Positions 1 to 64,000 of a DNA stretch of 64,000 nt are shown here, one piece after another. The notes under the pieces were generated by a model. That model was not told the origin of the DNA, did not search any database, and saw only the letters and a program-made list of their open reading frames with translations. The DNA comes from an uncultured Bacilli bacterium (GTDB taxonomy: Bacteria > Bacillota_I > Bacilli_A > RF39 > UBA660), in contig CAJUCD010000002.1 of the NCBI GenBank assembly GCA_910585045.1, positions 73,829 to 137,828 of the forward strand, given 5' to 3'. Both the position numbers and the translations under genes were made by a program. Every line of letters begins with the position of its first letter. Positions within the stretch are counted from its first letter, which is position 1.

Positions 1-26
1 GACTATTATAAAATTAAAGTCTTTTT

Positions 27-290
27 TTAATGATTATGTCTATGACATCCACTTTGTTTGTTATGTCCATGACCATTATTACTATGATTATTAACATAAT
101 TGCAATTATTATTTTTTGGACAATTATGTGTATTAGTTGTTTCATCATAGTAAGGACAGCTTTCGTTACTATATGGGCAGTTATGATTAAAGACTAGTGT
201 TTTATTTGCAGAGTTATTATCACCTAATGCATAAGCGGTTGTAAATGCTACAGTAAATGTGATTATTCCTGCTAATAAATATTTTTTCAT
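27..290 (-). CDS. Small secreted Cys/His-rich peptide. Signal peptide, then a mature part of about 65 aa with spaced Cys and a His-rich C-terminus. The likely start is the internal Met, which has a strong RBS.
   Basis: The minus-strand reverse complement shows AGGAGG followed 7 nt later by ATG AAA AAA TAT. The hydrophobic N-terminus is MKKYLLAGIITFTVAFTTAYA. The mature part contains CPYSNESCPY, CPKNNNC and GHGHNKQSGCHRHNH. Confidence 0.55.
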   Translation of the reverse strand: MKKYLLAGIITFTVAFTTAYALGDNNSANKTLVFNHNCPYSNESCPYYDETTNTHNCPKNNNCNYVNNHSNNGHGHNKQSGCHRHNH

Positions 291-422
291 GTTAAGTCCT
301 CCTTTATTCATAATTAATTATATAAATATTATGAGAAGATGTCAATTAGATATACTTTAATAAGAAGTAATTGTTATGCAAGTAATGTTGAGTTTTTGAA
401 GTATTTATGATAGCATAATGTT

Positions 423-1892
423 TTGAGGTGTTTTGTAGTGCAAGATATTGAAAATAGAATTAAAAATTTAATAGATAGTTTGGAATTTAGAAAAAAAGAG
501 TTATTAAATTCAAATAAAGATAGTGATGAATTAAAAGAAATAGATTTAGTTTTAAATAGAGTTAAAGATTTATACCAAGCTTATTTAGAAAAAGATGGAG
601 CTCTTAAACATAAAGTGGCTTTGGAGTTAGTTGCATATGTTAGAAGCCCTATATTTATGAGAATTATTAGAAAATGTAATAAAGGTATTGCAGCTTTTAT
701 GATGTTTGTAATTTTATTCTTGGCAAGTGCTTGTAATTCCAAAAATAGATATTCAGATAATAATAATGATAACGTTATTATTGGAAATACAGATAATTAT
801 CATTTTTGGCATGTTAAATTTGTTAATTTTGATGGAAGTGTTGAACATCAAGAAGTATTAAATTATAGTTTTTTAAAACCACAAATTGTCAAAAAAGTAG
901 ATGGATATAAATTTTTGGGTTGGTTTTTAAATGGACAGTTATATGATTTTAATATGCCAGTTCAAAGTGATTTAGAATTAGAAGCGAGATGGATTCCAGA
1001 AAAGTATCCTAATATAAAAGCATTAAGTGATTCTTTGGAAAACTTAGTTAGAGATTTAGGTTTAAATGGATTAATTTCTTCTAATGCAATTGATGATTTT
1101 ATTTTAGTAGGATTTGATATTCAAGATTTAGGAATTATTTTAGATATTTTAGAAAAAAATAAGGCTTTAGGTTATGATGTAGTGGTAGATTGTAAGGATA
1201 TTAATTTAAATAATTATAAGTTATTAGCAAATCTTCCAAGAGAATTTTTTTATTGGATATCAATTAGTGATGATTTTTCAAATGTTAATTTAGGAGAATA
1301 TCTTCAAGGGTTAAAAATTAATACGTTTGTTTTAGATTATAATGCTAATGTTAGTGAATCTGATTTAAAGAAATTATTACAAGTGAATGGCTTAAACTTA
1401 AAAATATATAGTAAAGTGTTTGATAAATATGCAAAATTAAGTACTTTAGCTTCAAATAGTAATATTGGTTCATTATCTTTGTCTTTAAATGCAAATGCTA
1501 ATGAGCAAGAAGTTGTTTTGCCTAATTATGAAATTGTTTTTGTGAGTAATTCTAATGATGTAAATGCCAATGTTGTTTTTCAAAATGGTTATGTATTAAT
1601 AGATTATGAGAACATGGATAATTTGAATGTTGCGGTTCCTGATAAGACAGTTGTTAGAATATGTTGCCCTAGTTTTGAAGATATTGGTTCTTTAGAGAAT
1701 TTATTTAAAAGTCCTATTTTTACTTCATTAAATAATATGGGTATGTTGGAAGTTTTTTGTTTTGATTTTTATGCAAGAGGAGAAATAACATCAGAAGGTA
1801 TTACTATGTATGACAATAATGGTATAAAATTGGGATATTTTGATGGTGAGAAATATCATAAAGTAAAATATTATGCGAGAACATTGCAATAA
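423..1892 (+). CDS. Surface lipoprotein with a Listeria-Bacteroides repeat (Flg_new-type) domain. The start is uncertain: the ORF-track start is a TTG, and a more plausible ATG lies near 658 just before the lipobox.
   Basis: A lipobox-like LFLASAC follows a hydrophobic stretch. The motif YKFLGWFLNGQLYDFNMPVQSDLELEARW matches the Listeria-Bacteroides repeat pattern. Confidence 0.5.
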   Translation: MRCFVVQDIENRIKNLIDSLEFRKKELLNSNKDSDELKEIDLVLNRVKDLYQAYLEKDGALKHKVALELVAYVRSPIFMRIIRKCNKGIAAFMMFVILFLASACNSKNRYSDNNNDNVIIGNTDNYHFWHVKFVNFDGSVEHQEVLNYSFLKPQIVKKVDGYKFLGWFLNGQLYDFNMPVQSDLELEARWIPEKYPNIKALSDSLENLVRDLGLNGLISSNAIDDFILVGFDIQDLGIILDILEKNKALGYDVVVDCKDINLNNYKLLANLPREFFYWISISDDFSNVNLGEYLQGLKINTFVLDYNANVSESDLKKLLQVNGLNLKIYSKVFDKYAKLSTLASNSNIGSLSLSLNANANEQEVVLPNYEIVFVSNSNDVNANVVFQNGYVLIDYENMDNLNVAVPDKTVVRICCPSFEDIGSLENLFKSPIFTSLNNMGMLEVFCFDFYARGEITSEGITMYDNNGIKLGYFDGEKYHKVKYYARTLQ

Positions 1893-1953
1893 CAAAAGAA
1901 AAACTCTTTTTTTTCGAAGGCGAAAATGTTATAATTTTTAATAGGAGGATACT

Positions 1954-2211
1954 ATGAATAATAAAAAAGAGGGAATAAAGATTTATGAGTTTTGTTTTTT
2001 TGGCGCTGTATTAGTTATTTTAATTTTAATATCTATTTCGATATTTAAAAATAATAAAGTAGATGCTTATTCAAAAAATGATGGTATGTCTTTAGAGGAG
2101 CATTGTAGCAAGGCAATATGCAATGATGACAATACAATGTGTTATACTTATGCTTTAGATGATGGAACAGATATTACTTGGAAAGGCGATTGCTCTAAAT
2201 TAACTAAATAA
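1954..2211 (+). CDS. Small membrane-anchored Cys-containing protein, hypothetical.
   Basis: Strong RBS: AGGAGGATACT then ATG. One N-terminal TM helix. Four Cys in the C-terminal 45 aa. Confidence 0.5.
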   Translation: MNNKKEGIKIYEFCFFGAVLVILILISISIFKNNKVDAYSKNDGMSLEEHCSKAICNDDNTMCYTYALDDGTDITWKGDCSKLTK

Positions 2212-2288
2212 TGGTTGTAGGGTTATATTGTATTTTTTGAAGAAATTTGTTAGAATATTGAATGTACTTATGAAAGTAGGAATTATGT

Positions 2289-2717
2289 ATGCGATATTTA
2301 GGCCTTGATTTAGGCACTAAAACTTTAGGTGTTGCAATAACAGATAAAACAGGAGTTTTGGCAAGGGTTTTAAAAGTTATAAGATTTAATAGTGAGGATT
2401 ATGAATTTGCTGCAAAAGAAGTAATAAATATATTGGGACAGTATGAAATTAGAAAGATTGCTTTAGGATTGCCAAAGAATATGGATAATTCTTGTGGTTT
2501 TGCTAGTAAAAGAAGTTTGGAGTTTAAGAATATTTTAGAGTCAATGACAGATGTGCCAATTATCCTTGTTGATGAGAGATTAACTACATTAGAAGCAGAG
2601 AATATTTTGATAAGTGCTGATGTAAGACGAGAGAATAGAAAAAAAGTTATAGATGGGTTAGCTGCACAAATAATATTAGAAACATTTATAAAAATGGAGG
2701 AAAATAATAATGAATGA
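2289..2717 (+). CDS. ruvX: Holliday-junction resolvase-like / pre-16S rRNA nuclease YqgF (RuvX).
   Basis: The N-terminus LGLDLGTKTLGVAI is the YqgF/RNase H-like signature. Synteny with yrzB and mltG. Confidence 0.85.
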   Translation: MRYLGLDLGTKTLGVAITDKTGVLARVLKVIRFNSEDYEFAAKEVINILGQYEIRKIALGLPKNMDNSCGFASKRSLEFKNILESMTDVPIILVDERLTTLEAENILISADVRRENRKKVIDGLAAQIILETFIKMEENNNE

Positions 2718-2985
2718 TGAAAAAGAGAAATTTTTTACAGTAACTGATGAAAAAGGTAAAGCAACAGAATATGAGATTTTATTTACTTTTGATTCTGATG
2801 AGACAAAGAAGAGTTATATAGTTTTTACTGATAATACTGAGGATGATGCTGGTAGTTTAAATACGTATGCAGCTACTTATAATAAAGATGGTAATAAATT
2901 AGAATTAAAAGATATTAAAACAGATAAAGAATGGGATTTAATTGAGAATTTATTGTCACAATTTGAAGATAAAATGGGAGAATAA
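2710..2985 (+). CDS. DUF1292 family protein (YrzB-like).
   Basis: Small acidic protein with YEILFTFD and YIVFTD motifs. It lies between ruvX and mltG, as yrzB does in Bacillus. Confidence 0.6.
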   Translation: MNDEKEKFFTVTDEKGKATEYEILFTFDSDETKKSYIVFTDNTEDDAGSLNTYAATYNKDGNKLELKDIKTDKEWDLIENLLSQFEDKMGE

Positions 2986-2997
2986 AAAAGAGGTATT

Positions 2998-4071
2998 ATG
3001 AAAAAAAAGATAATTATCGTAGTGGTTTTACTAATTGCTGTTATTTGTGTATTAATTGGAACATATTTTTATGGGCTTACACCAGTTTCAAAGGATAATA
3101 AAATAGTAGAATTTAAAATTAGTTCTGGAACTAGTAAACTAGATATAGTGGATAATTTAAAGGAACAAGGTTTAATTAAAAGTAAAATATCATTATATAT
3201 TTATGTTTTATTAAATCGTAATTTAAATTTACAAGCAGGAACTTATGAAATTAGTGCCAATATGCGAGCAGATGAAATTTTAAAGAAAATAAATGATGGT
3301 AAAATAAAAGAAGTTAAAAATACTTTTAATTTAAAATTTATTGAAGGTAAAAGGTTAACTAATTATGTAAATATTATAGCAGAAGCTACAAAGAGTACAA
3401 AAGAAGAAGTTTTAGCTGTATTAAATGATAAAGCTTATTTGCAGGAGTTAATTAATAAATATTGGTTTTTGACTGATGAAATATTAAATGAGGGTATTTA
3501 TTATCCTTTGGAAGGCTATTTATTTGCAGATACATACGAGTTGTATAATGGAAGTACTATTAAAGATATAGTTGGTAGAATGTTAGATGGAATGAATGAT
3601 AAATTAACAAGTCTAAAAAATGAAATAGAAGCTTCTAATTATAGTGTTCACGAAATACTTACATTGGCTAGTATTGTGGAAAGTGAAGGCGCTAATTCTG
3701 ATGATCGAGCTGGCGTTGCAGGAGTATTTTATAATCGTTTAAAAATAGGTGATTCTTTAGGTAGTGATGTTACAACTTATTATGGAGCTAAAGTAGAAAT
3801 GAGCGAAAGAGATTTATATATAAGTGAAATAAATGATTGCAGTAATGGTTATAATACACGTGGGTTATGTAATAAAGGAAAATTACCTATAGGACCAATA
3901 AGCTCGCCAAGTTTTGAATCAATTAAAGCGGTAGTAAATCCAAGTGAACATGATTTTTATTTCTTTGTAGCAGATAAAAATAAAAAGACATATTTTACAA
4001 AGACTAACCAAGAACATATAAATAAAGTAAATGAATTAAAGAATAAAGGTTTATGGTATCAATATAAATAA
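2998..4071 (+). CDS. mltG: Endolytic murein transglycosylase MltG (YceG family).
   Basis: N-terminal TM helix, YceG-like domain, and synteny. Confidence 0.8.
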   Translation: MKKKIIIVVVLLIAVICVLIGTYFYGLTPVSKDNKIVEFKISSGTSKLDIVDNLKEQGLIKSKISLYIYVLLNRNLNLQAGTYEISANMRADEILKKINDGKIKEVKNTFNLKFIEGKRLTNYVNIIAEATKSTKEEVLAVLNDKAYLQELINKYWFLTDEILNEGIYYPLEGYLFADTYELYNGSTIKDIVGRMLDGMNDKLTSLKNEIEASNYSVHEILTLASIVESEGANSDDRAGVAGVFYNRLKIGDSLGSDVTTYYGAKVEMSERDLYISEINDCSNGYNTRGLCNKGKLPIGPISSPSFESIKAVVNPSEHDFYFFVADKNKKTYFTKTNQEHINKVNELKNKGLWYQYK

Positions 4072-4080
4072 GGAGACTAT

Positions 4081-4677
4081 ATGAAAGATTTAATAATAGA
4101 GATGGAGCAATACGCCTCCCTTCACAATGTACCCATAATTGAAAAAGAGTCTATTACTTTTATAATGAAGTATATTAAGGCTAATAAGATTAAAAATATT
4201 TTAGAAATAGGAAGTGCTATAGGTTATTCAGCAATATTAATGGCAAGCACAGCTCAGGATGTTACAGTAACAACTATTGAAAGAGATGATACGCGTTATA
4301 TGGAATGTTTGAAGAATGTTAAAAAATGTGGTTTTGAACAGAAAATTAATGTGGTTTTTCAGGATGCTTTAGATGTTAATTTAACTGATGTTAGTTATGA
4401 TTTGATATTTATTGATGCTGCTAAAAGTCAATCTATTAAGTTTTTTGAAAAGTTTAAGTATTTTTTGAAAGATAATGGAACAATTATTACAGATAATTTA
4501 AAATTTCATGGAAATGTTGGAAAATCTAGTGAAATTGAATCTAAAAATTTAAGAAGTTTAGTAGGTAAAATTGAAAACTATATTGAATTTTTAAAGAATA
4601 ATCCAGAATTTGAGACTAAGTTTTATAACGTTGGTGATGGATTATCAGTGAGTGTAAAAAAAGATGAAAAAAAATAA
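4081..4677 (+). CDS. trmR: Class I SAM-dependent O-methyltransferase, YrrM/TrmR-like (tRNA ho5U to mo5U methyltransferase family).
   Basis: The SAM-binding motif ILEIGSAIGYS, an O-methyltransferase family 3 pattern, and a conserved position ahead of the two U32 genes. Confidence 0.65.
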   Translation: MKDLIIEMEQYASLHNVPIIEKESITFIMKYIKANKIKNILEIGSAIGYSAILMASTAQDVTVTTIERDDTRYMECLKNVKKCGFEQKINVVFQDALDVNLTDVSYDLIFIDAAKSQSIKFFEKFKYFLKDNGTIITDNLKFHGNVGKSSEIESKNLRSLVGKIENYIEFLKNNPEFETKFYNVGDGLSVSVKKDEKK

Positions 4678-5464
4678 TATATTATTGTTAGTAAATAATT
4701 TAGATATTGTGAAAGATTTAAAAGAAGAAAGTAATATTACTTTCCTTTTTCCTGTTAGTGAGTTTAGTGTGGGATTTGAAAGAACTTTTAGGGTTGAAGA
4801 GATTCCAGAAGGTTTTATTTTTGTAAATAGAATATTAGATAATGAGGGAATTGAAAAATTTAAGAAATTTATAGGAGCTTTACCTTCTAATATTAAAGGA
4901 ATAGTTTTTGATGATGTAGGCGTTTTAAATGTTTTATTAAAAGTTAATCTTAATATTACAAAAATATTATTTTTAAATCATTTAAATTGCAATTATGAAA
5001 GTGTTAATGCTTATTTAGATTTTGTTGATAGTGTAGTAGTGAGTACAGATATTACTATCGAAGAAATTGATGAGATTTTAAAGAAAGCTAAGAAACCAGT
5101 AGTTTTGTATACTTTCGGTCATATTAATATTATGTATTCTAGAAGAACACTTTTAACAAATTATAATAATCATTTTAAAAAGGATGTTCCAACTATAGCA
5201 GATTTGACAGAAAAAATTAGTGGAAAAAAATTTAAAGCTCAAGAGAGCATTTATGGGACAGTTATATATACAAATGAACCTTTTAATGGTCTAGAATTAC
5301 GAAATAGAGAAAATGTTTTGTTTAATTTAATAAATATGACTTTTTTTACCAATGAGAAAATGCTAGAGATAATTAAGAGTGATAGTAATTTAGAAGATAA
5401 ATATCCCTATAAGTATTTGAGTGCTGAAAAAACAATTGTTAAAATTAGTGATATTAAAGATTAA
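4664..5464 (+). CDS. Peptidase U32 family protein, YrrN-like partner subunit.
   Basis: Position and size match B. subtilis yrrN. It overlaps trmR by 14 nt. Confidence 0.5.
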   Translation: MKKNNILLLVNNLDIVKDLKEESNITFLFPVSEFSVGFERTFRVEEIPEGFIFVNRILDNEGIEKFKKFIGALPSNIKGIVFDDVGVLNVLLKVNLNITKILFLNHLNCNYESVNAYLDFVDSVVVSTDITIEEIDEILKKAKKPVVLYTFGHINIMYSRRTLLTNYNNHFKKDVPTIADLTEKISGKKFKAQESIYGTVIYTNEPFNGLELRNRENVLFNLINMTFFTNEKMLEIIKSDSNLEDKYPYKYLSAEKTIVKISDIKD

Positions 5465-5508
5465 ATTTTTAGAATAGCAATAAGAATGGATATAGTTTGG
5501 AGGCTAAT

Positions 5509-6696
5509 ATGATAGAATTACTAGCACCAGCAGGTAATTTAGATAGACTTAAAATAGCTTATCTTTATGGAGCTGATGCCACATATATTGGAGGATATAA
5601 TTATTCTTTGAGAGCTAATGCAATTAATTTTAGTGCAGAAGAATTAAAAGAAGCAGTAGAGTTTGCACATAGCTTAAATAAAAAAGTTTATGTAACAGTA
5701 AATATTGTACTACATAATAGTGATTTGGCAGGTTTAAAAGAGTATTTATTAGAATTAGAAAGTATAGGGGTTGATGCTGTAATAGTAAGTGATATTGCAG
5801 TTATTAATGTAATTAAAAATAATAATATTAATTTAGAAGTACATGTTTCAACACAAGCTAGTACCTTAAACTATGAGGCAGCTTTATTTTATAAATCATT
5901 AGGAGCTAAAAGAGTGGTTTTGGCAAGAGAGGCTACTAAAGATGATATAAAGATAATCAAAGATAAAACAGGTCTTGATTTGGAATGCTTTATTCAGGGG
6001 GCTATGTGTACTAGTTTTAGTGGGAAATGTGTATTATCAAATGTTGCAACTAATAGAGATTCTAATCGTGGTGGTTGTGCACAAATATGTCGATGGACTT
6101 TTGATATAAATAATGAAAATAATGTATTTAGTATGACACCTAAAGACCTTAATATGGCAGTATATCTAAAACAAATGATGGATATTGGAGTTAATTCTTT
6201 TAAAGTAGAAGGTAGAATGCGTTCGGTTTATTATATAGCAACTGTAATTTATGAATATCGTAATTTGTTTGATAAAATAAAAAGTAATACTTTAACTGAA
6301 AATGACATATTATATTCTAATGATGTCATTAATAGATGTGCTAATAGGGAAAGTGTACCACAATTCTTTGATGGGCAACCAACAGAAAAAGAGCAATATT
6401 ATTTAGGGAGAGATGAAGTTTCTAATCAAGATTTCTTAGGAATAGTATTGGATTCTTTAGAAGATAAGATTTTAATTGAGGAACGTAATTATTTTAAAGT
6501 TGGAGATGAAGTGGAATTTTTTGGGCCAGGAATTGAAACTTTTTCTTATAAGATTGGGGAAATTTTGGATGAGAAGATGGAGTGTATTGAAGTTGCAAGA
6601 CATCCTAGAATGCATGTTTATTTACGACATGATAAGAAACTTCCAAAGGGTACTATGATGCGATTAAAAGTATTTGACAAAAAGATGTATTTGTAG
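5509..6696 (+). CDS. Peptidase U32 family protein, YrrO/PrtC-like (tRNA U34 hydroxylation-associated).
   Basis: ELLAPAGNLDRLKIAYLYGADA is the U32 N-terminal signature. GGAGG sits 5 nt upstream of the ATG at 5509. The ORF-track start at 5497 is a TTG. Confidence 0.8.
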   Translation: MIELLAPAGNLDRLKIAYLYGADATYIGGYNYSLRANAINFSAEELKEAVEFAHSLNKKVYVTVNIVLHNSDLAGLKEYLLELESIGVDAVIVSDIAVINVIKNNNINLEVHVSTQASTLNYEAALFYKSLGAKRVVLAREATKDDIKIIKDKTGLDLECFIQGAMCTSFSGKCVLSNVATNRDSNRGGCAQICRWTFDINNENNVFSMTPKDLNMAVYLKQMMDIGVNSFKVEGRMRSVYYIATVIYEYRNLFDKIKSNTLTENDILYSNDVINRCANRESVPQFFDGQPTEKEQYYLGRDEVSNQDFLGIVLDSLEDKILIEERNYFKVGDEVEFFGPGIETFSYKIGEILDEKMECIEVARHPRMHVYLRHDKKLPKGTMMRLKVFDKKMYL

Positions 6697-6735
6697 TATT
6701 CTTTTGTAGTACAAAATTTATTTCGAGGTGAAAGA

Positions 6736-7203
6736 ATGAAAAAAGAAAATAAAGTAGTATTAACTCCGCAGGGTTATTTGGAACTAGAAGCAGAGTTAAA
6801 TGATTTGAAGTTAAATAAAAGACCAGAAGTAATAAGTTCACTTAAATATGCACGTAGTTTAGGGGATTTATCAGAGAATGCTGATTATGATGCAGCACGT
6901 AATGAGCAAGCTCAATTAGAAAGTAGAATTAAAGAGTTAGAATATAAATTGGAACATTGTGAAATTGTAGATAATAAAGATAAAAATGTTGCTAATGTAG
7001 GTTCTACAATTGTTGTAGAGTATGATGAAGATGATACAGAAGAATTTAAAATTGTAGGTTCTTTAGAAGCTGATCCGTTTAATAATAAGATTTCAAATGA
7101 ATCACCAATAGGTAAGGCTGTTATTGGACATAAAGCAGGTGAAAAAATCATGGTTGATAGTCCAAATGGTTCATATGAAGTGCTTCTTAAGAGTGTTGCC
7201 TAA
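6736..7203 (+). CDS. greA: Transcription elongation factor GreA.
   Basis: The coiled-coil N-domain and the GreA C-terminal signature, including motifs ARSLGDLSENADYDAAR and IGKAVIGHKAGE. RBS GAGGTGA. Confidence 0.9.
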   Translation: MKKENKVVLTPQGYLELEAELNDLKLNKRPEVISSLKYARSLGDLSENADYDAARNEQAQLESRIKELEYKLEHCEIVDNKDKNVANVGSTIVVEYDEDDTEEFKIVGSLEADPFNNKISNESPIGKAVIGHKAGEKIMVDSPNGSYEVLLKSVA

Positions 7204-7319
7204 AAATTTGTTGTAATTTAAAATTAAATATGTTATAATTTTTTAGAACCCAAGAAAATAATCCGCTTATTTTGATAATGATTATTGGTTTAATAAATAT
7301 AGAGAAAGGATGTTGTTTG

Positions 7320-7682
7320 ATGGCAAATTTAGTTGATAAGATTAATAGCAAGCATATCAAAAAAGACATACCAGAATTTCGTGTTGGAGATACTGTTCGA
7401 GTAGACGTATGGGTTAAAGAAGGAAAAAAAGAAAGAATTCAAGCATTTGAAGGTTTAGTAATTGCTAAAAAAGGTGCTGGAATATCTGAGACTTTTTCAG
7501 TAAGAAAAAAATCTGGAGGAGTTGGGGTAGTTCGTGTTTTTCCTGTTAATACTCCTACAATTGATAAAATTGTGGTAATTAAAAAAGGTTTGGTTAGACG
7601 TGCTAAACTTAATTTTATTAAAGATATGCGTAAAGAATATCGTGTTAAAGAAAGAAACGATAGTGTTAAAGCTGAGAATTAA
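7320..7682 (+). CDS. rplS: 50S ribosomal protein L19.
   Basis: L19 motifs FRVGDTVRV and ISETFSVRK. The likely start MANLV has an RBS AGAAAGGA. The track start at 7272 is probably too far upstream. Confidence 0.85.
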   Translation: MANLVDKINSKHIKKDIPEFRVGDTVRVDVWVKEGKKERIQAFEGLVIAKKGAGISETFSVRKKSGGVGVVRVFPVNTPTIDKIVVIKKGLVRRAKLNFIKDMRKEYRVKERNDSVKAEN

Positions 7683-7690
7683 GAAATTAA
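7666..7690 (+). terminator. Rho-independent terminator after rplS.
   Basis: Hairpin GAATTAA-GAAA-TTAATTC followed by T7. Confidence 0.6.
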
Positions 7691-7799
7691 TTCTTTTTTT
7701 CTACCTAAAATTGGAGTATAGATAAGTAAACTAATAAGGAAAAATATTTACTAAATTATAAAAAAGTGGTACTATTAATTCAGGATAAATGGTGATTTT

Positions 7800-8282
7800 A
7801 TGAAAATAGTAAAAAGCTTAATGCCTTACATTGTTATTGTAATCGTAGTTATATTAATTAGAAGTTTTATTGTAACGCCAGTTAAAGTTAATGGTTCTAG
7901 TATGTACCCAACTTTAGATGGTGGAGAAATAATGTTTTTAAATAAACTAGCTAAGCTAAAAAGATTTGATATAGTAGTGTTGCAAATTGATAGAGAAAAT
8001 GAAGATTTAATTAAAAGAATTATTGGTCTTCCAGGAGAAAAGGTTAAGATTTTAAATAATAAAATTTATATTAATGATGAAGTTTTGGAAGATAAATATG
8101 GTTTTGGAGAAACAAATGACATGGATGAGATTACTTTAGCAGATGATGAATATTTAGTTTTGGGTGATAATCGAAAGATTTCTCTTGATTCTAGAGTTTT
8201 TGGAGCAGTAAAAGAAGATGCTATAAAAGGTACTGCAGATTTTGTAATGTATCCATTTAAGAATTTTGGAAAAGTAGAGTAA
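7800..8282 (+). CDS. lepB: Signal peptidase I (S26).
   Basis: N-terminal TM helix, the GSSMYPTL catalytic Ser motif, and the GDNR motif. Confidence 0.85.
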   Translation: MKIVKSLMPYIVIVIVVILIRSFIVTPVKVNGSSMYPTLDGGEIMFLNKLAKLKRFDIVVLQIDRENEDLIKRIIGLPGEKVKILNNKIYINDEVLEDKYGFGETNDMDEITLADDEYLVLGDNRKISLDSRVFGAVKEDAIKGTADFVMYPFKNFGKVE

Positions 8283-8298
8283 ATTTTTGATTAGGTAA

Positions 8299-8754
8299 AT
8301 GGCCATGATAAATAGAATTTTAATGGAATTATTTGATGATTATGAAAAAAATAATGTAGATAGTTTAATAAATTTTACTAATAAAACATTTCCTAAAAAT
8401 GGAACAGATAAACTTTTTATAGGATGTGTTTTAATAATGTTTTCTAGGGCTGTTGGCTTTAAACCAAGATATTATGTCTCACGTGAAAATCTTCTTTCTA
8501 TTGTTTTATCTTCAAAGGAGAAAATAGGAACAACTAATTTATTAGCATTTTATGTAGAGAGAGTAAATACTAAGAAAGGAATTAGTAATTATTTGAAAGA
8601 TGTTGTAAATGATGAAAAACTTGATACATATAGCGATGTAATTATTGACTATTTGGAATATTTTAAACCGCAATTTATAGAAGAATTAAGAATACATAAA
8701 GGTATTGATAAATATGTTAAATATAAATCTATAGAAAAGATTGACAATAATTGA
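8299..8754 (+). CDS. Hypothetical protein.
   Basis: ORF with no recognisable motif. It begins an accessory patch. Confidence 0.35.
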   Translation: MAMINRILMELFDDYEKNNVDSLINFTNKTFPKNGTDKLFIGCVLIMFSRAVGFKPRYYVSRENLLSIVLSSKEKIGTTNLLAFYVERVNTKKGISNYLKDVVNDEKLDTYSDVIIDYLEYFKPQFIEELRIHKGIDKYVKYKSIEKIDNN

Positions 8755-8769
8755 AGATTACTTGGAAGG

Positions 8770-9303
8770 ATGAAGTTGGTGGCAAATAAAAAATTAAATT
8801 TAGATAGTATTAAAATAGTTATTTTTGATTTTGATGATACTTTAGCTATTCATAAAGACAGAGATTATGCAAAACGTCGTATTAAAGATGATAATATTTA
8901 TTTAGATTATTGTTTAAAGGCATATTTAAATCCTGAAATATTTTATGAGACTATAGAACCGTGTTTAGTAATGGAATCATTGCAAAAGTTTATTAAAATA
9001 TGTGAAAAAAGTAACATTAAAATGTATTGCGTATCTAAATTGAAATTTTCTTTTAATTTGAAAGCAAAACAGGCTTTTGTACATAAACATTATAGTACTA
9101 ATATTGAAGTAATATCGTCTGGAACTCAAGAATTAAAATGTGAAGCAGTGAAAATTATTCAGCGTATTAATAAGTGTGATTTAAATGAAATATTATTTGT
9201 AGATGACATGAAAGATAATATTATTAGATTTAAGAATATGGGAATATATGCTTTGTTACCAGAAGAAGTTGATAAATTGATTATAAATATGAAAGATGAG
9301 TGA
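8770..9303 (+). CDS. HAD-superfamily hydrolase-like protein.
   Basis: HAD motif I DxDxT in IVIFDFDDTLA, and motif IV FVDD. Confidence 0.5.
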   Translation: MKLVANKKLNLDSIKIVIFDFDDTLAIHKDRDYAKRRIKDDNIYLDYCLKAYLNPEIFYETIEPCLVMESLQKFIKICEKSNIKMYCVSKLKFSFNLKAKQAFVHKHYSTNIEVISSGTQELKCEAVKIIQRINKCDLNEILFVDDMKDNIIRFKNMGIYALLPEEVDKLIINMKDE

Positions 9304-9722
9304 TAAACGTTATGAAAGATTTAATGAAAACAAATTGTTATGATATTGAAGATACAATGATTATAGTGGGAAGTTGTTTACAAAGAATGCAACCTAAGGC
9401 GTATAATGAATTACAAAAAGTAACTATTAATATTTATGATGTGTGTTTAGAATGTATTCATTTAAATATGGTTATCACAAAGATTATAGGTATGCTTTGT
9501 AGAGTAAATGTTAAGCGTCTGATTTTCGCTTCTGTAGATAAATCGCCGCATTGTGTTCAATTGCATTATATTGAAAATGAGATAAGAAAAGCTATGAATA
9601 TAGACTGTATTGAAATTGTTCATTATGTAGCTATAGATAATGAGCTTATTAAAATAGAAAATGATACAATAAAAAAATCTAAAGCTCTTGGTGAATTAGA
9701 AAGAGAAAAGGTGTTAAATTAG
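9300..9722 (+). CDS. Hypothetical protein.
   Basis: Its start overlaps the stop of the previous gene. No recognised domain. Confidence 0.35.
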   Translation: MINVMKDLMKTNCYDIEDTMIIVGSCLQRMQPKAYNELQKVTINIYDVCLECIHLNMVITKIIGMLCRVNVKRLIFASVDKSPHCVQLHYIENEIRKAMNIDCIEIVHYVAIDNELIKIENDTIKKSKALGELEREKVLN

Positions 9723-9793
9723 ATGAGATAAGTTCTATAAAAATAGATAGGATAAAACCTATTGAAGAAAGAATATTAAATTTATATAGATAG
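9721..9793 (+). pseudogene. Remnant of a paralog of the small ORF at 11031..11309.
   Basis: It translates to DEISSIKIDRIKPIEERILNLYR, which matches DVDEISSIKIDRRKPSNERILDF...ENLYR of the 11031 ORF with an internal deletion. Confidence 0.6.
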
Positions 9794-9803
9794 ATAAATT
9801 GAA

Positions 9804-9869
9804 ATGATTTATTTTTTAAGACACGGTAGTACTGATTGGAATGAAAATTTAAATAATGAGTTAGTTTGA
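9804..9869 (+). pseudogene. Remnant N-terminus of a histidine-phosphatase (phosphoglycerate mutase family) gene.
   Basis: It translates to MIYFLRHGSTDWNENLNNELV then a stop. Compare MIYVTRHGQTNWNLEKK at 46627. Confidence 0.55.
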
Positions 9870-10124
9870 GGGGGTACCAAAAGATGGAAATTATTTGAAT
9901 TTCGAATTAGGAACTGGTAAATTGAAAGAATTTAGTTTTGAAAGATTATAAAAAAATAGATAATCAAAAGGAAGTGAAAAGTTATGGAAAATAATCGACA
10001 AAATCCAATAAATATAAACTGGTTGATTATAATTTAATTAAGAACACCGTAATTTTGGCATTATTTATAATAGGAATTAGATAGGTGATTACGAACTTTA
10101 AGAACATAGAAAAGAGGCGAATAT

Positions 10125-10967
10125 ATGACAAACAAAATAATCGAAGTTCAAAATATTAAAGTGAACATAACAAATATGAATGACAGCGATTATATTTGTA
10201 TTTCTGATTTTACCAAATTTAAAGAAGGAAAATCCACATCAGATGATGTTATCAGAAATTGGTTAAGAAATAGAATTACTTTAGAATTTTTAGGTACTTG
10301 GGAGTCAATTTACAATCCAAATTTTAATTCCGTCGAATTCGACGGGTTTAAAAGTGAGGCTGGACTTCATACTTTTACACTAAGTGTTACAGAATGGTGT
10401 AGTAAAACAAATGCAATTGGTATATATTCGAAGCGTGGAAAATATGGTGGAACTTATGCTCATAAAGATATTGCTTTTGAATTTGCGTCTTCTGTTAGCC
10501 CAGTTTTTAAACTATATTTGATAAAAGAATTTGAAAGACTTAAGCAATTAGAAAATCAAAATAGGGAATGGGATATAAAAAGAATTTTAACCAAAAATAA
10601 TTATCTTATTCATACAGATGCAATTAAAAATTATATATTACCTGATAACGATTATTATAAAGATAGAGAATGGTTAAAGTATGCAGAAGAAGCAGATATT
10701 TTAAATGTTGCTTTATTTAATACAACTGCTAAAAGATGGAGAGAACTTAATCCGAATTTGGCAAAAAATTCAAATGTTAGAGATTATGCTTCAATAAATG
10801 AATTAACTGTATTGTCTAATTTGGAATCACATAATGCAGAATTAATTAAAGAGGGGAAAAACAAAGAAGAAAGATTTGAAATATTAAGTAGCATAGCAGA
10901 GTATCAACTTAATATACTGAACAATGCAGAAAAGATAAAATTATTAGGAGAAAAAGATAATATATAG
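10125..10967 (+). CDS. KilA-N domain-containing protein (phage/plasmid-associated DNA-binding domain family).
   Basis: ICISDFTKF together with GTYAHKDIAFEFASSVSPVFKLYLIKEF fits the KilA-N pattern. RBS AAGAGG. Confidence 0.65.
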   Translation: MTNKIIEVQNIKVNITNMNDSDYICISDFTKFKEGKSTSDDVIRNWLRNRITLEFLGTWESIYNPNFNSVEFDGFKSEAGLHTFTLSVTEWCSKTNAIGIYSKRGKYGGTYAHKDIAFEFASSVSPVFKLYLIKEFERLKQLENQNREWDIKRILTKNNYLIHTDAIKNYILPDNDYYKDREWLKYAEEADILNVALFNTTAKRWRELNPNLAKNSNVRDYASINELTVLSNLESHNAELIKEGKNKEERFEILSSIAEYQLNILNNAEKIKLLGEKDNI

Positions 10968-11030
10968 TATTTTGCACATTTGTATTACTTCTTTCAAAAT
11001 AATAAAATTATTATAGAAAGAAGGTAAAAT

Positions 11031-11309
11031 ATGTATAAATATAATATTAAGGAATTAGAAGAAAAACTTAATATATGTAGAAATATGAAACTTGAAGATG
11101 TATCTTTAGAGGATGTAGATGAAATAAGTTCTATAAAGATAGACAGAAGAAAACCTAGTAATGAAAGAATATTAGATTTTATTGCAAAAGTAAAGAATCC
11201 TTATATATTTAAAGTAAATGGAAAATTAGTTAGAATTAGCTTTTCAAAGAATACAGATTTAACAGCAGATGATTGCTTAACTAAAGTTCTAGAAAATTTA
11301 TATAGATAA
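11031..11309 (+). CDS. Hypothetical small protein. A degenerate copy lies at 9721..9793.
   Basis: RBS AGAAGG. 92 aa. Confidence 0.45.
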   Translation: MYKYNIKELEEKLNICRNMKLEDVSLEDVDEISSIKIDRRKPSNERILDFIAKVKNPYIFKVNGKLVRISFSKNTDLTADDCLTKVLENLYR

Positions 11310-11324
11310 TTTTTGGAGGGAAGT

Positions 11325-12107
11325 ATGAATAAAATAAAAGCGATTATTTTAGATCTTGATGGAACATTATTAGATGATAATAAAAAAATAGGCGACAAAA
11401 CAATACATTATTTGAGACAAATTAAAAATAATTTAAAAATAATTCCAGCAAGTGCTAGACAATTTTGTACTATAAAACCTTACTTGGAAAATTTAGGTTT
11501 GTTAGACGAAAATAATTATACAATTTGCTTCAATGGTTCTTTAATAGTTAATAACAAAGAATCCGAAATATTTTCATCATATATTGATAAAAGTGTAGTT
11601 TTTAAAATAGATAATTTCATTTTAGATAATAAAATAGATTGGATTTATTATCTATATGATAATAGATTATTAAGAAACGAAATAAGCAATATTGAGAAGT
11701 TTGCAAACGAAAATAAGATATATAAAATAGTTGGTGTATCAACACCTAGTGTAATAAACAAAATTAGAAGTAATTTACCTAAAGAAGTATTAGAAAATTT
11801 AGAAATAACTAGTAGCGAATTAAATAGGATAGAATTTGTTAACAAAGGAATGACAAAATTTAAGTCAATTGAATTATTGTTAAATAAATTAGACATTGAC
11901 AAAGAAAATGTTGTAGCAATTGGTGATGGGGATAATGATATAGATATGATAAAATATGTTGGTTGTGGAATAGCAATGTTAAATTCACCAGAAATAGTAA
12001 AAGAAAATGCAGATATAATTACTGAATATTCTAATAATGAAGATGGTGTTTATTATGCAATTAAAGAATTGTTAAGTGAAGGAATAGATAATGATGAACG
12101 ACAATAA
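11325..12107 (+). CDS. Cof-type HAD-IIB phosphatase.
   Basis: Motifs IILDLDGTLLDD and GDGDNDIDM. GGAGGG RBS before the ATG at 11325. Confidence 0.75.
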   Translation: MNKIKAIILDLDGTLLDDNKKIGDKTIHYLRQIKNNLKIIPASARQFCTIKPYLENLGLLDENNYTICFNGSLIVNNKESEIFSSYIDKSVVFKIDNFILDNKIDWIYYLYDNRLLRNEISNIEKFANENKIYKIVGVSTPSVINKIRSNLPKEVLENLEITSSELNRIEFVNKGMTKFKSIELLLNKLDIDKENVVAIGDGDNDIDMIKYVGCGIAMLNSPEIVKENADIITEYSNNEDGVYYAIKELLSEGIDNDERQ

Positions 12108-12969
12108 AGGACAAAATTCGACAAATATAAATTGGTATCCAGGACATATGGAAAAAGCCAAAAGACTTATGATGAAAGAATATAAAAATATTGATGCGGT
12201 TTATGAATTAATAGATGCTAGGATACCAAAATCGTCTAAAATTAAAAATATATATGATATTATAGGTAATAAGCCTAAAATAGTTATCATGACTAAGAAA
12301 GATTTGGCTGATCCAATTGGAGTAGAAAAATGGGTTAAATATTATGAAAATTTAGGAACAAAAGTAATTGTTGCTGATTTAAATGATGATAATGATATTA
12401 AAAAAATAATTAATTTAACTCATGAACTTATGGAAGAATTGCAGATAAAAAGAGAAGTAAAAGGAATGTTTCGTAAAGAAATTAGAGCTTTAGTTGTGGG
12501 AATTCCTAATGTAGGTAAATCGACTTTAATTAATAGATTAGTTGGCAAAAAGGTAGTTAGTGTTGGTAATAAGCCGGGTATTACTAAGAGTTTGGTATGG
12601 CTTAAAACTAAACATAATATTATGCTTTTAGATACTCCAGGAATTTTATGGCCCAAATTAGATAATAAAGAAATAGCTCTTAATTTAGCAGCAATATTTT
12701 CTATTAAAATAGAAATATTAGATGTTAATGAAGTAGCAGTACATATATTAAATAAACTTAATTATTATTATCCAAAAAAACTACAAGAAAGATATAATAT
12801 TGCTCCATCTTCTTTAGGTTTAGATATAGAAGAAGTGTATAATAATCTAGGAGGAAAAATGGGAGCTATTCGTCATGGCGAAGTAGATTATGAAAGAGTT
12901 AGTAATAGAATAGTAAATGATATTAAAGATGAGTATATAAAAGGAATAGTGTTTGATAATGAAATGTAA
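12091..12969 (+). CDS. rbgA: Ribosome biogenesis GTPase A (YlqF/RbgA).
   Basis: The WYPGHMEKAKR N-terminus, circularly permuted GTPase motifs, and synteny with rnhB. Confidence 0.85.
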   Translation: MMNDNKGQNSTNINWYPGHMEKAKRLMMKEYKNIDAVYELIDARIPKSSKIKNIYDIIGNKPKIVIMTKKDLADPIGVEKWVKYYENLGTKVIVADLNDDNDIKKIINLTHELMEELQIKREVKGMFRKEIRALVVGIPNVGKSTLINRLVGKKVVSVGNKPGITKSLVWLKTKHNIMLLDTPGILWPKLDNKEIALNLAAIFSIKIEILDVNEVAVHILNKLNYYYPKKLQERYNIAPSSLGLDIEEVYNNLGGKMGAIRHGEVDYERVSNRIVNDIKDEYIKGIVFDNEM

Positions 12970-13609
12970 TTTGCTTAAATACGAAAAGGAATTATATAAG
13001 AATAATATATCTTTAATTGCTGGGGTAGATGAGGCAGGAAGGGGACCTCTAGCAGGGCCAGTAGTAGCGGCGGCGGTTATATTGCCTAAAAATTATAAAT
13101 TAGATGGACTTAATGATTCAAAGCAATTAACTGAGAAAAAGAGAGAAGAATATTTTAAAGTTTTAGAAAAAGAGGCTTTGAGTATAGGGGTGGGAATTAT
13201 AAGCCCTCAAGAAATAGATGAGATTAATATTTTGGAAGCTTCTAGAAAAGCAATGTATGTGGCTTTAAATAATTTAGATTTAACACCTGAATATATTTTG
13301 AGTGATGCTATGAGCTTAAATGATATAGATATTCCATCTAGACCAATTATTCATGGAGATGCCTTATCTTTATCAATTGCGGCCGCTAGTGTTATAGCTA
13401 AAGTAACTAGAGATCATATTATGTATGAAATTGATTTAAAGTATCCAGAATATAATTTTAAAAAACATAAAGGATATCCTACTAAAGAACATTTAGAATT
13501 GTTAAAAAAATATGGAGTTATGGAGGAATATCGAAAATCATATAAGCCTGTAAAACAAATAATGGAGGAATTAAATTGTGAAGAAAATAGGGAAAGTATG
13601 GCAGAGTAA
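12953..13609 (+). CDS. rnhB: Ribonuclease HII.
   Basis: The GVDEAGRGPLAGPVV active-site signature. Confidence 0.9.
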   Translation: MIMKCNLLKYEKELYKNNISLIAGVDEAGRGPLAGPVVAAAVILPKNYKLDGLNDSKQLTEKKREEYFKVLEKEALSIGVGIISPQEIDEINILEASRKAMYVALNNLDLTPEYILSDAMSLNDIDIPSRPIIHGDALSLSIAAASVIAKVTRDHIMYEIDLKYPEYNFKKHKGYPTKEHLELLKKYGVMEEYRKSYKPVKQIMEELNCEENRESMAE

Positions 13610-15641
13610 ATTTTTTAGAAATTATGTGATATTAATAAGCTCTTTTTTACTTTTAGAAATATTTTTTAGAAGTGTTTCTGATTTATCATTAATTTCATAT
13701 GCTAGTTTAAGAATATTATTATTTTTAAATGTTTTTGCTTTATTCTTTAGTTTTATTCTAAGCTTTTGTTCTAATAAGGTGAGTAAAATATTTAATATTT
13801 TAATAATTTTATTATTAACGATTTATGGGATAGCTCAACTAGGCTTTAAAAGTTATTTAGGAGTTTATGTTTCAATTCAATCTAGTGGACAAGCAGAAGC
13901 AGTAACTTCATATATTTGGGATTTTATTAAAAGTTTTCATTTGAGTTATTATTTATTATTAATACCCCTTTTATTAGTACTAATTTATTATATATTTGTC
14001 GAAAAAAGAGTAGTGTTTGATATGCCTAAAAAAATTTGGAATATGACTACTTCTATTGTTAAGGGTTTTCAGTTTTTAATTATAGTCTTTTTTTCTTTAG
14101 GATTTTTAGTAACTTTAAAATTAGATTTTATGCAAAATAAAACCCAAGCAATAACTGATTATGAACTTTTTTTAAAGCCTAATAATCCTAGTTTATTAGT
14201 TAATGATTTTGGTTTTATTGGTTTTGGCTTTTTAGATATTAAAGAGACTTTTTTTCCTGGAAAAGAAATAACAGATAAGATTGATTATGATCCAAATAAA
14301 ATACCTACTAATAATAATCAAAACTCGGTAGGTACACCAGAAACTCCAGTTTTTAGTAATCAACTTAGTATAAATAATGATATATGGATAAAAATTATAG
14401 AAAATGAAAGTAATGCTAATAAAAATACTCTTAATAAATATTTTATTAGTAAAACACCAACTAAGACTAATGAATATACAGGAATTTTAGAAAATAAAAA
14501 TTTAGTTATGATTATGATAGAGTCTGGCGGAAACTTGATGATTAATGAAGAATATTATCCTAATATTTATAAATTATATAATGAAGGAATAAGTTTTGAT
14601 AATTATTATTCACCAAGAAATACTTGTAGTACAATTAATAATGAACTAACAAATTTAACTGGTTTATTTACTATAAATAATAATTGTACAGCAAATTATT
14701 ATAAAAATAATACTTATTTTAATAGTATATTTAATTTGTTTAATAACAAGGGATATGTAACAAATAGTTTGCATGATAATTATGATGCTTATTATCCAAG
14801 AACTGTAATTCATAAAAATTTAGGAAGTGGAAGATTTTATAAAGTACAAGATTTGAAAATTAAATATAGTACAGATTATGGTGATTGGGCTAGTGATGAA
14901 GATTTTATGAATGCCTATTTGAATATTTTAGATAACCGAGATATGAGTAAACCTTTTATGAGTTTTTTAACAACAGTTTCTTCTCATATGCCATATACTG
15001 ATAAGTGTAAATTTAATACGATGTATGCTGATATGTTTTCAAGTGATTTACCAAAAGATGTAAGAGCTTATATGTCAAAGTTAAAAGTGGTAGATAATGC
15101 AATAGGAATATTGATAGATGGACTTAAAGAGCGAGGAATATTTGATGATACAGCGATAGTTTTATTTGCAGATCATTATCCTTATGGTATTTCCAAAAGT
15201 AATCTTAGTAAAGCTTTTGGTTATGATATAAGTATTGATAATGAAGCAGAAAAAGTCCCTTTTATAATTTATAATTCAAGTCTAAAAAAAGAGCATATTT
15301 CTAAGTATACTGAACATGTTAATACAACACCAACTATTGCTAATTTATTTAATTTGGATTATGATTCAAGAATTTATATGGGTAGTGATGTTTTAAGCAA
15401 TGAGTATGAATCCATTACGATATTTGATGATGGTTCTTGGAAAAATGAATATGCTTATTATGATGCTAGTAATAATAAAGTACATTATTATGCCAATAAA
15501 GTGTATAGTGAAGAAGAAATACTTGCAATAAATGAAAAAGTAAGTTTAAAATTAAAAATGAGTAGTTTGGCTATTAAAAGCAATTACTTTGACTATTTAG
15601 AAGAAAAATTAAATAGTTATGCAGCCACTTCCAAAGAATAA
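13578..15641 (+). CDS. LtaS-family polyglycerolphosphate transferase / sulfatase-like membrane protein.
   Basis: About 5 N-terminal TM helices followed by a large extracytoplasmic domain of alkaline-phosphatase/sulfatase type. GTG start with a GGAGG RBS. Confidence 0.55.
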   Translation: MKKIGKVWQSKFFRNYVILISSFLLLEIFFRSVSDLSLISYASLRILLFLNVFALFFSFILSFCSNKVSKIFNILIILLLTIYGIAQLGFKSYLGVYVSIQSSGQAEAVTSYIWDFIKSFHLSYYLLLIPLLLVLIYYIFVEKRVVFDMPKKIWNMTTSIVKGFQFLIIVFFSLGFLVTLKLDFMQNKTQAITDYELFLKPNNPSLLVNDFGFIGFGFLDIKETFFPGKEITDKIDYDPNKIPTNNNQNSVGTPETPVFSNQLSINNDIWIKIIENESNANKNTLNKYFISKTPTKTNEYTGILENKNLVMIMIESGGNLMINEEYYPNIYKLYNEGISFDNYYSPRNTCSTINNELTNLTGLFTINNNCTANYYKNNTYFNSIFNLFNNKGYVTNSLHDNYDAYYPRTVIHKNLGSGRFYKVQDLKIKYSTDYGDWASDEDFMNAYLNILDNRDMSKPFMSFLTTVSSHMPYTDKCKFNTMYADMFSSDLPKDVRAYMSKLKVVDNAIGILIDGLKERGIFDDTAIVLFADHYPYGISKSNLSKAFGYDISIDNEAEKVPFIIYNSSLKKEHISKYTEHVNTTPTIANLFNLDYDSRIYMGSDVLSNEYESITIFDDGSWKNEYAYYDASNNKVHYYANKVYSEEEILAINEKVSLKLKMSSLAIKSNYFDYLEEKLNSYAATSKE

Positions 15642-15661
15642 ATTTTAGAGAAAGGAATAAT

Positions 15662-17686
15662 ATGAGTAATTTAGTAATAGTAGAGTCTCCTGCTAAAAGT
15701 AAAACTATTGAAAAATATTTAGGAGGAGATTATAGAGTTGTTTCTAGTAAAGGACATATAAGAGATCTAGCTACAACTGGTAAATATGGTTTAGGGATTG
15801 ATATTGAAAATAATTTTGCTCCTAACTATATTGCAATTACAGGAAAGAAAAAAGATATATCAGTCTTAAAGAAAATGGCTAAGGAAAGTGATAAGGTTAT
15901 ATTAGCAACTGACCCTGACCGAGAAGGAGAAGCTATTTCTTGGCATTTATATGATGAACTTGGATTAAAAGATAATAATTATGAAAGAGTTGTTTTTAAT
16001 GAAATTACAAAGGATGTAGTAATTAATTCAATTAGTAATCCTCGTAAAATAGATATGGATTTAGTTAAATCTCAAGAGACAAGAAGAATGCTTGATAGAA
16101 TAATAGGTTTTAGATTAAGTAAATTAATGCAACGAAAAACTGGTGGTAAAAGCGCAGGAAGGGTTCAAAGTGTAGCTTTAAAATTAATAGTTGATCGTGA
16201 AAGAGAAATATTAGCTTTTATACCAGAAGAATATTGGACAATAGAGGCACTTTTTAAAGAGTTTAGTGCAAGCTTAGAAAAATATAAAGATAAAAAGATT
16301 GAAATTCATACTGAAGCCGAAGCTCAAGAAATTTTAGATAAGTTATCTTTATCTTTTAAAATAGATAGTGTAGAAGAAAAAGAAAAATTAAAGAAACCTA
16401 AAGACCCTTTTAGAACATCTACTTTACAACAGATGGCTGCTAATAGGCTTAATTTTTCGTCAAGTAAGACAATGCAAATAGCACAAAAGTTATATGAAGG
16501 TATGAATATTGGTAGTGAGACAGTAGGTTTAATTACTTATATGCGTACTGATTCAACTAGACTTAGTGATGTTTTTGTTGATGATACAAAGGCATATATT
16601 AAAAATAATTATGGTAGTCAGTATGTTGGTAGTGTTAAAGTTTCTAAAGAGCCTAAAGGAGCTCAAGATGCTCATGAAGCAATAAGACCAACAAGCATTA
16701 TGAGAACGCCAGAGTCTATTAAAGAATATTTAGCTCCTGATGAGTATAAATTATATCGTTTGATATATATTCGTAGTTTAGCTTATTTAATGAGTAGTGC
16801 TAAAACTTTAGCGACAACTGTAAATTTAGAAAATAATGATTATATGTTTAAGGCTACAGGAAGCGTTTTAAAATTTGATGGTTATTTAAAAGTTTATAAA
16901 GAATATGAAGATTCAGAAGATGTTATATTGCCAGATTTTAGTTCTTATAAAGACGGCATGATTGAGGCTCAAAGTATAGAGAAAACTCAACATTTTACAA
17001 AGCCTGCTCCAAGATATACAGAATCAAGTCTGATTAAAGAGATGGAAGCTTTAGGGATTGGACGTCCTAGTACTTATGCAACTATTATGAAAACTATTAA
17101 GGATAGAGGCTATGTTACTATTGAGGATAAAAAATTTTTTCCAACTGATATAGGTATGGAAACAACTGATAAATTGCAAGAGTTTTTTAGTGATATTGTA
17201 AATGTGGAATATACAGCTAATATGGAAACTGAATTAGATGAAATTGCTGACAATAAGAAAGATAATATAGAGGTTTTGAAAAACTTTTATGACGCTTTTG
17301 CACCTCTTGTAGAGCAAGCATTTAAAGAAATGGAGAAAAAAGAACCTGAGAAAACTGGAGAAGTATGTCCAGATTGTGGCAGCGATTTAGTAGTTAGAAG
17401 TGGTAGATATGGCGAGTTTGTCGCTTGTGGAAATTATCCTACTTGTAAGTATGTAAAAAAAGAGGCTCAAGAAGTAACGGTGGTTGCTAAATGTCCTAAA
17501 TGTGAACATGATATTGTGGCAAGACATACTAAAAAAGGTAAAGTTTTTTATGGATGCAGTAATTATCCGAAGTGTAAATATGCTACATGGTATGAACCAA
17601 CAGGAGACATTTGTCCTAATTGTAAAAATTTATTGGTTAAGAAAAATAATGCGACTATTTGCGAAGAATGCGGCTATGTGAAATAG
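15662..17686 (+). CDS. topA: DNA topoisomerase I with three C-terminal C4 zinc ribbons.
   Basis: TOPRIM motif LVIVESPAKSKTI. Repeated C-terminal zinc ribbons of the form CPxCG...CxxC. Confidence 0.9.
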   Translation: MSNLVIVESPAKSKTIEKYLGGDYRVVSSKGHIRDLATTGKYGLGIDIENNFAPNYIAITGKKKDISVLKKMAKESDKVILATDPDREGEAISWHLYDELGLKDNNYERVVFNEITKDVVINSISNPRKIDMDLVKSQETRRMLDRIIGFRLSKLMQRKTGGKSAGRVQSVALKLIVDREREILAFIPEEYWTIEALFKEFSASLEKYKDKKIEIHTEAEAQEILDKLSLSFKIDSVEEKEKLKKPKDPFRTSTLQQMAANRLNFSSSKTMQIAQKLYEGMNIGSETVGLITYMRTDSTRLSDVFVDDTKAYIKNNYGSQYVGSVKVSKEPKGAQDAHEAIRPTSIMRTPESIKEYLAPDEYKLYRLIYIRSLAYLMSSAKTLATTVNLENNDYMFKATGSVLKFDGYLKVYKEYEDSEDVILPDFSSYKDGMIEAQSIEKTQHFTKPAPRYTESSLIKEMEALGIGRPSTYATIMKTIKDRGYVTIEDKKFFPTDIGMETTDKLQEFFSDIVNVEYTANMETELDEIADNKKDNIEVLKNFYDAFAPLVEQAFKEMEKKEPEKTGEVCPDCGSDLVVRSGRYGEFVACGNYPTCKYVKKEAQEVTVVAKCPKCEHDIVARHTKKGKVFYGCSNYPKCKYATWYEPTGDICPNCKNLLVKKNNATICEECGYVK

Positions 17687-17710
17687 ACGCTTTTTTAATA
17701 GCAATTTTTT

Positions 17711-18163
17711 TTATTTTAAATATTTTGGCTCGTCTATTTTACCGAGAAGATAATCAGCACTTATTTTATATTTTTTACATATATCATAAAGAAAAGGTGT
17801 AGCAATTATGTATCTTCCTGATTCATATCCAGCGATAGTGCCATAAGAACAGTTTAATATTTCGCCTAATTTAGTTTGAGTTAGTTTATGTTCTTTACGA
17901 AATTCTTTTAGTCTTGTACTTGAGTTTTTAATATTGTAACTATGTTTTTGATTAGCATAGTTTTTATTTTTAGTGAAATTAAATATATAGTCAATTGAAA
18001 CATTAAAATAGTCAGTTATAGTTATTAAATGCTTTAGAGGGATTATGTCATCTTCATTTTCATAGTGAGAGTATGTAGTTCGATCAATGTTTAAAATAGA
18101 GGCTAGTTCTTGTTTAGTTAAGATGTTTTTGTTTCTAAGAGAAGTTATTTTGTTTTTATACAT
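17711..18163 (-). CDS. XRE-family transcriptional regulator with two tandem HTH_XRE domains (R1).
   Basis: Two XRE-HTH units of about 60 aa each. The C-terminus SADYLLGKIDEPKYL is shared with the regulator at 53902..54372. Confidence 0.7.
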   Translation of the reverse strand: MYKNKITSLRNKNILTKQELASILNIDRTTYSHYENEDDIIPLKHLITITDYFNVSIDYIFNFTKNKNYANQKHSYNIKNSSTRLKEFRKEHKLTQTKLGEILNCSYGTIAGYESGRYIIATPFLYDICKKYKISADYLLGKIDEPKYLK

Positions 18164-18213
18164 TTGTAATCACCTACAATAATTGTCGCATTTTAAAAAG
18201 TAATTTAAAATAT

Positions 18214-18414
18214 ATGTGGGAAATGCCTCCAAATAGTTGGTTTAAAAGTGGGTCTAGTAGTTGGGCTTTTATGAGTCTAGTAGATACTAGTGGTCGTATT
18301 GCTGGAACTGGTACAAATAGTACAGAAGTTGGCATACGTCCAGTAATAAATTTGAAATCTAACGCAATAATTTCAAGAGGCGCTGGTACGCGAACTAATC
18401 CTTATGTTGTTTAG
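18214..18414 (+). pseudogene. C-terminal fragment of the paralogous secreted-protein family that ends in the NPY motif.
   Basis: SWAF...GIRPVINLKSNAIISRGAGTRTNPYVV aligns to the last 60 aa of the 54557 ORF (SWVWAF...GVRPVINLRSDIKISGNGTKDNPYVV). Confidence 0.65.
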
Positions 18415-18518
18415 AATAAGTGGTATTTAATACTGCTTTTTTTGTTTAAAGTTGTGCCATATGATTTTTTGCGCTATAATATTTGAAACCACTTTCACTA
18501 ATTTAGAAAGGAAATATT

Positions 18519-19418
18519 ATGAGTATATTAAAAGTTGAAAATTTATGCAAAAAAATAGGAAAGAAAGATATACTGAAAGATGTATCTTTTGAAGTTGTTG
18601 CTGGTGATATTATGGCTTTTATTGGCCCTAATGGTGCTGGTAAGACAACAACTATAAAGTGTGTATTAGGACTGCAAAAAATTACTAGAGGAAAAGTCTT
18701 TATTAATGGTTATGATATAAGTAAGAATTTTGTTAAAGCTATAGAAAAAGTTGGGTCAATTGTCGAATCGCCAGATGTCTATATGTATATGTCAGGTTAT
18801 GATAATTTGCTTTTACAAGCTAGAATGTATAAAAATATAAAAGAAGAAGATATTTATAAAATAATAAAATTAGTAGGATTAGAAAATAGAATATATGATA
18901 AAGTAAATAAATACTCTTTAGGGATGAGACAACGCCTAGGAATTGCTATTGCCTTAATAAATAATCCTAAACTACTTATTTTAGATGAACCAACAAATGG
19001 CTTGGATCCTGAAGGGATAAAAGAACTTAGAGAATTATTAGTTGAGTTGGCAAAGTCAGGAATGGGTATACTTATTTCTAGTCATAATTTAAGTGAGTTA
19101 GAAAGCTTTTGTAATAAAGTTTGTATTTTATCTCATGGAGAGCTTTTAGAAGAAAATACGATTGCAAAAATAAAAGAGATTGATGAAAATAAATATATTA
19201 TCAAAGTATCTAATTTAAAGAAAATTTTAAAATTTTTAAATAGTTGTGATAGAGTAATAGATGATAATTATGTAGAAGTAATAAGAGATGAAAAAGATAT
19301 TGCTAAATTTATTAAAGAATTAGTTAATAATAATATAGATATTTTTGAAGTTAAAAAAGAAGAATTGAGTTTAGAAGAGGCATTTATAAGAAGAGCAGGA
19401 GGAAAAAAAATTGATTAA
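18519..19418 (+). CDS. ABC transporter ATP-binding protein.
   Basis: Walker A GPNGAGKTT, ABC signature LSLGMRQRL, and Walker B LLILDEP. Confidence 0.85.
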   Translation: MSILKVENLCKKIGKKDILKDVSFEVVAGDIMAFIGPNGAGKTTTIKCVLGLQKITRGKVFINGYDISKNFVKAIEKVGSIVESPDVYMYMSGYDNLLLQARMYKNIKEEDIYKIIKLVGLENRIYDKVNKYSLGMRQRLGIAIALINNPKLLILDEPTNGLDPEGIKELRELLVELAKSGMGILISSHNLSELESFCNKVCILSHGELLEENTIAKIKEIDENKYIIKVSNLKKILKFLNSCDRVIDDNYVEVIRDEKDIAKFIKELVNNNIDIFEVKKEELSLEEAFIRRAGGKKID

Positions 19419-20808
19419 TTTAATTAAATTAGAATTAAAAAAGATTTTTAAGAAAAGAAGTTTTTTAATATTAACTATAATTTTTATTATGTATGCAATA
19501 CTTACAAATGTTATTTATAAAACAATCTCATTTAATGAAATGACTGAGGAAATAGATATTGCGGAATTAAAAGAAATAAATAAATCTTTAGATTTAAATA
19601 ATAGTGAGGATAAAGAAACTTATATTATTAATTTAACAAATATTGAAGTTTATGAATTAAAAAATAAAGAGAAAGATAATACAGCTAAGTTTTTGATTGA
19701 TAATTATTTATGGGATTTAATATATGCTAAGAATGAGAATTTATATGGCTTAAAAGAAGAAAATAAAGAACATGATATAAATTTAGAAATAACTAATGTT
19801 TTAAATAAAATAAATGATAATGATTGGGAGTATTTTACTAAACAAGAATTGCAAGAATTAAAAAATAAATTTGATGGAGCAGATTTAAAAAATAAAGAAA
19901 AGTTAGAAGAACTTATAAAATTAGAAGAATATCGTTTAGATAATAAACTTGGTTATGATAATGATAACTATTTATGTGAGGCAATAAATACTTTAAAAAG
20001 AGATATTGTAGAATACTATAATTTAGTTAATAAAAATAGTTTAACTAAAAATGAAGAAGAAAGACTTTTAGATCTTAAAGAAACTAGAGAGATTAATAAA
20101 TATATTTTAGATAATAAGGTTGATATTAATAATAGTAATAGTCTAAGGGCTGTATTAAAAAATTTTCCTAATGAGTTTGGATTGTTTATCTTAATATATA
20201 TTGTGATGATTAGTGGAACAATTGTTAGTGAAGAATTTAATAAAGGGACGATAAAATTTCTTTTAACTAAACCATATAAGAGAAGTAAAATTTTAACAGC
20301 CAAATTATTAACAGTTTTATTATTAATACCATTAATTATAATAATTATGAGTCTATTAGAAGTAATTGTTGGAGGTTTGATTTTAGGTTTTGATACACTT
20401 AATGTACCTATTCTTTTATATAATAATGGGTTAGATACTTTAATAGTTCGAAATATATTTGTTCATTTAGTATTTATCTTATTAGGTAATTTGCCAATTT
20501 ATGTAGTTCTTGGAATAATATGTTTTATGTTAAGTACTATTACTGTATCAAGTAGTGCTGCAATTACAATTACTTTCTTATTTTATTTAGTAAGTAATGT
20601 AATTTCTAATTTAGTTTTGATGTATAAAATTAAGTTTTTAAATTTATTTATTTCTTTACATTGGGATTTTACTTATTTAATGACTTATGAAAATAACCCT
20701 TTTGATTTTAGTGTTTTGCTTTCTTTGATTGTTATAGGTTTGTATATAAGTGTAATACTTGGTGTAACATATATTTATTTTAATAAAAAAGATGTAAAAA
20801 ATGTTTAA
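19411..20808 (+). CDS. ABC-2 type permease with a large N-terminal extracytoplasmic domain.
   Basis: TM1, then about 200 aa of charged domain, then 5 TM helices. Translationally coupled to the ATPase gene. Confidence 0.6.
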   Translation: MINLIKLELKKIFKKRSFLILTIIFIMYAILTNVIYKTISFNEMTEEIDIAELKEINKSLDLNNSEDKETYIINLTNIEVYELKNKEKDNTAKFLIDNYLWDLIYAKNENLYGLKEENKEHDINLEITNVLNKINDNDWEYFTKQELQELKNKFDGADLKNKEKLEELIKLEEYRLDNKLGYDNDNYLCEAINTLKRDIVEYYNLVNKNSLTKNEEERLLDLKETREINKYILDNKVDINNSNSLRAVLKNFPNEFGLFILIYIVMISGTIVSEEFNKGTIKFLLTKPYKRSKILTAKLLTVLLLIPLIIIIMSLLEVIVGGLILGFDTLNVPILLYNNGLDTLIVRNIFVHLVFILLGNLPIYVVLGIICFMLSTITVSSSAAITITFLFYLVSNVISNLVLMYKIKFLNLFISLHWDFTYLMTYENNPFDFSVLLSLIVIGLYISVILGVTYIYFNKKDVKNV

Positions 20809-20840
20809 AATGAGTTATAATAAATATAGGTAGTGATAGT

Positions 20841-22100
20841 ATGAAGTATAAAGTTTTTAGTTTAGAAAATATGATAGTTTTATTCTTAGGACTTGTAGTT
20901 GCAACAATAGGTTTAATATTTATGAGTAGACATTTAGAAGCAAGTTTTTATGATGATAATAATAAAATTCCTGTTAGTCAATCAAGTCCTGTGAAATATA
21001 TTGATGTTGAGAAAATAGTTAATAGTATTAAAGAGAAGAATGATACAGCAGAACTTAAATATGAAAGTAAAGAAGTAGAAGATTTTAGGAGTTTAATATA
21101 TAAAGTTACAGATATTAAAGATGTAGATAAAATTGGTAATGTAGAATATAAATGTATACTTATAAGTGCTATAACAGGGGAAGAAATAGAATTTGTTGAT
21201 TTAATAAAAAAGGATAAGATTTCAGATTTTAATAATCGAGAATTAGAGTTATTAAGACTTAAATATCCAGAATTTATTGTTGAAGCAATATTAGACAATG
21301 GTGATAACTTGGGTAAAAAAGTTTATTATGTAAAAGATAATGAAGTTATCATATCTTATGAAGGATATAAGTTATCTTATCAGTATAGTGAGCCGATATC
21401 TTTAAAAATTAATTTTAATGAAATTAAAGATTTAGTATCTTTTAGACCTTTTTTAGATTTAGATTATCAAAATGAAAATGGTTTTAGTTATACAAATAAT
21501 AAAAAGAGTATTGCTCTTACTTTTGATGATGGACCAAGTGGTAAATATAATCCTTTGATATTAGATGAACTTAATAAAAATAAGGCTCGAGCAACATTCT
21601 TTATGGTTGGAGAAATGATGAATAGTTGTCAAAAGTGTGTTTATGATACATATCGTTCTGGAAATGAAGTGGCATCACATACTTATGAGCATATGAATAT
21701 TAAAAGAGGAACAGTTCAAAAAGTTGAGGAAAGTATTAAAAAAGTTAATGATTTATATTATAGTATAACAGGGGATACTATTAAATATTTAAGGCCTCCT
21801 TATGGAGCTTATAATAAAACAAATTTAGAAAATGTTAATTTGCCATTTATTATGTGGAATATGGATACTTTAGATTGGCGATATAGAGATGTTGATCACA
21901 TTGTTAATTATATAATGGAAAATGCTCAGGATGGTTCTATTATTTTAATGCATGAGCTTTATGAGACAAGTTATGAAGCATTAAAAATAGTTTTACCAAG
22001 ACTTTATGCTGAAGGGTATCAAGTAGTTAGTATAGGGGAATTAGCTAAAATTAAAGGAAGAACTTTAGAAATTGGTAATGCTTATACTTCATTACGTTAG
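20841..22100 (+). CDS. Membrane-anchored polysaccharide deacetylase (NodB/CE4 domain).
   Basis: N-terminal TM helix. The C-terminal NodB motifs LTFDDGPS and the His-His motif. Confidence 0.8.
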   Translation: MKYKVFSLENMIVLFLGLVVATIGLIFMSRHLEASFYDDNNKIPVSQSSPVKYIDVEKIVNSIKEKNDTAELKYESKEVEDFRSLIYKVTDIKDVDKIGNVEYKCILISAITGEEIEFVDLIKKDKISDFNNRELELLRLKYPEFIVEAILDNGDNLGKKVYYVKDNEVIISYEGYKLSYQYSEPISLKINFNEIKDLVSFRPFLDLDYQNENGFSYTNNKKSIALTFDDGPSGKYNPLILDELNKNKARATFFMVGEMMNSCQKCVYDTYRSGNEVASHTYEHMNIKRGTVQKVEESIKKVNDLYYSITGDTIKYLRPPYGAYNKTNLENVNLPFIMWNMDTLDWRYRDVDHIVNYIMENAQDGSIILMHELYETSYEALKIVLPRLYAEGYQVVSIGELAKIKGRTLEIGNAYTSLR

Positions 22101-22460
22101 TTCAACATCAGGTGTATTGCCAGTTAGTTCGACATATAATGCAATAACACCACCAACTAAAAATAGAAGGGCTGATATTAGACTTAAATGTTGATTTAGA
22201 ACTTCTTTTTTTGTGGCATCACGTTTTAAAGCATTAATATCTTCATAATTTATAAATACAAAATATACATAGATGAAAAGCGCTACTACAAATATAGTTA
22301 TATTAATAGTTTTATATTTTTTTTGACTATTTTTATTGTTTGTAATTAAAAAATTTCTTTCGTAAACATCAGAAATGATAGCGGCTAGAGCAATAAAGAA
22401 ATATACTACCCATATAAAATCTTCAGTATTTAGTCTTTGTAATTTTATTCCTATACCCAT
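22092..22460 (-). CDS. Small integral membrane protein (3 TM helices), hypothetical.
   Basis: Hydrophobic helices. Convergent with the deacetylase gene. Confidence 0.4.
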   Translation of the reverse strand: MGIGIKLQRLNTEDFIWVVYFFIALAAIISDVYERNFLITNNKNSQKKYKTINITIFVVALFIYVYFVFINYEDINALKRDATKKEVLNQHLSLISALLFLVGGVIALYVELTGNTPDVELT

Positions 22461-22517
22461 ATTTAATTATATGATTAGATGTTACTTAAAAGAATAGCTT
22501 GAAAATAGAAATAAAAA

Positions 22518-23804
22518 ATGTTAGAATATAAACTAATTTTATTTAAAAAGGGGCGAATAAAATTGGAAAAAAGAGTGTTTTTAAAACGGGTAGAGGATAT
22601 TTTAAATACTAAAGATTGGTCGGGCATTGCTAAGAGTTATATTAAGGGAGCAGCTAAATTTGTCTATGAAAATTATGCACCACATGATTATTATAAAGTT
22701 TCAATTTTTAATTATTTAGAAAGATTTCTCTATATTTTAAATAATATGAAGGACTTTAAAGTTGTAGAGTTTGCAGATTTTGGTTTAGAAGTTGAATATA
22801 TGGATTATTTTAGGTCGCAAGTTAGGGTAGCAAATGGAAATGATGGTACTTTAGATATTGTAGATGGTCAATTTGTACCTGCGGTTAGAGGTCGTTATAG
22901 TTGTCCATTGTCTGGTTATGCTGACTTAAATAAAAGAAACGTTTATTTATTAAGTGAAAGTGATAAAGTTTTTCGTCATTTAAATATTGTACATGAACTT
23001 ACACATTTAGATGATGGTAAATATTCATTTCCAGTTGGTAAATTACCTTTTGGAGCAGATTTTAGAAAAATGTGTATAGAAGGTAAAGCAGTTTTTCATG
23101 AAACTTTATTTGGCACTCAAATAGAAGATGGAGCATGGTGTGATAATATTAATGATGAAAAACACCATTTACAAATATATTCTGATTCGTGTTCTTACCC
23201 TTTATATGAAATTTTGTATAAATTATTGATTTTGATTTTCGGGGTAGAGACAATTGAGAAAATGTCTAAAAATACAGATGCAGGACTTAATATGATTGAA
23301 ACTTTAAAAGCAATGTATCCAAATCTTCCAGTTTATGAAATATATGCTCACTTTGTTTATATTTTAGCTATGTTTGATGATAACTCTAAATCATTTATTA
23401 AAAATACTATTAATATTTTTAGAAAATCACAGTATAGTTTATTTTCGCAAGAACAAGCTAATTATAAAAATTATATCCGTGCTTTGAGAGAGTTACATAG
23501 AAATATTATGCAAGCTCAAGATAAAGCTTCATATAATGAATTTAAGAAAATATTTATATTTGCTTTAAAAGAAACTCAAGCATCAAAAGAGAAAATGCTA
23601 GCATTAAAGGATGAGAGTTTAACTTATGCTTTGATGGATATATGTGTTAAAAATGGTGATTTGATAGCATCTTTTGACTTTTTAATAAATGTTGCTAATA
23701 TGGTTATCTTTAGTAGCAAAACAGTTGATGAATCTATGGCTAAAGAGTTAGGTAATATAAGAAATACTTTAATTGAAGCAAGAGAATTAGGTAATATTAG
23801 ATAA
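22518..23804 (+). CDS. Hypothetical 428-aa protein with an HExxH motif (possible zinc-metallopeptidase-like fold).
   Basis: NIVHELTHLDDG, with a downstream Glu candidate in FHETLFG. No clear RBS, so the start is uncertain. Confidence 0.4.
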   Translation: MLEYKLILFKKGRIKLEKRVFLKRVEDILNTKDWSGIAKSYIKGAAKFVYENYAPHDYYKVSIFNYLERFLYILNNMKDFKVVEFADFGLEVEYMDYFRSQVRVANGNDGTLDIVDGQFVPAVRGRYSCPLSGYADLNKRNVYLLSESDKVFRHLNIVHELTHLDDGKYSFPVGKLPFGADFRKMCIEGKAVFHETLFGTQIEDGAWCDNINDEKHHLQIYSDSCSYPLYEILYKLLILIFGVETIEKMSKNTDAGLNMIETLKAMYPNLPVYEIYAHFVYILAMFDDNSKSFIKNTINIFRKSQYSLFSQEQANYKNYIRALRELHRNIMQAQDKASYNEFKKIFIFALKETQASKEKMLALKDESLTYALMDICVKNGDLIASFDFLINVANMVIFSSKTVDESMAKELGNIRNTLIEARELGNIR

Positions 23805-23852
23805 GAAGTATTAGAGAGCTTCTTTTTTTAATTTAAAAATATTTGTTTTTAT

Positions 23853-23882
23853 TGACTTTTAGCTTCGGGGGGGGGGTATAAT
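23853..23882 (+). promoter_or_regulatory. Near-consensus sigma-A promoter TTGACT-N18-TATAAT. The spacer contains a G10 homopolymer, making it a candidate phase-variable promoter.
   Basis: TTGACT at 23853-23858. G10 at 23867-23876. TATAAT at 23877-23882. Flanking inverted repeat AGCTTC / GAAGCT. Confidence 0.55.
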
Positions 23883-23918
23883 GAAGCTAGTGATTATAAC
23901 AAAAGGAGTAAGAGGTTT

Positions 23919-26042
23919 ATGGTGTTTAAGTGTAAAATGTGTGGTGGTGATATTACCCCTAAACAAGGAACAAATATAGGAATATGTAGTTATTGTAAAA
24001 GTACCATGACTTTGCCTAATTTAGAAGATGAGAAAATAGTAAATTTATATAATAGAGCTAATGATTTAAGACTAGCTAATAGGTTTGATGAAGCAAAAGA
24101 AATATATGAAAAGATTTTATTAATTAATAATGCTGAAATAGAAGCTCATTGGGGAATATTACTTTGTAGATACGGGATTGAGTATGTAGATGATCCTAAT
24201 ACTAATAAGAAAATTCCAACTTGTCATAGAACTATTGATAGTTCAATTTTGGTAGATGCAGATTTTAAATTTATAAAAAAGGAAGCTTATGGTGAAGTTT
24301 TAGAATTATATAAAAATGAAGCTAAAGTTATTGATGAAATTCAAAATGGTATATTATCTATTTCAAAAAAGGAAAAGCCTTATGATGTATTTATATGTTA
24401 TAAAGAGACTGATGAGGCAGGAGAAAGAACTAAAGATTCAGTTATAGCAGAAGATATTTATGATAAATTAGTTCTACAAGGCTTAAAAGTATTTTTTGCA
24501 AGAATTACTTTAGAAAGTAAATTAGGAATGGAATATGAACCTTATATTTATTCAGCTTTAAAGTCAGCTAAAGTAATGTTAGTGGTTGGAACAAAGGAAG
24601 AACATTTTAATGCTGTTTGGGTAAAAAATGAATGGTTAAGATTCTTAGAAATGATGAAAACCAATAAAGAAAAACATTTGATTCCTGTTTATAGTGGTAT
24701 TGATGCTTATAAATTACCAGAAGAATTTGCTATGTTACAAGCTCAAAATATGGATAAAATAGGAGCGATGCAAGATATAGTAAGAGGAATAAAAAAGATT
24801 TTAGATGAATATAAAGATGATTCAGAATATGAGGAAATAAATAAAGAAACTATTGAAAAAGTGGCGGCGGCTATAGGTGATGCCAGAAGTTTAGGAAATG
24901 GTTCTTATGAAGTAACTGTAGTAAAAGAGAGACTTCCTGTATGGTATTACTTGTTAATTAGTGCGACATTTGTTTTTGGTTTTTTCTTTTCATTAATGCT
25001 ATTAAGTAATGAAGTATTTTATCATTTGGTAACAAAAGAAAGCTATAGTGTTATCGACTTAATAAGATATGTTACTGGTAATGGGTTACTAATATTGTGG
25101 GGAATGTTTGTTTTGTTCATGATAATAAGTTTACTTTGTTTTATTATAAATCGTAAAACATTTAAGTTGAGAAAATACTTTTTAATAACAGGGCTATTAA
25201 TTTTTTTAGAGTTTAATATGTTACCTATAAAATATGGTTATATGCCATTTAGATTTCCTTTTGTTTTAAATATTAGAGATTTAGATGGAGTCTTCTTTTT
25301 CTATTTTATATTTGTAACTTTGTTTTTATTATTGTGGTTTATAAAGCCAACTTGGCAAATTAATACTAGTGGAAAAACTTTGATGAATGAAGAAGAAAAA
25401 AATAAACAATTGGCTAAAAATCAAGAAATTAAAAATAATTTTAGTAGAAAAGATGATTCTAAAGTAAATAAAAAATTTCTACTAGGGATATTTTTAACAT
25501 TAGTTGTTTTATTCTTTATTAATATTTATACATCACTAGCAGCTTGTAAAGGTACTAATAAGGATGATACTATAGATCAAGTAGAAATAATGGTAAGCAA
25601 AGAAATGACTAAGTTACCAGGCAGTAAATATTATAATGGACAGGTAAAAAAAGGGGAATTTTATAATTTAATAAATGTAGTTGTTAAAGATAATAAGATG
25701 TATCTAGGAATCAAAAATAAGGCGGGAATTTTTGGTTATATAAATAGAGCTAGTGTGAATATTAATTGTGTTTCTGATAAATGTTTGCAAATGTTTAAAC
25801 AAACAAATGATAGAAATCCAGAAGTAAAACAGCTAATAGTAACAACTGAATATATAAATATTCGTGCTAGTTCATATGCATCTAGTGTCAACTTGGGAAG
25901 GGTTTATAAAGATGAAATATATACTATTTTAGATAAAGCTGGTTATCAAGAAATTTGGTATAAAATAAAAACATCAAATGGAATAGAAGGATGGATTGCA
26001 GGCAGTTTTAATAAAGAAAAAATGGTAGATATTTTAGATTAG
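23919..26042 (+). CDS. Transmembrane TIR-domain protein. It has an N-terminal zinc ribbon, a TPR-like region, a TIR domain, 5 TM helices and C-terminal extracellular SH3b domain(s).
   Basis: CKMCGG...CSYCKS; KPYDVFICYKETD...KVFFARI...VMLVVGT...WVKNEWLRFLE (TIR pattern); the SH3b segment YINIRASS...GWIAGSF. Confidence 0.7.
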   Translation: MVFKCKMCGGDITPKQGTNIGICSYCKSTMTLPNLEDEKIVNLYNRANDLRLANRFDEAKEIYEKILLINNAEIEAHWGILLCRYGIEYVDDPNTNKKIPTCHRTIDSSILVDADFKFIKKEAYGEVLELYKNEAKVIDEIQNGILSISKKEKPYDVFICYKETDEAGERTKDSVIAEDIYDKLVLQGLKVFFARITLESKLGMEYEPYIYSALKSAKVMLVVGTKEEHFNAVWVKNEWLRFLEMMKTNKEKHLIPVYSGIDAYKLPEEFAMLQAQNMDKIGAMQDIVRGIKKILDEYKDDSEYEEINKETIEKVAAAIGDARSLGNGSYEVTVVKERLPVWYYLLISATFVFGFFFSLMLLSNEVFYHLVTKESYSVIDLIRYVTGNGLLILWGMFVLFMIISLLCFIINRKTFKLRKYFLITGLLIFLEFNMLPIKYGYMPFRFPFVLNIRDLDGVFFFYFIFVTLFLLLWFIKPTWQINTSGKTLMNEEEKNKQLAKNQEIKNNFSRKDDSKVNKKFLLGIFLTLVVLFFINIYTSLAACKGTNKDDTIDQVEIMVSKEMTKLPGSKYYNGQVKKGEFYNLINVVVKDNKMYLGIKNKAGIFGYINRASVNINCVSDKCLQMFKQTNDRNPEVKQLIVTTEYINIRASSYASSVNLGRVYKDEIYTILDKAGYQEIWYKIKTSNGIEGWIAGSFNKEKMVDILD

Positions 26043-26058
26043 AAAAAGAGGTAGAAAA

Positions 26059-27126
26059 ATGGCATTATTTGAAGTAATAAAAAAAGCAAAAGATGATAAA
26101 AATATTGTTTGGCGATATCCGAAACAGAATTTTAATACAGGATCAAAGTTAATTGTTAATGAGTCAGAAGAAGCGCTGTTCTTTTCTTGTGGTGAAGCCT
26201 TAGATTTATTTGGGCCTGGTAGATATACATTAAATACTAATAATATTCCTTTATTAAGAAGATTATTAGATATTCCAACAGGTGGAAAAACTTCTTTTAC
26301 AAGTGAAGTGTATTTTATTGATAAAACTGTTAGGCAAACAAAATGGGGAACATCATCAAAATTAGAGTTTTTGGAACCAATCTATAAATTTCCTATACAA
26401 ATTGGAGCATGTGGAGAAATACGTTTTGAAATTGAAGATTCTCGAAAATTGTTAGTAAAGCTAGTAGGCATTAAACGAAATTTTGATATTAATAATATAG
26501 ATGATTTTTTTGCTAATCAAATACTTGTGAAGGTTAAAGCTTATTTGACGGGAATAATTAAAGAAGAAAAAATAAGTATTTTTGAGATTGATGAAAAATT
26601 AGATAAAATAAGTAGAGAATTAAAAGAATTATTAAAAAATGATTTTCAAGAATTTGGCATTAAAATAGATAATTTCTTTTTAAGTAATATTGCAAAGCCT
26701 GAAGATGATAAACAATATCTAAAATTTAAAGAGTTATACTTTAAAAAAGGAGTTTTAATTGCAGATGTACAATTAGATAAAGAAATATCAGATATTGAAG
26801 CAGAAAAAGAGGCTAGTAGAATAGGAATTACGGCAAAAGGTATAGCTACAAAAAGAAAAACAGAAGGTTATTCTTATCAAGAGGAAAAAAGCTTGGAGAT
26901 TGGTAAGGAAGTGGCTAGAAATGAAGCAATGGGACAATTTACTAATATTGGAGTTGGTCTGGGTGTAATGAGTGGTACTTCAAATGTTTTAGGAAGTGAA
27001 GTTACAAAACAGGTTCAAGGAGCTTTTATGAATTTGAATGAAAAATTTTGTTCTTATTGTGGACAGAAACTTAATAATGAAGCACTATTTTGTTTTAAGT
27101 GTGGAAAGAAGGTAAGTGATGAGTAA
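26059..27126 (+). CDS. SPFH/band-7 domain protein with a C-terminal zinc ribbon (COG4260, virion-core-protein-like family; same family as B. subtilis YdjI).
   Basis: The N-terminus MALFEVIKKAKD...IVWRYP...FGPGRYTLNTNNIPLL is typical of COG4260. C-terminal zinc ribbon CSYCGQKL...CFKCGKK. Confidence 0.65.
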   Translation: MALFEVIKKAKDDKNIVWRYPKQNFNTGSKLIVNESEEALFFSCGEALDLFGPGRYTLNTNNIPLLRRLLDIPTGGKTSFTSEVYFIDKTVRQTKWGTSSKLEFLEPIYKFPIQIGACGEIRFEIEDSRKLLVKLVGIKRNFDINNIDDFFANQILVKVKAYLTGIIKEEKISIFEIDEKLDKISRELKELLKNDFQEFGIKIDNFFLSNIAKPEDDKQYLKFKELYFKKGVLIADVQLDKEISDIEAEKEASRIGITAKGIATKRKTEGYSYQEEKSLEIGKEVARNEAMGQFTNIGVGLGVMSGTSNVLGSEVTKQVQGAFMNLNEKFCSYCGQKLNNEALFCFKCGKKVSDE

Positions 27127-28360
27127 GAGTACTAAGATTATATTGTTAGTTGGGGTGTTGTCTTTTATTGTTTTTTTAGTAGTAGCATATTTTCATTATC
27201 AAGGTAGTTCAGATATAGTATTTTTGACCTCAAAAGATTCTTATGCAGATAATTATGCTAAAAAGCATTTTTTGGATGTTGAATATGTTTCTAATATGGA
27301 AAAGAATAAGTATCAAAGAAAATTAGAAAATTTTGATTATAAAATTGATAAGGGAATTACTATTACAGGTTATAAAGGTAAAAGTTCAAGATTAGTAGTG
27401 CCAGCTGTTATTAGGGGCATAAAAGTTTTAGAAATAGAGGCAGATATATTAAATAATAAAAATATTGAAACATTAGTATTATCTAGTAATATAGAAAAAA
27501 TAGATAAAGAAAAATTTAAGAGTGTTAATATTGAATGTTTTGCTAATTCTTTTTGTTTAGAGTTAAAAGAAACAGATGGCATGAATGTAACAATTTTAGA
27601 TGATTCAGAATTTGTAGATTTTAATAATTATTTAGATGAATATGCTTATGAGTTAAATGATGGCCAAGTAGAAATTATAAGGTATGATGGTCAAGATTCT
27701 TATCCAATAATTCCTAATACTATCAATGGTTATCAAGTTAAAACTATAACTTTTGCGGCTAATAATATTAAAGGTATATATATTCCTGATACAGTAGATT
27801 ATATAGGAAATAACTTTATTATGAAGCATTTAAATAGAACGTATTTAACGGTGGTTTTAGGTAATTTAGGGGCTTTGATAATATTTGTAGTTGTAAATAT
27901 ATTTAATAAGAGTAAAAAATTAGAAGAGATAAGCGCTAATTCAATTATTAGTATTATAAGTATAATATATTTAGGAATTATTTATTATTTTTCTTATAAT
28001 ATAAATATATTTTTAGACTATAAATGGTATATTATAAAGACATTAATCGGAACATTTATTTATATTTTACTCATAGTTTCTCTTTATTTAGGATTAAGTA
28101 ATAGAAAGAAATATACTAGTAGTATTAAATATAAAAAAGAGTTTTTAAATGAAACATTAAATTTGTTAGATGATGTTGATTCAAATGATGAATATAATTT
28201 AAGAGAGTTAATTAGATATTCAGAACCAATATCTACTGACCAAGTAAAAGATATAGAATATAAAATCCTAGAATTAATTACAAATATAAGTAAAGATAAT
28301 GTAGAGGAAATAAAAAAGCTTATTAAGAAAAGAAATAATGTTTTAAAGCAAAATAAATAA
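27116..28360 (+). CDS. Membrane protein with an extracytoplasmic BspA-type leucine-rich repeat region, 3-4 further TM helices and a C-terminal coiled-coil tail.
   Basis: BspA-LRR-like spacing: ITITGYKGKSSRLVVPAVIRGIKVLEIEADIL...IIPNTINGYQVKTITFAANNIKGIYIPDTVDYIGNNFI. Overlaps the SPFH gene by 11 nt. Confidence 0.5.
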   Translation: MMSKSTKIILLVGVLSFIVFLVVAYFHYQGSSDIVFLTSKDSYADNYAKKHFLDVEYVSNMEKNKYQRKLENFDYKIDKGITITGYKGKSSRLVVPAVIRGIKVLEIEADILNNKNIETLVLSSNIEKIDKEKFKSVNIECFANSFCLELKETDGMNVTILDDSEFVDFNNYLDEYAYELNDGQVEIIRYDGQDSYPIIPNTINGYQVKTITFAANNIKGIYIPDTVDYIGNNFIMKHLNRTYLTVVLGNLGALIIFVVVNIFNKSKKLEEISANSIISIISIIYLGIIYYFSYNINIFLDYKWYIIKTLIGTFIYILLIVSLYLGLSNRKKYTSSIKYKKEFLNETLNLLDDVDSNDEYNLRELIRYSEPISTDQVKDIEYKILELITNISKDNVEEIKKLIKKRNNVLKQNK

Positions 28361-28382
28361 GTATCTTAATTGATACTTTTTT
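28359..28382 (+). terminator. Rho-independent terminator ending the TIR/SPFH/LRR transcription unit.
   Basis: Hairpin AAGTATC-TTAATT-GATACTT followed by a T-run. Confidence 0.6.
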
Positions 28383-28409
28383 AAATATTTTAAAATTAGC
28401 AGTTATATA

Positions 28410-28438
28410 TTGACAAGTGCTAAGCATAATATTATAAT
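28410..28438 (+). promoter_or_regulatory. Consensus sigma-A promoter of the hrcA operon (TTGACA-N17-TATAAT).
   Basis: Exact -35 and -10 hexamers with a 17-nt spacer. Confidence 0.7.
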
Positions 28439-28442
28439 GGTA

Positions 28443-28469
28443 TTAGCACTGAAGGTTAGTTAGTGCTAA
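28443..28469 (+). promoter_or_regulatory. CIRCE operator (HrcA binding site).
   Basis: TTAGCACTG-N9-TAGTGCTAA, compared with the consensus TTAGCACTC-N9-GAGTGCTAA. Confidence 0.8.
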
Positions 28470-28485
28470 TTGTATAGGTGATGGC

Positions 28486-29490
28486 ATGGACGAAAGAAAA
28501 AAAGATATTTTAAAAGAAATAGTAGAAAGTTATATTAAAGAAGCAAAGCCTATAGGCTCTAAGCATTTATGTGATAAGTTTAAATGTTCTAGTGCAACAA
28601 TTAGAAATGAAATGGCTGTTTTGGAAAGTCTAGGCTATATTGAGAAAAATCATATATCTAGTGGTCGTATTCCAAGTGAGCTAGGTTATAAGTATTATGT
28701 AGAATATTTAATGAAACCAAAAGAATTAACTGGTGAAGATATGTTAAAATTACAAACTATATTTTCCAATCAAAATTTAATGGTTAGTGAAGCTATAGAG
28801 GCTTGTTTAGAAATTATTAGTGATATAACTAATTATACTAGTGTAAGTTTAGGGAAAGAAAGCTATAATAATACTTTAAAACAAATTTCAATTATACCAC
28901 TTGATGAACATAAAATAGTAGCTCTGGTTTGTACTGATAAAGGAATTGTTAAAAATAAACAGTTTGTTCTTAATCAGGGTATTAATTTAAAAGAGTTAAT
29001 GAAAACTAGTGAAATAATTAATAAAATGTTGATAGGTACACCAATACCAGATATTTCAGAAAGATTAGAGTATGAAATTAAGCCAATTATTTCTCGAGAG
29101 ATGGAACAATATGAAGCGATATATGGAATATTTTATGAAGCTTTTAGTGACTTTGTAAAAAATCAAGAGAATGTACATGTAGTTGGTAAATCAAAAATGT
29201 TAGCCCAACCAGAGTATAATGATTCAGAAGAAATTAAACGTTTAATTTCTAAATTAGAAGATGAAAGTTCTATTCGAAAAATTGTACAAAATGATGATGA
29301 TAAAAATATTAGTATATATATTGGTAGCGAGTCTGATTTTGATGATAATGTAACAGTAATTAAAACAAATTATAAATTAGGTGGCGAGGAAGGAACTATA
29401 GCAATAATTGGTCCTAAACGTATGGAATATGACCGGGTTGTAGGAGTATTAGATAAATTAAATAAATGGCTAGAGGAAAAAGGTGAATAA
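28486..29490 (+). CDS. hrcA: Heat-inducible transcription repressor HrcA.
   Basis: HrcA N-terminal wHTH (ATIRNEMAVLESLGYIEKNHISSGRIPSELGYKYYV) and the CIRCE upstream. Confidence 0.9.
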   Translation: MDERKKDILKEIVESYIKEAKPIGSKHLCDKFKCSSATIRNEMAVLESLGYIEKNHISSGRIPSELGYKYYVEYLMKPKELTGEDMLKLQTIFSNQNLMVSEAIEACLEIISDITNYTSVSLGKESYNNTLKQISIIPLDEHKIVALVCTDKGIVKNKQFVLNQGINLKELMKTSEIINKMLIGTPIPDISERLEYEIKPIISREMEQYEAIYGIFYEAFSDFVKNQENVHVVGKSKMLAQPEYNDSEEIKRLISKLEDESSIRKIVQNDDDKNISIYIGSESDFDDNVTVIKTNYKLGGEEGTIAIIGPKRMEYDRVVGVLDKLNKWLEEKGE

Positions 29491-30040
29491 ATGGATGAGA
29501 ATGTAAAAATAGCAGAGGAAGTAAAAGAAGATACTGTTATGGAAACTTCTGTAAAAGATGAGAAAAAGAAAGATAAAAAGAAAAAATTTATCGATAAAGA
29601 AAAAGAAGAATTGAAGAATGCTAATCTAGAACTAAAAGAAAAAGTTTTAAGAATAACTGCTGATATGCAAAATATGCGTCGTCGTTATGATTTAGATTTG
29701 GCGCAAGCTTATAAATATGATGGTTTTGATTTAGTAGAGAAAATATTACCAATTCTAGATAATTTTGAGAGAGCTTTAAAAATTAAATCGGAAGGAAATG
29801 AGAAATTTTTAGAAGGCTTTAAAATGATTTATGAAAATTTAATAGCAATATTAAGTTCAAAAGGTATTACAGAAATAGATTGTTTAAATAAGGAGTTTGA
29901 TCCTACTGTAATGAATGCAGTAGTAACAGAAGCAAATAATGATGTAATGGAAAATACAGTATTAGAAGTTTTACAAAAAGGCTATATGTATAATGATAGA
30001 TTGATGCGTCCAGCAATGGTTAAGGTTAGTTGTAGAGAGA

Positions 30041-30054
<14 letters not shown>
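29491..30054 (+). CDS. grpE: Nucleotide exchange factor GrpE.
   Basis: GrpE coiled-coil and the C-terminal beta-domain motif MRPAMV. Confidence 0.85.
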
Positions 30055-32423
<2,369 letters not shown>

Positions 32424-32428
32424 AGGCA

Positions 32429-32455
32429 AGTTCTAGGAAACTAGAACTTTCTGTT
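32429..32455 (+). terminator. Hairpin / partial terminator between dnaK and pepF.
   Basis: AGTTCTAG-GAAA-CTAGAACT followed by TTCTGTT, an interrupted T-run. Confidence 0.4.
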
Positions 32456-32472
32456 AGCTCGAAAGGATAACT

Positions 32473-34266
32473 ATGGCAAAATTAAGAGAAGATTATGAAG
32501 AAAAGTTAAAGTGGAATGTTAAAGATTTGTTTGCATCTGAAGATGATTATTTAAAGATGGTTGATGAATTAAGTTCTTCATTAGAAAAGTTTAAAGTTTT
32601 TAAAGGTAAATTATTAAGTAGTGCTAAGACATTGTATGATTTTTTGAGTTTTGATAATAACTTTAATAGTAATTTAGAACAAGTTTATATTTATGCTCAT
32701 ATTCAAAATGACCAAGATACTACTAATACTAAGTATCAAGCGATGTATGGTAAAGCATATAAATTATATGAGCGATATAATGAAGAAACAGCTTTTGTTA
32801 TTCCAGAATTATTAAAAGGTGATTTTAGTACTATTAAAGAATTTATAAAAGAATGCAAAGAATTAGAAGATTATGAACGAGAACTAAAAGATATTTTTAA
32901 GTTTAAAGCTCATACTTTAAGCGATGAAGAAGAACGATTATTATCATCACTATCTAGTGCATTTAAAACTCCTGATGATGTTTTCTCGATGCTTACTGAT
33001 GCAGATTTGAAATTTGGAGATATTGTTAATGAAGATGGTAAAAGTGAAGAATTAACAGAAAAAAGTTATCGTAAATTTATTGAAAGTAGTAATCGTAATG
33101 TAAGAAAGAAAGCCTTTAATAAATTATTAGAGACTTATGGTAATTATAAAAATACTTATGCGTCTTTATTAGCAAGAGAAGTAGGTCTTAATAATAAAAA
33201 AGCTGAAATAAGACATTATGGTAGTGCTTTGGAGTCTTCTTTATATCGTAATGATATTCCAGTAGAAATATATGATAATTTAGTAAATTCAGTAAAAAGA
33301 AATGTTAAGCCTTTATCTATGTTTTGGAATTTAAAAAAGAAAGCCTTAGGAGTTACTAAATTGCATTTATATGATGCTAATGCGCCAATAACTAAGATGG
33401 TTACTCATCATTATAGTGTAGATGAGGCTAAAGATTTATTAATGAAATCTTTGAGACCTTTAGGCGAGACTTATTTAAATGACTTGAACCGAGCTTTTGA
33501 AGAAAGATGGATAGATTTTTGTTCAAATGATGGAAAGAGAAATGGAGCTTATTGTACAGCTTGTTATAATGTGCATCCTTATGTATTATTAAGTTTTGAT
33601 GGTTCACTTAATAATGTTTCTACTTTAGCTCATGAACTTGGGCATGCAATGCATTATCATTATGCTATTAAAAATCAAAAGTATCAAGATTATGGTTATT
33701 CTATTTTTGTAGCAGAGGTAGCTAGTCAAGTAAATCAGATTTTGCTTAGTAAATATTTAATTAGTAAATCAAGTGATAAAGAAGAAAAAAAGTATTTAAT
33801 TGATGATTTAATTAGAGATTTTAAAGCAACAATTTATCGTCAGACAATGTTTGCAGAATTTGAAAAATTAATTCATGAAAAAGAAGCTAGTGGAGAAATA
33901 CTTACTTATGATGTTATGTGTGATATTTATTATAATTTGAATAAGGAATATATGGGACGTAATATTGTAGTTGATGATGTTATAAAATATGAGTGGGAAA
34001 GAGTTCCTCATTTCTATATGAATTTTTATGTGTATCAGTATGCCACTGCTTATGCGGCAGCAATTAAAATTGCTCAAGATATATTGAATAATAAGTCTGG
34101 GGCAGTAGAGAAATATTTAGAATTTTTAGGTTTAGGTTGTACTAAAACTCCTATTGATTCTTTACTAGTTGCAGGTGTTGATATGACTAAGCAAGAAACT
34201 TTAGATGAAGCATTTAAATATTTCTTGGAACTAGTAAAAGAGTTAGAAAATCTATATAATGAATAG
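32473..34266 (+). CDS. pepF: Oligoendopeptidase F (M3B).
   Basis: M3 signature HELGHAMH and a length of about 600 aa. Confidence 0.85.
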   Translation: MAKLREDYEEKLKWNVKDLFASEDDYLKMVDELSSSLEKFKVFKGKLLSSAKTLYDFLSFDNNFNSNLEQVYIYAHIQNDQDTTNTKYQAMYGKAYKLYERYNEETAFVIPELLKGDFSTIKEFIKECKELEDYERELKDIFKFKAHTLSDEEERLLSSLSSAFKTPDDVFSMLTDADLKFGDIVNEDGKSEELTEKSYRKFIESSNRNVRKKAFNKLLETYGNYKNTYASLLAREVGLNNKKAEIRHYGSALESSLYRNDIPVEIYDNLVNSVKRNVKPLSMFWNLKKKALGVTKLHLYDANAPITKMVTHHYSVDEAKDLLMKSLRPLGETYLNDLNRAFEERWIDFCSNDGKRNGAYCTACYNVHPYVLLSFDGSLNNVSTLAHELGHAMHYHYAIKNQKYQDYGYSIFVAEVASQVNQILLSKYLISKSSDKEEKKYLIDDLIRDFKATIYRQTMFAEFEKLIHEKEASGEILTYDVMCDIYYNLNKEYMGRNIVVDDVIKYEWERVPHFYMNFYVYQYATAYAAAIKIAQDILNNKSGAVEKYLEFLGLGCTKTPIDSLLVAGVDMTKQETLDEAFKYFLELVKELENLYNE

Positions 34267-34277
34267 AGGTAAATATT

Positions 34278-35405
34278 ATGAATAAAAGAGATTATTATGA
34301 AATTTTGGGTGTATCTAAAACAGCGACTGATGAAGAAATAAAACGTGCTTTTAGAAAGTTAGCTAAAACTTATCATCCAGATAATAAACAGACTGGTGAT
34401 GAAGCTAAATTTAAAGAAGTAGGCGAAGCTTATGCTATACTTTCAGACCCAACAAAAAGACGTCAATATGATCAATTTGGACATCAAGCATTTACTAATA
34501 ATGGTGGAGCTAATTATAGTGGATTTAGTGCAGAAGATATTGATTTAGGTGATATTTTAAATGATATATTTGGTGGAAACTTTGGAGGCTTTGGGAGTGG
34601 TTTTTCAGGCTTTGGTGGGTCTAGCAGAGGGAATTCTAAGAGACCTCGTAAAGGTGAAGATAGTTTAGTGAATGTTAATTTAACATTTGAGGAAGCAGCA
34701 TTTGGTTGTAAAAAAACTATTACATTAGATTTAAATGAGAAATGTTCCAAGTGTGATGGAGCAGGTGGCTTTAAAGAAACTACTTGTAAGACATGTAATG
34801 GCAGTGGACGTATTATAAGTGAGCAAAGATCTTTATTTGGAGTTTTTCAAACCCAAACTACTTGTACAGAATGTGGTGGCTCAGGTCGTACTTTTAAAGA
34901 TACTTGCACAGAATGTAATGGTAGAGGAAATGTTAGAAAGAAAAAAGATTTAGAAGTTACAATTCCTGAGGGTATAGATACAGGATATCAACTTCGTATT
35001 AGTGGTAAAGGTTCAGCAGGGGTAAATGGTGGACCAAATGGTGATATTTATTTAGAATTTAAAGTGCGTGAACATGAATTGTTTACAAGAGAAGATGAAG
35101 ATGTAATATTACGAGTTCCGCTTAATATTGCAGAAGCAATGTTAGGATGTAAAAAGGAAATACCAACTTTAACAGGTAACGTAATATTAGAGGTTAAGCC
35201 TGGTACTCAATCTAATGATAAAGTTAAACTTAAAGGTAAAGGTGTTAAGAAAGTTAATGGCATTGGAAAAGGCAATATGTTTGTTATTTTTGATGTGATT
35301 ATTCCAAATAAATTGTCAATGGCACAAAAAAGATTAGTAAAAGAATTACAAGAAACAGATTTAGAAGATGCTAGTGAATTTAAAGTTTTTAAAAAATATT
35401 TATAG
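34278..35405 (+). CDS. dnaJ: Chaperone DnaJ.
   Basis: J-domain with HPD, a G/F-rich region, and four CxxCxGxG repeats. Confidence 0.95.
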   Translation: MNKRDYYEILGVSKTATDEEIKRAFRKLAKTYHPDNKQTGDEAKFKEVGEAYAILSDPTKRRQYDQFGHQAFTNNGGANYSGFSAEDIDLGDILNDIFGGNFGGFGSGFSGFGGSSRGNSKRPRKGEDSLVNVNLTFEEAAFGCKKTITLDLNEKCSKCDGAGGFKETTCKTCNGSGRIISEQRSLFGVFQTQTTCTECGGSGRTFKDTCTECNGRGNVRKKKDLEVTIPEGIDTGYQLRISGKGSAGVNGGPNGDIYLEFKVREHELFTREDEDVILRVPLNIAEAMLGCKKEIPTLTGNVILEVKPGTQSNDKVKLKGKGVKKVNGIGKGNMFVIFDVIIPNKLSMAQKRLVKELQETDLEDASEFKVFKKYL

Positions 35406-35429
35406 AATAGGTTCTGCTATTCTTTTTTT
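35404..35429 (+). terminator. Rho-independent terminator after dnaJ.
   Basis: AGAATAG-GTTCTG-CTATTCT followed by T6. Confidence 0.7.
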
Positions 35430-35479
35430 GTTTTGACTAAATATTATGGGATATGATATAATTTATTAGTTAATAAGGA

Positions 35480-35953
35480 TTGATAATGATGACTTTAGAA
35501 AATAGCAAAATAGGATCAAATGCAAGTAATAGAAAAATTCCTGATAAACATGATGTATGGAATTCAGGGGCTATTGTTATTGATAAATATGGTAATGTTG
35601 CCAAAGAAGCTAAAATAGGTTATGATGATAATCACGGAGCAGCAACGGTTAGGGCGGCAGAAAGATTAAAAATTGTTCTTGATAAGGCAATGGGTGTAAT
35701 TGTTGCTAATAATGCTAATCTTTTAGATTTAGCAGTGTTTCATACTGAAGCTAAATGTTTATTTGTATTTTTGCCATCACATATAACTGAGATTCAGAAT
35801 CAAGCAATTCACGATGTATTTTTAAATAAGCAGGATTTTTGCTTATTTTTAATGCAAGGGGAAACTAGATATTCTAATATATCGTTTGTTGAATTTTATG
35901 AATTCTTAAATAAAATAACTGTTTTAGAAGAAACAGAAGGTATTAGTAGATAA
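35480..35953 (+). CDS. Hypothetical protein.
   Basis: ORF of about 155 aa with no known motif. Confidence 0.35.
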   Translation: MIMMTLENSKIGSNASNRKIPDKHDVWNSGAIVIDKYGNVAKEAKIGYDDNHGAATVRAAERLKIVLDKAMGVIVANNANLLDLAVFHTEAKCLFVFLPSHITEIQNQAIHDVFLNKQDFCLFLMQGETRYSNISFVEFYEFLNKITVLEETEGISR

Positions 35954-35982
35954 CATTATTTATAGATTTTTTGATTTTCAAA

Positions 35983-36011
35983 TTGACAATAAAAACAATT
36001 ATGTATATACT
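35983..36011 (+). promoter_or_regulatory. Sigma-A-type promoter TTGACA-N17-TATACT for the secreted-protein paralog A.
   Basis: Hexamers read directly. About 30 nt upstream of the ATG at 36041. Confidence 0.5.
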
Positions 36012-36040
36012 TAAAATAAGAGGGGAACGTTAATAAATAT

Positions 36041-37276
36041 ATGCGAGCAAAATATAAGAGAACTTTATTTTTTATTGGTGTTTTAATAGTTATGTGTGGC
36101 TTTGTGGGAGTGGCATATCTTTTTTATGATAAAGTTTTAAGTCCAGAAACTGATGTTGTAGTAGTAGAAGAATTATCTGTAAATTTTATAGATGGTTTTA
36201 AAGTTAATAGAGAAGGAGCATTTAATTTTTCAGTAACTAATAATGGTGATAAAGATATATATTATGAGATTCGTTATAATGAATTATTAGGATATCAAGA
36301 CAATATTAAGTACAGTTTAGTGTCACAAGATGCTAGTATAAATATTAGTAATGCAACTATTGATAAAGATAATAATAATTTAGCAGTGGGTATTTTGATT
36401 CCTAGCAGAGCTACTCAAAGTTTTACATTCAATGTTAGTGGTAATACTATTGCTTCATTTAATATTGAAATTAGAAAAGTTATGGATACAGATAAATATT
36501 TTTATACTACTATACTATCTAATAATAAAGTTAAAAAATCTAGTGTTACTAAAGTAGGCGAAGAAATAGCAGAAACAGATGAGGGATTAATTGAGGATAT
36601 TGATGATTTAGGTTTAACATATTATTTTAGAGGAAATGTTCAAAATAATTATGTGAAAATAGCTGAATCTTTATGGCGCATCATTCGTATTAATGGCGAT
36701 GGAACAGTAAAATTGGTTTTGGATGAAAATGTTAGTGAATTAGCTAATTATCATAGTGATATAGAAAATTTTGAAAGCTTAAAAGATGCTAGTATAAGTA
36801 CTTATTTAGCAAATTATTATGAAAGTAATTTGACTGAATATGATGATTATATTATAAATTATAAATATTGTATAGAAACAGAAAGTATTAGTAATACTAA
36901 TGAGAAATTGTATAATGGTTATACAAGATTAGTTACAAATAAAATTCCAACATTTAATTGTTTAGGAAGCCTACATAGTAGTAAAATTGGTTTATTAACA
37001 GCAGATGAAGTAATATATGCAGGAGCTAATTTTGAAAAAGAAAATAAAAGCTATTACTTATATAATAGTAAAATTGAGAATGTTTGGTGGACATCATCGC
37101 TTGCTAAAGCTAGTGCCACAGTATTTTATCCTTTTAGTGTTAATAGTAATGGAAAAGTAGAATATGCGACAAGCGGTATGTTATATCGTAATTTGAGACC
37201 GACTATTAATTTAATTAGAAAAACAGTAGTAAGTGGTAATGGTACGAAAGATAACCCTTATGAAATAAAGATATGA
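36041..37276 (+). CDS. Secreted/membrane-anchored protein, paralog A of a family with the conserved C-terminus RPxINL...SGNGTKDNPY.
   Basis: N-terminal signal anchor. Shared blocks with the 54557 ORF: YYFRGN..NY, WRIIRINGDGT, YAG, SYYLYN, and the C-terminal RPTINLIRKTVVSGNGTKDNPYEIKI. Confidence 0.6.
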   Translation: MRAKYKRTLFFIGVLIVMCGFVGVAYLFYDKVLSPETDVVVVEELSVNFIDGFKVNREGAFNFSVTNNGDKDIYYEIRYNELLGYQDNIKYSLVSQDASINISNATIDKDNNNLAVGILIPSRATQSFTFNVSGNTIASFNIEIRKVMDTDKYFYTTILSNNKVKKSSVTKVGEEIAETDEGLIEDIDDLGLTYYFRGNVQNNYVKIAESLWRIIRINGDGTVKLVLDENVSELANYHSDIENFESLKDASISTYLANYYESNLTEYDDYIINYKYCIETESISNTNEKLYNGYTRLVTNKIPTFNCLGSLHSSKIGLLTADEVIYAGANFEKENKSYYLYNSKIENVWWTSSLAKASATVFYPFSVNSNGKVEYATSGMLYRNLRPTINLIRKTVVSGNGTKDNPYEIKI

Positions 37277-37388
37277 TTTATCATGTCTTTTTGTTTTGTG
37301 TAAAGTAGATGAAAATAAAGTGTAAATGGTTGAATAATGCTTTTATATTGTTCGCTTTTCTGATAGAATATAAGTGTGTGGTGATATT

Positions 37389-37901
37389 ATGCAAATATTT
37401 AGTGATATAATAAATTTTATAAAGACTCTTTCTTTTGTAGATATAGTATTCTTTTTTGCGGTTTTAGCTTTAATGCTTTTAATTATTACTTTAATCTATT
37501 TTTTAAGAGAGAATAATGATAGTGATATTGAAGTTAATAAAAGTTCTGATAAGAAAGAATTAACAAGTGATGAAGCAGCATTACTTAGCTTAAAAGAATT
37601 AACTGAGGCTTTAGAGAATGCTGAGCCAAAAGAAGTTAATTTGAACCGTTATGAGGAAGAACAAGAAGAAAAAGCAATTATTAGTTATGAGGAACTACTA
37701 AATAGGAAAAATGATTTTGCTATTAATTATAGTGAAGAAGAAAATATTGATGAAGAACTTACAATTAAGAAAGTAGATTTAGATAACTTAATTAATAAAG
37801 AAGTTACAGAACCACAACATATAAGTGTAACTGTTATTTCTTATGATAAGGAAGAAGCTTTTTTGCAAGCTTTAAAAACATTACAACAAACACTTAATTA
37901 G
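37389..37901 (+). CDS. Acidic membrane-anchored protein, hypothetical.
   Basis: GGTGA RBS before the ATG at 37389. One TM helix, then an acidic Glu-rich tail. Confidence 0.4.
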   Translation: MQIFSDIINFIKTLSFVDIVFFFAVLALMLLIITLIYFLRENNDSDIEVNKSSDKKELTSDEAALLSLKELTEALENAEPKEVNLNRYEEEQEEKAIISYEELLNRKNDFAINYSEEENIDEELTIKKVDLDNLINKEVTEPQHISVTVISYDKEEAFLQALKTLQQTLN

Positions 37902-37918
37902 TGTTTTAGGGGGATATT

Positions 37919-39211
37919 ATGAAGTTTAAAATTATAACTTTAGGATGTAAAGTTAATACATATGAAAGTGAATATATGCTGGAGTCTTTAATTGCCTCTG
38001 GCTATATTTATTGTGAGGAAGATCCGGATATAATAATTGTTAATACATGTAGTGTAACTAATATGGCAGATAGTAAATCTTTGAAAGTAGTAAGAAGAGC
38101 AAGAAGAGAGAATCCTAATAGTTTAATTTTAGTTTGTGGTTGTAGTTCGCAAAATAATCCAGAAAAGTATCAAGAGTTAGGAATAGATATTTTACTTGGT
38201 AATAGAAAAAAAAGTGAAATTGTTGCGTTAATAGAAGATTATTTTAAGAATAATGAAAAGTTTATTTATTTTGATAAAAATCGAAAATTAGATTTTGAAG
38301 ATATGCAAGTAAAGAAATTTACGACACATACTAGGGCTTTTCTTAAAATTCAAGATGGTTGTAATAATTTTTGTTCTTATTGTGTAATACCTTATGTTCG
38401 GGGAGATGTTAGAAGTAAAGATTTTACTAAAACTATTAAAGAAGTGGAAACTTTAGTTAATAATAATCATAAAGAAATTGTTTTAACTGGTATTCATACA
38501 GGGTCTTATAATTCTGATGGTAAAGATTTAAGTGATTTATTAATAGAGTTATCAAAAATAGAAGAATTAGAGCGAATTAGAATATCTAGTATTGAAATTA
38601 CAGAGTTAGATGATAAATTTTTGGATGTTTTAAAAAATAATTCGAAAATTTGTGATCATCTTCATATTCCATTGCAAAGTGGAAGTGATAATATTTTAAA
38701 GAAAATGAACCGAAAATATGACAAAAAGTATTATTATGAAAAAATTAAGAAAATTAGGGAGATTAGACCAGATATTTCTATTACAACTGATGCTATAGTA
38801 GGGCATCCATATGAAACAGATTTAGATTTTATAGAATATTTAGATTTTTGTAGAGAAATAGCTTTTAGTAAAATTCATGTTTTTCCATATTCGATGCGAA
38901 ATGGTACTGCGGCGTCTTTGATGCCTCAAGTTCCTAATGAAATCAAAAAAAAGCGAGCACATGAACTTATAGAGCTATCTAAAACTTTAGAGGATGACTA
39001 TATAAAACGTTTTATTAAAACTAAGCAGCTAGTTATTACAGAAGAATATAACGGCGAGTATACAATTGGATTTACGAGTAATTATATAAAAGTATATCTT
39101 AAAGGTGAATATCTGTTAAATATGGAATATTTATGTGTAATAGAAAAAGTAGAAGAAAATATAGCTTATGGAGTAGTACTCACTTGTAATACTAATAAAA
39201 TAGGCTTATAA
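37919..39211 (+). CDS. mtaB: MiaB-like radical-SAM tRNA methylthiotransferase (MtaB/YqeV-type).
   Basis: N-terminal MTTase domain (three conserved Cys) and the radical SAM motif CNNFCSYCVIP. Confidence 0.65.
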   Translation: MKFKIITLGCKVNTYESEYMLESLIASGYIYCEEDPDIIIVNTCSVTNMADSKSLKVVRRARRENPNSLILVCGCSSQNNPEKYQELGIDILLGNRKKSEIVALIEDYFKNNEKFIYFDKNRKLDFEDMQVKKFTTHTRAFLKIQDGCNNFCSYCVIPYVRGDVRSKDFTKTIKEVETLVNNNHKEIVLTGIHTGSYNSDGKDLSDLLIELSKIEELERIRISSIEITELDDKFLDVLKNNSKICDHLHIPLQSGSDNILKKMNRKYDKKYYYEKIKKIREIRPDISITTDAIVGHPYETDLDFIEYLDFCREIAFSKIHVFPYSMRNGTAASLMPQVPNEIKKKRAHELIELSKTLEDDYIKRFIKTKQLVITEEYNGEYTIGFTSNYIKVYLKGEYLLNMEYLCVIEKVEENIAYGVVLTCNTNKIGL

Positions 39212-39220
39212 TGATGGTAG

Positions 39221-39832
39221 GTGGTCAAGTTGGCAAAAGAAGAATATAAAGAAGCGATAATTATAGGAACATATAATCCACAAAATAATGTTTTTACAAT
39301 GAATGAAATTATACCTATTGATAAAAATTCCAAACCTAAGCGAAGATTTCATTTAATGAGAAACTTTTTTGGTAGGATTTTTGATGAGATTATAGAACCA
39401 GTTGCATATCATAGCAGCCAAGCTGCGAAAAGAGTTCGCTTAATGGTTATTAGTATGAAAGAAGGTATTGGAATTAAACTTTTTTGTGATAATGAAGGTT
39501 TAGTATATTTTTATGATACTAATGGTTTAAGGTATTATATTAGTGAAGATAATTCTTTTGCTTTAAGTGAAGATGGTAATTATTTTAGAATTGAATTTGA
39601 TGAAGGTGAATATTGGTTAGCAGAAGTGCCAAGATTTGAGAAGGCTTTTCCTTTTAAAACTATTTATAAAGCAAAGGAGGAAGGTTATGATTTTGGTGAT
39701 GACGATGATTTTTTAGATATGCTTGGAGCAGAAGAAGACCCTTTTGCATCAGAACTTCCTAAAAGTAGTAAAATTATTGATTTTGAAGCAGCAATGTTTA
39801 TCCGAGATAGAGAAGAACAAAGAAGACGATAG
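39221..39832 (+). CDS. Hypothetical protein with an acidic C-terminus. The start is uncertain: GTG at 39221 or TTG at 39230.
   Basis: AGGTGG RBS at 39218-39223. Confidence 0.4.
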   Translation: MVKLAKEEYKEAIIIGTYNPQNNVFTMNEIIPIDKNSKPKRRFHLMRNFFGRIFDEIIEPVAYHSSQAAKRVRLMVISMKEGIGIKLFCDNEGLVYFYDTNGLRYYISEDNSFALSEDGNYFRIEFDEGEYWLAEVPRFEKAFPFKTIYKAKEEGYDFGDDDDFLDMLGAEEDPFASELPKSSKIIDFEAAMFIRDREEQRRR

Positions 39833-39840
39833 AGGTAAAT

Positions 39841-42048
39841 ATGAATTACATCAAGGGTAAAGTACGTAATATAATATATCAAAATAAAGAGAACGGCTAT
39901 GTTGTAGCTGTTTTTCGCATTAAAGAAACTAATGATAGTAAAATGGAAGAATATATAAATAAAACTATTACTATTACAGGTAACTTTTTAGATATTAATA
40001 CTGAAGAAACTTTTACTTTAAGTGGGAGTTCGCTTAAACATGAGAGATTTGGCTTTCAATATAAAGTTGATAGTTACTCGAAAGAAGAATTAACCTCAGA
40101 AGATGCGATTGTAGAGTTTTTATCTAGTTCTTTAGTTAAAGGTTGTGGAGAAAAAACAGCTAAAAAAATTGTGGAAGTACTTGGTGTTGATGCGATTAAA
40201 TTAATTAAAGAAGATGAAAATGTTTTAATTAACATTCCTGGGTTAAATCAAGGTAAGGCTAAATCAATTAGAGATTCGATTCTCGCTTATTCTGATGCTG
40301 ATGATTGTCTTTTAAAATTAAAGGAATTGGGGTTTTCTATTCCTGAGTCTACACGTATTTATAAAAAGTATCAAGAAGCTACTAAATATATAATTGAATC
40401 AGATTTGTATGTTTTAAGTGAGATTTTAGATTTTAATAAGATTGATGTTATATATCAGAAGAATCATGAAGAATATGATGATACTAGAGTAAAAGCTTGT
40501 ATTTTAGAGTGTATGCGAAGACTTAGTTTTAATAATGGGGATACTTATTATTTTGATACAGAAATAAAAGATGCGTTAAAAAGAGAATTTGATTTAGTAG
40601 TAGATGATGTGATGTTTGATGAAATCACCTATGAATTAGAATCTCAAAATAGAATAGTTATTAAAGATAATTTTTATTATTTAACAGAGTATTATGAAGC
40701 TGAGGCAGATATTGTGGATAATCTTTATAGTTTAAATCAAAGTAGTAAAACACCTATTTATGATTTTGCTGAAGAAATAGCTAAATTAGAAGAAGAATTT
40801 AATGTTTCTTATAATGAAGACCAAAGAAAAGCTATAAAGAATGCTTTGGAAAATAAAGTTACAATTATTTCTGGTGGTCCTGGAACTGGTAAAACAACAA
40901 TAATTAATGCAATTGTAAGATTGTATATAAAAATGCATAACTTTAGTCAAATGGAAGTTTTGCAAAATATTGCGCTTTTAGCGCCAACAGGACGAGCTAG
41001 TAAAAAAATGAGTATGGCAACTACTTTGCCTGCTATGACTATTCATAGATACTTAAAGTGGAATAAGGATACTAATAATTTTGGCGTAAATGAATATCAT
41101 AAATCTCAAGAGAATTTGATAATAGTAGATGAAATGAGTATGATAGATGTTAATTTATTTAATGCTTTATTAAAGGGAATTAGAAGCAATGTACAATTAA
41201 TTATGGTAGGGGATGTTTTTCAATTGCCTTCAGTAGGTGCAGGTTTAATATTAAATGATTTAATTGAAAGCGACTTGTTTACTTTTTGCCCTTTAGAAAA
41301 AATTTATCGTCAAAGTGAAAATTCTTATATTCCGTATTTAGCTTTAGAAATTAAAAATAAAGATTTGGCAGATGATTTTGTTAATCAAAAAGATGATTAT
41401 AATTTCTTAGAAGCAGATAGTAAATATATTAAAGATATGATTAGAAAAATATGTATGATGAGTAAAGAAAAAGGCTTGAATGAAAATGATATTCAAATAC
41501 TTGCACCAATGTATAAAGGTGAGAATGGTATTGATAACTTAAATATTGCTTTGCAAGAACTATTTAATCCGAGTGATCCTAAAAAAGAAGAAATATTTAT
41601 TGGAGATGTTGTATTTCGAGAAAATGATAAAGTGTTACAATTGCAAAATAATCCTGATTGTAATGTTTTTAATGGAGATATTGGGTATATTAAGAAAATA
41701 ACTAAGAAGAGTACAAAGAATAAAGATACCATTATTATTGATTTTGAAGGTAATAAAGTAGAATATAACAGAGAAGATATGTTTCAAGTTAAACATGCAT
41801 ATGCAATAACTATTCATAAGAGTCAAGGAAGTGAGTTTCCACATGTTATTTTACCTATTTCTAAAGGTTATTATAAGATGCTTTACAATAAGTTAATATA
41901 TACAGGTGTTTCTAGAGCTAAGAAAAGCTTGGTAATAATTGGGGAATCTAAATGTTTTATGATGGCTATTAATAATGATTATGCCTCTAAAAGAAAAACT
42001 TCATTAAAAGAGAAGTTAATGTATAAATTTTATAATAATGGTACATAA
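39841..42048 (+). CDS. recD2: ATP-dependent RecD-like DNA helicase (RecD2/YrrC family).
   Basis: N-terminal OB/HhH region, Walker A GGPGTGKTT, and the SF1 helicase motifs. Confidence 0.85.
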   Translation: MNYIKGKVRNIIYQNKENGYVVAVFRIKETNDSKMEEYINKTITITGNFLDINTEETFTLSGSSLKHERFGFQYKVDSYSKEELTSEDAIVEFLSSSLVKGCGEKTAKKIVEVLGVDAIKLIKEDENVLINIPGLNQGKAKSIRDSILAYSDADDCLLKLKELGFSIPESTRIYKKYQEATKYIIESDLYVLSEILDFNKIDVIYQKNHEEYDDTRVKACILECMRRLSFNNGDTYYFDTEIKDALKREFDLVVDDVMFDEITYELESQNRIVIKDNFYYLTEYYEAEADIVDNLYSLNQSSKTPIYDFAEEIAKLEEEFNVSYNEDQRKAIKNALENKVTIISGGPGTGKTTIINAIVRLYIKMHNFSQMEVLQNIALLAPTGRASKKMSMATTLPAMTIHRYLKWNKDTNNFGVNEYHKSQENLIIVDEMSMIDVNLFNALLKGIRSNVQLIMVGDVFQLPSVGAGLILNDLIESDLFTFCPLEKIYRQSENSYIPYLALEIKNKDLADDFVNQKDDYNFLEADSKYIKDMIRKICMMSKEKGLNENDIQILAPMYKGENGIDNLNIALQELFNPSDPKKEEIFIGDVVFRENDKVLQLQNNPDCNVFNGDIGYIKKITKKSTKNKDTIIIDFEGNKVEYNREDMFQVKHAYAITIHKSQGSEFPHVILPISKGYYKMLYNKLIYTGVSRAKKSLVIIGESKCFMMAINNDYASKRKTSLKEKLMYKFYNNGT

Positions 42049-42067
42049 TAATATTGAGGTGGATAAT

Positions 42068-42223
42068 ATGAAGAAAATGATGGTTGGAAGTATAGTTGCT
42101 ATGGGTGTAGGAGCTAGTATGATGGCTTATGCTTTAACAAATAAAAAAACAAGATGTAAAGCAAATAAATTAGTAAATAATGCACTTGATATGGCAAATG
42201 ATAAAATAAATAAAATGAAATAG
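42068..42223 (+). CDS. Small membrane protein (51 aa), hypothetical.
   Basis: GAGGTGGA RBS before the ATG at 42068. One TM helix. Confidence 0.35.
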   Translation: MKKMMVGSIVAMGVGASMMAYALTNKKTRCKANKLVNNALDMANDKINKMK

Positions 42224-42264
42224 GGCTAGACTCTATTTTTTATTGGTATTTTTTGGAGGTAATG

Positions 42265-42801
42265 ATGTTTAATTATGAAGTTTTAAGTAATAATGAATTT
42301 AATAAGACTATTAATAATTATATAAGTGAAAAAGAACAAGATTTCTGGGATATAGTAAAGGATTATAAATTAGAAAACTATAGTTTTAATGTTAATTATG
42401 ATAAGTATAATTATAAGAATATTGAAACAGTACATTTTATTATTTATCAATATGTAGGCGGGGCTCATGACGAGAGATTTGATGAAATATTTTATTATGA
42501 TAAACAAAATAAAAAACAATTAATGATTAGTGACTTGTTAATTATTAATGATAGTTTTTATGAGAAGCTTAGTCTTCTTGCAAGAGAAAAATTGACTTCA
42601 CAAAAAGATTTATTGTTTCAAGGTGATATGCTAGAAGATGGTTTAAAAGGAGTAGCCTCAAATTATAAATATTTAATTTTTACTGATGAAGGTTTAAAAA
42701 TAGTATTTCCACCATATCAAATAGGACCTTGGAGTAGTGGAGAAATAGATGTTATTATTCCATATCATAGTATTAGTGAATATTTAAAATTTATTTATTA
42801 A
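42265..42801 (+). CDS. DUF3298-like (RsiV-type) domain protein.
   Basis: The YVGGAHD motif is characteristic of DUF3298. GGAGG RBS 5 nt before the ATG at 42265. Confidence 0.45.
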   Translation: MFNYEVLSNNEFNKTINNYISEKEQDFWDIVKDYKLENYSFNVNYDKYNYKNIETVHFIIYQYVGGAHDERFDEIFYYDKQNKKQLMISDLLIINDSFYEKLSLLAREKLTSQKDLLFQGDMLEDGLKGVASNYKYLIFTDEGLKIVFPPYQIGPWSSGEIDVIIPYHSISEYLKFIY

Positions 42802-42896
42802 AAATAAAAAGAAGTTTTAAAATGATTGTTGTAAATGATATAAATTAAATTACAAAAAAAGAATATGTTAAAGTTAATTAGCTTTATAACATATTC

Positions 42897-43268
42897 TTAT
42901 TTTATTATAAGATTAAAGTTTTCTTCTACACTTCGTTTAGAAGTGTTTTTTATTCCTTGATATTCAGGAAGAATGTGCATGTGAAAATGATTTACTTCTA
43001 AACTTGCTCCATAGTTAACTAGTAAAGAAAGTGATGTAGCGTTTAATTTAGTTACTAATGTAGTTCCTACTATCTTGGCTATTTCAAAAATATGACTAGC
43101 TGTTTTATTATCAAGGCTCATGTAATCATCAAAGTGTTTTTTAGGTATTATTAAAGCATGACCATCAACACTAGGATTAATGTCTAATATAACTTTAACT
43201 AATTCATCTTCATAAATAGTATAACTAGGTATTTCATTATTTATAATCTTACAAAATATACAATCCAT
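42897..43268 (-). CDS. HIT-family (histidine triad) protein.
   Basis: CIFCKII N-terminus and the HxHxHxx triad VNHFHMHILP. GGTGA RBS before the second Met. Confidence 0.85.
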   Translation of the reverse strand: MDCIFCKIINNEIPSYTIYEDELVKVILDINPSVDGHALIIPKKHFDDYMSLDNKTASHIFEIAKIVGTTLVTKLNATSLSLLVNYGASLEVNHFHMHILPEYQGIKNTSKRSVEENFNLIIK

Positions 43269-43358
43269 TTTTATCACCATTTTAATTATATCAAAGTTTT
43301 TAAAAAAAGTGTACTTTTATCATGGGTTTGCATAGATTAAAATAGAGGAGGAATAAAA

Positions 43359-43889
43359 GTGGCAAGTTATAAAGAGATAGTTACAAAGGCGGTTGTTGGT
43401 AAAGCAAAAAAGAATAGTGTTTCTAAGTTTGTGGTAAAACCTGAAGAAACTCCTGATACAATTCTTGGGTGTTGGGTTATTAATCATAATTTTGAAGGTA
43501 AAAACCAAAATGGTGTTGTAAATATTAATGGAGCATTTGATGTTAATGTGTGGTATTCATATAATAATGATACCAAAACAGCAGTTTCAACAAAGAGATT
43601 TCAATATAACGATAAAATGAATGTTAGATTAAAAGATGGTGCTGCTTTATCTGATGCGACTGAAATTATAGTACGTAGTTTAAATCAACCAACAGTTACA
43701 GATGTTTATATTAATAATGGGGTAGTAAATTTATCTGTGGAAAAGGAACTTGGTGTGGAAATTGTTGGAAATACAATGATTAAGGTAAGTGTGGAAGAAG
43801 ATCCAGATGATTATGAGGTTTTGGAAGATTTTGATGAGGCAAGTGTAGCAGAGGATATTAATGCTGTAAATGAAGATTATTTATCATAA
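43359..43889 (+). CDS. cotE: Outer spore coat morphogenetic protein CotE.
   Basis: MASYKEIVTKAVVGKAKK...ILGCWVINHNFEG...NVWYSYNNDTKTAVSTKRF aligns closely with B. subtilis CotE. Acidic C-terminus. GTG start with a GGAGGA RBS. Confidence 0.8.
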   Translation: MASYKEIVTKAVVGKAKKNSVSKFVVKPEETPDTILGCWVINHNFEGKNQNGVVNINGAFDVNVWYSYNNDTKTAVSTKRFQYNDKMNVRLKDGAALSDATEIIVRSLNQPTVTDVYINNGVVNLSVEKELGVEIVGNTMIKVSVEEDPDDYEVLEDFDEASVAEDINAVNEDYLS

Positions 43890-43957
43890 GTCAACCAAAA
43901 ATAGTTGACATAGCTATTTAGGTTTGATAGAATGTAGTAACAAAGGAGGAACTAAAT

Positions 43958-44233
43958 ATGGCAGTTAAATTAAGACTTAAGAGAATGGGTAGTAAACAAA
44001 AACCATTTTATCGTATAGTAGCCGCTGATTCAAGAAGTCCTAGAGATGGAAGATTTATCGAAGTAGTAGGTACTTATAATCCAGTTAAAAAACCAGCTGA
44101 AATTAAGGTTGATGAAGAATTAACTTTAAAATGGTTAAGAAATGGAGCACAACCTACTGATACAGTTAGATCTATACTTTCTAAAGAAGGAATTATGGCT
44201 ACTTATGCAGCTTCAAAAAAAGAAAGTAAATAG
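43958..44233 (+). CDS. rpsP: 30S ribosomal protein S16.
   Basis: The N-terminus [21 protein letters not shown]. Confidence 0.95.
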
Positions 44234-44235
44234 TT

Positions 44236-44481
44236 ATGGATGTAGTAGATTTTACAACTTATTTAATTAAGAATATTGTTAAGAATCCAGATATGGTAAA
44301 AGTAAGTAGCTTTATGGGCGAAGAAGAAACTACAATGGTGGAAGTTTTAGTGTCTAATGAAGATATGGGTGCAGTAATTGGTAAGAGTGGAAAAAATGCT
44401 AAGGCTTTAAGAACAATTATTCAAGCTCATGCTTATTTAAACAATATTAATAAAATACGAATCAATATTGATTCCTTTTAA
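44236..44481 (+). CDS. KH-domain RNA-binding protein (YlqC-like).
   Basis: VIGKSGKNAKALRT is a KH GXXG-type motif. Position after rpsP. Confidence 0.75.
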   Translation: MDVVDFTTYLIKNIVKNPDMVKVSSFMGEEETTMVEVLVSNEDMGAVIGKSGKNAKALRTIIQAHAYLNNINKIRINIDSF

Positions 44482-44598
44482 GAGCTTGTGCTCTTTTTTA
44501 TTTAGTTTTTTATGTAAATAGACTGTAAAAAAGTGAAAATAGCGCTTATTTTTTATGAGAGTTATTTTATAATATATTTAGTTAGAAAGTAGGATTAT

Positions 44599-45390
44599 AT
44601 GAAACAGAGAATTATAAGTGCTATTATAATGCTTATAATAGTTGTTCCTATTATATGGTATGGTGATACAATTTTTAGAATAGGCGTTGGAATTGTGGGT
44701 GTTTTAGCTTTAAAAGAACTATTAGATTTAGATAAAAGTCATAAGAAAATACCTGTTTTTGCTTCGTTAATTGCAGAAATAGCACTACTTTTTATCATAT
44801 TAGCAGAGTATGATGGATATTCTATAATGTATGGGATAACATATAAAGGAGTGGGTATCTTATTATTAGCTTTATTATCTTTGACACTGTTTTATAAAGA
44901 TGATAAGTTTAGAGCTACTGATGCAATATTTGTTATTGGTTCAGTGTTATTAATAGGAGCTTCATTTAATGCAATGATATTAGTAAGAATGTTTAGTTTA
45001 TATAAGTTTATATTCTTAATATTAATATTTGTTTTAACTGATACCTTTGCTTTTTTAGGAGGGTTAAAGTTTGGTAAGCATAAACTAATACCTCATGTTA
45101 GTCCTAAAAAAACAATTGAGGGTAGTTTGATAGGTTCAGTTGTTGGAACTATTGGAGCTAGTTTGTTTTATCACTATTTGATAGCGCCTATAAGTTTTAA
45201 AGTGGTTTTGGGTATTATTTTGCTATCAATAATAGGTCAAATAGGAGACTTAATATTTAGTAAATTAAAAAGAGAGAATGATATTAAAGATTATAGCAAT
45301 TTGATACCAGGACATGGCGGAATATTAGATAGGCTTGATAGTACTATTGCAATAATGTTAGGTTATTTAATATTTTATGGATTATTTTAA
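44599..45390 (+). CDS. cdsA: Phosphatidate cytidylyltransferase.
   Basis: Multi-TM. C-terminal CTP_transf_1 signature SKLKRENDIKDYSNLIPGHGGILDRLDS. Confidence 0.85.
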   Translation: MKQRIISAIIMLIIVVPIIWYGDTIFRIGVGIVGVLALKELLDLDKSHKKIPVFASLIAEIALLFIILAEYDGYSIMYGITYKGVGILLLALLSLTLFYKDDKFRATDAIFVIGSVLLIGASFNAMILVRMFSLYKFIFLILIFVLTDTFAFLGGLKFGKHKLIPHVSPKKTIEGSLIGSVVGTIGASLFYHYLIAPISFKVVLGIILLSIIGQIGDLIFSKLKRENDIKDYSNLIPGHGGILDRLDSTIAIMLGYLIFYGLF

Positions 45391-45402
45391 GGAGGAATAT
45401 AT

Positions 45403-46455
45403 ATGTGGTTTTTAACTTTAATTTTATTGATATTGATATTGGGTATTATTATTTTAGTTCATGAATTTGGGCATTTTATAACAGCTAAAAAAGCTGGAGT
45501 GCATATTTATGAGTTTTCAATTGGAATGGGGCCATTATTAAAAACTATTAAAAGTAAAGATGGAATAGATTATAATATAAGAGCTTTTCCTATTGGTGGT
45601 TTTGTTTCTATGGCAGGAGAAGTTTATGAGGATGATGACTCTAAGAAAATTAAAAAAGAAGACTTTATGTGTAATAAAAAGTGGTATCAAAGAGTTATTA
45701 TTTTAGCAGCAGGAGTTTTTAATAATTTTGTTTTAGCAATAATTGTTTTATTTATTTTAGCTCTTATTTATGGGGCTCAAAGTATGGAACCTAAAATTGG
45801 CGAAGTAATTCCAAATTATCCAGTTAGTGAAGCAGGTATTAAACCTGGTGATAAAATTTTAGAAATTAATGGAAAAAAGGTTTCAACATGGGATCAAGCT
45901 CAAATTTATCTTGTGATGAAAAGTGATAATTCAAAGTATACATTTTTAATAGAACATGAATCTGGTAAAAAAGAAAAATATGAAATTGCTCCTAAAATAA
46001 CTAAAAATGAAGACGGTGAAGAAGAAAGAGCTTTTGGTTTTAAAATTGCGCAAGAAGAAACTAGAGGTTTTATAGCCAGTGTTAAATATGCTTTTCAAAA
46101 ATTTGGAAGTTTAATTAGTACAATGTGGTTAACAGTGGTTAATTTATTTACAGGTAAAATAGCTTTAAGTAGTTTATCAGGACCTGTAGGAATATATCAA
46201 GTAGTTGGTCAAAGTTTGGCGGCAGGTATTCAACAAATAATATATTTAATAGCATTTTTAAGTATTAATGTTGGTTTAATTAATATTTTACCAATTCCAG
46301 CTTTTGATGGAGGAAGAATTTTATTCTTAATAATTGAAAAAATAAAAGGAAGCCCTGTTAATCAAAAATTTGAAAATATGTGTCATACAGTTTTCTTCTT
46401 CCTACTTATTGCATTAATGATTTATATAACAGTATTTGATATTATTAGATTTTAA
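45403..46455 (+). CDS. rseP: RIP zinc metalloprotease RseP/RasP (site-2 protease) with a PDZ domain.
   Basis: HEFGHF zinc motif, a PDZ domain, and the LDG motif in the C-terminal TM region. Confidence 0.85.
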   Translation: MWFLTLILLILILGIIILVHEFGHFITAKKAGVHIYEFSIGMGPLLKTIKSKDGIDYNIRAFPIGGFVSMAGEVYEDDDSKKIKKEDFMCNKKWYQRVIILAAGVFNNFVLAIIVLFILALIYGAQSMEPKIGEVIPNYPVSEAGIKPGDKILEINGKKVSTWDQAQIYLVMKSDNSKYTFLIEHESGKKEKYEIAPKITKNEDGEEERAFGFKIAQEETRGFIASVKYAFQKFGSLISTMWLTVVNLFTGKIALSSLSGPVGIYQVVGQSLAAGIQQIIYLIAFLSINVGLINILPIPAFDGGRILFLIIEKIKGSPVNQKFENMCHTVFFFLLIALMIYITVFDIIRF

Positions 46456-46517
46456 GGTTTGCTAAGGCAAATCTTTTTCTTTTCTTTTTTTTTATTTAAT
46501 GATAAAATGTGATTAGT

Positions 46518-46594
46518 GTCCCAGTAGTTTAGTTGGATAGAATGCTGGCCTCCGACGCTAGAGATCGTGGGTTCGAATCCCGCCTGGGACGCCA
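46518..46594 (+). tRNA. tRNA-Arg (anticodon CCG).
   Basis: A manual cloverleaf folds as follows. Acceptor GTCCCAG/CTGGGAC. T-arm GTGGG-TTCGAAT-CCCGC. Anticodon stem CTGGC/GCTAG with loop CTCCGAC. Discriminator G plus a CCA end. Confidence 0.8.
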
Positions 46595-46626
46595 TTTAAA
46601 AATTTTAATTAAATAGGAGCTTATTT

Positions 46627-47200
46627 ATGATATATGTTACACGTCATGGTCAAACAAATTGGAATCTAGAAAAGAAAGTAATGGGAAGATGTGATGAACC
46701 TTTAAATGATAAGGGTAAAAGTCAAGCTTTAGAAACTAAAAACAAACTATTAGATGTAGGTATAGATTTGATAATTTGTTCACCACTTCTTAGGACAAAA
46801 CAAACGGCTGAAATTATAAATGGTAATAGAAATATTCCTGTAATTTATGATGATAGAATTATCGAAAGAGATTTTGGCGAATTTGAAGGAATGCAAGTAG
46901 ATAATTTTGATTTTCATGGGTATTGGAATTATTATAAAAATGAACAGTATCAAAAAGCGGAAAATATTCAAGTGTTTTTTAAGAGAGTTTATAGTTTTTT
47001 AGAAGATGTTGTTAAAAATTATAGTGATAAGAATGTTCTTATTGTAGCACATGGAGGAGTAAGTATTCCAGTGACATGTTTTTTTTAATAATAATATACC
47101 AGATGGTTCATTAATTGATGCTGGTTTAGTTTTGGGGAATTGTGAGATTTTGGCTTTTTCAACTGAACTTCTAAATAGACATAAAGAAACTTTGCTTTAA
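46627..47200 (+). pseudogene. Histidine phosphatase (phosphoglycerate mutase family) gene interrupted by a frameshift at a T8 homopolymer (47079-47086).
   Basis: The first frame ends ...LIVAHGGVSIPVTCFF then a stop. The conserved C-terminus continues in another frame, IPDGSLIDAGLVLGNCEILAFSTELLNRHKETLL, to a stop at 47200. Confidence 0.6.
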
Positions 47201-47329
47201 ATAGCAGAAGTTTTTTTGTTTTTGGGATAATATTAAAAGTAACAATTCTCTTATATTATTTTAGTTTAAAAAAACTAAAAAGGCTATACATTTAAACAAG
47301 TGTATGCTATGATATTAATGGTGATAGTT

Positions 47330-47884
47330 ATGTATAGTTATATTATAGGAAGTGTAGTAATTCAGGAAAACAACTATATTGTGCTAGATAATAATGGAAT
47401 AGGCTATATGATTTATGTTGCTAATCCTTTTAGTTATGAGCTAGAAAAAGAAGCCAAAGTTTATTTATATAATCAAATAAAGGAAGATGAGCATAGTCTG
47501 TATGGATTTAAAACTACAGAAGAACGTGATTTGTTTTTGAAACTTATTAATGTTAAGGGTTTAGGTCCTAAGATGGCAATGCCAATGTTAGCGACTGGAA
47601 GTATTGCAGGAATAGTGGATGCAATAGATAGAGAGAATATATTGTATTTAAAGAAATTTCCTAAAATAGGAGAAAAGTTAGCTCGTCAAATAATATTAGA
47701 TTTGAAGGGTAAACTTACACAATCGGTTGATGTTAGTGTAAGTGGTAATTTTGATGAATTAGTTAGCGTTTTAGAAAGTTTAGGTTATAAAAATGTGGAA
47801 ATAAAGAAAATTTTACCTAAAGTAAATGCGTCTTTAGATATAGAAAGCCAAGTAAAAGAGGCTTTAAAATTAATGCTTAAGTAG
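47330..47884 (+). CDS. ruvA: Holliday junction branch migration protein RuvA.
   Basis: OB-fold N-terminus, and the HhH motifs LINVKGLGPKMA and KFPKIGEKLARQI. Confidence 0.85.
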   Translation: MYSYIIGSVVIQENNYIVLDNNGIGYMIYVANPFSYELEKEAKVYLYNQIKEDEHSLYGFKTTEERDLFLKLINVKGLGPKMAMPMLATGSIAGIVDAIDRENILYLKKFPKIGEKLARQIILDLKGKLTQSVDVSVSGNFDELVSVLESLGYKNVEIKKILPKVNASLDIESQVKEALKLMLK

Positions 47885-47892
47885 GTGAGTAA

Positions 47893-48414
47893 ATGACTAT
47901 TGGAATAGATATTGATGATACAATTACAAAAACAAGTGAAAAGGCTGCAGAGAATTTAGCAAAATATGATAATAATTATTTAGATTATCATAATCTTCCA
48001 AGTGAAAAATATGAAGAATTTATGAAATTATATCAAGCAGAAATTTTAAGAACAGTAGAACTTAGAGAAGGAGTAAAAGAGGCTTTTAGATATTTTAAAG
48101 ATAAGGGTTATCGTATTGTTATTATAACAGCAAGAGATAATACTTATTCAAAAGAGATAAAAACAATTACTTTGGATTATTTGGCACAAAATGAATTAGA
48201 ATATGATAAAATAATTTTAGGGAAAGAAAATAAAGGGAAAATAGCAAAAGAAGAAGGAATAGATATTTTTATTGATGATAAAGAAACAGTATTAGATGAT
48301 ATGGTCGAAAATGGAATTAAAACTATTAGAAGAACAGAAAAGACTGATAGTAAACATGTTTCTTTTGCTAATTGGAGTGATATTGTTAATTATATAAAAA
48401 CATTGGAGGGGTAA
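47893..48414 (+). CDS. HAD-superfamily 5'(3')-deoxyribonucleotidase-like protein, inserted between ruvA and ruvB.
   Basis: DxDxT in [10 protein letters not shown]. Small size of 173 aa. Confidence 0.5.
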
Positions 48415-48415
48415 A

Positions 48416-49420
48416 ATGGATGAACGAATTATTACAGCAGAAGAATTAGATTCTGATGTTTTTGAACAAAATATTAGACCTGAGTCATTAAATGAGTATA
48501 TAGGTCAAGAAGAAATAAAAGAGAATTTAAGAATTTTTATTGAAGCGGCTAAAATGCGAGGAGAGTCACTTGATCATGTGTTACTTTATGGTCCTCCAGG
48601 ACTTGGAAAAACTACTTTAGCACATATTATTGCAAATGAGCTTGGTAGTGATTTGAAAACTGCTAGTGGACCAGCATTAGAGAAAAGTGGTGATTTAGCA
48701 GCGGTTTTATCTAATTTGGAACCTGGGGATGTTTTATTTATTGATGAAATTCATAGAATGCCTAAATTTGTGGAAGAAATATTATATCCTGCTATGGAAG
48801 ATTTTGAGCTAGATATTATTGTTGGAGCAGATGGTAAGAGTAGAAGTATTAAAATAGATTTACCACCTTTTACTTTGGTAGGAGCGACTACTAGAGCTGG
48901 AGATTTATCTAGTCCATTAAGAGATAGATTTGGAATAGTTTCAAAACTTAATTATTATAAAGATACAGAGTTACAACAAATTGTTAAAAGAACAGGTAGA
49001 GTTCTTAATATGGCAATTAATGATGAAGCGGCTTTGGAAATTGCTCGGAGATGTCGTAAGACACCGAGAGTGGCTAATAGATTGTTTAAGAGAGTAAGAG
49101 ATTTTGCTTTGGTTAAAGGCACTGGAATAATAGATTATGAAATAACAATGGATAGCTTGATGAGACTTAAAGTGGATGAATTTGGATTGGATCAGGTAGA
49201 TATTGAATATTTGGAGGCTTTAATTAACAAATTTAATGGAGGACCTGTTGGTATTGAAACTATTGCTACCGCGATTGGAGAGGAAGTTACAACAATTGAG
49301 GATGTAGTTGAACCATTTTTGTTACAAGAAGGATTTATTAAAAGAACTCAAAGAGGTAGAGTAGCAACAGAAAAAGCTTATGAACATTTAAAAATAGATA
49401 AGCAAGGAGCATTGTTTTAG
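48416..49420 (+). CDS. ruvB: Holliday junction DNA helicase RuvB.
   Basis: Walker [10 protein letters not shown] and the RuvB N/C domains. Confidence 0.95.
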
Positions 49421-49429
49421 GAGATATTT

Positions 49430-49960
49430 ATGAAAATTTTACTTGGAAGTAAAAACCCTGGGAAAATAGAAGGTACTAAATTAGCATTTGAAAATTATTT
49501 TAAAGAGTTATCAATAGAGGGAGTTCCAGTTTTATCAAATGTAAGTGAAGAACCAGTAAATGAAGAAATTTATATAGGTGCTAAAAATAGAGTTGATAAT
49601 TTAGTAGAATATGCAAAAGAAGAAAATATTGATTGTGACTATTTTGTTGGTGTTGAGTCAGGAATTGCAAAAATTTTTGGTAATTGGATGATTATTAATA
49701 TAGCTGTTGTAATGGATAAGACAGGATTTTTAGGTGTTGGAACTAGTTCAGGATTTCCAGTTCCAGATAAATATGTTGAAGAAATAATTAAAACTGACCT
49801 AGGTAAAGTAATGGATAGAATATTTGATAAGAGTGATTTACGAAGTAGTAAGGGTGGAATTAGTTATTTGACTAAAGGTAAAATTACAAGAATAAATTTA
49901 ACAACTGAAGCAATTGTAATGGCTTTAACACAATTTATTAATGAGAGTATTTGGAAATAA
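49430..49960 (+). CDS. Inosine/xanthosine triphosphatase (YjjX/DUF84 family), a non-canonical purine NTP phosphatase.
   Basis: An overall alignable pattern to YjjX: LGSKNPGKI...VGVESG...KGGISYLTKGKITR. Confidence 0.55.
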   Translation: MKILLGSKNPGKIEGTKLAFENYFKELSIEGVPVLSNVSEEPVNEEIYIGAKNRVDNLVEYAKEENIDCDYFVGVESGIAKIFGNWMIINIAVVMDKTGFLGVGTSSGFPVPDKYVEEIIKTDLGKVMDRIFDKSDLRSSKGGISYLTKGKITRINLTTEAIVMALTQFINESIWK

Positions 49961-50055
49961 ATAAAGAAGGGAGTGGTAATTATGCATATATTACTACTTA
50001 TAATTGAGACTTATTTATGTTAGATTATAATTTATAACATAGAAAGGAGCTTAAT

Positions 50056-50898
50056 ATGAAAATTATAGATGGAAATCATCTTGCAAACAAGTTGAGGGAA
50101 AACTTGAAAAAAGATATAAAAGATAATGATTTATGTCCAGGACTAGCAATTATTTATGTTGGAAATAATCCTGCAAGTGAAGTTTATATACGTAATAAAT
50201 TGAAAACTTGTGTAGAGCTAGGAATTGAAGGCAATTTGTATCATTTTGAAGAAAATGCTCAGCAAGAAGAAATAATTGCCAAAATTAAAAATTTAAATGA
50301 AGATAAAAAAGTTCACGGAATTATTATTCAAAGTCCTGTTCCAAAAAAATATGATGAAGATTTATTAAATAGTTATATACTAAAAGAAAAAGATGTTGAT
50401 GGTTTTGGGATTTATAATGTCGGAAGCTTAACAGCAAATAAAGAAGAAATGTTAGCGGCTACTCCTGCAGGAGTTATTAAAATGCTAGAGAGTGAAAATA
50501 TTAAGATTAGTGGAAAACATGTAGTGATGGTTGGAAGAAGTAAAATTGTAGGGAGACCACTAGCAATGATGTTTTTAAATAGAGATGCGACTGTGACAAT
50601 AGCACATTCGAAAACAGAAAATTTAAAAGATATTACTAAATTAGCAGATATTTTAGTGGTAGCTATAGGTAAACCGTTATTTATTAAAAAAGGTTTTATA
50701 AAAAAAGGGGCAGTTGTTATTGATGTTGGTATTAATCGCCTTAGTGATAAAATAGTTGGAGATGTAGATTTTTTAGATGTTAAGAAAAAAACATCATTTA
50801 TTACACCAGTTCCAGGTGGAGTTGGACCAATGACTATTACAATGTTGCTAGCAAATGTGGTTGATAGTGCGAAAAAAGCAAAAGAAAGAGGTAAATAA
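50056..50898 (+). CDS. folD: Bifunctional methylenetetrahydrofolate dehydrogenase/cyclohydrolase.
   Basis: The FolD motifs [16 protein letters not shown] and [11 protein letters not shown]. Confidence 0.9.
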
Positions 50899-50900
50899 TA

Positions 50901-52124
50901 ATGGATAAAAAAATAAAAGAAGCTTTAGAAAAAGAAATGAAAAGGCAACAAAATAATGTTGAACTTATTGCGTCTGAGAATTATGTTTCAAAGAGTGTTT
51001 TGGAATTACAGGGAAGTATATTTACAAATAAGTATGCTGAGGGTTATCCAAAAAAAAGATATTATGGTGGATGTGTTAATGTTGATACTGTAGAGGAATT
51101 AGCAATTTCTTATGTTACAGAGTTGTTTGGTGCTAAATATGCTAATGTGCAACCTCATAGTGGTTCTAGTGCTAATATGGCAGTGTATAGAGCATTATTA
51201 ACTCCTGGTGATAAAGTTTTGGGAATGAATTTAAGCCATGGTGGACATTTAACACATGGACATACAATTAATTTTAGTGGTATGGATTATGAATTTGTGG
51301 CTTATAATTTAAATAGTGAAACTGAAATGTTAGATTATGAAGAAATTCGTGAGATTGCTTTAAGAGAGAAGCCTAAAATGATTGTAGCAGGTGCTAGTGC
51401 TTATTCAAGAGAAATTGATTTTAAAAAGTTTAGAAGTATTGCTGATGAAGTTGGAGCTTTGTTATTTGTAGATATGGCTCATATAGCAGGTTTAGTAGCA
51501 GCAGGTTTACATCAAAATCCGGTTTTATATGCTGATGTAGTTTCTTCAACAACTCATAAAACTCTTAGAGGGCCAAGAGGGGGAATAATTTTAACTAATG
51601 ATGAAGAAATTATTAAAAAAATTAATAAAGTAGTATTCCCTGGTATTCAAGGTGGTCCATTAATGCATGTTATTGCAGCTAAGGCTCAATGCTTTTATGA
51701 AGCTTTACAACCTGATTTTAAAGAATATGCGAAACAAATTATTAAAAATACAGCAGTTTTAGCAGATACTTTAAAAGATAAAGGATTTAAATTAGTTTCA
51801 GGTGGTACTGATAATCATTTAATCTTAGTTAATGTTAAAGAATCTATTGGTATTACTGGTCAAGAGGCAGAGAATATTTTAGATGAAATATATATAACTG
51901 TTAATAAGAATACTGTTCCTAATGAGACTGAATCTCCTCAAAAAACTAGTGGAATTCGTGTTGGTGCAGCAGCGATGACTACAAGAGGTTTAAAAGAGGC
52001 AGAATTTAAAAAGATTGGTGAAATTATAGCGGAAGCTCTTAGAAATAAAGACGATCATGATGTTTTAGAAAAACTTGGTAAAGAAGTTTTAGAATTAACA
52101 GATAATTTTCCGATTTATAAATAG
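50901..52124 (+). CDS. glyA: Serine hydroxymethyltransferase.
   Basis: The PLP-site signature [14 protein letters not shown]. Confidence 0.95.
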
Positions 52125-52136
52125 GAGTGATGCAAA

Positions 52137-52808
52137 TTGAGTAAAGGCAAGTTAATTGTTATTGAAGGAACAGATTGTTCTGGCAAACAAACACAAAGTG
52201 AATTATTAGCACAGAATATGCGAGAAATCGGATATAAAGTAGTGAGTTTTAGTTTTCCAAATTATGCATCGCCAACAGGGCAAATAATTGGAGAAGCTTA
52301 TTTGGGCAAAAGTGGTAATTCAGTATTTAGTGAGGGAATAGAAAATGTTGACCCGAAAATTTCTAGTCTTTACTATGCAGCGGATAGAGTGTATAATATT
52401 GAAGTCATTAAAAATTATTTGGATAATGATTATATTGTTATTTTAAATAGATATGTTGAGTCTAATATGGCTTTTCAAGGTGGTAAAATTAAAGATATAA
52501 AAGAAAGAAATATGATGTATGAATGGTTAGATAATCTAGAATTTGTATTGTTAGAATTACCAAGACCAGATTTAGTAATATTTCTTTATTTACCATATGA
52601 ACATGTTTGTATGTTAAAAGAAAAAAGAGGAGAAAAAGCTAATCATAATATGCTTAGAATGGCAGAGATTGCTTATGTTGAATTAGCAAATATTTATGAT
52701 TACTTAAAAATTAATTGCTTAAATAATGCAACTCTTAGACCAATTAATGATATTGCAAAAGAGATATTAGGCAAAGTAGAATTATTTTTAAAGATGGAAG
52801 TGAAATAA
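52137..52808 (+). CDS. tmk: Thymidylate kinase-like P-loop kinase.
   Basis: [15 protein letters not shown] is a P-loop. It has the dTMP-kinase-like size. TTG start with an AGGAGTGA RBS. Confidence 0.55.
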
Positions 52809-53830
52809 TGAATTTAAGTGACTTTGATTATGAATTACCTTCGGAGTTGATTGCCCAGACTCCATTAAAAAAAAGAGATGAATCTAAATTATTAGTACTT
52901 GATAAAATGACAGGAAGTATTAATCATAAACATTTTGAGAGTATTATTGATGAACTTAATTCAGGAGATGTTTTAGTTTTAAATGATACAAAAGTTATTC
53001 CAGCACGATTAATAGGTGTAAAATCTGAGACAGGTGCTGTCATTGAACTTTTATTGTTAAAAGATTTAGGTGAGGATAACTGGGAGTGTTTGGCGAGACC
53101 TGCTAAGAGATTAAAGGTAGGTACAATTATTACTTTCAGTGAAGAATTACAAGCTAAAGTGTTAGAGAAATTAGATGAAGGTTTAGTACATGTTGAATTG
53201 ATATATAAGGGCATTTTGATGGAAATCTTAGATAGATTAGGAGAAATGCCGCTTCCTCCTTATATTCATGAACATTTAGAAGATAAAAATCGTTATCAGA
53301 CTGTTTATGCTAAGAATGTTGGGAGTGCAGCAGCACCTACGGCAGGTCTTCATTTTACAGAAGAACTTTTAGAAAAAGTGGAATCTAAAGGTGTTGAAAT
53401 ATTATTTGTTACTTTACATGTAGGTTTAGGAACATTTAGACCTGTAGAAGTGGATAACATCTTAGAGCATCATATGCATAGTGAGTATTATCAAATGACT
53501 GATATTGTGGCTGAAAAACTAAATAAAGCTAAAAAAGAGCATAGAAAAATATATGCAGTTGGAACAACAACAACTAGAGTTTTGGAAACAATAGCTCATA
53601 AATATGAACAGTTTAAAGCTTGTAGTGGAAATACTGAGATATTTATATATCCTGGTTATGAATTTAAAGCTATTAATGGTCTTATAACTAATTTCCATTT
53701 ACCTAAATCAACATTGTTAATGTTAGTGAGTGCTCTTTCAACAAGAGAAATTATTTTAAATGCTTATAAGGAAGCAATAAAAAATAAATATCGTTTTTTC
53801 TCGTTTGGTGATGCAATGTTTATAAAATAG
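52808..53830 (+). CDS. queA: S-adenosylmethionine:tRNA ribosyltransferase-isomerase.
   Basis: N-terminus [15 protein letters not shown], and the GLHFTEELL motif. Confidence 0.9.
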
Positions 53831-53901
53831 ATAATTAGTAAAAAAAGCATTTTCTTTTTTAGAGAATGCTTTTTAGTTTTAAAAAATATAATTTGGTTAA
53901 A

Positions 53902-54372
53902 CTAGTCTAAATAAATAGGATTGTCAACTTTTCCTAAAAGATAGTCTGCTGATAAATTATTTTTTTGACAGATATTATATAAGTATGTCGTTAAAATTTT
54001 ATTTTTATCATTGAGATAAGCCCATATAGTAGAAACTGTTGTGCCAGCATCAATAGCCAGCGATTCTAATTTCAGATGATTTTTTTCTTTAAAATTTTTG
54101 AGGTTTTCTGATAATTTGTTAAAGTTCATTGGCTTATATTCTATATTACTTTTCTCAGTATAAAAGTTGAATAGATAATCTATTCCTATATTATAAAAGT
54201 TAGCTATTAAGTCAAGTTTTTCTAAAGGGATTTCTACTCTAGCTGATTCCCAGTTTGCATAAGTTGCTCTTTTAATATTTAATTTTAAGCATAAATCTTC
54301 TTGCTTTAACTTTTGCTCAATTCTTAAATAATGAAGTTTATTAGCTATAATTATAAGAGGTTCGTTTTTCAT
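53902..54372 (-). CDS. XRE-family regulator with two tandem HTH_XRE domains (R2, paralog of 17711..18163).
   Basis: Two HTH units. The shared C-terminus LSADYLLGKVDNPIYL. Confidence 0.7.
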   Translation of the reverse strand: MKNEPLIIIANKLHYLRIEQKLKQEDLCLKLNIKRATYANWESARVEIPLEKLDLIANFYNIGIDYLFNFYTEKSNIEYKPMNFNKLSENLKNFKEKNHLKLESLAIDAGTTVSTIWAYLNDKNKILTTYLYNICQKNNLSADYLLGKVDNPIYLD

Positions 54373-54455
54373 TATACATCACAGATTAATTGTCTCATTT
54401 TAGCGTTTAAAAATGAATTGTCAAAACTCATATGTGCTCGTTCACGAAAAAAAAC

Positions 54456-54484
54456 TTGACAAATAGTATAGGTGATATTATAAT
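54456..54484 (+). promoter_or_regulatory. Consensus sigma-A promoter TTGACA-N17-TATAAT for secreted-protein paralog B.
   Basis: Exact hexamers. Preceded by an A8 tract. Confidence 0.6.
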
Positions 54485-54515
54485 TTTAGTATAAATGATA
54501 AATTTCTAATATAAT

Positions 54516-54525
54516 TGAGCGCTCA
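54516..54525 (+). promoter_or_regulatory. Perfect 10-bp GC-rich palindrome TGAGCGCTCA between the promoter and the RBS of paralog B. Candidate operator for the divergent XRE regulator.
   Basis: It is its own reverse complement. It stands out in the roughly 80% AT intergenic context. Confidence 0.35.
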
Positions 54526-54556
54526 TTATTTAGAATCAGAGAAAAGAGGATAAATA

Positions 54557-55828
54557 ATGAAATTAGAAAAGTTAGGTAAAAATTATAGAAAAGAAGTAAT
54601 AGGAGGTTTGATAGTAATAAGTGTAATAGGAGTATTAGGATTTAATTTAACAAAAGCTAAGTATCAGAATATTGAAGATATAGAATTAGTAAAAGGCGAA
54701 GTTAATTATAAATTACCAGATTTTAAAATGATGGCAATGTATAAAAGTGATGATGGCAGTTATGAAGAAGTAAGTGAATTACCAGGAAATAACTATAAGA
54801 TAAATGAAAGTAAGAGTTATTGTACAATAAATAATGTAGATAAAGATAATAGTGCAAAACTATATACAGATAAATATGGCCAACATGTAATAGGAAATAT
54901 AAGCAAGAACGATAAATGCTATTTATATTTTGATAAGAATACAGAAGTAGTAAGTACAGTCTTAGGAAATATTGAAGTAAATAACTATACTCCAGACTTT
55001 AGTGTAACAGCAACAACAGATGAAGGAATATTTAAAGCTGAAGATAATGATGGAGTAAGCTATTACTGGAGGGGAGCAGCAACTACAAACTATTTAAAGT
55101 TTGGCGGATATTGTTGGCGCATAATTCGTATTAACGGTGATGGAACGATGAGATTAATCTATGATGGAACAACATGCCATAAAAATGGCGAAGTAACAAC
55201 AGATAGTATAGCAGTAGCAAATATAGCGTACAATGCAGCATTTGGCAAGTCAGAATATGTAGGATGGACATATACTGAGGGCTTACAAAGGCCAAATAGT
55301 ACAATAGAAGGAACAAATGCACCAATTAAAACAGTTCTGGAAAATTGGTATAACAATAATTTAAAGAGCTATGAAGAAAAAATAGCAGATGGAAAATTTT
55401 GTAATGATAGAAACGTTCAAAGTGGGCAAAGTTGGTTAAGCACATCAAGTAATACATACTATTACGCACCCAGCGCAAGAACATATACAAATTATGCACC
55501 AACACTATGCTGCACAGTGCTAGATACATATATATTAAAAGTAGGACTTATAATATCAGATGAAGTAATGTATGCTGGAGGCAAAAATGTTGACAATGAC
55601 TCATACTACCTATATAATGGCCAGAATTATTGGACTATGACTCCACACAGTTGGCTTGTAGGAACAGTTGCCAGTTGGGTTTGGGCGTTCTATGTACATT
55701 CAACTGGCTACTTCAATGCTTACGGAGTAGACAATAAGTTTGGTGTGCGCCCTGTAATAAATTTGCGTTCTGATATTAAGATTTCTGGAAATGGAACAAA
55801 GGATAATCCATATGTTGTTTTAAATTAG
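54557..55828 (+). CDS. Secreted/membrane-anchored protein, paralog B of the RPxINL...SGNGTKDNPY family.
   Basis: Signal anchor. The blocks YYWRGAATTNYLKFGGYCWRIIRINGDGT, YAGG, SYYLYNG, and the C-terminal GVRPVINLRSDIKISGNGTKDNPYVVLN. Confidence 0.6.
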   Translation: MKLEKLGKNYRKEVIGGLIVISVIGVLGFNLTKAKYQNIEDIELVKGEVNYKLPDFKMMAMYKSDDGSYEEVSELPGNNYKINESKSYCTINNVDKDNSAKLYTDKYGQHVIGNISKNDKCYLYFDKNTEVVSTVLGNIEVNNYTPDFSVTATTDEGIFKAEDNDGVSYYWRGAATTNYLKFGGYCWRIIRINGDGTMRLIYDGTTCHKNGEVTTDSIAVANIAYNAAFGKSEYVGWTYTEGLQRPNSTIEGTNAPIKTVLENWYNNNLKSYEEKIADGKFCNDRNVQSGQSWLSTSSNTYYYAPSARTYTNYAPTLCCTVLDTYILKVGLIISDEVMYAGGKNVDNDSYYLYNGQNYWTMTPHSWLVGTVASWVWAFYVHSTGYFNAYGVDNKFGVRPVINLRSDIKISGNGTKDNPYVVLN

Positions 55829-55914
55829 AGAAATATGATAAAAAAAATAAAAGATAGGCATTGATTCTTTTATTTTTTTGTTTTTAATGATATAATTTTC
55901 TTAGGTGGTTATGT

Positions 55915-56445
55915 ATGAAAATTTATTTAGTTGCAGGTAAAAGTGGTAGTGGAAAAGGTGAAGTTGCAAAACTTATTAAAAAGTATTATATTTCTAAAAA
56001 AGCAAAACCTTTTATTACTGAATATAGTAAATATTTAAAGATGTACGCCAAAGATATTTTGAATTGGGATGGTGGAGAACCTAAACCTCGTAAATTTTTG
56101 CAAGATATAGGTGTTACTATAAGAGAAAATATGGATATGCCAAAAATGCTTATTAATAGAATGATTGAAGATATAAAGATTTATGATTTATATTATGATG
56201 TAGTAATTATTAGTGATGTTAGATATCCAGAAGAAATTGAAGAAATGAAAAAACATTTTAATGATGTTAAAGCTATATATGTGATTAATCAATTTGGACC
56301 TAGTAAACTAGCTTTAAATGAGCAAATGCATGTTACGGAGACTGCATTAGAGAATTATGGTAATTTTGATATAACTTTAACTAATGATACTTTAGATACA
56401 TTAGATAATAAAATTTATAATTATTTAGATAGTGAGGGAGAGTAA
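55915..56445 (+). CDS. P-loop kinase, deoxynucleoside-monophosphate-kinase-like.
   Basis: Walker A VAGKSGSGKG. Small size of 176 aa. GGTGG RBS. Confidence 0.4.
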   Translation: MKIYLVAGKSGSGKGEVAKLIKKYYISKKAKPFITEYSKYLKMYAKDILNWDGGEPKPRKFLQDIGVTIRENMDMPKMLINRMIEDIKIYDLYYDVVIISDVRYPEEIEEMKKHFNDVKAIYVINQFGPSKLALNEQMHVTETALENYGNFDITLTNDTLDTLDNKIYNYLDSEGE

Positions 56446-58197
56446 ATGAATTTAAAAGATGCATATATAAATTATTTTAAAAAACATGGGCATGTACAAA
56501 TTCCTAGTGCACCATTGATACCAGAAAATGATCCATCTGTTTTATTTAATACAGCTGGAATGCAACCTTTAATTCCATATTTAATGGGTAAAGAACATCC
56601 AGAAGGAAAAAGGCTAGTAGACTATCAAAAGTGTGTAAGACTTACAGATTTAGATAGTATTGGAGATAAAACTCATCATACTTTCTTTGAAATGTTAGGT
56701 AATTGGAGTTTAGGAGATTATTTTAAAAAGGAAAGTATTCAATATAGCTATGAGTTTTTGACAGAGACTTTAAATATTCCAGTGGAAAAATTAGCGGTGA
56801 CAGTTTTTGCGGGAAATGATGATATTCCACGTGATGAAGTTAGTGCTGATGTTTGGCGTAGTTTAGGAATTAGTGAAGATAGAATTGCTTATCTTGGAGT
56901 AGAAGATAACTTCTGGATTGCAGGAGAATCTGGTCCTTGTGGTGGCGATACAGAAATCTTTTATTTTAGAAGTACTGATGAAGTTCCAGCTGAATTTGAC
57001 CCTAAAGATGAACGTTGGGTGGAAATTTGGAATAATGTTTTTATGGAATTTAATAAGGATGAAAATGGTAAAATAACTGAACTTCCTAGTAAAAATGTTG
57101 ATACAGGAATGGGTTTAGAACGTGTTGTAGCAGTACTTGAGGGTGTAGATGATAATTATAAAACTTCTATTTGGAAAGAAATCATAGAGACTATAGAAAT
57201 GGTTAGTAAAAAAACTTATGTTGGTAATGAGCTTAGTATGCGAATTATTGCTGATCATATTAGAACTAGTGTATTTATAGCTGCTGATAGAGCGTTAGTT
57301 AAACCTAGTAATACAGATCAAGGATATATTTTAAGACGTTTAATTAGAAGGGCTATTCGTCATGGTAAAAAATTAGAAATTGATATGAATAGTGATTGGC
57401 TTGCTATAATTGCTAAGGAAGTAATTAAGAAGTATGAGAACTATTATAGTGAAATTAAAGATAATAAAGAGATAGTTTTAGATGTATTAAGAAATGAAAG
57501 TTTAAAATTTAATCGAACTTTAGAAAAGGGTTTGAGGGAATTTGCTAAAATGTTGAAACATTTAGATGGTAATATAATTGATAAAGATAATGCTTTTAAA
57601 TTATATGATACTTATGGTTTTCCAATTGAACTTACAGAAGAAATGGCAACTGAGCATAATATGAGTGTTGATGTTGAAGGTTTTTATGATAAATTTAGGG
57701 CTCATCAAGAAAAGTCACGTACAGCTAGTGCAGGTAAGTTTAAAGGTGGTTTAGCTGGTGATGGAGAAACTGAAACAAAGTATCATACAGCAACTCATCT
57801 ACTTAACGCAGCATTAAAAATAGTTGTAGGACCTGACGTTCATCAAAGAGGAAGTAATATTACTCCTGAGAGAATGCGTTTTGATTTTTCTTGTGATCAT
57901 AAGCTAACTGATGAAGAAAAACATGAAGTAGAGAAGTTAGTTAATGATTGGATAAAAGCAGATATTCCAGTAACTATGGAAACTATGGCTAAAGACGAAG
58001 CTGTAAAAAGTGGAGCAGAGGCTATGTTTATTGAAAAGTATGCTGATATTGTTAATGTTTATAGTATTGGTGATGTTTCAAAGGAGATTTGTGGAGGACC
58101 ACATGTTAATAGTACTAGTGAATTAGGTGTATTTAGAATTAAAAAAGAAGAAGCTAGTAGTGCTGGTGTTAGAAGAATAAAGGCTGTATTAGAATAG
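56446..58197 (+). CDS. alaS: Alanine--tRNA ligase, unusually short at 583 aa. The catalytic, tRNA-recognition and core editing motifs are present. The C-Ala domain and the editing beta-barrel subdomain are absent.
   Basis: N-terminal motifs PLIPENDPSVLFNTAGMQP...HHTFFEMLGNWS. Editing motifs HTATHLLN and CGGPHV. The protein ends at GVRRIKAVLE. Confidence 0.75.
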   Translation: MNLKDAYINYFKKHGHVQIPSAPLIPENDPSVLFNTAGMQPLIPYLMGKEHPEGKRLVDYQKCVRLTDLDSIGDKTHHTFFEMLGNWSLGDYFKKESIQYSYEFLTETLNIPVEKLAVTVFAGNDDIPRDEVSADVWRSLGISEDRIAYLGVEDNFWIAGESGPCGGDTEIFYFRSTDEVPAEFDPKDERWVEIWNNVFMEFNKDENGKITELPSKNVDTGMGLERVVAVLEGVDDNYKTSIWKEIIETIEMVSKKTYVGNELSMRIIADHIRTSVFIAADRALVKPSNTDQGYILRRLIRRAIRHGKKLEIDMNSDWLAIIAKEVIKKYENYYSEIKDNKEIVLDVLRNESLKFNRTLEKGLREFAKMLKHLDGNIIDKDNAFKLYDTYGFPIELTEEMATEHNMSVDVEGFYDKFRAHQEKSRTASAGKFKGGLAGDGETETKYHTATHLLNAALKIVVGPDVHQRGSNITPERMRFDFSCDHKLTDEEKHEVEKLVNDWIKADIPVTMETMAKDEAVKSGAEAMFIEKYADIVNVYSIGDVSKEICGGPHVNSTSELGVFRIKKEEASSAGVRRIKAVLE

Positions 58198-58256
58198 TCT
58201 TTATTTTTTATTTAAAATATGGTATGATATAAAAGAATAAGAAAAAGGTGAAGTTG

Positions 58257-59363
58257 ATGAAAATACTTAGTATTGGTAGAACTAGTTACGATATTGCATG
58301 TCCTGTTGAAGAATATCCTGTTGAGGGAACGAAGTATTTTTTGAACGAGAAAATTGAATCTGGTGGAGGAACAGCAGCAAATGTAGCCTATTTATTAGGT
58401 AGATGGGGTGAGACTTCTTATTTTGCGGGAGTTTATGGTTCTGATGATTATGGTACAAGAATAAAAAAAGAATTGGAACAAGCAATGGTTAAAACAGATT
58501 TAATGGAAATTTCATATGAGGTTGGTACACCATTGTCTGTAATTTTAGTTAATAAGAAAAAAGGTACAAGAACGCGTTTTGATGTAGTGGGAGCAACACA
58601 ACCTCAATTAAAAAAGTATGAATATACTATAGTTCCAGATGTTGTATTTTCGGATGGTAAAGAGTATGCTGCAACTATTAATGCATTAAATAAATTTCCA
58701 AATGCAATTAGTATTGTAGATGCAGGTCGAGTAGATAGAGATTTGTTAGAACTTTGTAAATATGTTAAATATATAGTATGTTCTAAAGGATTTGCTGAAA
58801 AAGTAAGTGGTTTAAAAATAGATTTTGATAATTCTTTAAGTTTAGTTAATGTTTATAAGAAACTTAAAGATAGATACCCTAATAATGAAATAGTTGTTAC
58901 TTTAGAAAGTATGGGAGCTATGTATTCAGTTAATGGTGAAATAAAAATTATGCCAGGTATTAAGACTAAAGTAATTGACCCTAGTTGTTCTGGAGATATT
59001 TTTCACGGAGCTTTTGCTTATTGTTTAGCTAATGGTTTTGATATAGAAAAAACTGTAACATATTCAAATATAGCAGCAGGGCTTTCGGTTGGTAAAATGG
59101 GTGGAAGATCTTCTATTCCTGCAATTAAAGAAGTAATTAATTATTATAATAAAAAGTTTAATATAGAAGCTGTACAAGAAGAGGAAGAAGTTGTTGAAGA
59201 AACTGTAGTTCAGGAAGTATTACCAGAAATACCTGATGCTGCAACATTTAAGATTCCAGAAGTTATTCCTGCATCTAATATGGCAGAAGCAATGTTTTCA
59301 ATTGGAGGAGCAACAATTCCAGTTGTAGAAGCAGGTAATTCAAATAATAATGTTTCACAGTAA
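58257..59363 (+). CDS. PfkB-family carbohydrate/nucleoside kinase with an acidic C-terminal extension of about 75 aa.
   Basis: GGGTAANVAYLLG and the anion-hole motif DPSCSGDIFHGAFA. RBS GGTGAAG before the ATG at 58257. Confidence 0.7.
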   Translation: MKILSIGRTSYDIACPVEEYPVEGTKYFLNEKIESGGGTAANVAYLLGRWGETSYFAGVYGSDDYGTRIKKELEQAMVKTDLMEISYEVGTPLSVILVNKKKGTRTRFDVVGATQPQLKKYEYTIVPDVVFSDGKEYAATINALNKFPNAISIVDAGRVDRDLLELCKYVKYIVCSKGFAEKVSGLKIDFDNSLSLVNVYKKLKDRYPNNEIVVTLESMGAMYSVNGEIKIMPGIKTKVIDPSCSGDIFHGAFAYCLANGFDIEKTVTYSNIAAGLSVGKMGGRSSIPAIKEVINYYNKKFNIEAVQEEEEVVEETVVQEVLPEIPDAATFKIPEVIPASNMAEAMFSIGGATIPVVEAGNSNNNVSQ

Positions 59364-59604
59364 ATCGCCAACTTTAAATTTACATGGAGAAACTAGAGAT
59401 ACTATAACTTTTCTTATAAATGATTTTATAAATGATAATGTTAAATTAAAAAATGAATATGTAGGAATAATTCATGGGAGAAGTTCTAATATTTTACGTG
59501 ATAAGGCTCATGAAATTTTGAAATTAAATAAAAATGTGGATTCGTTTAAGGTTGATATTTTTAATCCTGGAATGACAATAGTTAAAATAAAATTTAGAAA
59601 GTAA
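59350..59604 (+). CDS. Small Smr-domain protein.
   Basis: LNLHGETRDT...IIHGRS is the Smr pattern. Overlaps the kinase gene by 14 nt. Confidence 0.6.
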   Translation: MFHSKSPTLNLHGETRDTITFLINDFINDNVKLKNEYVGIIHGRSSNILRDKAHEILKLNKNVDSFKVDIFNPGMTIVKIKFRK

Positions 59605-59620
59605 TAGACTTTCTTTTTTT
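59596..59620 (+). terminator. Rho-independent terminator.
   Basis: AGAAAGT-AATAG-ACTTTCT followed by T6, overlapping the stop codon. Confidence 0.65.
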
Positions 59621-59670
59621 CTTGTTTTATTAGAATGTTTTAAGTATAATTATAGGTAGGAGATTTAATA

Positions 59671-60399
59671 ATGATAGATATATTTAAAAAAAAGAAAGTT
59701 ATAATTTTTGATTTGGATGGAACATTAATTGATTCAATAAATATATGGAATGAAGTAGATGAGAAAGCTGTTATGACATTGTCTGATAATAAAATTCATC
59801 CTAAAAATATTGGCGAGTTTAGAGATGAAGTGTTAGCAAATTGTAGTTCTAGCGATATTTATTTAGAATATTGTGAAGCTTTAAAAAATAAATATAATTT
59901 AGAGCAAACTCCTAAAGAAATTTTAGATTTTCGTTGGGATTTATCTGATTACTATGTAAAAAATAAAATTGATTATAATGAAAATGCAGATAAAGTTCTT
60001 AAATACTTAAAGGAAAAAGGATATGTGTTAGCACTAGCAACAACTACTACAAATATTCAGCTAAATGCTTATTTAAATTATAATCAAAATATAATTCAAA
60101 AAGCTAAACTTGATGATATTTTTTCAATTATTTTGTCTAAAGATTATGTTTTAAATAAAAAGCCAAATCCTGAGGTTCATTTGAAAATTATGGATATATT
60201 AAAGGTAAGTTGTGAAGATTGTTTAATAATAGAAGATTCTTTAGTGGGAGTAGAAGCAGCTTGTAATGCGGGGATTGATGTTATAACGGTGTACGAAAAA
60301 AACTCTCTTAAAGATAAAGAGAAGATTGATAAAATCTCTAAAAAAATGTTTTATAATTTTGATGAGTTATTGGATTATATTAAAATGGAGATAGATTAA
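59671..60399 (+). CDS. HAD-IA family hydrolase (beta-phosphoglucomutase-like phosphatase).
   Basis: VIIFDLDGTLIDS in motif I and IEDSLVGVEAA in motif III/IV. Confidence 0.7.
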   Translation: MIDIFKKKKVIIFDLDGTLIDSINIWNEVDEKAVMTLSDNKIHPKNIGEFRDEVLANCSSSDIYLEYCEALKNKYNLEQTPKEILDFRWDLSDYYVKNKIDYNENADKVLKYLKEKGYVLALATTTTNIQLNAYLNYNQNIIQKAKLDDIFSIILSKDYVLNKKPNPEVHLKIMDILKVSCEDCLIIEDSLVGVEAACNAGIDVITVYEKNSLKDKEKIDKISKKMFYNFDELLDYIKMEID

Positions 60400-60456
60400 T
60401 ATTTAATGTTCAAATGATTTTTTTAATAATTGTTTTATAAGATATAGGAGTAAGAT

Positions 60457-61488
60457 ATGACAAGATATATAGATAGATTAAGTGATTTTAGGAAAGATTA
60501 TTATCATATTTTATCTAAAGAGTTTCCAGAGTTTTTAGATGATTATATTAATACAAAAGAAATGCTTAGATTAGAAGGTGTTAATCAGATTTGTGGTTCT
60601 TATTGGCGCAAGAAAAATATATTTAATAATAAATATTCTGTGTTAGATCATAGTATAGCAGTGGCTCTTATAATTTGGAATTTTACCCATGATAAGATAC
60701 AAACTCTTGCAGGTTTATTTCATGATATATCAAGTCCAGCTTTTAAGCATTGTTTAGATTTTATGAATGGCGATGCTGAAACTCAAGAAACACTTGAAGA
60801 TGACACTATTGATGTAATTCGAAATTCTAAAGAAATAATGAGTTTATTAAATAGAGATGGCATTACTTTAGAAGAAGTAGTAAATTATAAAATATATCCT
60901 ATAGCGGATAATGAAACTCCCAAGCTTTCGGCAGATAGATTAGAATATACTTTTATGAATGGAATTTATTTAAAAGAAGTACGGAATTTAGATATAATAG
61001 CTAGAATTTATAATGATATTGATGTTTTTAAAGATGAAAAAGGTATGCTAGAATTAGGGTTTAAAACTATTTCAATAGCTGAGCAATTTGTTTTTGGTGC
61101 TAAAGAATTATGGCCAATCTGGATCGGCTCTGAAGATATTGTAACTATCTATTTTTTTGGCGATATGTTAAAAAGACTTTTTCAAGATAATATTATAGAG
61201 CTAAATGATTTGTATAAATTATCGGAACAGGAAATTATGCGATTGTTTGCTACTAGTAAAAATAAAAAGGTAGCAGAAGATTATACTAATTTGATGACTA
61301 AAGCGGTGTTTAGGGATAGTGATATTTTTGTTTTAGACAAGTTCTGCGTTAGTAAAAAAACGAAAAAAAGATATATAAATCCTTTAACTAAAAAGGGAAG
61401 ATTAAAAGATGTTTCTAATAAGGCAAAGAAATATATTACAGAATTTTTAGATAATAAAGTTAGTTCATATGCTTATTTAGATATATAA
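60457..61488 (+). CDS. HD-domain phosphohydrolase.
   Basis: LDHSIAVALII...GLFHDISSP is the H...HD motif. Confidence 0.6.
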   Translation: MTRYIDRLSDFRKDYYHILSKEFPEFLDDYINTKEMLRLEGVNQICGSYWRKKNIFNNKYSVLDHSIAVALIIWNFTHDKIQTLAGLFHDISSPAFKHCLDFMNGDAETQETLEDDTIDVIRNSKEIMSLLNRDGITLEEVVNYKIYPIADNETPKLSADRLEYTFMNGIYLKEVRNLDIIARIYNDIDVFKDEKGMLELGFKTISIAEQFVFGAKELWPIWIGSEDIVTIYFFGDMLKRLFQDNIIELNDLYKLSEQEIMRLFATSKNKKVAEDYTNLMTKAVFRDSDIFVLDKFCVSKKTKKRYINPLTKKGRLKDVSNKAKKYITEFLDNKVSSYAYLDI

Positions 61489-61619
61489 TAATTTACTAAG
61501 CATAAAATATTTAAAAAAGCTATATTATTTTATCTTTTTCGCTCTATTTTGACAACTATTTGACAAAATATTTAAAATGTGCTATAATGTATTCGTAATT
61601 CAAATAGGGGGTTAGAATT

Positions 61620-62039
61620 ATGAAAGGGTATGTTTTAGATTATATTAATGAAAATGAATTTAAAAAGCTAGAAAGAGCATTAAAGAAATATAATATGTTA
61701 GCTTTTAAGAAACTTAATTTTGATTATTATCCAGCACTTAGAAATGGTAAATTTGTAGGTAAGTTAGTTAGTACTAATAAAAAAGAAGGTACTGAAAAGT
61801 ATGAACTTAAACTTCCTAGTGATAAAATGTTTAGTGCAGTTCATGGAGAAGTTAAATTATTTTATACTGTTTATGTAAAAGAAGGAACAGTAATGTTAGA
61901 AACAATTACACCTACTGAAATATTATTAGAAGGTCATATGAGTGAGCTTACTACTTATAAAGGAATAATGATTTCAAAAGCTAATGCTTCAAAAGATAAA
62001 TTTAAAATTGATTTATTAAATATGTTACAAGATAAGTAA
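61620..62039 (+). CDS. Hypothetical protein.
   Basis: AGGGGG RBS. 139 aa. Confidence 0.4.
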   Translation: MKGYVLDYINENEFKKLERALKKYNMLAFKKLNFDYYPALRNGKFVGKLVSTNKKEGTEKYELKLPSDKMFSAVHGEVKLFYTVYVKEGTVMLETITPTEILLEGHMSELTTYKGIMISKANASKDKFKIDLLNMLQDK

Positions 62040-62106
62040 CATATTTTTTTCTTGCTTTCAAATGGTAATTATTATATAATATTATGCGTAATTATTTGAG
62101 GAATTT

Positions 62107-62934
62107 ATGTATAGACGTTATAGATTTAATTTAGAGGAAAAACTAGATACTCATGTTATGCTTGGAGTTAATGCTCAAATTCTATTGGAAGACTTTCAAA
62201 GAACTTTTGAAGGTATTAAAAAAGTTTTGAGCTTTTTTGGTTTTATTAATTGTTTTGTTGATTTGGTAGAAAATAATAATGGAGTATTAATATTTAATGT
62301 AAAGGATAGAAATAAACAAGCAGTTTTTTGGATAGATAGAGATAAAGTAATCTTAAAAATTGGAAATTATATTTATACTTTTGAAGTAAATATTAATTAT
62401 CGAAATAATTTAATTGAATATGATTATGAAATTATATTTACTAGTATGGAAAAAATAGATACTAATAGAAGGTTAAAGCAAAATATAGAAGGCCGTAGGA
62501 CTAAAATTACAATATTTGATAATGAAAGAACGCTTCAAATAGAAATGTTAGGTGATTTTGAGTATTTTTTTGATTTTAGTTTGTTTAATGGTTTGAAAAG
62601 TTCAACTAGTATAGATGATTTATTAAAGTTTTATAAAAAAGTTTTAAGAATATTTCAGTTTGATTTTGACCAAAGAGATTTAATAGTATTAACAATAAGT
62701 GAAAAAATTAATGGGAATGATGTTGTTCTTGATAAATACATATTGAATTATGGTTTATTAATAGAGTATTTACTTAGTGAAAGACGGGGTAATACTGTAA
62801 TTAGTGTTTCTAGTACTAGTGCTAATGAGAGAATGATTGTAAATTATGATTCAACAGTTAGTTTAGATGCTTTAGCTCAAGATTTAGATGTTCGTAAAAG
62901 AATTTTAGATGATAAATTAAATAATCAAAATTAA
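62107..62934 (+). CDS. Hypothetical protein.
   Basis: GAGGAA RBS. 275 aa. Confidence 0.4.
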   Translation: MYRRYRFNLEEKLDTHVMLGVNAQILLEDFQRTFEGIKKVLSFFGFINCFVDLVENNNGVLIFNVKDRNKQAVFWIDRDKVILKIGNYIYTFEVNINYRNNLIEYDYEIIFTSMEKIDTNRRLKQNIEGRRTKITIFDNERTLQIEMLGDFEYFFDFSLFNGLKSSTSIDDLLKFYKKVLRIFQFDFDQRDLIVLTISEKINGNDVVLDKYILNYGLLIEYLLSERRGNTVISVSSTSANERMIVNYDSTVSLDALAQDLDVRKRILDDKLNNQN

Positions 62935-62995
62935 ACCTTTTATTTGCTATTTCAATATAAGGGATATTATGTTAAAATTAATTTGGTGATTGCAC

Positions 62996-63748
62996 ATGCT
63001 TAAGATTGATAATTTAACTGTTAGAGCACAAGAAAAGGAAATATTAAAAGATTTAGATTTATTTATAGATGATGGTGAAATACATGTACTTATGGGGCCA
63101 AATGGAACTGGTAAAAGTACAATATGCAAAGCTTTATTAAATCATCCTGATTATGAAATTGTTAAGGGGACAATAACATTTAATGATGAAGTTTTAAATA
63201 ATAAATCTACTACAGAAATAAGTAGAAAAGGAATTTTTTTATTAAGCCAAAATCCAATTGAAGTGGAAGGGATTAGTAATTCCGAAATGCTTAGAAATGC
63301 TATTAGTGAGAAAACTAATGAAAGAGTAGACATTTTTAAGTTTAATAAAAAGTTAAATACAGTATGTGATATTATTAGTATGCCAAAAGAGTTTGTACAT
63401 AGAGATATTAATTTTAATATGAGCGGTGGCGAAAAGAAAAAAAATGAACTTTTGCATTTGTTTATGCTTGAACCTAAATTTATTATATTAGATGAAATAG
63501 ATAGTGGCTTAGATGTTGATGCCCTGAAGGTTGTAGGTTCTTCATTAAAAAAGTATTATGATATGTATAATCCTGCCATATTAATTGTGACACATCATGC
63601 TGATATATTAAAATATTTTGATGATTATAAAGTTCATGTGTTAGGTAATGGAAAAATAGTTCAAAGTGGTGATAAAACATTAGCTAAAAGTATAGAAATT
63701 GATGGTTTCAAGGCGAATGTTATTGGTGGTAGTGAGATAAATGAATAA
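62996..63748 (+). CDS. sufC: Fe-S cluster assembly ATPase SufC.
   Basis: LKIDNLTV N-terminus and Walker A GPNGTGKST. GGTGA RBS 6 nt before the ATG at 62996. Confidence 0.9.
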   Translation: MLKIDNLTVRAQEKEILKDLDLFIDDGEIHVLMGPNGTGKSTICKALLNHPDYEIVKGTITFNDEVLNNKSTTEISRKGIFLLSQNPIEVEGISNSEMLRNAISEKTNERVDIFKFNKKLNTVCDIISMPKEFVHRDINFNMSGGEKKKNELLHLFMLEPKFIILDEIDSGLDVDALKVVGSSLKKYYDMYNPAILIVTHHADILKYFDDYKVHVLGNGKIVQSGDKTLAKSIEIDGFKANVIGGSEINE

Positions 63749-64000
63749 AATATTATTGGTAGAGGATATTAATAAAATAGAAAATGGAAAATATTTAATA
63801 GAGTACACTAAAAATTCAGCAATAAATGTTTTAGGCACTACCAATTTAAGTGATTATGCTATAAATAGTTGTGATTTAGAGTTTACCTTAAGTGATGGTG
63901 CTAATCTTACTTTAGATAAACTTAACTTTGTAACAAAAGATGTTTCTTTAATAATTAATATTAATAATGATGGTTTAGTTAATCTTAATTGGGTTATTAT
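63741..64000 (+). CDS. Fe-S cluster assembly protein SufD/SufB family, N-terminal part only (truncated by the window end).
   Basis: It follows sufC with a 4-nt overlap, which is the typical sufCD arrangement. Confidence 0.55.
   Translation, partial: MNKILLVEDINKIENGKYLIEYTKNSAINVLGTTNLSDYAINSCDLEFTLSDGANLTLDKLNFVTKDVSLIININNDGLVNLNWVI

Follow-up and report, generated by a model that had tools for sequence, protein, structure and literature searches.

The stretch of DNA analysed here (the window, 64 kb) belongs to an uncultured bacterium of the Bacilli that is represented by metagenome assemblies alone; it has a GC content of 27.1% and a strong G>C skew. It carries three co-directional genes, encoding a TIR membrane protein, an SPFH protein and a further membrane protein, directly downstream of a promoter in which ten consecutive G residues run up to the -10 hexamer (Table 1). 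The 707-aa product of the first gene begins with a CxxC zinc-ribbon-like and TPR-like region, followed by a TIR_2 domain at residues 157-274; about four hydrophobic segments lie between 339 and 544, and an SH3_3 domain (646-697) closes the C-terminus. A W-x-x-N-E motif in the TIR domain can be aligned to WCLNEL in the TIR of plant SNC1, a motif that contains the catalytic Glu of plant TIR NADases, and from this sequence enzymatic competence of the protein is plausible. The gene for the 414-aa membrane protein is probably the third gene of the operon. Two other species share the arrangement: a sister species, whose TIR protein is 66% identical and whose three genes stand in the same order behind different upstream genes, and a species represented by the mouse-gut catalogue MAG MGBC143456 (species B), whose TIR protein is 46% identical. 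The TIR-SPFH synteny is kept in both, and both have a gene for a protein of ~415-419 aa at the position of the third gene.

Immediately upstream of the promoter lies a gene for a 428-aa protein with no family match (22518-23804, + strand). A weak hairpin plus T7 is all that follows this gene, and transcription read-through from it could bypass the tract promoter. In the sister species this gene is absent from that position, which is taken up by genes for a superoxide dismutase and a CdiA_C-like protein, so that the left flank of the promoter varies between species. In one strain of the window species (L091, positions 100-1386; SRR15730553) the 428-aa gene is split by substitution, with no indel, into ORFs of 194 and 180 aa, and may be a pseudogene there. 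Downstream of the operon, a perfect TTGACA-17-TATAAT promoter precedes hrcA, grpE, a 182-aa ORF and dnaK. This ORF (30041-30589, + strand) has no Pfam match and overlaps both of its neighbors; an insertion at this place within the hrcA-grpE-dnaK operon is unusual.

An earlier note on this DNA had suggested a sensor or defence role for the operon, and such a role is not established. The PADLOC models gave, within the TIR domain, a single marginal match (candidate system PDC-S66, E = 2.6e-4) and none for the three other proteins compared with them, so that the operon has no significant match in this curated set of defence systems. A search of solved structures returned no match covering the whole TIR protein.

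Table 1. Positions of the promoter elements and operon genes in the window.
Feature	Position	Strand	Remark
-35 hexamer TTGACT	23852..23857	+	5/6 match to TTGACA
Promoter spacer, 19 nt (tttagcttc + G10)	23858..23876	+	
Inverted-repeat left arm TAGCTTC	23860..23866	+	brackets G10 and TATAAT
G10 homopolymer	23867..23876	+	hypermutable; doubles in other samples as the place where an integrative conjugative element joins
-10 hexamer TATAAT	23877..23882	+	6/6 match; abuts the G run
Inverted-repeat right arm GAAGCTA	23883..23889	+	
Ribosome-binding site AAGGAG	23903..23908	+	10 nt before the ATG; read from sequence
Gene 1, 707-aa TIR membrane protein	23919..26042	+	
Gene 2, 355-aa SPFH/Band_7_1 protein with C-terminal zinc ribbon	26059..27126	+	16 nt after the TIR gene
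Gene 3, 414-aa membrane protein	27116..28360	+	11-nt overlap with the SPFH gene; no family match

The promoter and its G run

The two hexamers together match a sigma-A-type promoter at 11 of 12 positions, in agreement with the earlier note, which had described a near-consensus promoter ahead of the TIR ORF. The ATG of the TIR gene lies 36 nt past the -10 hexamer with the ribosome-binding site in between, and transcription is predicted to start at ~23889-23890, given the usual distance of ~7 nt after a -10. The homopolymer occupies the spacer, as it does in promoters of the slipped-strand class.

The geometry of this promoter differs from the one first described. The earlier note had placed the G run and TATAAT correctly; its -35 hexamer (at 23853-58) has to be moved one base to the left, its spacer of 18 nt is in reality 19 nt, and two losses of G are needed to reach 17 nt, where one had been thought sufficient. 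Since the spacer measures 19 nt and not 18, the common allele is predicted to be weak or OFF, and for the same reason a promoter scan limited to spacers of 16-18 nt left the site unreported. The perfect (12/12) promoters on the + strand of the window, including that of hrcA (28410-28438), all have spacers of 17 nt, which indicates that the organism follows the usual sigma-A geometry.

The view that the G run is highly non-random held up well. It is the sole G or C homopolymer longer than 5 within the 64 kb, where ~0.002 runs of ten or more G are expected per window from base or first-order composition. In ~990 kb of fetched loci, every G or C run of at least 7 was a TIR-promoter tract, a mobile-element junction or a single C7. 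Around the tract an Rfam search found no RNA family, and a check of the window for simple sequence repeats gave no other repeat of interest.

Tract length among strains and species

The window species is absent from the genome and metagenome contig collections, where a DNA scan for GACTTTTAGCTTC-N0-25-TATAATGAAGC gave 0 matches, and variation was therefore sampled by exact-protein look-ups that yielded independent assemblies from ENA, NCBI, JGI and Logan, each representing one consensus per sample. At sites free of the mobile element described below (empty sites), the ~20 independent assemblies of the window species had G10 in 17-18 cases; L093 and L111 carried G9 and L001 carried G11, and the flanks were identical throughout. 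When 19 assemblies were aligned over 5.1 kb, indels were found at the tract only, and the seven A7/T7 runs of the same alignment were constant in length. The closest comparisons are the clearest: over 5124 nt, L110 matches L111 without a mismatch, the sole difference being one G of the tract, and L001 has 0 substitutions relative to the window, yet carries G11. The tract is by far the most changeable site of the locus.

The comparison with related assemblies that the earlier note had proposed extends this to other species, with G9-G11 in the window species, G10-G12 in species B and G10 or G11 in the sister species. The promoter of species B reads TTGACA-aaaatgctc-G10-TATAAT (L017/L139), so that 9 nt plus G10 again make 19 nt. 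Its ten independent assemblies comprise seven with G10, two with G11 and one with G12; these strains are 0-6 substitutions apart, and tract indels are the sole ones in 6.2 kb, with the exception of strain L137. In the sister species the promoter reads TTGACA-aaatcgttc-G11-A-G4-TATAAT in one sample and has G10-A-G4 in another (L098, positions 2925-2970, and L099), and the two contigs show 0 mismatches in 4250 nt. The resulting spacer of 24-25 nt, as predicted from its length, cannot work with these hexamers; the sister-species tract appears over-expanded and interrupted, and may possibly be a switch locked OFF. In all three lineages, tract length thus differs between close strains whose flanks are identical.

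The exceptional strain of species B (L137, ERZ28621172, ~6440-6476) is without exactly 31 bp, from TTGACA through TATAAT, with TT microhomology at the end points. Apart from this gap and a 9-bp insertion in the SPFH gene, 4 substitutions in 6.2 kb set the strain apart from its relatives. Given so few substitutions and the microhomology, a recent deletion of the 31-bp core promoter is the likeliest explanation from sequence, and it is less likely that the core promoter was inserted as a 'cassette' in the other strains.

The variation in length should be interpreted with some caution. Poly-G is a known trouble spot of Illumina chemistry, and some of the consensus sequences may contain a homopolymer miscall specific to G runs; the A7/A8 controls are shorter and of other composition. 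Four contigs (L005, L115, L116, L117) end at the tract or within ~15 nt of it; such breaks fit length heterogeneity, short of proof, and they would also be expected if the run were an artefact, be it spurious poly-G produced by two-colour sequencing or a chimera made during assembly, a possibility that the earlier note had already named. We consider an artefact highly improbable and reject it on the grounds of recurrence: the same tract and flanks occur in more than 20 independent assemblies of the window species, and tracts with unique, identical flanks in more than 30 independent assemblies from four repositories, several assemblers and three lineages.

A second reading accepts the G run as real and gives it a fixed place in the promoter, either structural, such as a rigid G·C block, or regulatory, such as part of an operator defined by the flanking inverted repeat; differences of one base would then be neutral noise or technical error and play no part in switching. 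G10 is indeed the majority allele in both the window species and species B, and no 17-nt allele (G8) was seen at empty sites among ~30 assemblies, where the spacers of the two species measure 18, 19, 20 and 21 nt. The inverted repeat that the earlier note had reported around the tract is real as well, with arms of 7 bp and a 16-nt loop enclosing G10 and TATAAT. Repeats of this kind begin at about 0.3% of window positions; the present one is thus mildly unusual, but it was picked out post hoc. It may be a conserved operator, being partly retained in the sister species as an imperfect repeat of different bases (TCGTTC...GAA-A-CGA); however, it is absent in species B. Moreover, a long homopolymer is an inherently unstable choice for a fixed part, and the variation is concentrated there in three lineages, including contigs with zero mismatches. 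A spacer of 19 nt, or 24-25 nt in the sister species, would also be a poor fixed design for sigma-A in an organism whose consensus promoters in the window use 17. Taken together, we find a fixed part improbable, and favor a tract that varies by slippage.

The layout of a -35, 9 nt, a G run and a -10 recurs in the window species, the sister species and species B. Comparators without the tract were homologues of at most 58% identity obtained by protein searches of the genome and metagenome contig collections; their 33 loci, with ~19 distinct upstream regions, have ordinary AT-rich sequence in its place. In the tree of the TIR protein, the clade of the window and sister species is parted from species B by such tract-less lineages, and CAG:914, the closest relative of species B in this tree, has no tract. 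The layout has consequently been gained twice or lost many times.

An integrative conjugative element at the tract

The earlier note missed that the tract is also an element junction. In one sample of the window species (L090 = L124), and in at least five of species B (among them L100/L122, L102, L105 and L106), foreign DNA ending in ...ttttgggtatatccttaattct has taken the place of all host sequence left of the G run. G8 or G9 follows, and then the host TATAAT and gene, both unchanged. Occupied and empty alleles are thus both present, and a recombinase gene lies at the element end beside the junction, as is expected of an attB site. The recovered part of the element (positions 1-6050 of L090/L124 in the window species, 1-9977 of L122 in species B) has the gene for a 663-aa large serine recombinase as its last one on the right and also encodes a sortase and a VirD4/TraG-type coupling protein, a combination that identifies the foreign DNA as an integrative conjugative element. 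The recombinase gene ends 42 nt before the G run, and its product has Resolvase, zinc-ribbon and DUF4368 domains in precomputed Pfam annotation, the DUF4368 match being faint or weak. Over the last 1465 nt the elements of the window species and species B are 99.1% identical, which points to recent movement between the two species. A variant element occupies the same site in one species B assembly (L107).

A recombinase 100% identical to this one was found beside at least 8 other host flanks (L125, L126, L127, L128, L129, L130, L131, L133). Here the junctions lie ~45 nt after the recombinase stop and always consist of ...ccttaattct, a run of G4-G11 and host DNA that often starts with a -10-like sequence (tataat, tattat, ttaaat). 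The flanked host genes include a pseudopilin (N_methyl) cluster and a gene for a 410-aa protein with a signal-peptide-like N-terminus. One enzyme of this architecture therefore occurs at more than three unrelated target sites, the mark of a multi-targeting recombinase, and DUF4368 recombinases have been described as a 'multi-targeting' clade (PMC10083194). We considered whether TATAAT could be part of the element end, and rejected this because the host sequence beyond the G run is not the same from site to site; conversely, ccttaattct was rejected as host DNA, being identical in 10 different contexts. Two junctions (L126 and L127) have only G4 and G6, which suggests that the element probably supplies at most ~4 G to the run.

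A related element, with an 87%-identical recombinase (P0141; L144-L153, ~5020-5080), ends in ...TTGACAct followed by G8-10. In at least six flanks its TTGACA lies 18-20 nt upstream of a host TATAAT, and genes for membrane-anchored proteins (MKLEKYVDK...) follow downstream. From its sequence, such a junction resembles a hybrid promoter, part element and part host, whose spacer contains a G run of variable length. The element inserted at the TIR promoter is of the P0135 type; it displaces the host -35 and provides none of its own, so that insertion should silence the TIR promoter unless transcription reads through from the gene of the recombinase.

Of the two junctions, the right one alone was recovered. 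For definition of the left one, the host sequences to the left of the G run are TTGACTTTTAGCTTC-Gn or TTGACAAAAATGCTC-Gn; look-ups of the left-flanking host proteins (428 aa and 400 aa) gave empty sites only, and scans of viral contigs for element ends, aimed at the left junction or a circular joint, gave 0 matches. The plasmid collection contained only relatives of at most 33% identity. A second, different serine-recombinase element is present in some strains of species B (L120/L123/L136/L141; ~2800-4600 in L136) just upstream of the TIR locus, between serS and an AAA_14/DUF4143 gene, where a 592-aa recombinase gene adjoins a gene for a 2160-aa SNF2-type helicase.

From these observations it could be hypothesized that the tract exists mainly because of mobile elements, as the attB crossover core for one family of integrative conjugative elements whose 'multi-targeting' large serine recombinase is TndX-like and of the DUF4368 type. 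The run would then have been chosen as a look-alike of the G-run joint of the element, or introduced or homogenised by element traffic, and any effect on expression of the TIR operon would be a by-product. That the same element replaces the left side in two species, that its conjugation genes, sortase and recombinase reach up to the run, that an identical recombinase joins G runs at other flanks, and that variant and related elements do likewise is in line with this hypothesis. So are the relationship of the recombinase to TndX (28% identity to the annotated protein), its DUF4368 assignment, and the separation of the tract-bearing clades in the TIR tree.

Several points speak against it. Serine recombination is conservative and leaves no footprint. 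At empty sites the tract is G10-G12, and the left arm beside it is host-specific, with a different sequence in each species. This arm accompanies the TIR operon even though the upstream genes of the window and sister species are not the same. Moreover, the G4 and G6 junctions suggest that most of a G8-G11 junction would be host-derived. A role as attB is in any case compatible with slippage, which is seen at empty sites too. We therefore regard it as unlikely, if worth keeping in mind, that recombination is what the tract is mainly for, and return to slippage in a promoter spacer as the preferred reading.

Discussion

Our results favor the hypothesis that the tract is a slippage-prone, contingency-type homopolymer in a sigma-A promoter spacer which probably sets transcription of the TIR operon. 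The tract is hypermutable and its layout is conserved; the effect of its length on expression we infer from promoter rules and from the precedents in Neisseria and Mycoplasma. By position and by polymorphism between strains, it would fall in the classical promoter-spacer class of slipped-strand loci, with ON/OFF expression as a predicted property. According to this hypothesis, each slippage event in replication would lengthen or shorten the stretch between the two hexamers by a single base, giving spacers of 17 nt for G8, 18 for G9, 19 for G10, 20 for G11 and 21 for G12, and the change in spacing would grade or switch operon transcription. G10, with its 19 nt, is the prevailing allele and would be a weak or OFF setting, and rare cells with G9 or G8 would express the operon. 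Loss of the promoter occurs in nature, through element insertion and through the 31-bp deletion, which suggests that low or absent expression is tolerated.

Some observations add complexity to that hypothesis. The window species and species B together have four longer alleles (G11/G12) and two shorter ones (G9); longer alleles are thus at least as frequent as shorter ones, which is the pattern that neutral slippage would give, and tract length may follow a neutral random walk. The same mode (G10, 19 nt) in two unrelated species is also odd for a freely toggling switch. Of the phase-variable ON/OFF switch proposed in the earlier note, the variation in length therefore stands and is strengthened by recurrence of the layout in three lineages; against it are the 19-nt spacer and the missing 17-nt allele, and the ON/OFF behavior is unproven.

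We also put forward, tentatively, the broader idea that conjugative elements of low-GC gut Bacilli use hypermutable poly-G promoter spacers as attachment sites. If so, elements carrying a G run at their right end, some of them with a perfect outward-facing -35, would swap promoter halves on integration. This would create hybrid, still slippage-prone promoters for TIR operons, for secreted or membrane-anchored proteins and for a pseudopilin cluster. A host contingency switch and an element att site would then be one sequence, and tract length could jointly control expression of host genes and the integration and excision of the element.

Phase variation through homopolymers in promoter spacers is textbook knowledge in a few pathogens (Neisseria, Haemophilus, Mycoplasma, Campylobacter). 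Full-text literature queries that did not name a TIR operon found no poly-G promoter phase variation for uncultured low-GC gut bacteria or for a TIR-domain operon, and no recombinase targeting a poly-G run; a further query on TIR plus SPFH operons matched general TIR defence papers only. What is most unusual about the locus is that a contingency tract is at the same time the junction of an element with a multi-targeting serine recombinase. Should the switch prove functional, a TIR membrane module that potentially consumes NAD would come under stochastic control, and the cost of such a module would explain a setting that is mostly OFF. Public metagenome assemblies alone would then suffice to expose contingency loci, and hypermutable sequence would be tied to mobile-element targeting, the same G run being the junction in two distant species. 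The link between tract and element is of interest for site choice by serine recombinases and for genome-engineering tools.

Relation to known systems

The TIR protein resembles the Thoeris ThsB-type anti-phage proteins in its TIR_2 domain and W-x-x-N-E motif. It differs from them in being membrane-embedded with an SH3b domain and in having no ThsA-like partner, and, unlike TIR anti-phage systems, the locus stands beside hrcA-grpE-dnaK with no recognisable defence island.

On the side of the element, the nearest described recombinases are of the TndX/TnpX type (Tn5397, Tn4451; DUF4368 clade, PMC10083194), which share DUF4368, the position at the element end and the use of many host sites. However, the recombinase found here is a distant relative by its identity to TndX, and the core described for that type is a GA or TT dinucleotide within an AT-rich motif. 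Every junction found here has a run of 4-11 G instead. The P0141-type ends recall the outward-facing -35 sequences with which insertion sequences form hybrid promoters, as they present a perfect TTGACA at 18-20 nt from a host TATAAT; here the carrier is a conjugative serine-recombinase element, the spacer contains a variable G run and the function is putative. The P0135-type element at the TIR promoter, which has no -35 at its end, is unlike that kind of hybrid promoter.

Among contingency loci, the poly-A spacer tracts of the Mycoplasma hyorhinis vlp genes control ON/OFF expression. They resemble the present tract as promoter-spacer homopolymers in a low-GC, Gram-positive-derived lineage, but are composed of A, precede surface lipoprotein genes and have no sequence relationship to it. 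Campylobacter jejuni has isolated runs of G8-G13 in a genome of ~30% GC that is otherwise without G runs. The isolated poly-G in an AT-rich genome and the differences of one base between clones are alike; the Campylobacter tracts are mostly coding and act by frameshift, whereas the present one is intergenic and would act, if at all, on promoter geometry.

The locus also has a predicted functional parallel in porA, opc and fetA of Neisseria meningitidis, where gain or loss of one base alters the spacing of the hexamers and hence the level of transcription. There too a poly-G/C tract lies between the -35 and the -10 and varies between otherwise identical isolates. The present locus differs in that its host belongs to an uncultured low-GC lineage of the Bacilli, and the genes controlled would be those for TIR, SPFH and membrane proteins instead of an outer-membrane antigen. 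Its common allele of 19 nt is outside the functional range, no optimal allele was observed, and switching is a prediction. Finally, in contrast to the Neisseria tracts, the tract described here doubles as the junction of a mobile element.

Follow-up and report, generated by a model that had tools for sequence, protein, structure and literature searches.

An SPFH protein at the core of a conserved three-gene membrane module of gut Firmicutes, with a transmembrane TIR protein among its partners

Comparison of sequences indicates that the SPFH protein encoded in the middle of a small operon in the window (i.e. the whole 64-kb stretch of DNA that was analysed) forms the unchanging centre of a three-gene membrane module that is widespread in gut Firmicutes. 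By analogy with the YdjGHI proteins of Bacillus subtilis, it may act as the cytoplasmic scaffold in a membrane complex of three proteins made from one operon, in which it would gate a receptor-like TIR enzyme; we give this reading a probability of about 0.5.

Results

Operon layout

The operon lies amid housekeeping genes and is read in the order TIR707, SPFH, dn414 (the last belonging to what is called here the P1 family), from the promoter at 23852 to the terminator at 28389, with the following features:

23852..23882, + strand: operon promoter, TTGACT (-35), a spacer of tttagcttc plus G10 (19 nt in this assembly) and TATAAT (-10)
23867..23876, + strand: poly-G tract (G10) in the promoter spacer, a candidate slipped-strand phase-variation switch
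23919..26042, + strand: gene 1, TIR707, zinc-ribbon-headed transmembrane TIR protein of 707 aa (ORF, Pfam, hydropathy)
23931..23996, + strand: N-terminal zinc ribbon of TIR707 (C5, C8, C23, C26; cysteines invariant in two alignments)
24369..24818, + strand: TIR domain of TIR707, aa 151-300 (Pfam TIR_2, Foldseek)
24951..25526, + strand: fast-evolving five-TM block of TIR707 (hydropathy)
25854..26009, + strand: SH3_3 domain of TIR707, aa 646-697, in the predicted extracellular tail (Pfam E=3.9e-8)
26059..27126, + strand: gene 2, SPFH/Band_7_1 protein of 355 aa, the feature under study (ATG ORF)
26107..26724, + strand: SPFH (Band_7_1) domain, aa 17-222
27049..27102, + strand: C-terminal zinc ribbon of the SPFH protein, C331/C334/C345/C348 (invariant cysteines and sub-threshold Pfam matches)
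27119..28360, + strand: gene 3, dn414 (P1 family), membrane protein of 413/414 aa (ORF, TM prediction, family alignment)
27200..27835, + strand: insert of dn414 on the extracellular side, confined to the Bacilli clade (alignment) and perhaps made up of one or two LRR units of BspA type
27794..28357, + strand: P1 core, three TM segments and a cytoplasmic tail, RYSEPIS (nt 28214-28234) ... KKRNNVLKQNK
28354..28389, + strand: hairpin with a U-run, probably the intrinsic terminator that ends the operon
28410..28469, + strand: hrcA promoter (TTGACA-17-TATAAT, 12/12) and CIRCE-like inverted repeat TTAGCACT..AGTGCTAA, marking the boundary and lying outside the module

The -10 hexamer ends 36 nt 5' of the TIR707 ATG, with an AAAGGAG ribosome-binding site between the two. 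TIR707 stops 16 nt before the SPFH gene, which agrees with the start 17 nt 3' of the TIR gene given in the earlier note; an AGAGG ribosome-binding site lies ahead of that start. The ATG of dn414 (27119 in public gene calls, versus a GTG at 27116 in the ORF list) overlaps the SPFH stop by 8 nt (ATGAGTAA), and the three genes are translationally coupled. The terminator hairpin folds at -8.6 kcal/mol (z=-3.6), and none of 200 shuffled sequences was as stable.

The repeat within 28410..28469 resembles the CIRCE consensus known from HrcA regulons. The operon adjoins hrcA in the source species only, the adjacency being absent in 14 of 14 related species, so that the SPFH gene is not one that is conserved beside hrcA independently of the TIR gene. 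Co-regulation with hrcA was rejected, since the adjacency is not conserved and hrcA is set apart by a separate terminator, a sigma-70 promoter and the CIRCE-like repeat. The 428-aa ORF upstream (22518-23804) was likewise rejected as a fourth component: it has no Pfam, NCBIfam or PADLOC match and is not conserved outside the species.

The SPFH protein

The assignment of the ORF at 26059-27126 to the SPFH/COG4260 type is firm. The protein matches PF13421 (Band_7_1) with E=5.5e-38 and 131.1 bits (cutoff 24), over profile positions 1-204 of 211, and also Band_7 (PF01145; E=2.7e-8), while in a structure model of moderate confidence (pLDDT 69) its SPFH domain and long helix resemble the stomatin/prohibitin/flotillin/HflK fold (Foldseek E 1e-9 to 1e-6, 265-307 columns). 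A sequence search of the PDB gave no detectable relative. Both termini read as in the earlier note (MALFEVIKKAKDDKNIVWRYP...FGPGRYTLNTNNIPLL and CSYCGQKL...CFKCGKKVSDE). The long C-terminal helix is followed by a conserved Gly-rich linker (GQFTNIGVGLGVMSG), of low pLDDT in the model, and then by the zinc ribbon that had been proposed there, which is borne out by four cysteines (C331, C334, C345, C348) that are invariant among 14 aligned homologs. Its match to Zn_Ribbon_1 (aa 330-352; E=3.8e-5, 23.8 bits) falls slightly below the cutoff of 25, and those to Zn_ribbon_3 and DZR are sub-threshold too; one such ribbon is present here and two in most homologs. Hydropathy revealed no TM or hydrophobic segment, i.e. 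the protein is predicted to be soluble, without a membrane or hairpin anchor of its own. With at least 1955 clusters of homologs at E<=1e-3, it is conserved well beyond chance.

The TIR protein and its polymorphic relatives

TIR707 matches TIR_2 with E=7e-10 (39.8 bits, over the cutoff of 28). Hydropathy and the positive-inside rule predict that aa 1-320 form a cytoplasmic head, that aa 345-536 contain five TM segments and that aa 542-707 form an extracellular SH3 tail. The head comprises the zinc ribbon, a TPR-like unit, a beta-hairpin extension and the TIR domain (model pLDDT 88), and its top Foldseek matches are SARM1, TIR-STING, TIR-1, AbTir, MAL and SPARTA. When the entire head was searched against PDB sequences, designed TPR proteins crowded out other matches, and a TIR-only profile was used instead. 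In that profile E238 (nt 24630-24632), which lies within the invariant motif AVWVKNEW and is itself invariant in the 26 and 35 sequences of two alignments, pairs at weak E-values (0.1-0.3) with the glutamates in 'WPARE' of TcpB and 'WCLME' of flax L6, which are known as catalytic residues in the TIR literature. TLR15 and TLR2, which are non-enzymatic animal TIRs, align equally well at E238 and keep the Glu. That the head is an enzyme (NADase or cyclase) is thus not proven by a Glu at the catalytic position, which non-enzymatic TIRs keep as well.

The TIR head is ~50% identical across phyla, with a mean column identity of 64%, and within the clade the identity of the TM block is 23-34% versus 59-74% for the head of TIR707. 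Judged by these alignments the layout is receptor-like, the head being strongly conserved and the TM and extracellular parts fast-evolving. Across the zinc-ribbon-headed proteins of the module the ectodomains vary (SH3, DUF6273, RCC1, RHS, LRR_5), and some TIR-type members are tail-anchored without any ectodomain (L060, L066). The zinc ribbon is common to all such third components, and HMMs of the zinc-ribbon head match TIR and non-TIR partners alike. The TIR head occurs in at least 3475 clusters, which are named only 'TIR domain-containing protein'. Natural knockouts and a natural nonsense allele were also seen. A lipobox ('LAAC') after TM5 of TIR707 was considered as a lipoprotein-type cleavage site and set aside as incidental, since among 20 clade homologs only that of the source species has it.

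The P1 family

For dn414, TM1, an extracellular insert of ~200 aa, TM2-TM4 and a cytoplasmic helical tail are predicted. Its core aligns with the 220-235-aa protein whose gene directly follows the SPFH gene in 70-71 of the 77 loci; the family motif of the cytoplasmic tail is RYSDPMS (RYSEPIS in dn414), and no Pfam model exists for the family. A single-sequence search with the P1 tail against 1.84 billion representatives returned 41 proteins, mostly of the clade-specific long form; the matches are few because the family diverges too fast for such searches. LRR_5 is matched by four of nine homologs of dn414 (best E=9e-6), dn414 itself remaining below the cutoff (E=0.0017), and hhalign gives a probability of 16% for the insert against a true LRR_5 region. 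A BspA LRR identity of the ectodomain was not adopted, the support being sub-threshold.

Co-occurrence and distribution of the module

Linkage was assessed in the best 80 of at least 592 matches, 77 of them SPFH-anchored loci, with ORFs called by a longest-ORF rule, so that percentages are approximate. P1 is present in 71 of the 77 loci, a zinc-ribbon-headed protein lies within four genes in 68, and 63 have both. The partner is of the TIR type in 30 (~40%), including 14 of 14 in the Bacilli clade of the window, and in the reverse direction SPFH and P1 were found adjacent to 6/6 TIR-head genes on long contigs. The coupling of the SPFH gene to a zinc-ribbon-TIR membrane protein, which the earlier note had described from this one stretch, is therefore conserved. 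Unsupervised clustering of the neighbouring genes returned only four recurrent families, all of them module components, and in 72 loci module genes overlap at start and stop or lie only a few nt apart. The linkage extends over Bacilli, Clostridia, Synergistota, Holophagales and other records, and the carriers include the cultured Butyrivibrio fibrisolvens D1 (plasmid pNP21) and the complete genome OZ007022.1.

The zinc-ribbon-headed third component is polymorphic and occurs as tandem paralogs of up to three copies. More than half of the modules have neither a TIR domain nor another recognisable effector (other clients carry Ank, BspA-LRR or other modules), and TIR chemistry can therefore not be the general function of the module. 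Between genomes with unrelated flanks, nucleotide similarity is restricted to the module, and on one plasmid the module has hsdS and a YoeB/RelB toxin-antitoxin pair as neighbours.

Among the 5027 models of PADLOC-DB v2, the SPFH and P1 proteins have no match; the TIR proteins gave weak generic matches to the candidate PDC-S66 (E=2.6e-4 and 9e-4) and none to the models of known TIR defence systems. Clustering of neighbours in the 77 loci brought up no recurrent defence genes, a phage collection of 50,697 records contained no homologs of the module, and the searchable literature on SPFH with TIR, SPFH with defence and COG4260/PF13421 gives no description of it. The earlier statement that SPFH proteins recur in antiphage islands thus found no backing, either in these models or in a relevant paper.

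Promoter variation

Apart from the G10 tract, the 64 kb has no G/C run of more than 5; ~0.002 runs as long as this tract are expected by chance. In 12 same-species assemblies with identical flanks, gathered via exact-protein look-ups, it reads G9 in three, G10 in seven and G11 in two, differences that may partly be homopolymer assembly error. No poly-G tracts were found 5' of TIR genes in related species, and a scan of a metagenome collection with the promoter flank gave 0 matches, the species being absent from that collection. In clostridial modules, a resolvase (small serine recombinase) and inverted repeats with a GTGTAC core flank a promoter segment, which is seen in both orientations between genomes with co-linear flanks. 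Expression of the operon therefore looks phase-variable, through the length of the poly-G spacer here and through DNA inversion in Clostridia, which would fit a surface-exposed, conflict-related or costly function. The likeness to the contingency loci and invertons of host-associated bacteria consists in a strain-variable homopolymer in the -35/-10 spacer and, in relatives, a recombinase with an invertible promoter. No paper in the searchable literature brings SPFH together with invertons or phase variation.

Comparison with YdjGHI and PspA

In B. subtilis, soluble YdjI, an SPFH protein, is brought to the membrane by the membrane proteins YdjG and YdjH, one of which has zinc ribbons at its N-terminus; YdjI in turn recruits PspA, and pspA-ydjGHI is driven by a sigma-W stress promoter (PMC8581546); experimental recruitment data are also given in bioRxiv 10.64898/2026.02.06.704340. 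YdjI, which the earlier note had named as a relative, is indeed one: the SPFH protein is 22% identical to its database sequence (P0242, locus L085) over 235 aa (BLASTP, E=4e-14), and the two share the Band_7_1 family and an architecture of soluble SPFH domain, long helix, low-complexity linker and Zn ribbon. As in PspA-YdjGHI (SamGHI), the SPFH gene is accompanied by genes for two membrane proteins, and one of these proteins has a zinc ribbon at its N-terminus.

The likeness goes little further. YdjG has two zinc ribbons, an NTF2-like domain and a TM segment, where the module has a ZnR-TPR-TIR-5TM-SH3 protein or other polymorphic proteins, and TIR707 resembles it in the first zinc ribbon only (43 columns, hhalign probability 87%). 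YdjH, with its TPM domain, is replaced by the unrelated 4-TM family with the RYSDPMS tail (hhalign probability 0.35% between the two); a search with B. subtilis YdjH gave no YdjH/TPM homolog in the 77 loci. PspA was absent as well, phmmer with the B. subtilis protein giving 0 matches among the ORFs of the window and in 0/77 loci, and all searches with YdjG, YdjH and PspA in the window and the 77 neighbourhoods returned just two weak zinc-ribbon matches. The connection to PspA and envelope stress that had been suggested before thus found no support in the window or the 77 loci. Furthermore, the gene order differs, and control appears to be phase-variable rather than exerted by sigma-W. What ties the module to YdjGHI is one shared family and a short zinc-ribbon resemblance.

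Discussion

It seems plausible that the SPFH protein is docked beneath the membrane by P1, by the zinc-ribbon head or by both, as YdjI is by YdjG and YdjH, and that the docked protein would then oligomerise into a microdomain holding the TIR heads. Oligomerisation into a ring or cage is assumed here, being taken over from the superfamily. Since TIR enzymes are active only when assembled as oligomers, assembly by the SPFH protein would gate TIR activity, i.e. NAD+ cleavage or production of a nucleotide signal, which might answer surface events sensed by the variable ectodomains. One SPFH-P1 core could in this way serve interchangeable zinc-ribbon-headed clients, whether TIR-bearing or other. 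The biological role would most likely be to arrest growth or mount a defence through TIR upon a trigger at the cell surface, which is the least supported step of the proposal. Of the earlier idea of an SPFH-dependent assembly platform for the TIR protein, the linkage between the two genes has turned out to be conserved, and the platform itself is the reading we favour.

Comparison with known systems places this proposal between several of them. With SARM1, AbTir, TcpB/BtpA, Thoeris ThsB, TIR-STING and SPARTA, TIR707 shares the TIR fold and the W-x-x-x-E Glu at the catalytic position, but it is membrane-tethered and has a unique N-terminal extension (zinc ribbon, TPR-like unit, beta-hairpin), and those systems are without SPFH or P1. 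The resemblance to Toll-like receptors (a variable extracellular domain, a TM part and a cytoplasmic TIR, next to a partner with a possible LRR ectodomain) is an analogy of architecture only: the TIR domain is N-terminal in TIR707 and the polarity hence opposite, there are five TM segments in the clade, and homology is confined to the TIR domain. HflK/C-FtsH, stomatin, flotillin and prohibitin have in common with the SPFH protein the fold of SPFH domain plus long helix, as well as the idea of an oligomer that encloses or organises a client membrane protein, whereas the protein described here lacks its own TM or hairpin anchor and its proposed client is a TIR protein rather than a protease or channel.

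A housekeeping role for the SPFH gene, independent of the TIR and membrane-protein genes that happen to lie on either side of it, was conceivable as long as the 16-nt spacing in one genome was the sole link, but with linkage across phyla, in both search directions, and the overlaps or few-nt gaps in 72 loci, such fortuitous adjacency is hardly credible. An envelope-stress (Psp-like) system would have the SPFH protein recruit a PspA/ESCRT-III-type protein encoded elsewhere, with TIR and P1 as anchors and the hrcA-grpE-dnaK proximity reflecting a shared stress role. The family and architecture shared with YdjI, the zinc-ribbon-headed membrane partner reminiscent of YdjG, the recruitment chain from YdjG/H via YdjI to PspA (PMC8581546) and the position directly 5' of hrcA in the source species all speak for it. 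We nevertheless regard it as improbable, as identity to YdjI is only 22%, PspA is missing from the window and from the four genes on either side of SPFH in the 77 loci, the second partner is unrelated to TPM/YdjH, and the hrcA adjacency is lost in the 14 related species and crossed by a separate terminator and promoter/CIRCE; phase-variable ON/OFF control and natural knockouts would moreover be unusual for a homeostatic repair system.

A role in antiphage abortive infection, in which ectodomains or membrane parts sense phage adsorption or injection, TIR depletes NAD+ or signals, and SPFH-P1 holds TIR inactive, draws on more of the data, namely the catalytic-position Glu and NADase-type structural neighbours of the TIR domain, the polymorphic third component with its tandem paralogs (up to three copies), phase variation, the nucleotide similarity limited to the module amid unrelated flanks, the plasmid copy beside hsdS and YoeB/RelB, and the natural nonsense allele. 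It is still rather unlikely, given that the 5027 PADLOC models yielded nothing beyond generic TIR/repeat noise, that recurrent defence neighbours and homologs in the 50,697 phage records are lacking, that conservation as strong as that of the TIR head (~50% across phyla, 64% mean column identity) is unusual in a defence protein, that over half of the modules are without TIR or recognisable effector, and that the context in the window is one of housekeeping genes, with no support in the searchable literature. Unlikely, too, is a surface display platform, in which the zinc-ribbon-headed proteins are phase-variable adhesins or antigens that SPFH-P1 microdomains cluster, stabilise or quality-control, TIR being a self-association module only. 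Ectodomains typical of gut-bacterial surface binders (SH3b, BspA-type LRR, RCC1, RHS, DUF6273), the many clients without TIR and the known scaffolding of membrane microdomains by SPFH proteins would suit such a platform, and phase variation by homopolymers and invertons is classically tied to surface structures (PMC11892184 and PMC11868660). However, it is the cytoplasmic head and not the ectodomain that is most strongly conserved, the catalytic-position Glu and its surrounding motif are invariant over 60 sequences, and the tail-anchored TIR-type members (L060, L066) have no ectodomain to display.

Conclusions

SPFH proteins occur universally, yet to our knowledge a client has been defined for only a few of them. 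TIR domains have a central part in immunity throughout the domains of life, and we know of no account of how membrane-bound bacterial TIRs are controlled. The locus provides the YdjI/Band_7_1 family with a conserved, specific partner set outside Bacillus, and with it two unannotated families are defined, i.e. the 4-TM P1 protein with the RYSDPMS tail and the ZnR-TPR-TIR head. It also suggests a testable mechanism, in which TIR assembly would be gated by an SPFH scaffold, and the cultured carrier B. fibrisolvens D1 (pNP21) makes experiments feasible. Phase-variable control would bear on the reading of strain-level variation in gut metagenomes. Taken at its widest, and only tentatively, the module may be an unrecognised signalling or immunity device of gut Firmicutes, widespread over thousands of protein clusters, in which an SPFH scaffold and a 4-TM adaptor organise interchangeable zinc-ribbon receptors; its TIR types would be TLR-style transmembrane TIR enzymes whose oligomerisation and NAD+ chemistry are SPFH-gated, and which would be switched ON and OFF by two independently evolved mechanisms of phase variation.

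The SPFH operon and its boundaries

The SPFH gene begins and ends as the earlier note had it (355 aa, ATG start, both termini as quoted), 17 nt past the stop codon of the TIR gene and behind an AGAGG ribosome-binding site, and the start of the third gene overlaps its stop codon (junction ATGAGTAA). The three genes form a conserved, translationally coupled operon:

22518-23804: 428-aa ORF directly 5' of the operon; no Pfam, NCBIfam or PADLOC match, no homolog beside the module in other species
23852-23882: operon promoter (TTGACT...TATAAT) 5' of the TIR gene
23867-23876: G10 tract in its -35/-10 spacer; candidate phase-variable promoter
23919..26042: gene 1, encoding TIR707 (707 aa)
26059..27126 (+): gene 2, encoding SPFH355
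27119: ATG of gene 3, dn414

A hairpin with a U-run (-8.6 kcal/mol, z=-3.6) lies 3' of dn414, and beyond it hrcA is preceded by a promoter of perfect sequence (TTGACA-17-TATAAT) and by a CIRCE-like inverted repeat, from which it follows that the SPFH operon and the hrcA-grpE-dnaK heat-shock operon are separate units. Within the latter, a 182-aa ORF without Pfam match (30041-30589) separates grpE from dnaK, and an M3 oligoendopeptidase gene (32473-34266) separates dnaK from dnaJ. The strong, uniform GC skew (about +0.2 to +0.5 over window 1-64000) and the location of nearly all genes on the plus strand place the window on the leading strand; by GC skew no island of foreign composition is evident around the operon. 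A strain-variable region lies at 18174-18414 (versus the comparison loci L001:1058-2356 and L003:1059-2357). Between an XRE-type regulator and an ABC transporter, a 432-aa gene without Pfam match is present here in some assemblies, and in the window only a 66-aa remnant ORF.

The proposed SPFH/band-7 membership of SPFH355 is borne out by Pfam Band_7_1 (PF13421; E=5.5e-38, 131 bits, cutoff 24, residues 17-222) and Band_7 (E=2.7e-8), while NCBIfam and PADLOC hold no matching model. The C-terminal zinc ribbon also holds, three Pfam zinc-ribbon models matching residues 328-352 slightly below threshold and the four cysteines being invariant in homologs, as is a Gly-rich linker (GQFTNxGVGLGxMSG). 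The AlphaFold model (pLDDT 69; SPFH core and helix 70-90) resembles human stomatin, prohibitin, flotillin and E. coli HflK/C (Foldseek E 1.9e-9 to 1e-6, 265-307 columns); a sequence search of the PDB detected no entry, and a hydropathic scan found no hydrophobic segment. SPFH355 is an anchorless protein with a fold like that of cage-formers.

The membrane partners

The upstream partner is a genuine TIR protein: TIR707 carries an N-terminal CxxC..CxxC ribbon, TIR_2 above the Pfam threshold and a C-terminal SH3_3. Its long-range conservation is limited to the first ~300 residues, which match at E of about 1e-105 to 1e-119, are 47-55% identical from one phylum to another and average 64% identity per alignment column. 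The confident model of residues 1-320 (pLDDT 88) runs from the zinc ribbon through a TPR-like pair of helices and a unit of beta-hairpin and helices to the TIR domain and a long exit helix. With this head, Foldseek retrieves TIR structures (top SARM1, TIR-STING, TIR-1, AbTir and MAL), and in a TIR-only profile the invariant E238 (motif AVWVKNEW) aligns with the catalytic glutamates of TcpB 'WPARE' and flax L6 'WCLME'. Since the same alignment fits the non-enzymatic TIR of TLR15/TLR2 equally, enzymatic activity of TIR707 is, from its sequence, plausible and no more.

In the window's clade, five TM segments follow the head, and K/R-rich loops that fit the positive-inside rule place the SH3-containing tail outside (predicted). 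The fifth hydrophobic segment (aa 520-541, window 25476-25541), with KVNKK before and LAAC after it, resembles a lipoprotein signal peptide with lipobox placed inside the protein, but conservation is lacking across 20 clade homologs, so the resemblance is probably incidental. The cytoplasmic head of Clostridial members measures ~540 aa and is followed by a single TM and either an ectodomain of 230-400 aa or none; ectodomain types among TIR members include SH3, DUF6273, RCC1 and RHS. Within the window's clade, identity is 59-74% in the head, 23-34% in the TM block and 16-36% in the ectodomain; the partner is receptor-like, with a conserved cytoplasmic zinc-ribbon-TIR head and variable outer parts. 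At least 3475 clusters make up the TIR-head family, whose annotations go no further than 'TIR domain-containing' or 'TPR repeat' protein. A related ribbon (MKQLTCEMCGS..FVCQxCGxKYS) also opens the third components that lack a TIR, and TPR, Ank, BspA-type LRR or unannotated regions come after it.

The other partner belongs to a family encoded directly downstream of SPFH genes (P1), for which Pfam has no model, with four TM segments and a conserved cytoplasmic helical tail (RYSDPMS...ERNxKCKxLK). In dn414 a ~200-aa extracellular insert, with only sub-threshold similarity to BspA-LRR, lies between TM1 and TM2. In one strain (L087:4061-5167; ~28223 in the window) a G-to-T nonsense codon inside the tail motif (RYS*PIS) cuts the dn414 homolog to 368 aa, a natural knockout allele.

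Conservation of the module

The same locus occurs, identical, in many assemblies of the window's uncultured species. Species-representative genomes were scanned with an SPFH-homolog profile, and the best 80 of at least 592 matches were taken as loci, selected by SPFH; their ORFs (longest-ORF greedy rule) were searched with the window's proteins and family HMMs. In related 'uncultured Bacilli' metagenome-assembled genomes (14 loci, SPFH identity 53-66%), SPFH has one to three tandem TIR707-like genes on its 5' side and a dn414-like gene on its 3' side in 14/14, and hrcA adjoins the module in 0/14. Distant genomes (SPFH identity 42-48%; Clostridia and single records labelled Synergistaceae, Holophagales, Anaerolineaceae and others) encode a 220-235-aa protein, P1, 3' of SPFH at -52 to +21 nt.

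Among the 77 of these best 80 loci with a complete SPFH ORF, P1 is present in 71, a zinc-ribbon-headed protein at most four genes away in 68, and both in 63; the TIR version, by family HMMs, is found in 30, whereas PspA and a YdjH homolog are each found in none. Many of the loci without the expected partners lie at the end of a contig. When all neighbours of the 77 were clustered without supervision, only four recurrent families emerged, namely SPFH (77 loci), P1 (70), the TIR-type head (38; 49 proteins) and the non-TIR head (36), the fifth-ranked being a small serine recombinase (9 loci). In the reverse direction, SPFH and P1 lie directly upstream of 6/6 TIR-head genes chosen solely for a long contig (n=6). 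The suggested co-occurrence of SPFH and zinc-ribbon-TIR genes is thus found from both sides, functional coupling of the SPFH gene to the TIR protein is supported, and chance adjacency is hardly credible. No description of the module was found in the literature searched, nor a PADLOC match.

Comparison with YdjGHI

The retrieved B. subtilis locus encodes PspA (PspA_IM30), YdjG (Zn_Ribbon_TF), YdjH (TPM_phosphatase) and YdjI (Band_7_1 plus zinc ribbon). YdjG and YdjH are needed for membrane delivery of soluble YdjI and, via YdjI, of PspA, and YdjH binds YdjI (PMC8581546); YdjGHI has been renamed SamGHI (bioRxiv 10.64898/2026.02.06.704340). The kinship with YdjI put forward earlier stands as to family (SPFH domains 22% identical, E=4e-14) but does not extend to PspA or YdjH. 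The TIR head matches the first zinc ribbon of YdjG alone (43 columns, probability 87%), whereas P1 is unrelated to YdjH (hhalign probability 0.35%). Following this comparison, the window's module shares its organisational principle with YdjGHI: an SPFH protein, soluble and zinc-ribbon-bearing, with two membrane partners, one of them zinc-ribbon-headed. The module nevertheless falls outside the Psp-linked system, and a comparative Psp-system survey that covers YdjG/H/I has no TIR- or P1-linked variant (PMC11237479). The envelope-stress connection envisaged in the earlier note is not supported, in view of the separate transcription signals, the absence of hrcA beside the 14 related loci and that of PspA from the 77, and a Psp-like stress system is, despite the shared family, quite improbable.

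Candidate switching of expression

Apart from the G10 tract, no G/C run in these 64 kb of 27%-GC DNA exceeds 5 nt, and the chance expectation for such a tract is about 0.002. In 12 same-species assemblies with identical flanks the tract length is G9 (3), G10 (7) or G11 (2), as read from assemblies rather than reads, giving a spacer of 18, 19 or 20 nt; this variation makes the promoter a candidate for phase variation. Several Clostridial loci have a gene for a small serine recombinase (Resolvase in Pfam, 1.2e-27) directly 5' of SPFH, with a 102-131-nt segment in between bounded by inverted repeats (core GTGTAC(C)TTTT):

L027:3405-3536, L040:9828-9960, L043:9827-9959, L053:9827-9960: recombinase and inverted-repeat promoter segment 5' of SPFH
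L079:9818-9978, L032:9801-9952, L038:955-1102, L102:3752-3903: the same

In four of them the outer flanks are co-linear and 95-99% identical, whereas the inner segment matches between two pairs only as reverse complement (79-86% versus about 63% background), as BLAST also finds; its TTGAAA-17-TATAAT promoter points toward SPFH in two loci and away in one, orientations being compared between genomes. Both orientations between co-linear loci are as expected of an inverton. With two unrelated candidate switching devices attached to the same module, its expression is arguably under ON/OFF selection, as with surface-exposed or costly functions.

A 100-160-nt patch ~2.6 kb 3' of P1 (L040:14439-14596; counterparts in L027, L043, L053 and L079) is 77-90% identical among inverton-bearing loci otherwise unrelated in surrounding DNA, and perhaps represents the start of a further zinc-ribbon-headed gene or a second recombination site. 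Several Clostridial loci encode an XRE-type HTH regulator divergently just 5' of SPFH (L100:3810-4118, L101:1146-1478, L103:3811-4119), which may be a third control mode.

Possible roles of the module

A dedicated abortive-infection system, which would partly overlap with the role proposed below, is suggested by the catalytic-type Glu of the TIR domain, the polymorphic, paralog-rich third components, the candidate phase variation, the confinement of similarity between genomes to the module, and a copy that a cultured strain carries on a plasmid of 20.5 kb:

NZ_CP146965.1 (L097), 4925-10053: module on plasmid pNP21 of Butyrivibrio fibrisolvens D1

This copy consists of recombinase, SPFH, a P1 that a short duplication has disrupted and a zinc-ribbon-headed protein without TIR, and adjoins a restriction-modification S subunit (hsdS) and a YoeB/RelB toxin-antitoxin pair. 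However, PADLOC matches no component in the window and five other loci, no defence genes recur among the neighbours of the 77 loci (from the best 80 of at least 592), the phage-collection search returned no phage homologs, the TIR head is conserved to an unusual degree, the majority of modules lack a TIR, and housekeeping genes surround the operon in the window; a dedicated abortive-infection system seems rather unlikely. Literature searches gave no paper that links SPFH to TIR, to defence or to invertons; together with the lack of PADLOC matches this leaves the idea that SPFH proteins recur in antiphage islands without backing. A platform for surface-protein display with a non-enzymatic TIR is unlikely.

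We give roughly even odds (about 0.5) to a scaffold-plus-client arrangement, in which P1 and/or the zinc-ribbon head would recruit the SPFH protein, whose oligomer would concentrate or sequester TIR heads and thereby gate oligomerisation-dependent TIR activity upon surface events. The module of the SPFH gene is a new form of SPFH recruitment module of the YdjGHI type; its client is receptor-like and bears a TIR, and its expression is a candidate for phase variation.

Follow-up and report, generated by a model that had tools for sequence, protein, structure and literature searches.

Organisation of the locus

On the forward strand of the window (the whole 64,000-nt stretch of DNA that was analysed) lie three genes whose products form the subject of this analysis, and the coordinates of their features are collected in Table 1. 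Gene 1 encodes a membrane TIR protein that opens with an N-terminal zinc ribbon (CxxC...CxxC) and continues with TPR-like helices, a TIR_2 domain, about five TM helices and a C-terminal SH3_3 domain; because of its hydropathy and K/R-rich loops, the TIR is predicted to be inside the cell and the SH3_3 outside. The glutamate of its WVKNEW motif aligned to that of WCLNEL in the TIR of SNC1, and the motif, with its catalytic-type Glu, was kept in five distant homologues. Gene 2 encodes a soluble SPFH protein with a Band_7_1 domain and a C-terminal zinc ribbon, in which hydropathy analysis detected no TM or hydrophobic segment. Gene 3, the main concern here, encodes a four-TM protein with an LRR-type ectodomain. 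The gene for a 428-aa HExxH protein lies upstream, and its product was considered as a fourth component and rejected, not being conserved beside the trio.

The gene 3 ORF can be opened at a GTG or at an ATG three nucleotides later, and the ATG is most likely the start, because a Shine-Dalgarno sequence lies 6 nt upstream of it, the metagenomic gene call (P0001) begins there, and so do all homologues. The overlap with the SPFH gene, put at 11 nt in the original prediction, is therefore real but 8 nt long, and would be 11 nt only if the GTG were used. The tight coupling of the two genes was borne out more widely, their spacing in homologous loci being -1 to +13 nt. Right after the stop codon, an AT-rich hairpin followed by a run of T is likely a weak terminator ending the operon, which the terminator scanner missed because the stem has fewer than three G-C pairs. 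Next downstream comes hrcA, for which a separate promoter (12/12, 28410-28438) and a CIRCE element (28443-28469) were identified.

Table 1. Features of the three genes; all lie on the forward (+) strand.
Feature	Residues	Position (nt)	Basis
Gene 1, 707-aa membrane TIR protein		23919..26042	Pfam, hydropathy
Gene 1 TIR_2	157-274	24387-24740	Pfam, 7.2e-10
Gene 1 Glu of WVKNEW	238	24630-24632	Alignment to SNC1 TIR
Gene 1 TM helices, about five	~341-544	24939-25550	
Gene 1 C-terminal SH3_3	646-697	25854-26009	Pfam, 3.9e-8
Gene 2, 355-aa soluble SPFH protein		26059..27126	Pfam; no hydrophobic segment
Gene 2 Band_7_1	17-222	26107-26724	Pfam, 5.5e-38
Gene 2 C-terminal zinc ribbon	~329-352	27043-27114	Zn_Ribbon_1, 3.8e-5
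Shine-Dalgarno AGAAGG of gene 3		27107..27112	Direct sequence reading; within 3' end of SPFH gene
Gene 2 stop codon TAA		27124-27126	
Gene 3, 413-aa four-TM protein with LRR-type ectodomain		27119..28360 from ATG (27116..28360 from GTG)	ORF, gene call, hydropathy, AF2 model
TM1, signal anchor, N-terminus predicted inside	7-25	27137..27193	Kyte-Doolittle maximum 3.02; N-terminus 42% K/R family-wide
First beta-alpha-beta cap, xSYAxxYAKK	32-59	27212..27295	hhalign to second cap; AF2 model
LRR module A, N-cap hairpin FDYKI/ITITGY then ~2 BspA-type repeats	71-131	27329..27511	
Second cap, with Cys140 and Cys146	135-162	27521..27604	hhalign to first cap
LRR module B, duplicate of A, hairpin YAYEL/QVEIIRY then ~2 repeats	174-233	27638..27817	
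TM2-TM4, first part of conserved core	241-326	27839..28096	Hydropathy; hhalign to 233-aa LRR-less family
Cytoplasmic helical tail	327-413	28097..28357	Conserved columns in alignments A2, A3, A5 and A6; AF2 helices
Tail motif RYSEPIS	366-372	28214-28234	Conserved in alignments A2, A3, A5 and A6
AT-rich hairpin AGTATC-ttaatt-GATACT, then TTTTTT		28360..28382	Direct sequence reading, right after stop codon

Membrane topology and tail of the gene 3 protein

Hydropathy analysis of the gene 3 protein gave four hydrophobic segments (residues 7-25, 241-262, 275-294 and 303-326), so that three TM helices follow the ectodomain; of the three or four for which the original prediction had allowed, the lower number is the one that stood. 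The N-terminal TM anchor it had proposed was supported by the first of these segments and the K/R-rich N-terminus. Over 61 members of the gene 3 family, K/R made up 42% of the N-terminus, 19% of the loop between TM2 and TM3 and 24% of the start of the tail, whereas the 213 aa that separate TM1 from TM2 had 9% K/R and a net charge of -13, a distribution that by the positive-inside rule puts the repeat region outside the cell. The LRR ectodomain is thus predicted to be extracytoplasmic, as had been proposed, with a size of about 210 rather than 230 residues. A cleavable signal peptide in place of the TM1 anchor was considered, and the ectodomain would be outside in either case.

The tail had been expected to be a charged coiled coil, an expectation that the AF2 model did not uphold: it presented a bundle of four helices (341-353, 361-366, 374-388 and 395-412) and no demonstrated coiled coil. 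The C-terminal motif of the tail is KKRNxxxK, which in the protein of the window reads KKRNNVLK.

The LRR-type ectodomain

The ectodomain is built from two copies of the same plan, each consisting of a beta-alpha-beta cap with the motif GSYAxxYA and a small LRR module. The duplication was evident when module A was aligned with module B (hhalign 99.5%, E 2.3e-22), and the two caps also aligned with each other (hhalign 95.5%). In the AF2 model the first cap comprised a strand (34-37), a helix (42-49) and a second strand (53-56); the second cap contains two semi-conserved cysteines, Cys140 (present in 47/61 family members) and Cys146 (29/61). Giant repeat proteins from the representative search also have a cap-like stretch, as in P0030 ('GSYAQTFAKEQGIPF'), the motif resemblance being by eye only.

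The full-length gene 3 protein had no match in Pfam, and NCBIfam and PADLOC likewise gave nothing useful. The ectodomain alone matched Pfam LRR_5 weakly (E=0.0016, 18.8 bits), in a stretch located in module A and short of the 27.7-bit gathering cut-off, and LRR_5 matches at E<=0.01 were obtained for 4/61 family members; as a single sequence, the ectodomain had no LRR match in the PDB. The profile of the 61-member family (alignment A2) was far more telling, since it matched seven PDB chains, all of them BspA-type LRR proteins and none a non-LRR chain: 4gt6 (8.5e-15), 6mlx, which is TpLRR (2.3e-9), 4h09 (9e-9), 4fs7 (1e-6), 4fdw, 4oju and 4fd0. Within this profile, the module A region aligned to residues 11-79 of 6mlx (domain E 2.2e-7) and to the repeats of 4gt6, and the module B region to residues 13-82 of 4gt6. 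Gene 3 had 3,900 matches in the representative library, mostly giant multi-repeat surface proteins that aligned to ectodomain stretches 69-137 and 172-236, and the partial matches from outside the family in the indexed database search carried precomputed PF13306 (LRR_5) annotation. An AF2 model built on a 13-sequence alignment reached a pLDDT of 85.6 (a 2-sequence alignment gave only 47), and Foldseek returned TpLRR as its single top match in the PDB with a probability of 0.99, the superposition being poor overall (TM 0.28, rmsd 16.5). Judged from the family profile, the fold comparison and the internal duplication, the ectodomain is homologous to BspA-type LRR proteins, much as the original prediction had read it from the periodicity of the sequence, even though the LRR_5 search that it had suggested produced a match below threshold.

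With the BspA-type LRR proteins (PF13306; 6MLX, 4GT6, 4H09 and 4FS7) the ectodomain shared the N-cap hairpin F.Y.....I.I..Y.G....L.IP..I.G..V..I, and gene 3 also had in common with them the repeats v..i.IP.sV..I, the GSYAxxYA element and the extracytoplasmic location. The differences were in size and setting: BspA-type proteins have 6-20 or more repeats and are secreted or wall-anchored, whereas the gene 3 ectodomain is two duplicated mini-modules of ~2-3 repeats each, inserted in the first loop of a protein that crosses the membrane several times. It forms neither a long or TLR-like solenoid nor the right-handed beta-solenoid of many (typically at least 6) ~23-aa repeats. One-module and two-module forms both occur (L004, 308 aa; P0257, 356 aa). 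A search for related loci with alignment A4 produced 5 genome and 26 metagenome loci, most of which held unrelated LRR proteins.

A conserved core and its LRR-less relatives

The remainder of the protein proved to be its more conserved part. When a family of 233-aa, LRR-less four-TM proteins (alignment A6) was compared with the gene 3 family (A2), the two aligned over residues 235-413 with an hhalign probability of 99.94% (E 3.7e-37). This core family had 677 matches and is abundant in Clostridia, and where gene 3 has its LRR ectodomain its members have only ~14 aa, while keeping their SPFH and TIR neighbours. Its motifs are I[RK]YSDPxS in the tail and RNxxCK at the C-terminus, to which RYSEPIS and KKRNNVLK correspond in the window, and gene 3, with TM2-4, the tail motifs and a position directly after a Band_7_1 gene, belongs to the same four-TM tail family. 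By these alignments the conserved part of gene 3 is its C-terminal half, TM2-4 plus tail, and the LRR is an optional add-on; most relatives have the 233-aa form. Within the gut Bacilli of this lineage, extracellular loop 1 grew from ~14 aa to ~210 aa via tandem abbreviated BspA-type LRR modules.

Conservation of the trio and its genomic setting

The gene neighbourhoods of 17 lineages were surveyed, 12 LRR-bearing and five LRR-less. An SPFH gene lay upstream in 11/12 of the former and 5/5 of the latter, directly so in 15 and one gene away in L051, and a TIR_2 gene was within the cluster in 15 of the 16 SPFH-positive lineages. The flanks of the trio were unrelated between loci and gene order was variable, so that the linkage, which in the 11 LRR-bearing lineages held at 23-56% identity, goes beyond synteny. 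It was not the invariable adjacency about which the original prediction had asked: in the L020-L022 lineage, a full-length LRR member lies in the dcw cluster, between mraY and ftsW and after the PBP2B gene, with no TIR or SPFH gene within 6 kb. On the evidence of these neighbourhoods, the TIR, SPFH and membrane protein genes constitute a conserved three-component module that is widespread in gut Firmicutes, its SPFH component being a soluble Band_7_1 protein with zinc ribbons at the C-terminus.

The components have diverged to different degrees. Across loci the LRR ectodomain was 24-56% identical, and the cytoplasmic part of gene 1 with its TIR (56-85%) and the SPFH protein (46-75%) were far more conserved; the TM/SH3 part of gene 1 was 27-49% identical. 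The gene 1 ectodomain was swapped between systems, being SH3_3, DUF6273 (C-type-lectin-like) or TM2, and most proteins with the Zn-ribbon-TPR-TIR arrangement spanned the membrane and had a variable domain on the outside. A variant on a Butyrivibrio plasmid had a Zn-ribbon-TPR partner with no detectable TIR, which counts against the account of the trio that we favour below.

Several loci were in the company of mobile or defence genes. In L047, IetAS, KwaAB (Kiwa) and a recombinase lie directly downstream of the trio; L055 was flanked by an integrase and ToxN, L007 by PemK, a recombinase and Abi_2, and L013 by TnpV and a recombinase, and L054, which is a small plasmid, encodes a restriction S subunit and a toxin-antitoxin pair as well. 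Many loci, including the window, were flanked by housekeeping genes (hrcA-dnaK, serS, feoB, ack-pta), again counting against the favoured account. In L001, L004 and the window, a polysaccharide deacetylase gene lies close to the trio. No member of the gene 3 family turned up in 50,697 phage genomes or in IMG/VR, which also counts against the favoured account, and an origin as prophage cargo is therefore not supported. No system model in PADLOC-DB 2.0.0 matched the trio; a weak match to PDC-S66 (E 2.6e-4 and 1.3e-3) was the only one, obtained with the TIR, and neither of the other two proteins matched anything. Likewise, our literature searches on TIR combined with SPFH, Band_7 or flotillin found no account of the trio.

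A putative mechanism and its precedents

Gene 3 encodes the membrane subunit of the trio, and to the account as a whole, with its inferred mechanism, we give about an even chance of being right. The four-TM protein would anchor the TM-less SPFH scaffold at the inner face of the membrane, with its tail motif binding one of two partners, the SPFH protein or the TPR in the product of gene 1, and the cytoplasmic domains of the TIR protein would be brought together or held in check by the SPFH assembly. An envelope disturbance, for which phage adsorption or injection and wall damage are candidate triggers, would be sensed via the ectodomains (the LRR on gene 3, the SH3_3 on the TIR protein) and alter TIR clustering, which in turn would switch on an NAD+-consuming activity and lead to growth arrest or abortive infection. 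The LRR would add an extra, fast-evolving surface-binding specificity and would not be the core sensor. There are precedents for such coupling in HflK/C-FtsH and stomatin-NfeD, where an SPFH protein is also linked genetically to its membrane client or partner, and by analogy the arrangement suggests a scaffold or cage regulating a membrane enzyme; the trio differs from them in that its SPFH protein is a Band_7_1 without its own TM and that its client is a TIR protein, not a protease.

The putative function of the module is probably envelope-linked phage defence. Like the bacterial TIR defence systems (Thoeris ThsB/ThsA, TIR-STING CBASS, Pycsar PycTIR, PDC-S66), the trio has a TIR_2 with a catalytic-type glutamate and some of its loci are in defence islands, but it has no SIR2, Macro or SLOG effector, cyclase or STING nearby, its TIR is fused to a Zn-ribbon-TPR and mostly to a membrane span and ectodomain, and its SPFH and four-TM partners are obligatory. 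The effector domains of Thoeris ThsA (SIR2-SLOG, Macro-TM) were absent among the neighbours in the window and 17 related loci, and PADLOC gave no Thoeris match. In its most far-reaching form, which we put forward as a speculation that is unlikely to hold in full, the trio would be a new class of bacterial surface-sensing TIR immune receptor complex, its membrane-embedded TIR enzyme gated by the SPFH scaffold and four-TM adaptor and its exchangeable ectodomains (LRR, SH3b, DUF6273) detecting, on the outer side, the contact of a phage or a breach of the envelope no later than genome entry. Bacteria would then have outside-in TIR signalling, in functional convergence with Toll-like receptors.

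A quite different role, in envelope-stress response or cell-wall maintenance, would fit another precedent. In Bacillus subtilis the TM-less Band_7_1 protein YdjI needs the membrane proteins YdjG and YdjH (PMC8581546), a dependence that is also a precedent for the anchoring step of the favoured account, and loss of these partners delocalises the peptidoglycan synthesis machinery (PMC8581546; PMC9239133). Like PspA-YdjG-YdjH-YdjI, the trio is a Firmicute operon in which a TM-less Band_7_1 SPFH protein has integral membrane partners, one with a zinc ribbon; it differs in its partners, which are the TIR protein of gene 1 and the four-TM tail protein of gene 3. The trio might then be a membrane surveillance complex in which the SPFH protein arranges the membrane into domains, the two ectodomains (SH3_3 and LRR) touch peptidoglycan or wall polymers, and the TIR is a scaffold or local generator of an NAD-derived signal, and the presence of SH3_3 on the TIR protein, the deacetylase genes, the orphan family member among the cell-wall genes of the dcw cluster and the housekeeping flanks all speak for it. 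We nonetheless consider it an unlikely, if serious, alternative: neither PspA nor another known stress effector was present in any examined locus, the conserved catalytic-type Glu and very high conservation of the TIR suggest an enzyme rather than a scaffold, several loci are in mobile or defence islands, and conflict systems typically show such a patchy distribution, variable gene order and swapping of ectodomains.

The original prediction had seen in the operon the logic of a Toll-like receptor split over separate polypeptides. As in those receptors, an extracellular LRR and a cytoplasmic TIR (both predicted here) belong to one membrane-associated unit, and that part of the comparison stands, the pairing being conserved in one tight operon in 11 LRR-bearing lineages with the LRR ectodomain as the fastest-evolving part of the trio. 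In its strong form, with the LRR as an essential ligand-recognition module that signals across the membrane to a separate TIR, the comparison appears quite improbable. The LRR is an optional add-on, so that the reading is only partly supported: most systems have the 233-aa form, one-module and two-module variants occur, the full-length LRR member of L020-L022 has neither a TIR nor an SPFH gene within 6 kb, and each module has only ~2-3 repeats. Toll-like receptors have LRR, TM and TIR on one polypeptide, and here gene 3 provides the LRR and gene 1 the TIR, the product of gene 1 being itself transmembrane with its own variable, non-LRR ectodomain; the logic of outside recognition and inside TIR is thus already on a single polypeptide. 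Further differences from Toll-like receptors are that the LRR is of the BspA type, tiny and dispensable in most homologous systems, that an SPFH component has been added, and that the trio's TIR has an enzyme-type Glu whereas Toll-like receptor TIRs are scaffolds. We found no evidence for common descent of the two architectures.

BspA-type LRR proteins are typically surface adhesins (T. forsythia BspA, T. denticola LrrA), and the ectodomain is closest in sequence to giant repeat proteins of the cell surface, which might make gene 3 a stand-alone adhesin for host or cell-cell attachment with a functionally meaningless adjacency to TIR and SPFH genes. That would be very surprising, given that SPFH adjacency was kept down to 23% identity amid unrelated flanks, with overlapping or abutting ORFs and in LRR-less paralogues, and that the conserved half of gene 3 is a cytoplasm-facing TM and tail module. 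That the ectodomain is not an LRR at all, its periodicity being a chance or compositional effect of an AT-rich genome, would accord with the missed LRR_5 threshold, the few LRR_5-positive members, the lack of a single-sequence match to a PDB LRR and the low Foldseek TM-scores, but is scarcely credible beside the seven BspA-type chains, the library matches dominated by multi-repeat surface proteins, the PF13306 annotation, the TpLRR match and the internal duplication.

Significance

To our knowledge, the known bacterial TIR systems have been described as intracellular sensors of infection. If the favoured account is true, what would be new is a single module that joins a catalytically competent-looking TIR with swappable ectodomains, a scaffold of the SPFH type and a membrane adaptor of its own, and it would represent either a new form of TIR control, by membrane-microdomain gating, or the first example of envelope-side sensing. 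Should the trio instead be an envelope-maintenance complex, it would extend the YdjI paradigm and tie SPFH proteins to NAD-based signalling. The favoured account would also provide a role for the abundant, unannotated 233-aa family of gut Clostridia and for the Band_7_1 SPFH subfamily, and the LRR version in the window is a natural "gain-of-ectodomain" variant that can be used to ask whether ectodomains set specificity.

Conserved core and LRR ectodomain of the four-TM protein

The better-conserved half of the protein encoded downstream of the SPFH gene proved to be TM2-4 and the cytoplasmic tail, not the leucine-rich repeats (LRRs). Searching with that half found 677 proteins; among the 120 matches listed, nearly all were 232-234 aa long, those with a named source came from Clostridia or Eubacterium MAGs, and none had a Pfam domain. 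Profiles of this LRR-less family (A6) and of 61 full-length LRR-bearing members (A2) aligned with each other (hhalign 99.94%, E 3.7e-37), covering window-protein residues 235-413. Since the 233-aa proteins have all four TM segments and share the tail (KKVYEAIRYSDPMS ... RNKKCK), but only ~14 aa separate their TM1 from TM2, the LRR ectodomain is an expanded extracellular loop 1. The window protein has two LRR modules, P0257 (356 aa) and the L004 protein (308 aa) have one, and longer matches reach 647 aa (P0041) and 534 aa (P0052).

By itself the window protein is marginal as an LRR protein: the full-length sequence matched no Pfam domain, the ectodomain alone scored 18.8 bits against LRR_5 (E 0.0016), short of the Pfam gathering score of 27.7 bits, and a PDB search with the single ectodomain sequence found no LRR structure. 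Judged by its sequence relatives, the family-level signal is clear. An exhaustive HMMER search returned 3,900 relatives, with ~60 of the 150 matches listed being full-length (400-450 aa) and stretches 69-137 and 172-236 of the ectodomain matched repeatedly within many giant proteins; partial matches of comparable kind in the indexed database are annotated PF13306. The original prediction of BspA-type repeats, which fell short for the single protein, held for the A2 profile, as all seven PDB chains that it matched are BspA-type LRR proteins (4gt6, 8.5e-15; TpLRR 6mlx, 2.3e-9; then 4h09, 4fs7, 4fdw, 4oju and 4fd0). Structure prediction agreed: an AF2 model of the window protein, built from 13 sequences (pLDDT 85.6, 0 residues below 50), has short strands alternating with short helices, as expected of a BspA-type repeat, and its sole notable PDB match by Foldseek was TpLRR (E 2.4e-3, probability 0.99). 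Over their whole length the two structures superpose poorly (TM 0.28), which fits an ectodomain organised not as one solenoid but as two duplicated modules (residues 71-131 vs 174-233, hhalign 99.5%, E 2e-22; beta-alpha-beta "SYAxxYA" elements at 32-59 vs 135-162, 95.5%), each with a BspA N-cap hairpin and ~2 repeats. The motifs first picked out in the sequence coincide exactly with these two modules. The ectodomain thus belongs by homology to the BspA-type LRR superfamily, as a shortened and diverged member that lacks both a Pfam-level score and a multi-repeat solenoid.

Topology and operon limits

Kyte-Doolittle analysis gave four TM segments (residues 7-25, 241-262, 275-294 and 303-326), i.e., the expected N-terminal anchor and three, not four, helices C-terminal to the ectodomain. 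Across the 61 members, K/R content is 42% at the N-terminus, 19% in loop 2-3 and 24% at the start of the tail, vs 9%, with a net charge of -13, in the ~213-aa TM1-TM2 segment. By the positive-inside rule, the predicted topology is N-in, ectodomain-out and C-in, placing the repeats outside the cell rather than in the cytoplasm. The TIR protein has ~5 hydrophobic segments, and its K/R-rich loops predict that the Zn-ribbon-TPR-TIR part is inside and the SH3_3 domain outside; a hydrophobic-segment scan found no TM segment in the SPFH protein.

The overlap with the SPFH gene is real, but amounts to 11 nt only if GTG 27116 is used. ATG 27119, which reduces it to 8 nt, is the more likely start, because of the Shine-Dalgarno 6 nt ahead of it, the calling of an identical metagenomic protein (P0001) from this Met, and the alignment of all homologues from it. 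The four-TM gene is the last of its operon, whose downstream boundary is the promoter and CIRCE-like repeat ahead of hrcA.

Features of the window and of related loci
Feature	Coordinates	Strand	Remarks
428-aa ORF, HExxH motif (NIVHELTHLDDG)	22518-23804	+	directly 5' of TIR gene
TIR gene	23919-26042	+
Shine-Dalgarno AGAAGG	27107-27112	+	6 nt 5' of ATG 27119
Four-TM LRR gene	27116 (GTG) or 27119 (ATG) to 28360	+	ORF listing
SPFH stop codon TAA	27124-27126
AT-rich hairpin and T-run	28360-28382	+	directly 3' of four-TM gene stop codon
hrcA sigma-70 promoter, TTGACA-17-TATAAT	28410-28438	+	promoter scan; perfect 12/12
CIRCE-like inverted repeat	28443-28469	+	2 mismatches; immediately 3' of promoter, 5' of hrcA
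182-aa ORF	30041-30589	+	no Pfam match; overlaps grpE end and dnaK start
PepF oligoendopeptidase	32473-34266	+	Peptidase_M3, 5.5e-70; between dnaK and dnaJ
L002, Zn-ribbon-TPR ORF (183 aa) and TIR_2 ORF (286 aa)	1561-2979		directly 3' of LRR four-TM gene
L020, orphan four-TM member	3638-4837
L021, orphan four-TM member	5998-7194
L047, defence island	1-12702		Clostridial contig
L051, 346-aa single-TM protein	4939-5979		between SPFH and LRR four-TM genes
L051, stand-alone TIR (151 aa)	7079-7534		5' of 723-aa TPR-TIR protein
L054 (pNP21), SPFH+DZR, four-TM tail and Zn-ribbon-TPR genes	6414-9809		in this order

The window is AT-rich (~26% G+C), and its orientation is extremely biased, with all listed ORFs of at least 150 aa in 1-64000 on the + strand and a uniformly positive GC skew (+0.24 to +0.45). 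Its heat-shock operon is interrupted at two places, by the 182-aa ORF and by PepF. The 428-aa HExxH protein matched nothing in Pfam, NCBIfam or PADLOC; the trio of the closest relative (L001) has no such gene 5' of it, and in L007 an unrelated gene takes that position.

Association with SPFH and TIR genes

Among LRR-bearing lineages with the upstream region visible, 11 combine an upstream SPFH gene of the Band_7_1 type with a clustered TIR_2 gene (window, L001, L003, L004, L007/8, L009-11, L012, L013, L014/15, L017-19 and L051), with identities to the window protein as low as 23% and unrelated flanks. The SPFH gene is immediately 5' in all of these but L051, a locus of the one-module LRR form, where one gene intervenes. 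LRR-less lineages (L047/48, L049/50, L052/53, L055-57 and Butyrivibrio fibrisolvens plasmid pNP21, L054) have it directly upstream in 5/5, and a Zn-ribbon-TPR-TIR_2 gene within the cluster in 4/5. The place of the TIR gene is not fixed, being 5' of the SPFH gene in Bacilli but 3' of the four-TM gene in several Clostridia; synteny that was simply inherited is a poor explanation of this.

The adjacency has one exception. In L020-L022 a bona fide full-length member (hhalign 100%), with the YSDPxS motif lost from its tail, lies between mraY and ftsW, 3' of a PBP2B/PASTA gene, with no TIR or SPFH gene within 6 kb; this slot is usually held by murD. Plasmid pNP21 (NZ_CP146965.1), the only match in a named, non-MAG organism, has its four-TM gene split by an apparent frameshift (109 + 145 aa) and no detectable TIR domain in its Zn-ribbon-TPR protein. 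The L002 ORF pair, together 64% identical to the cytoplasmic part of the window TIR protein, has no TM/SH3 part and no SPFH gene downstream, and resembles either a TIR gene that has been split or an additional one.

The N-terminal ~330 residues of the TIR protein, a highly conserved stretch, comprise a zinc ribbon (FKCKMCGG...C.YC), a TPR-like region and the TIR domain, in which WVKNEW is invariant across compared loci, its Glu aligning with the catalytic-position Glu of plant SNC1 (WCLNEL). What follows in most examples is a membrane-spanning part with a domain that varies: the window protein has five TM helices and SH3_3, proteins of other loci have a single TM helix and DUF6273, or a TM2 domain, and C-terminal regions of other kinds occur (L051); no hydrophobic segment was seen in one 432-aa version, from L047. 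DUF6273 is reported to be C-type-lectin-like and to serve in phage receptor-binding proteins as a target of DGRs (PMC10743442). Between loci, the cytoplasmic TIR part is 56-85% identical and SPFH 46-75%, vs 24-56% for the LRR ectodomain and 27-49% for the TM/SH3 part: the extracellular parts of the trio diverge much faster than the cytoplasmic.

Possible function of the trio

The trio is not a TLR, since its TIR and its dispensable LRR belong to different polypeptides; nor can it be classed as Thoeris, having no ThsA, or as the Psp-Ydj module, having no PspA. It is absent as a system from PADLOC-DB 2.0.0, and no description of a TIR-SPFH association was found in the open-access literature (PMC, bioRxiv). 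It varies on two known kinds, the bacterial TIR systems and the SPFH-partner modules.

Neighbouring genes at several loci point to conflict or defence. In L047, whose island includes two TIR_2 genes, an SPFH gene and a 233-aa four-TM protein, the trio is directly followed by IetA/IetS (PADLOC E 5e-38 and 3e-64), KwaB/KwaA (Kiwa) and a serine recombinase. L055 has an integrase 5' and ToxN 3' of the trio. Elsewhere the trio is accompanied by PemK, a serine recombinase and Abi_2 (L007), by TnpV and a recombinase fragment (L013), by an integrase (L051), and, on the 20-kb pNP21, by the YoeB/RelB toxin-antitoxin pair and a restriction S subunit. The main rival, that the trio serves purely for envelope maintenance, draws on the cell-wall-binding type of the SH3_3 domain, the proximity of a polysaccharide deacetylase in three Bacilli loci, the position of the orphan member in a dcw cluster, the housekeeping genes flanking many loci, and the membership of B. 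subtilis YdjI in Band_7_1; we consider it rather unlikely. YdjI depends on YdjG and YdjH, both membrane proteins, for its own membrane localisation and for the recruitment of PspA (PMC8581546; PMC9239133).

The reading we prefer, and would trust about as far as we would doubt it, is that the four-TM protein tethers an SPFH scaffold, which would govern the clustering of TIR domains, so that an envelope event perceived via the ectodomains could trigger NAD+-consuming TIR activity. The original observation of an LRR-type membrane protein coupled to the SPFH gene holds, with details corrected, and the receptor-like logic read into it, split over one operon, is partly supported. The chief interest lies in the conserved TIR-SPFH-four-TM module, more than in the LRR that decorates it.

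Follow-up and report, generated by a model that had tools for sequence, protein, structure and literature searches.

What are the proteins encoded by genes A and B of the 64,000-nucleotide stretch of DNA analysed here (the window), what is the role of the C-terminal tail that they share, and does the family to which they belong diversify? The initial annotation had described them as paralogs accompanied by a third, truncated copy, C, and the positions and lengths that it gave for all three open reading frames are exact (Table 1). Copies A and B are 34% identical over their C-terminal ~235–270 residues (E=2e-33), a relationship far past chance, and the collinear blocks and near-identical tails quoted at the time are present in the proteins. 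Copy C retains only the tail, matching the last 66 residues of B (tblastn, E=1e-12), and a tblastn search across the 64-kb window reveals no family copy beyond these three. In both full-length proteins the N-terminus is basic and is followed by a single hydrophobic stretch (residues 9–27 in A and 14–32 in B), as expected of the N-terminal signal anchor that had been noticed in both. Just past this stretch the B-type consensus has a conserved T-x-A directly followed by K-Y, and the N-terminal segment could be either a stable anchor or a signal that is cleaved, in that case after T-K-A35.

Table 1. Positions in the window of the three family copies, their parts, and the neighbouring genes and sites.
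Feature	Position	Strand	Length or residues	Remarks
Copy A	36041..37276	+	411 aa	
Copy A TM helix	36047..36139		residues 3–33	
Copy A beta-sandwich	36152..36478		residues 38–146	
Copy A enlarged C-type-lectin-like / DUF6273-like domain	36584..37273		residues 182–411	
Copy A closing motif	37196..37261			RPTINL...GNGTKDNPY
Copy A promoter-like site	35983..36011	+		TTGACA-17-TATACT, 11/12 consensus matches; followed by ribosome-binding site AAGAGGGG
Small membrane protein	37374..37901	+	175 aa	TM segment at the N-terminus, C-terminal part acidic; linked to A through conserved synteny only
Copy B	54557..55828	+	423 aa	
Copy B hydrophobic segment	54596..54652		residues 14–32	
Copy B beta domain	54725..54982		residues 57–142	
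Copy B DUF6273-like lectin-fold domain	55025..55825		residues 157–423	
Copy B segment most variable across species	55640..55747		residues 362–397	
Copy B closing motif	55748..55813			RPVINL...GNGTKDNPY
Copy B promoter	54456..54484	+		TTGACA-17-TATAAT, 12/12 consensus matches
Copy B promoter and leader	54456..54534	+		TTGACA-17-TATAAT, then palindrome
Imperfect palindrome in B leader	54505..54534		30 bp	TCTAATATAATTGAGC / GCTCATTATTTAGA; core TTGAGCGCTCA at 54515..54525
Tandem-HTH (XRE-type) regulator, divergent from B	53902..54372	-		Pfam HTH_3 3.3e-16 and a second HTH_19 stretch
Copy C	18214..18414	+	66 aa	tail-only remnant (pseudogene)
Tandem-HTH (XRE-type) regulator adjoining copy C	17711..18163	-		HTH_3 9.7e-24, two stretches

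Although the proteins had been left without a named family, A and B belong to the DUF6273 / C-type-lectin-like superfamily as an outlying branch, lying below the Pfam threshold and not being formal Pfam members. The only Pfam match of B is to DUF6273 (PF19789; 11.7 bits, E 0.24, confined to profile positions 126–171 and to the C-terminus of B), A has none, and neither reaches the gathering score of 23.5 bits. Relatives recovered by a family profile search do pass this cutoff (P0253 with 49.1 bits and P0091 with 32.4 bits), and of the 55 aligned family members 15 match DUF6273 at E<=0.01, whereas none matches another Pfam family. The Pfam model, of which the alignment covers only the C-terminal part, has 172 positions and is shorter than the domain. 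AlphaFold2 models built from alignments of homologs are confident for both proteins: that of A (pLDDT 89.8) has a TM helix, a beta-sandwich and a globular domain, and that of B (pLDDT 84.5, pTM 0.81) has disordered residues 1–55 followed by a beta domain and a globular domain. The globular domains have the core fold of the CTLD, in the enlarged form of the solved and modelled DUF6273 domain, and Foldseek comparison with viral models gives matches that are mostly named 'DUF6273 domain-containing', plus one receptor-binding protein. An NCBIfam search returned nothing for A or B.

The closest solved relative is the first domain of Thomasclavelia ramosa IgAse/ThomasA (PDB 9qa6), a 140-kDa sortase-anchored metallopeptidase. 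This N-terminal domain was named DUF6273 and described as an irregular, double-sized C-type-lectin-like domain resembling the C-terminal domain of Lcl, dispensable for IgA cleavage and without known function (PMC12402451, PMC12237041; 2025). PDB sequence and profile searches found no chain related to the proteins studied here, so the link to the IgAse domain, which has no sequence-level match with the A/B family, is structural only. The two also differ in architecture, as the domain here comes last in a protein of ~420 aa that lacks a catalytic domain and has its anchor at the N-terminus, and in detail, as the IgAse domain lacks the CTLD long loop and disulfides and has zinc ligands at D78, H90 and C126, whereas there is no invariant histidine in our family alignments. 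Compared with the C-terminal domain of Legionella Lcl (DUF1566; PDB 8q4e) and with canonical C-type lectin domains, the domain is about twice the size and only 10–15% identical.

We propose, with a probability of about 0.6, that these are exported proteins in which a membrane or export helix and a beta-sandwich spacer precede an enlarged C-type-lectin-like domain of the DUF6273 superfamily, most likely binding ligands at the cell surface. The short basic N-terminus and its hydrophobic helix would act either as a membrane anchor or as an export signal, the beta-sandwich would serve as the spacer, and the C-terminal ~230–270 residues would form the lectin-like head, most likely with a glycan or protein as its ligand. 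Since the domain of the only solved relative is dispensable for IgA cleavage, the binding role draws on analogy with C-type lectins, Lcl and the targets of diversity-generating retroelements (DGRs). The family has at least two regimes, an A-type represented by a fixed core gene and a B-type belonging to a regulator cassette, presumably operator-controlled, which is exchanged, rearranged and deleted between strains, copy C being one such deletion.

A surface location, as had been suggested for the family at the outset, is made probable by the N-terminal anchor or signal and by the company that the domain keeps elsewhere, as some relatives also contain fn3 domains, Listeria-Bacteroides repeats (Flg_new), InlB B-repeats or an ALK/LTK glycine-rich domain. 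Domains of the fn3 type, Listeria-Bacteroides repeats and InlB B-repeats are modules of bacterial surface proteins. For the suggested relationship to toxins or pili we found no evidence. The window organism has a GC content of ~27% and a mollicute-like appearance, and its genes for MltG, an LtaS-like enzyme and a polysaccharide deacetylase indicate that it is walled.

The family is large. Word-indexed homologs number more than 6,000 for B and ~1,200 for A, all of them 'hypothetical' and derived from MAGs labelled Bacilli, Tenericutes or Mycoplasma sp. CAG. An exhaustive profile search yielded 10,858 representatives of 50% identity clusters, 3,059 of them at E<=1e-30, including giant proteins with up to 11 copies of the domain; two such proteins, P0241 (4,905 aa) and P0242 (3,528 aa), have 7–11 tandem copies of a ~276-aa domain. 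At least 574 loci were confirmed in species-representative genomes, with 5–7 or more per MAG, as is seen even among the 80 loci kept. At five of the loci (L007, L040, L043, L051 and L053) two family genes adjoin, either in tandem or on either side of one regulator, and such side-by-side genes in related genomes indicate local duplication.

Copy A is an invariant, syntenic core gene in a housekeeping neighbourhood. Its exact sequence occurs in 324 collection blocks, against only 36 for B, and its orthologs, at 52–60% identity over their full length, invariably occupy the same place in the order dnaK-pepF-dnaJ-A-small TM protein-radical SAM-...-recD2, with no regulator next to A. A gene for a small membrane protein of 170–175 aa directly follows the A orthologs in all loci examined; the one in the window has no Pfam, PHROG or PADLOC family. 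We also note a 157-aa ORF between dnaJ and A (35480..35953), with no Pfam, PHROG or PADLOC match, which is found in this species (as a 155-aa gene call) and is missing at that position in two other species.

For copy A, and for it only, these features make envelope housekeeping a serious alternative, albeit one that we consider unlikely overall. In such a role the lectin-like domain would bind the cell's own wall or membrane glycopolymer, as opposed to host or foreign ligands, and A and its co-syntenic small membrane protein would together take part in building the envelope or in division. The invariance of A within the species, the lack of a regulator, its fixed place across species between dnaJ and the genes for the small TM and radical-SAM proteins (52–56% identity), and the wall and LTA genes of the organism are all consistent with this. 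However, A has no homology to known envelope factors in Pfam or NCBIfam, its synteny partners (dnaJ and a MiaB-like gene) are functionally unrelated, and the massive tandem use of the domain in giant surface proteins fits adhesion better.

Genes of the B-type, by comparison, belong to a cassette consisting of a divergent tandem-HTH regulator and a conserved promoter and leader. Both regulators of the window (~150 aa) contain two Cro/C1-type HTH domains with a visible internal repeat, and they are paralogs of each other (E=5e-29). The exact protein encoded beside copy C occurs in 600 collection blocks and is the one that regulators of related loci match best. Among the 38 full-length B-type loci of other genomes with enough upstream sequence, 20 have the same regulator on the opposite strand, 122–278 bp upstream. 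Alignment of 25 regulator-gene intergenic regions shows that ATTTTTCTTGACTTT (the -35 with an A/T tract) and TATAATTT (the -10) are conserved in at least 80% of the loci.

The same alignment separates two leader types, and that of the window carries the palindrome listed in Table 1, whose symmetry is retained at one further locus (L003) as TTGAGGCCTCA. Because the B leader has no Rfam match and its predicted RNA fold is no better than that of shuffled sequence (z = -0.97), we rejected a structured RNA leader or riboswitch and read the 30-bp palindrome as a candidate operator, so that B is presumably under the control of the divergent tandem-HTH regulator. The second leader type is longer (loci L011, L015, L021, L029, L036, L039, L054 and L060) and has GCTAG/CTAGC elements in the promoter spacer, just past the -10 and ~60 nt downstream, as well as TCATCATA and TATGATGA arms that are complementary to each other; such elements may represent several operators or a structured leader. 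The coding sequence of B itself contains another perfect TTGACA-17-TATAAT (55590..55618), which is made up of the codons V-D-N ... Y-N of the conserved SYYLYN block and is placed directly upstream of the point at which copy C starts to align; it could have arisen from AT-rich codon usage, or it could serve the genes downstream as an internal promoter.

The pairing of an XRE-type repressor with a membrane protein also brings to mind a cassette derived from a phage or serving in defence, with the two proteins acting in superinfection exclusion, or else a receptor-binding protein of a prophage. There are fold relatives among gut-phage DUF6273 and receptor-binding proteins, the regulators resemble generic HTH components in PADLOC, and the locus is strain-variable. 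We nevertheless regard this as improbable, as the flanking genes are housekeeping ones (queA, tmk, glyA, alaS-like and topA) with no phage genes among them, only five relatives turn up in 2.9 million viral contigs whereas genomes contain more than 574, and neither A nor B has a PADLOC match or a meaningful PHROG match. The small neighbours are likewise without a PADLOC defence assignment, and the regulators give generic HTH matches only. A prophage origin was rejected on the basis of the housekeeping flanks and the scarcity of viral contigs; the five that were found (IMG/VR contigs L099–L103) encode relatives of B at 32–52% identity.

Elsewhere in the window (23919..28360) there is a 707-aa protein in which a TIR_2 domain (residues 157–274) is combined with a bacterial SH3_3 domain at the C-terminus. 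Next to it come an SPFH/Band-7 protein (26059..27126) and a protein of 414 aa without a Pfam match, just upstream of hrcA; this region could be a TIR-based defence or signalling module.

Comparison of A- and B-type sequences reveals those columns that are invariant in both, namely G..YY.RG...NY, WRI.R.NG(DG), two cysteines (C282 and C319 in B, C277 and C307 in A), and D-E after a hydrophobic strand (D335 and E336 in B), as well as N (N347 in B), L, W-T, G, R-P and G.G...PY. In DUF1566, FISUMP and DUF6273 domains a W..L strand is followed by a hydrophobic strand with an acidic helix start, an aromatic-W-S/T element and a closing strand with a basic-P/C element, and from this order of motifs we take the invariant columns to be core fold positions. 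The blocks G..YY.RG...NY, WRIIRINGDG, the hydrophobic strand with its DE helix, YYLYN..W(W)T, RPxINL and GxGTxxNPY would form the core of the fold, and the stretches that diverge between the paralogs would mostly be surface loops. The invariant cysteine pair and the Asp-Glu could also be taken as signs of an enzyme, with the lectin-like fold put to catalytic use as in FGE or in some other way, but the similarity to FGE-type folds is weak, the tandem arrays argue against it, and we think it quite improbable.

The strictly conserved tail had been taken to suggest a sorting, processing or anchoring signal. A search of 387 fetched relatives with the pattern RP.[IV].[LIV]...G.G[TS]...PY gave 377 instances, of which 74 are internal, one closing each tandem domain; in the 4,905-aa protein there are 11, with a period of ~276 aa. 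Because a single multi-domain relative can contain as many as 11 copies of the tail, it closes the domain, and we conclude that it is the pair of closing strands of a repeatable domain and not such a signal. It is the best-conserved short stretch of these proteins, and in single-domain members it lies 2–9 residues from the C-terminus (303 of the 377 instances), as might be expected of a signal by which a secreted adhesin, toxin or pilus protein is sorted, processed or anchored. However, A and B end 2–9 residues past ...NPY, with no hydrophobic or charged segment behind the tail, both models fold the domain with confidence and place the tail in its last strands, and LPXTG-type signals sit elsewhere in proteins that have them, such as IgAse. 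Together with its internal recurrence, this makes the signal interpretation very improbable.

Copy C is a promoter-less deletion remnant of a full-length paralog, and its locus has a presence/absence polymorphism. Its origin is settled by strain L095 of the same species, whose regulator is identical and whose locus is likewise flanked by topA and an ABC transporter, but which has a gene of 432 aa in the place where the window has the 66-aa ORF. Over the tail the 432-aa product shares 97% identity with C; its identity with B is 58%. The window is without ~1,221 bp that are present in L095, between short imperfect repeats ...ATATGTGGGAAATGCCT / ...ATATTGGACTATGTCT, and with them the promoter (TTGACT-17-TATAAT), the ribosome-binding site and ~366 codons have been lost. 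The junction lies at ~18213..18229, and codons 1–5 of copy C come from former intergenic DNA. The assertion that each copy has a consensus promoter of its own is correct for A and B, whose promoters are of the sigma-70 type and nearly perfect (B fully so), but not for C, upstream of which only 9 of 12 positions match, as chance would give in this AT-rich DNA, and a Shine-Dalgarno sequence is lacking. Among the contigs read, the deleted form of the locus is the commoner one, and the topA-regulator-gene-ABC order of the locus is only partly found in other species.

Strain comparison of the B locus shows that its variation is not limited to presence or absence of genes. The flanking genes are 99.5–100% identical at the nucleotide level and B is 93.8–96.5% identical, a divergence 10–30 times that of the flanks, and homologs of B form a continuum at 95, 88, 76 and 73% identity and on. 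Between strains, dS in B is 0.09–0.14 and dN 0.02–0.05, and the dN/dS of 0.24–0.34 led us to reject positive selection on the whole gene. Amino acid changes affect 11 of 89 positions in the anchor and beta domain, and 6–8 of 278 (2–3%) in the lectin-like domain. We also note that queA (52808..53830), which adjoins the B cassette, has a dS of 0.06–0.10 between strains, compared with 0–0.02 for other flanking genes, and this suggests a recombination tract reaching past B into queA. Because dS is raised along with dN in B, and is raised in queA too, the data point to imported alleles or recombination rather than to positive selection driven by point mutation.

In strain L092 the B anchor and the whole upstream region are replaced. 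In the corresponding segment (2380..5884 of L092, a variant of window ~53830..54556) the regulator has given way to a 135-aa ORF, an ABC ATPase, an FtsX-type permease, a 274-aa ORF and a 68-aa single-HTH gene. The B cassette is thus in a hotspot of within-species variation, and is exchanged, rearranged and deleted between strains. The portrayal of the family as diversifying is accurate in so far as B has diverged well beyond its flanks and the third copy is a presence/absence polymorphism; against it stand the low dN/dS with its raised dS, the clustering of the changes in the anchor and stalk instead of the lectin-like head, and the invariance of A.

Diversification of this fold by retroelements has precedents. 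PF19789 includes gut-phage DGR targets and 'tentaclins', with a C-type-lectin-like fold as here, and DUF6273 has been described as a DGR target scaffold with its variable region at the C-terminus (PMC10743442, PMC11792537). The segment of the B-type head that varies most across species, just before the tail, is likewise C-terminal, in the position to which the DGR variable regions of phage DUF6273 proteins map, and one could imagine B as a DGR target with the tail-only copy C as its template repeat; this is scarcely credible, given that the three tails are only ~55–65% identical in DNA, that strain changes in the lectin-like domain are few and without an adenine-specific pattern, and that copy C is explained by deletion. 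We found no TR-like copy by blastn within the window and no reverse-transcriptase-like ORF in it (a crude YxDD scan gave two matches, both in unrelated contexts), and the strain differences are not concentrated C-terminally; the DGR candidate was rejected on these grounds. Unlike the DGR targets of PF19789, the A and B genes are cellular and chromosomal and, as far as the window shows, not retroelement-diversified. Treponema denticola TvpA and Bordetella phage Mtd are DGR variable proteins with a C-type-lectin fold, whereas here the window shows no retroelement and variation proceeds by allele exchange, rearrangement and deletion.

Both the fold and the family were already known, neither having an established function, and the locus is hence not a new kind of system; the value of the findings is in annotation and in the details of regulator, leader and deletion, and not in a new principle. 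It is a tentative idea, which we hold to be possible but unlikely, that the regulator, the promoter and leader, and the lectin-like exported protein make up an undescribed, exchangeable 'surface-receptor cassette' that is duplicated, swapped and deleted by small-genome gut Bacilli, a recombination-based counterpart, under host or phage pressure, of the DGR diversification of the same fold, in which the regulator would set which paralogs are displayed. The regulator cassette, with its gain, loss and exchange at the strain level, is nonetheless a case in which surface variation independent of a retroelement can be put to the test. Placement in the DUF6273 / C-type-lectin-like superfamily provides a name for annotators and a defined ectodomain for experimenters. 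The surfaces of these prevalent, uncultured, small-genome gut Bacilli are almost uncharted, and a single lectin-like module, with 5–7 or more genes per genome and ~10,900 clusters, is probably a main route of their contact with host glycans, other microbes or phages.
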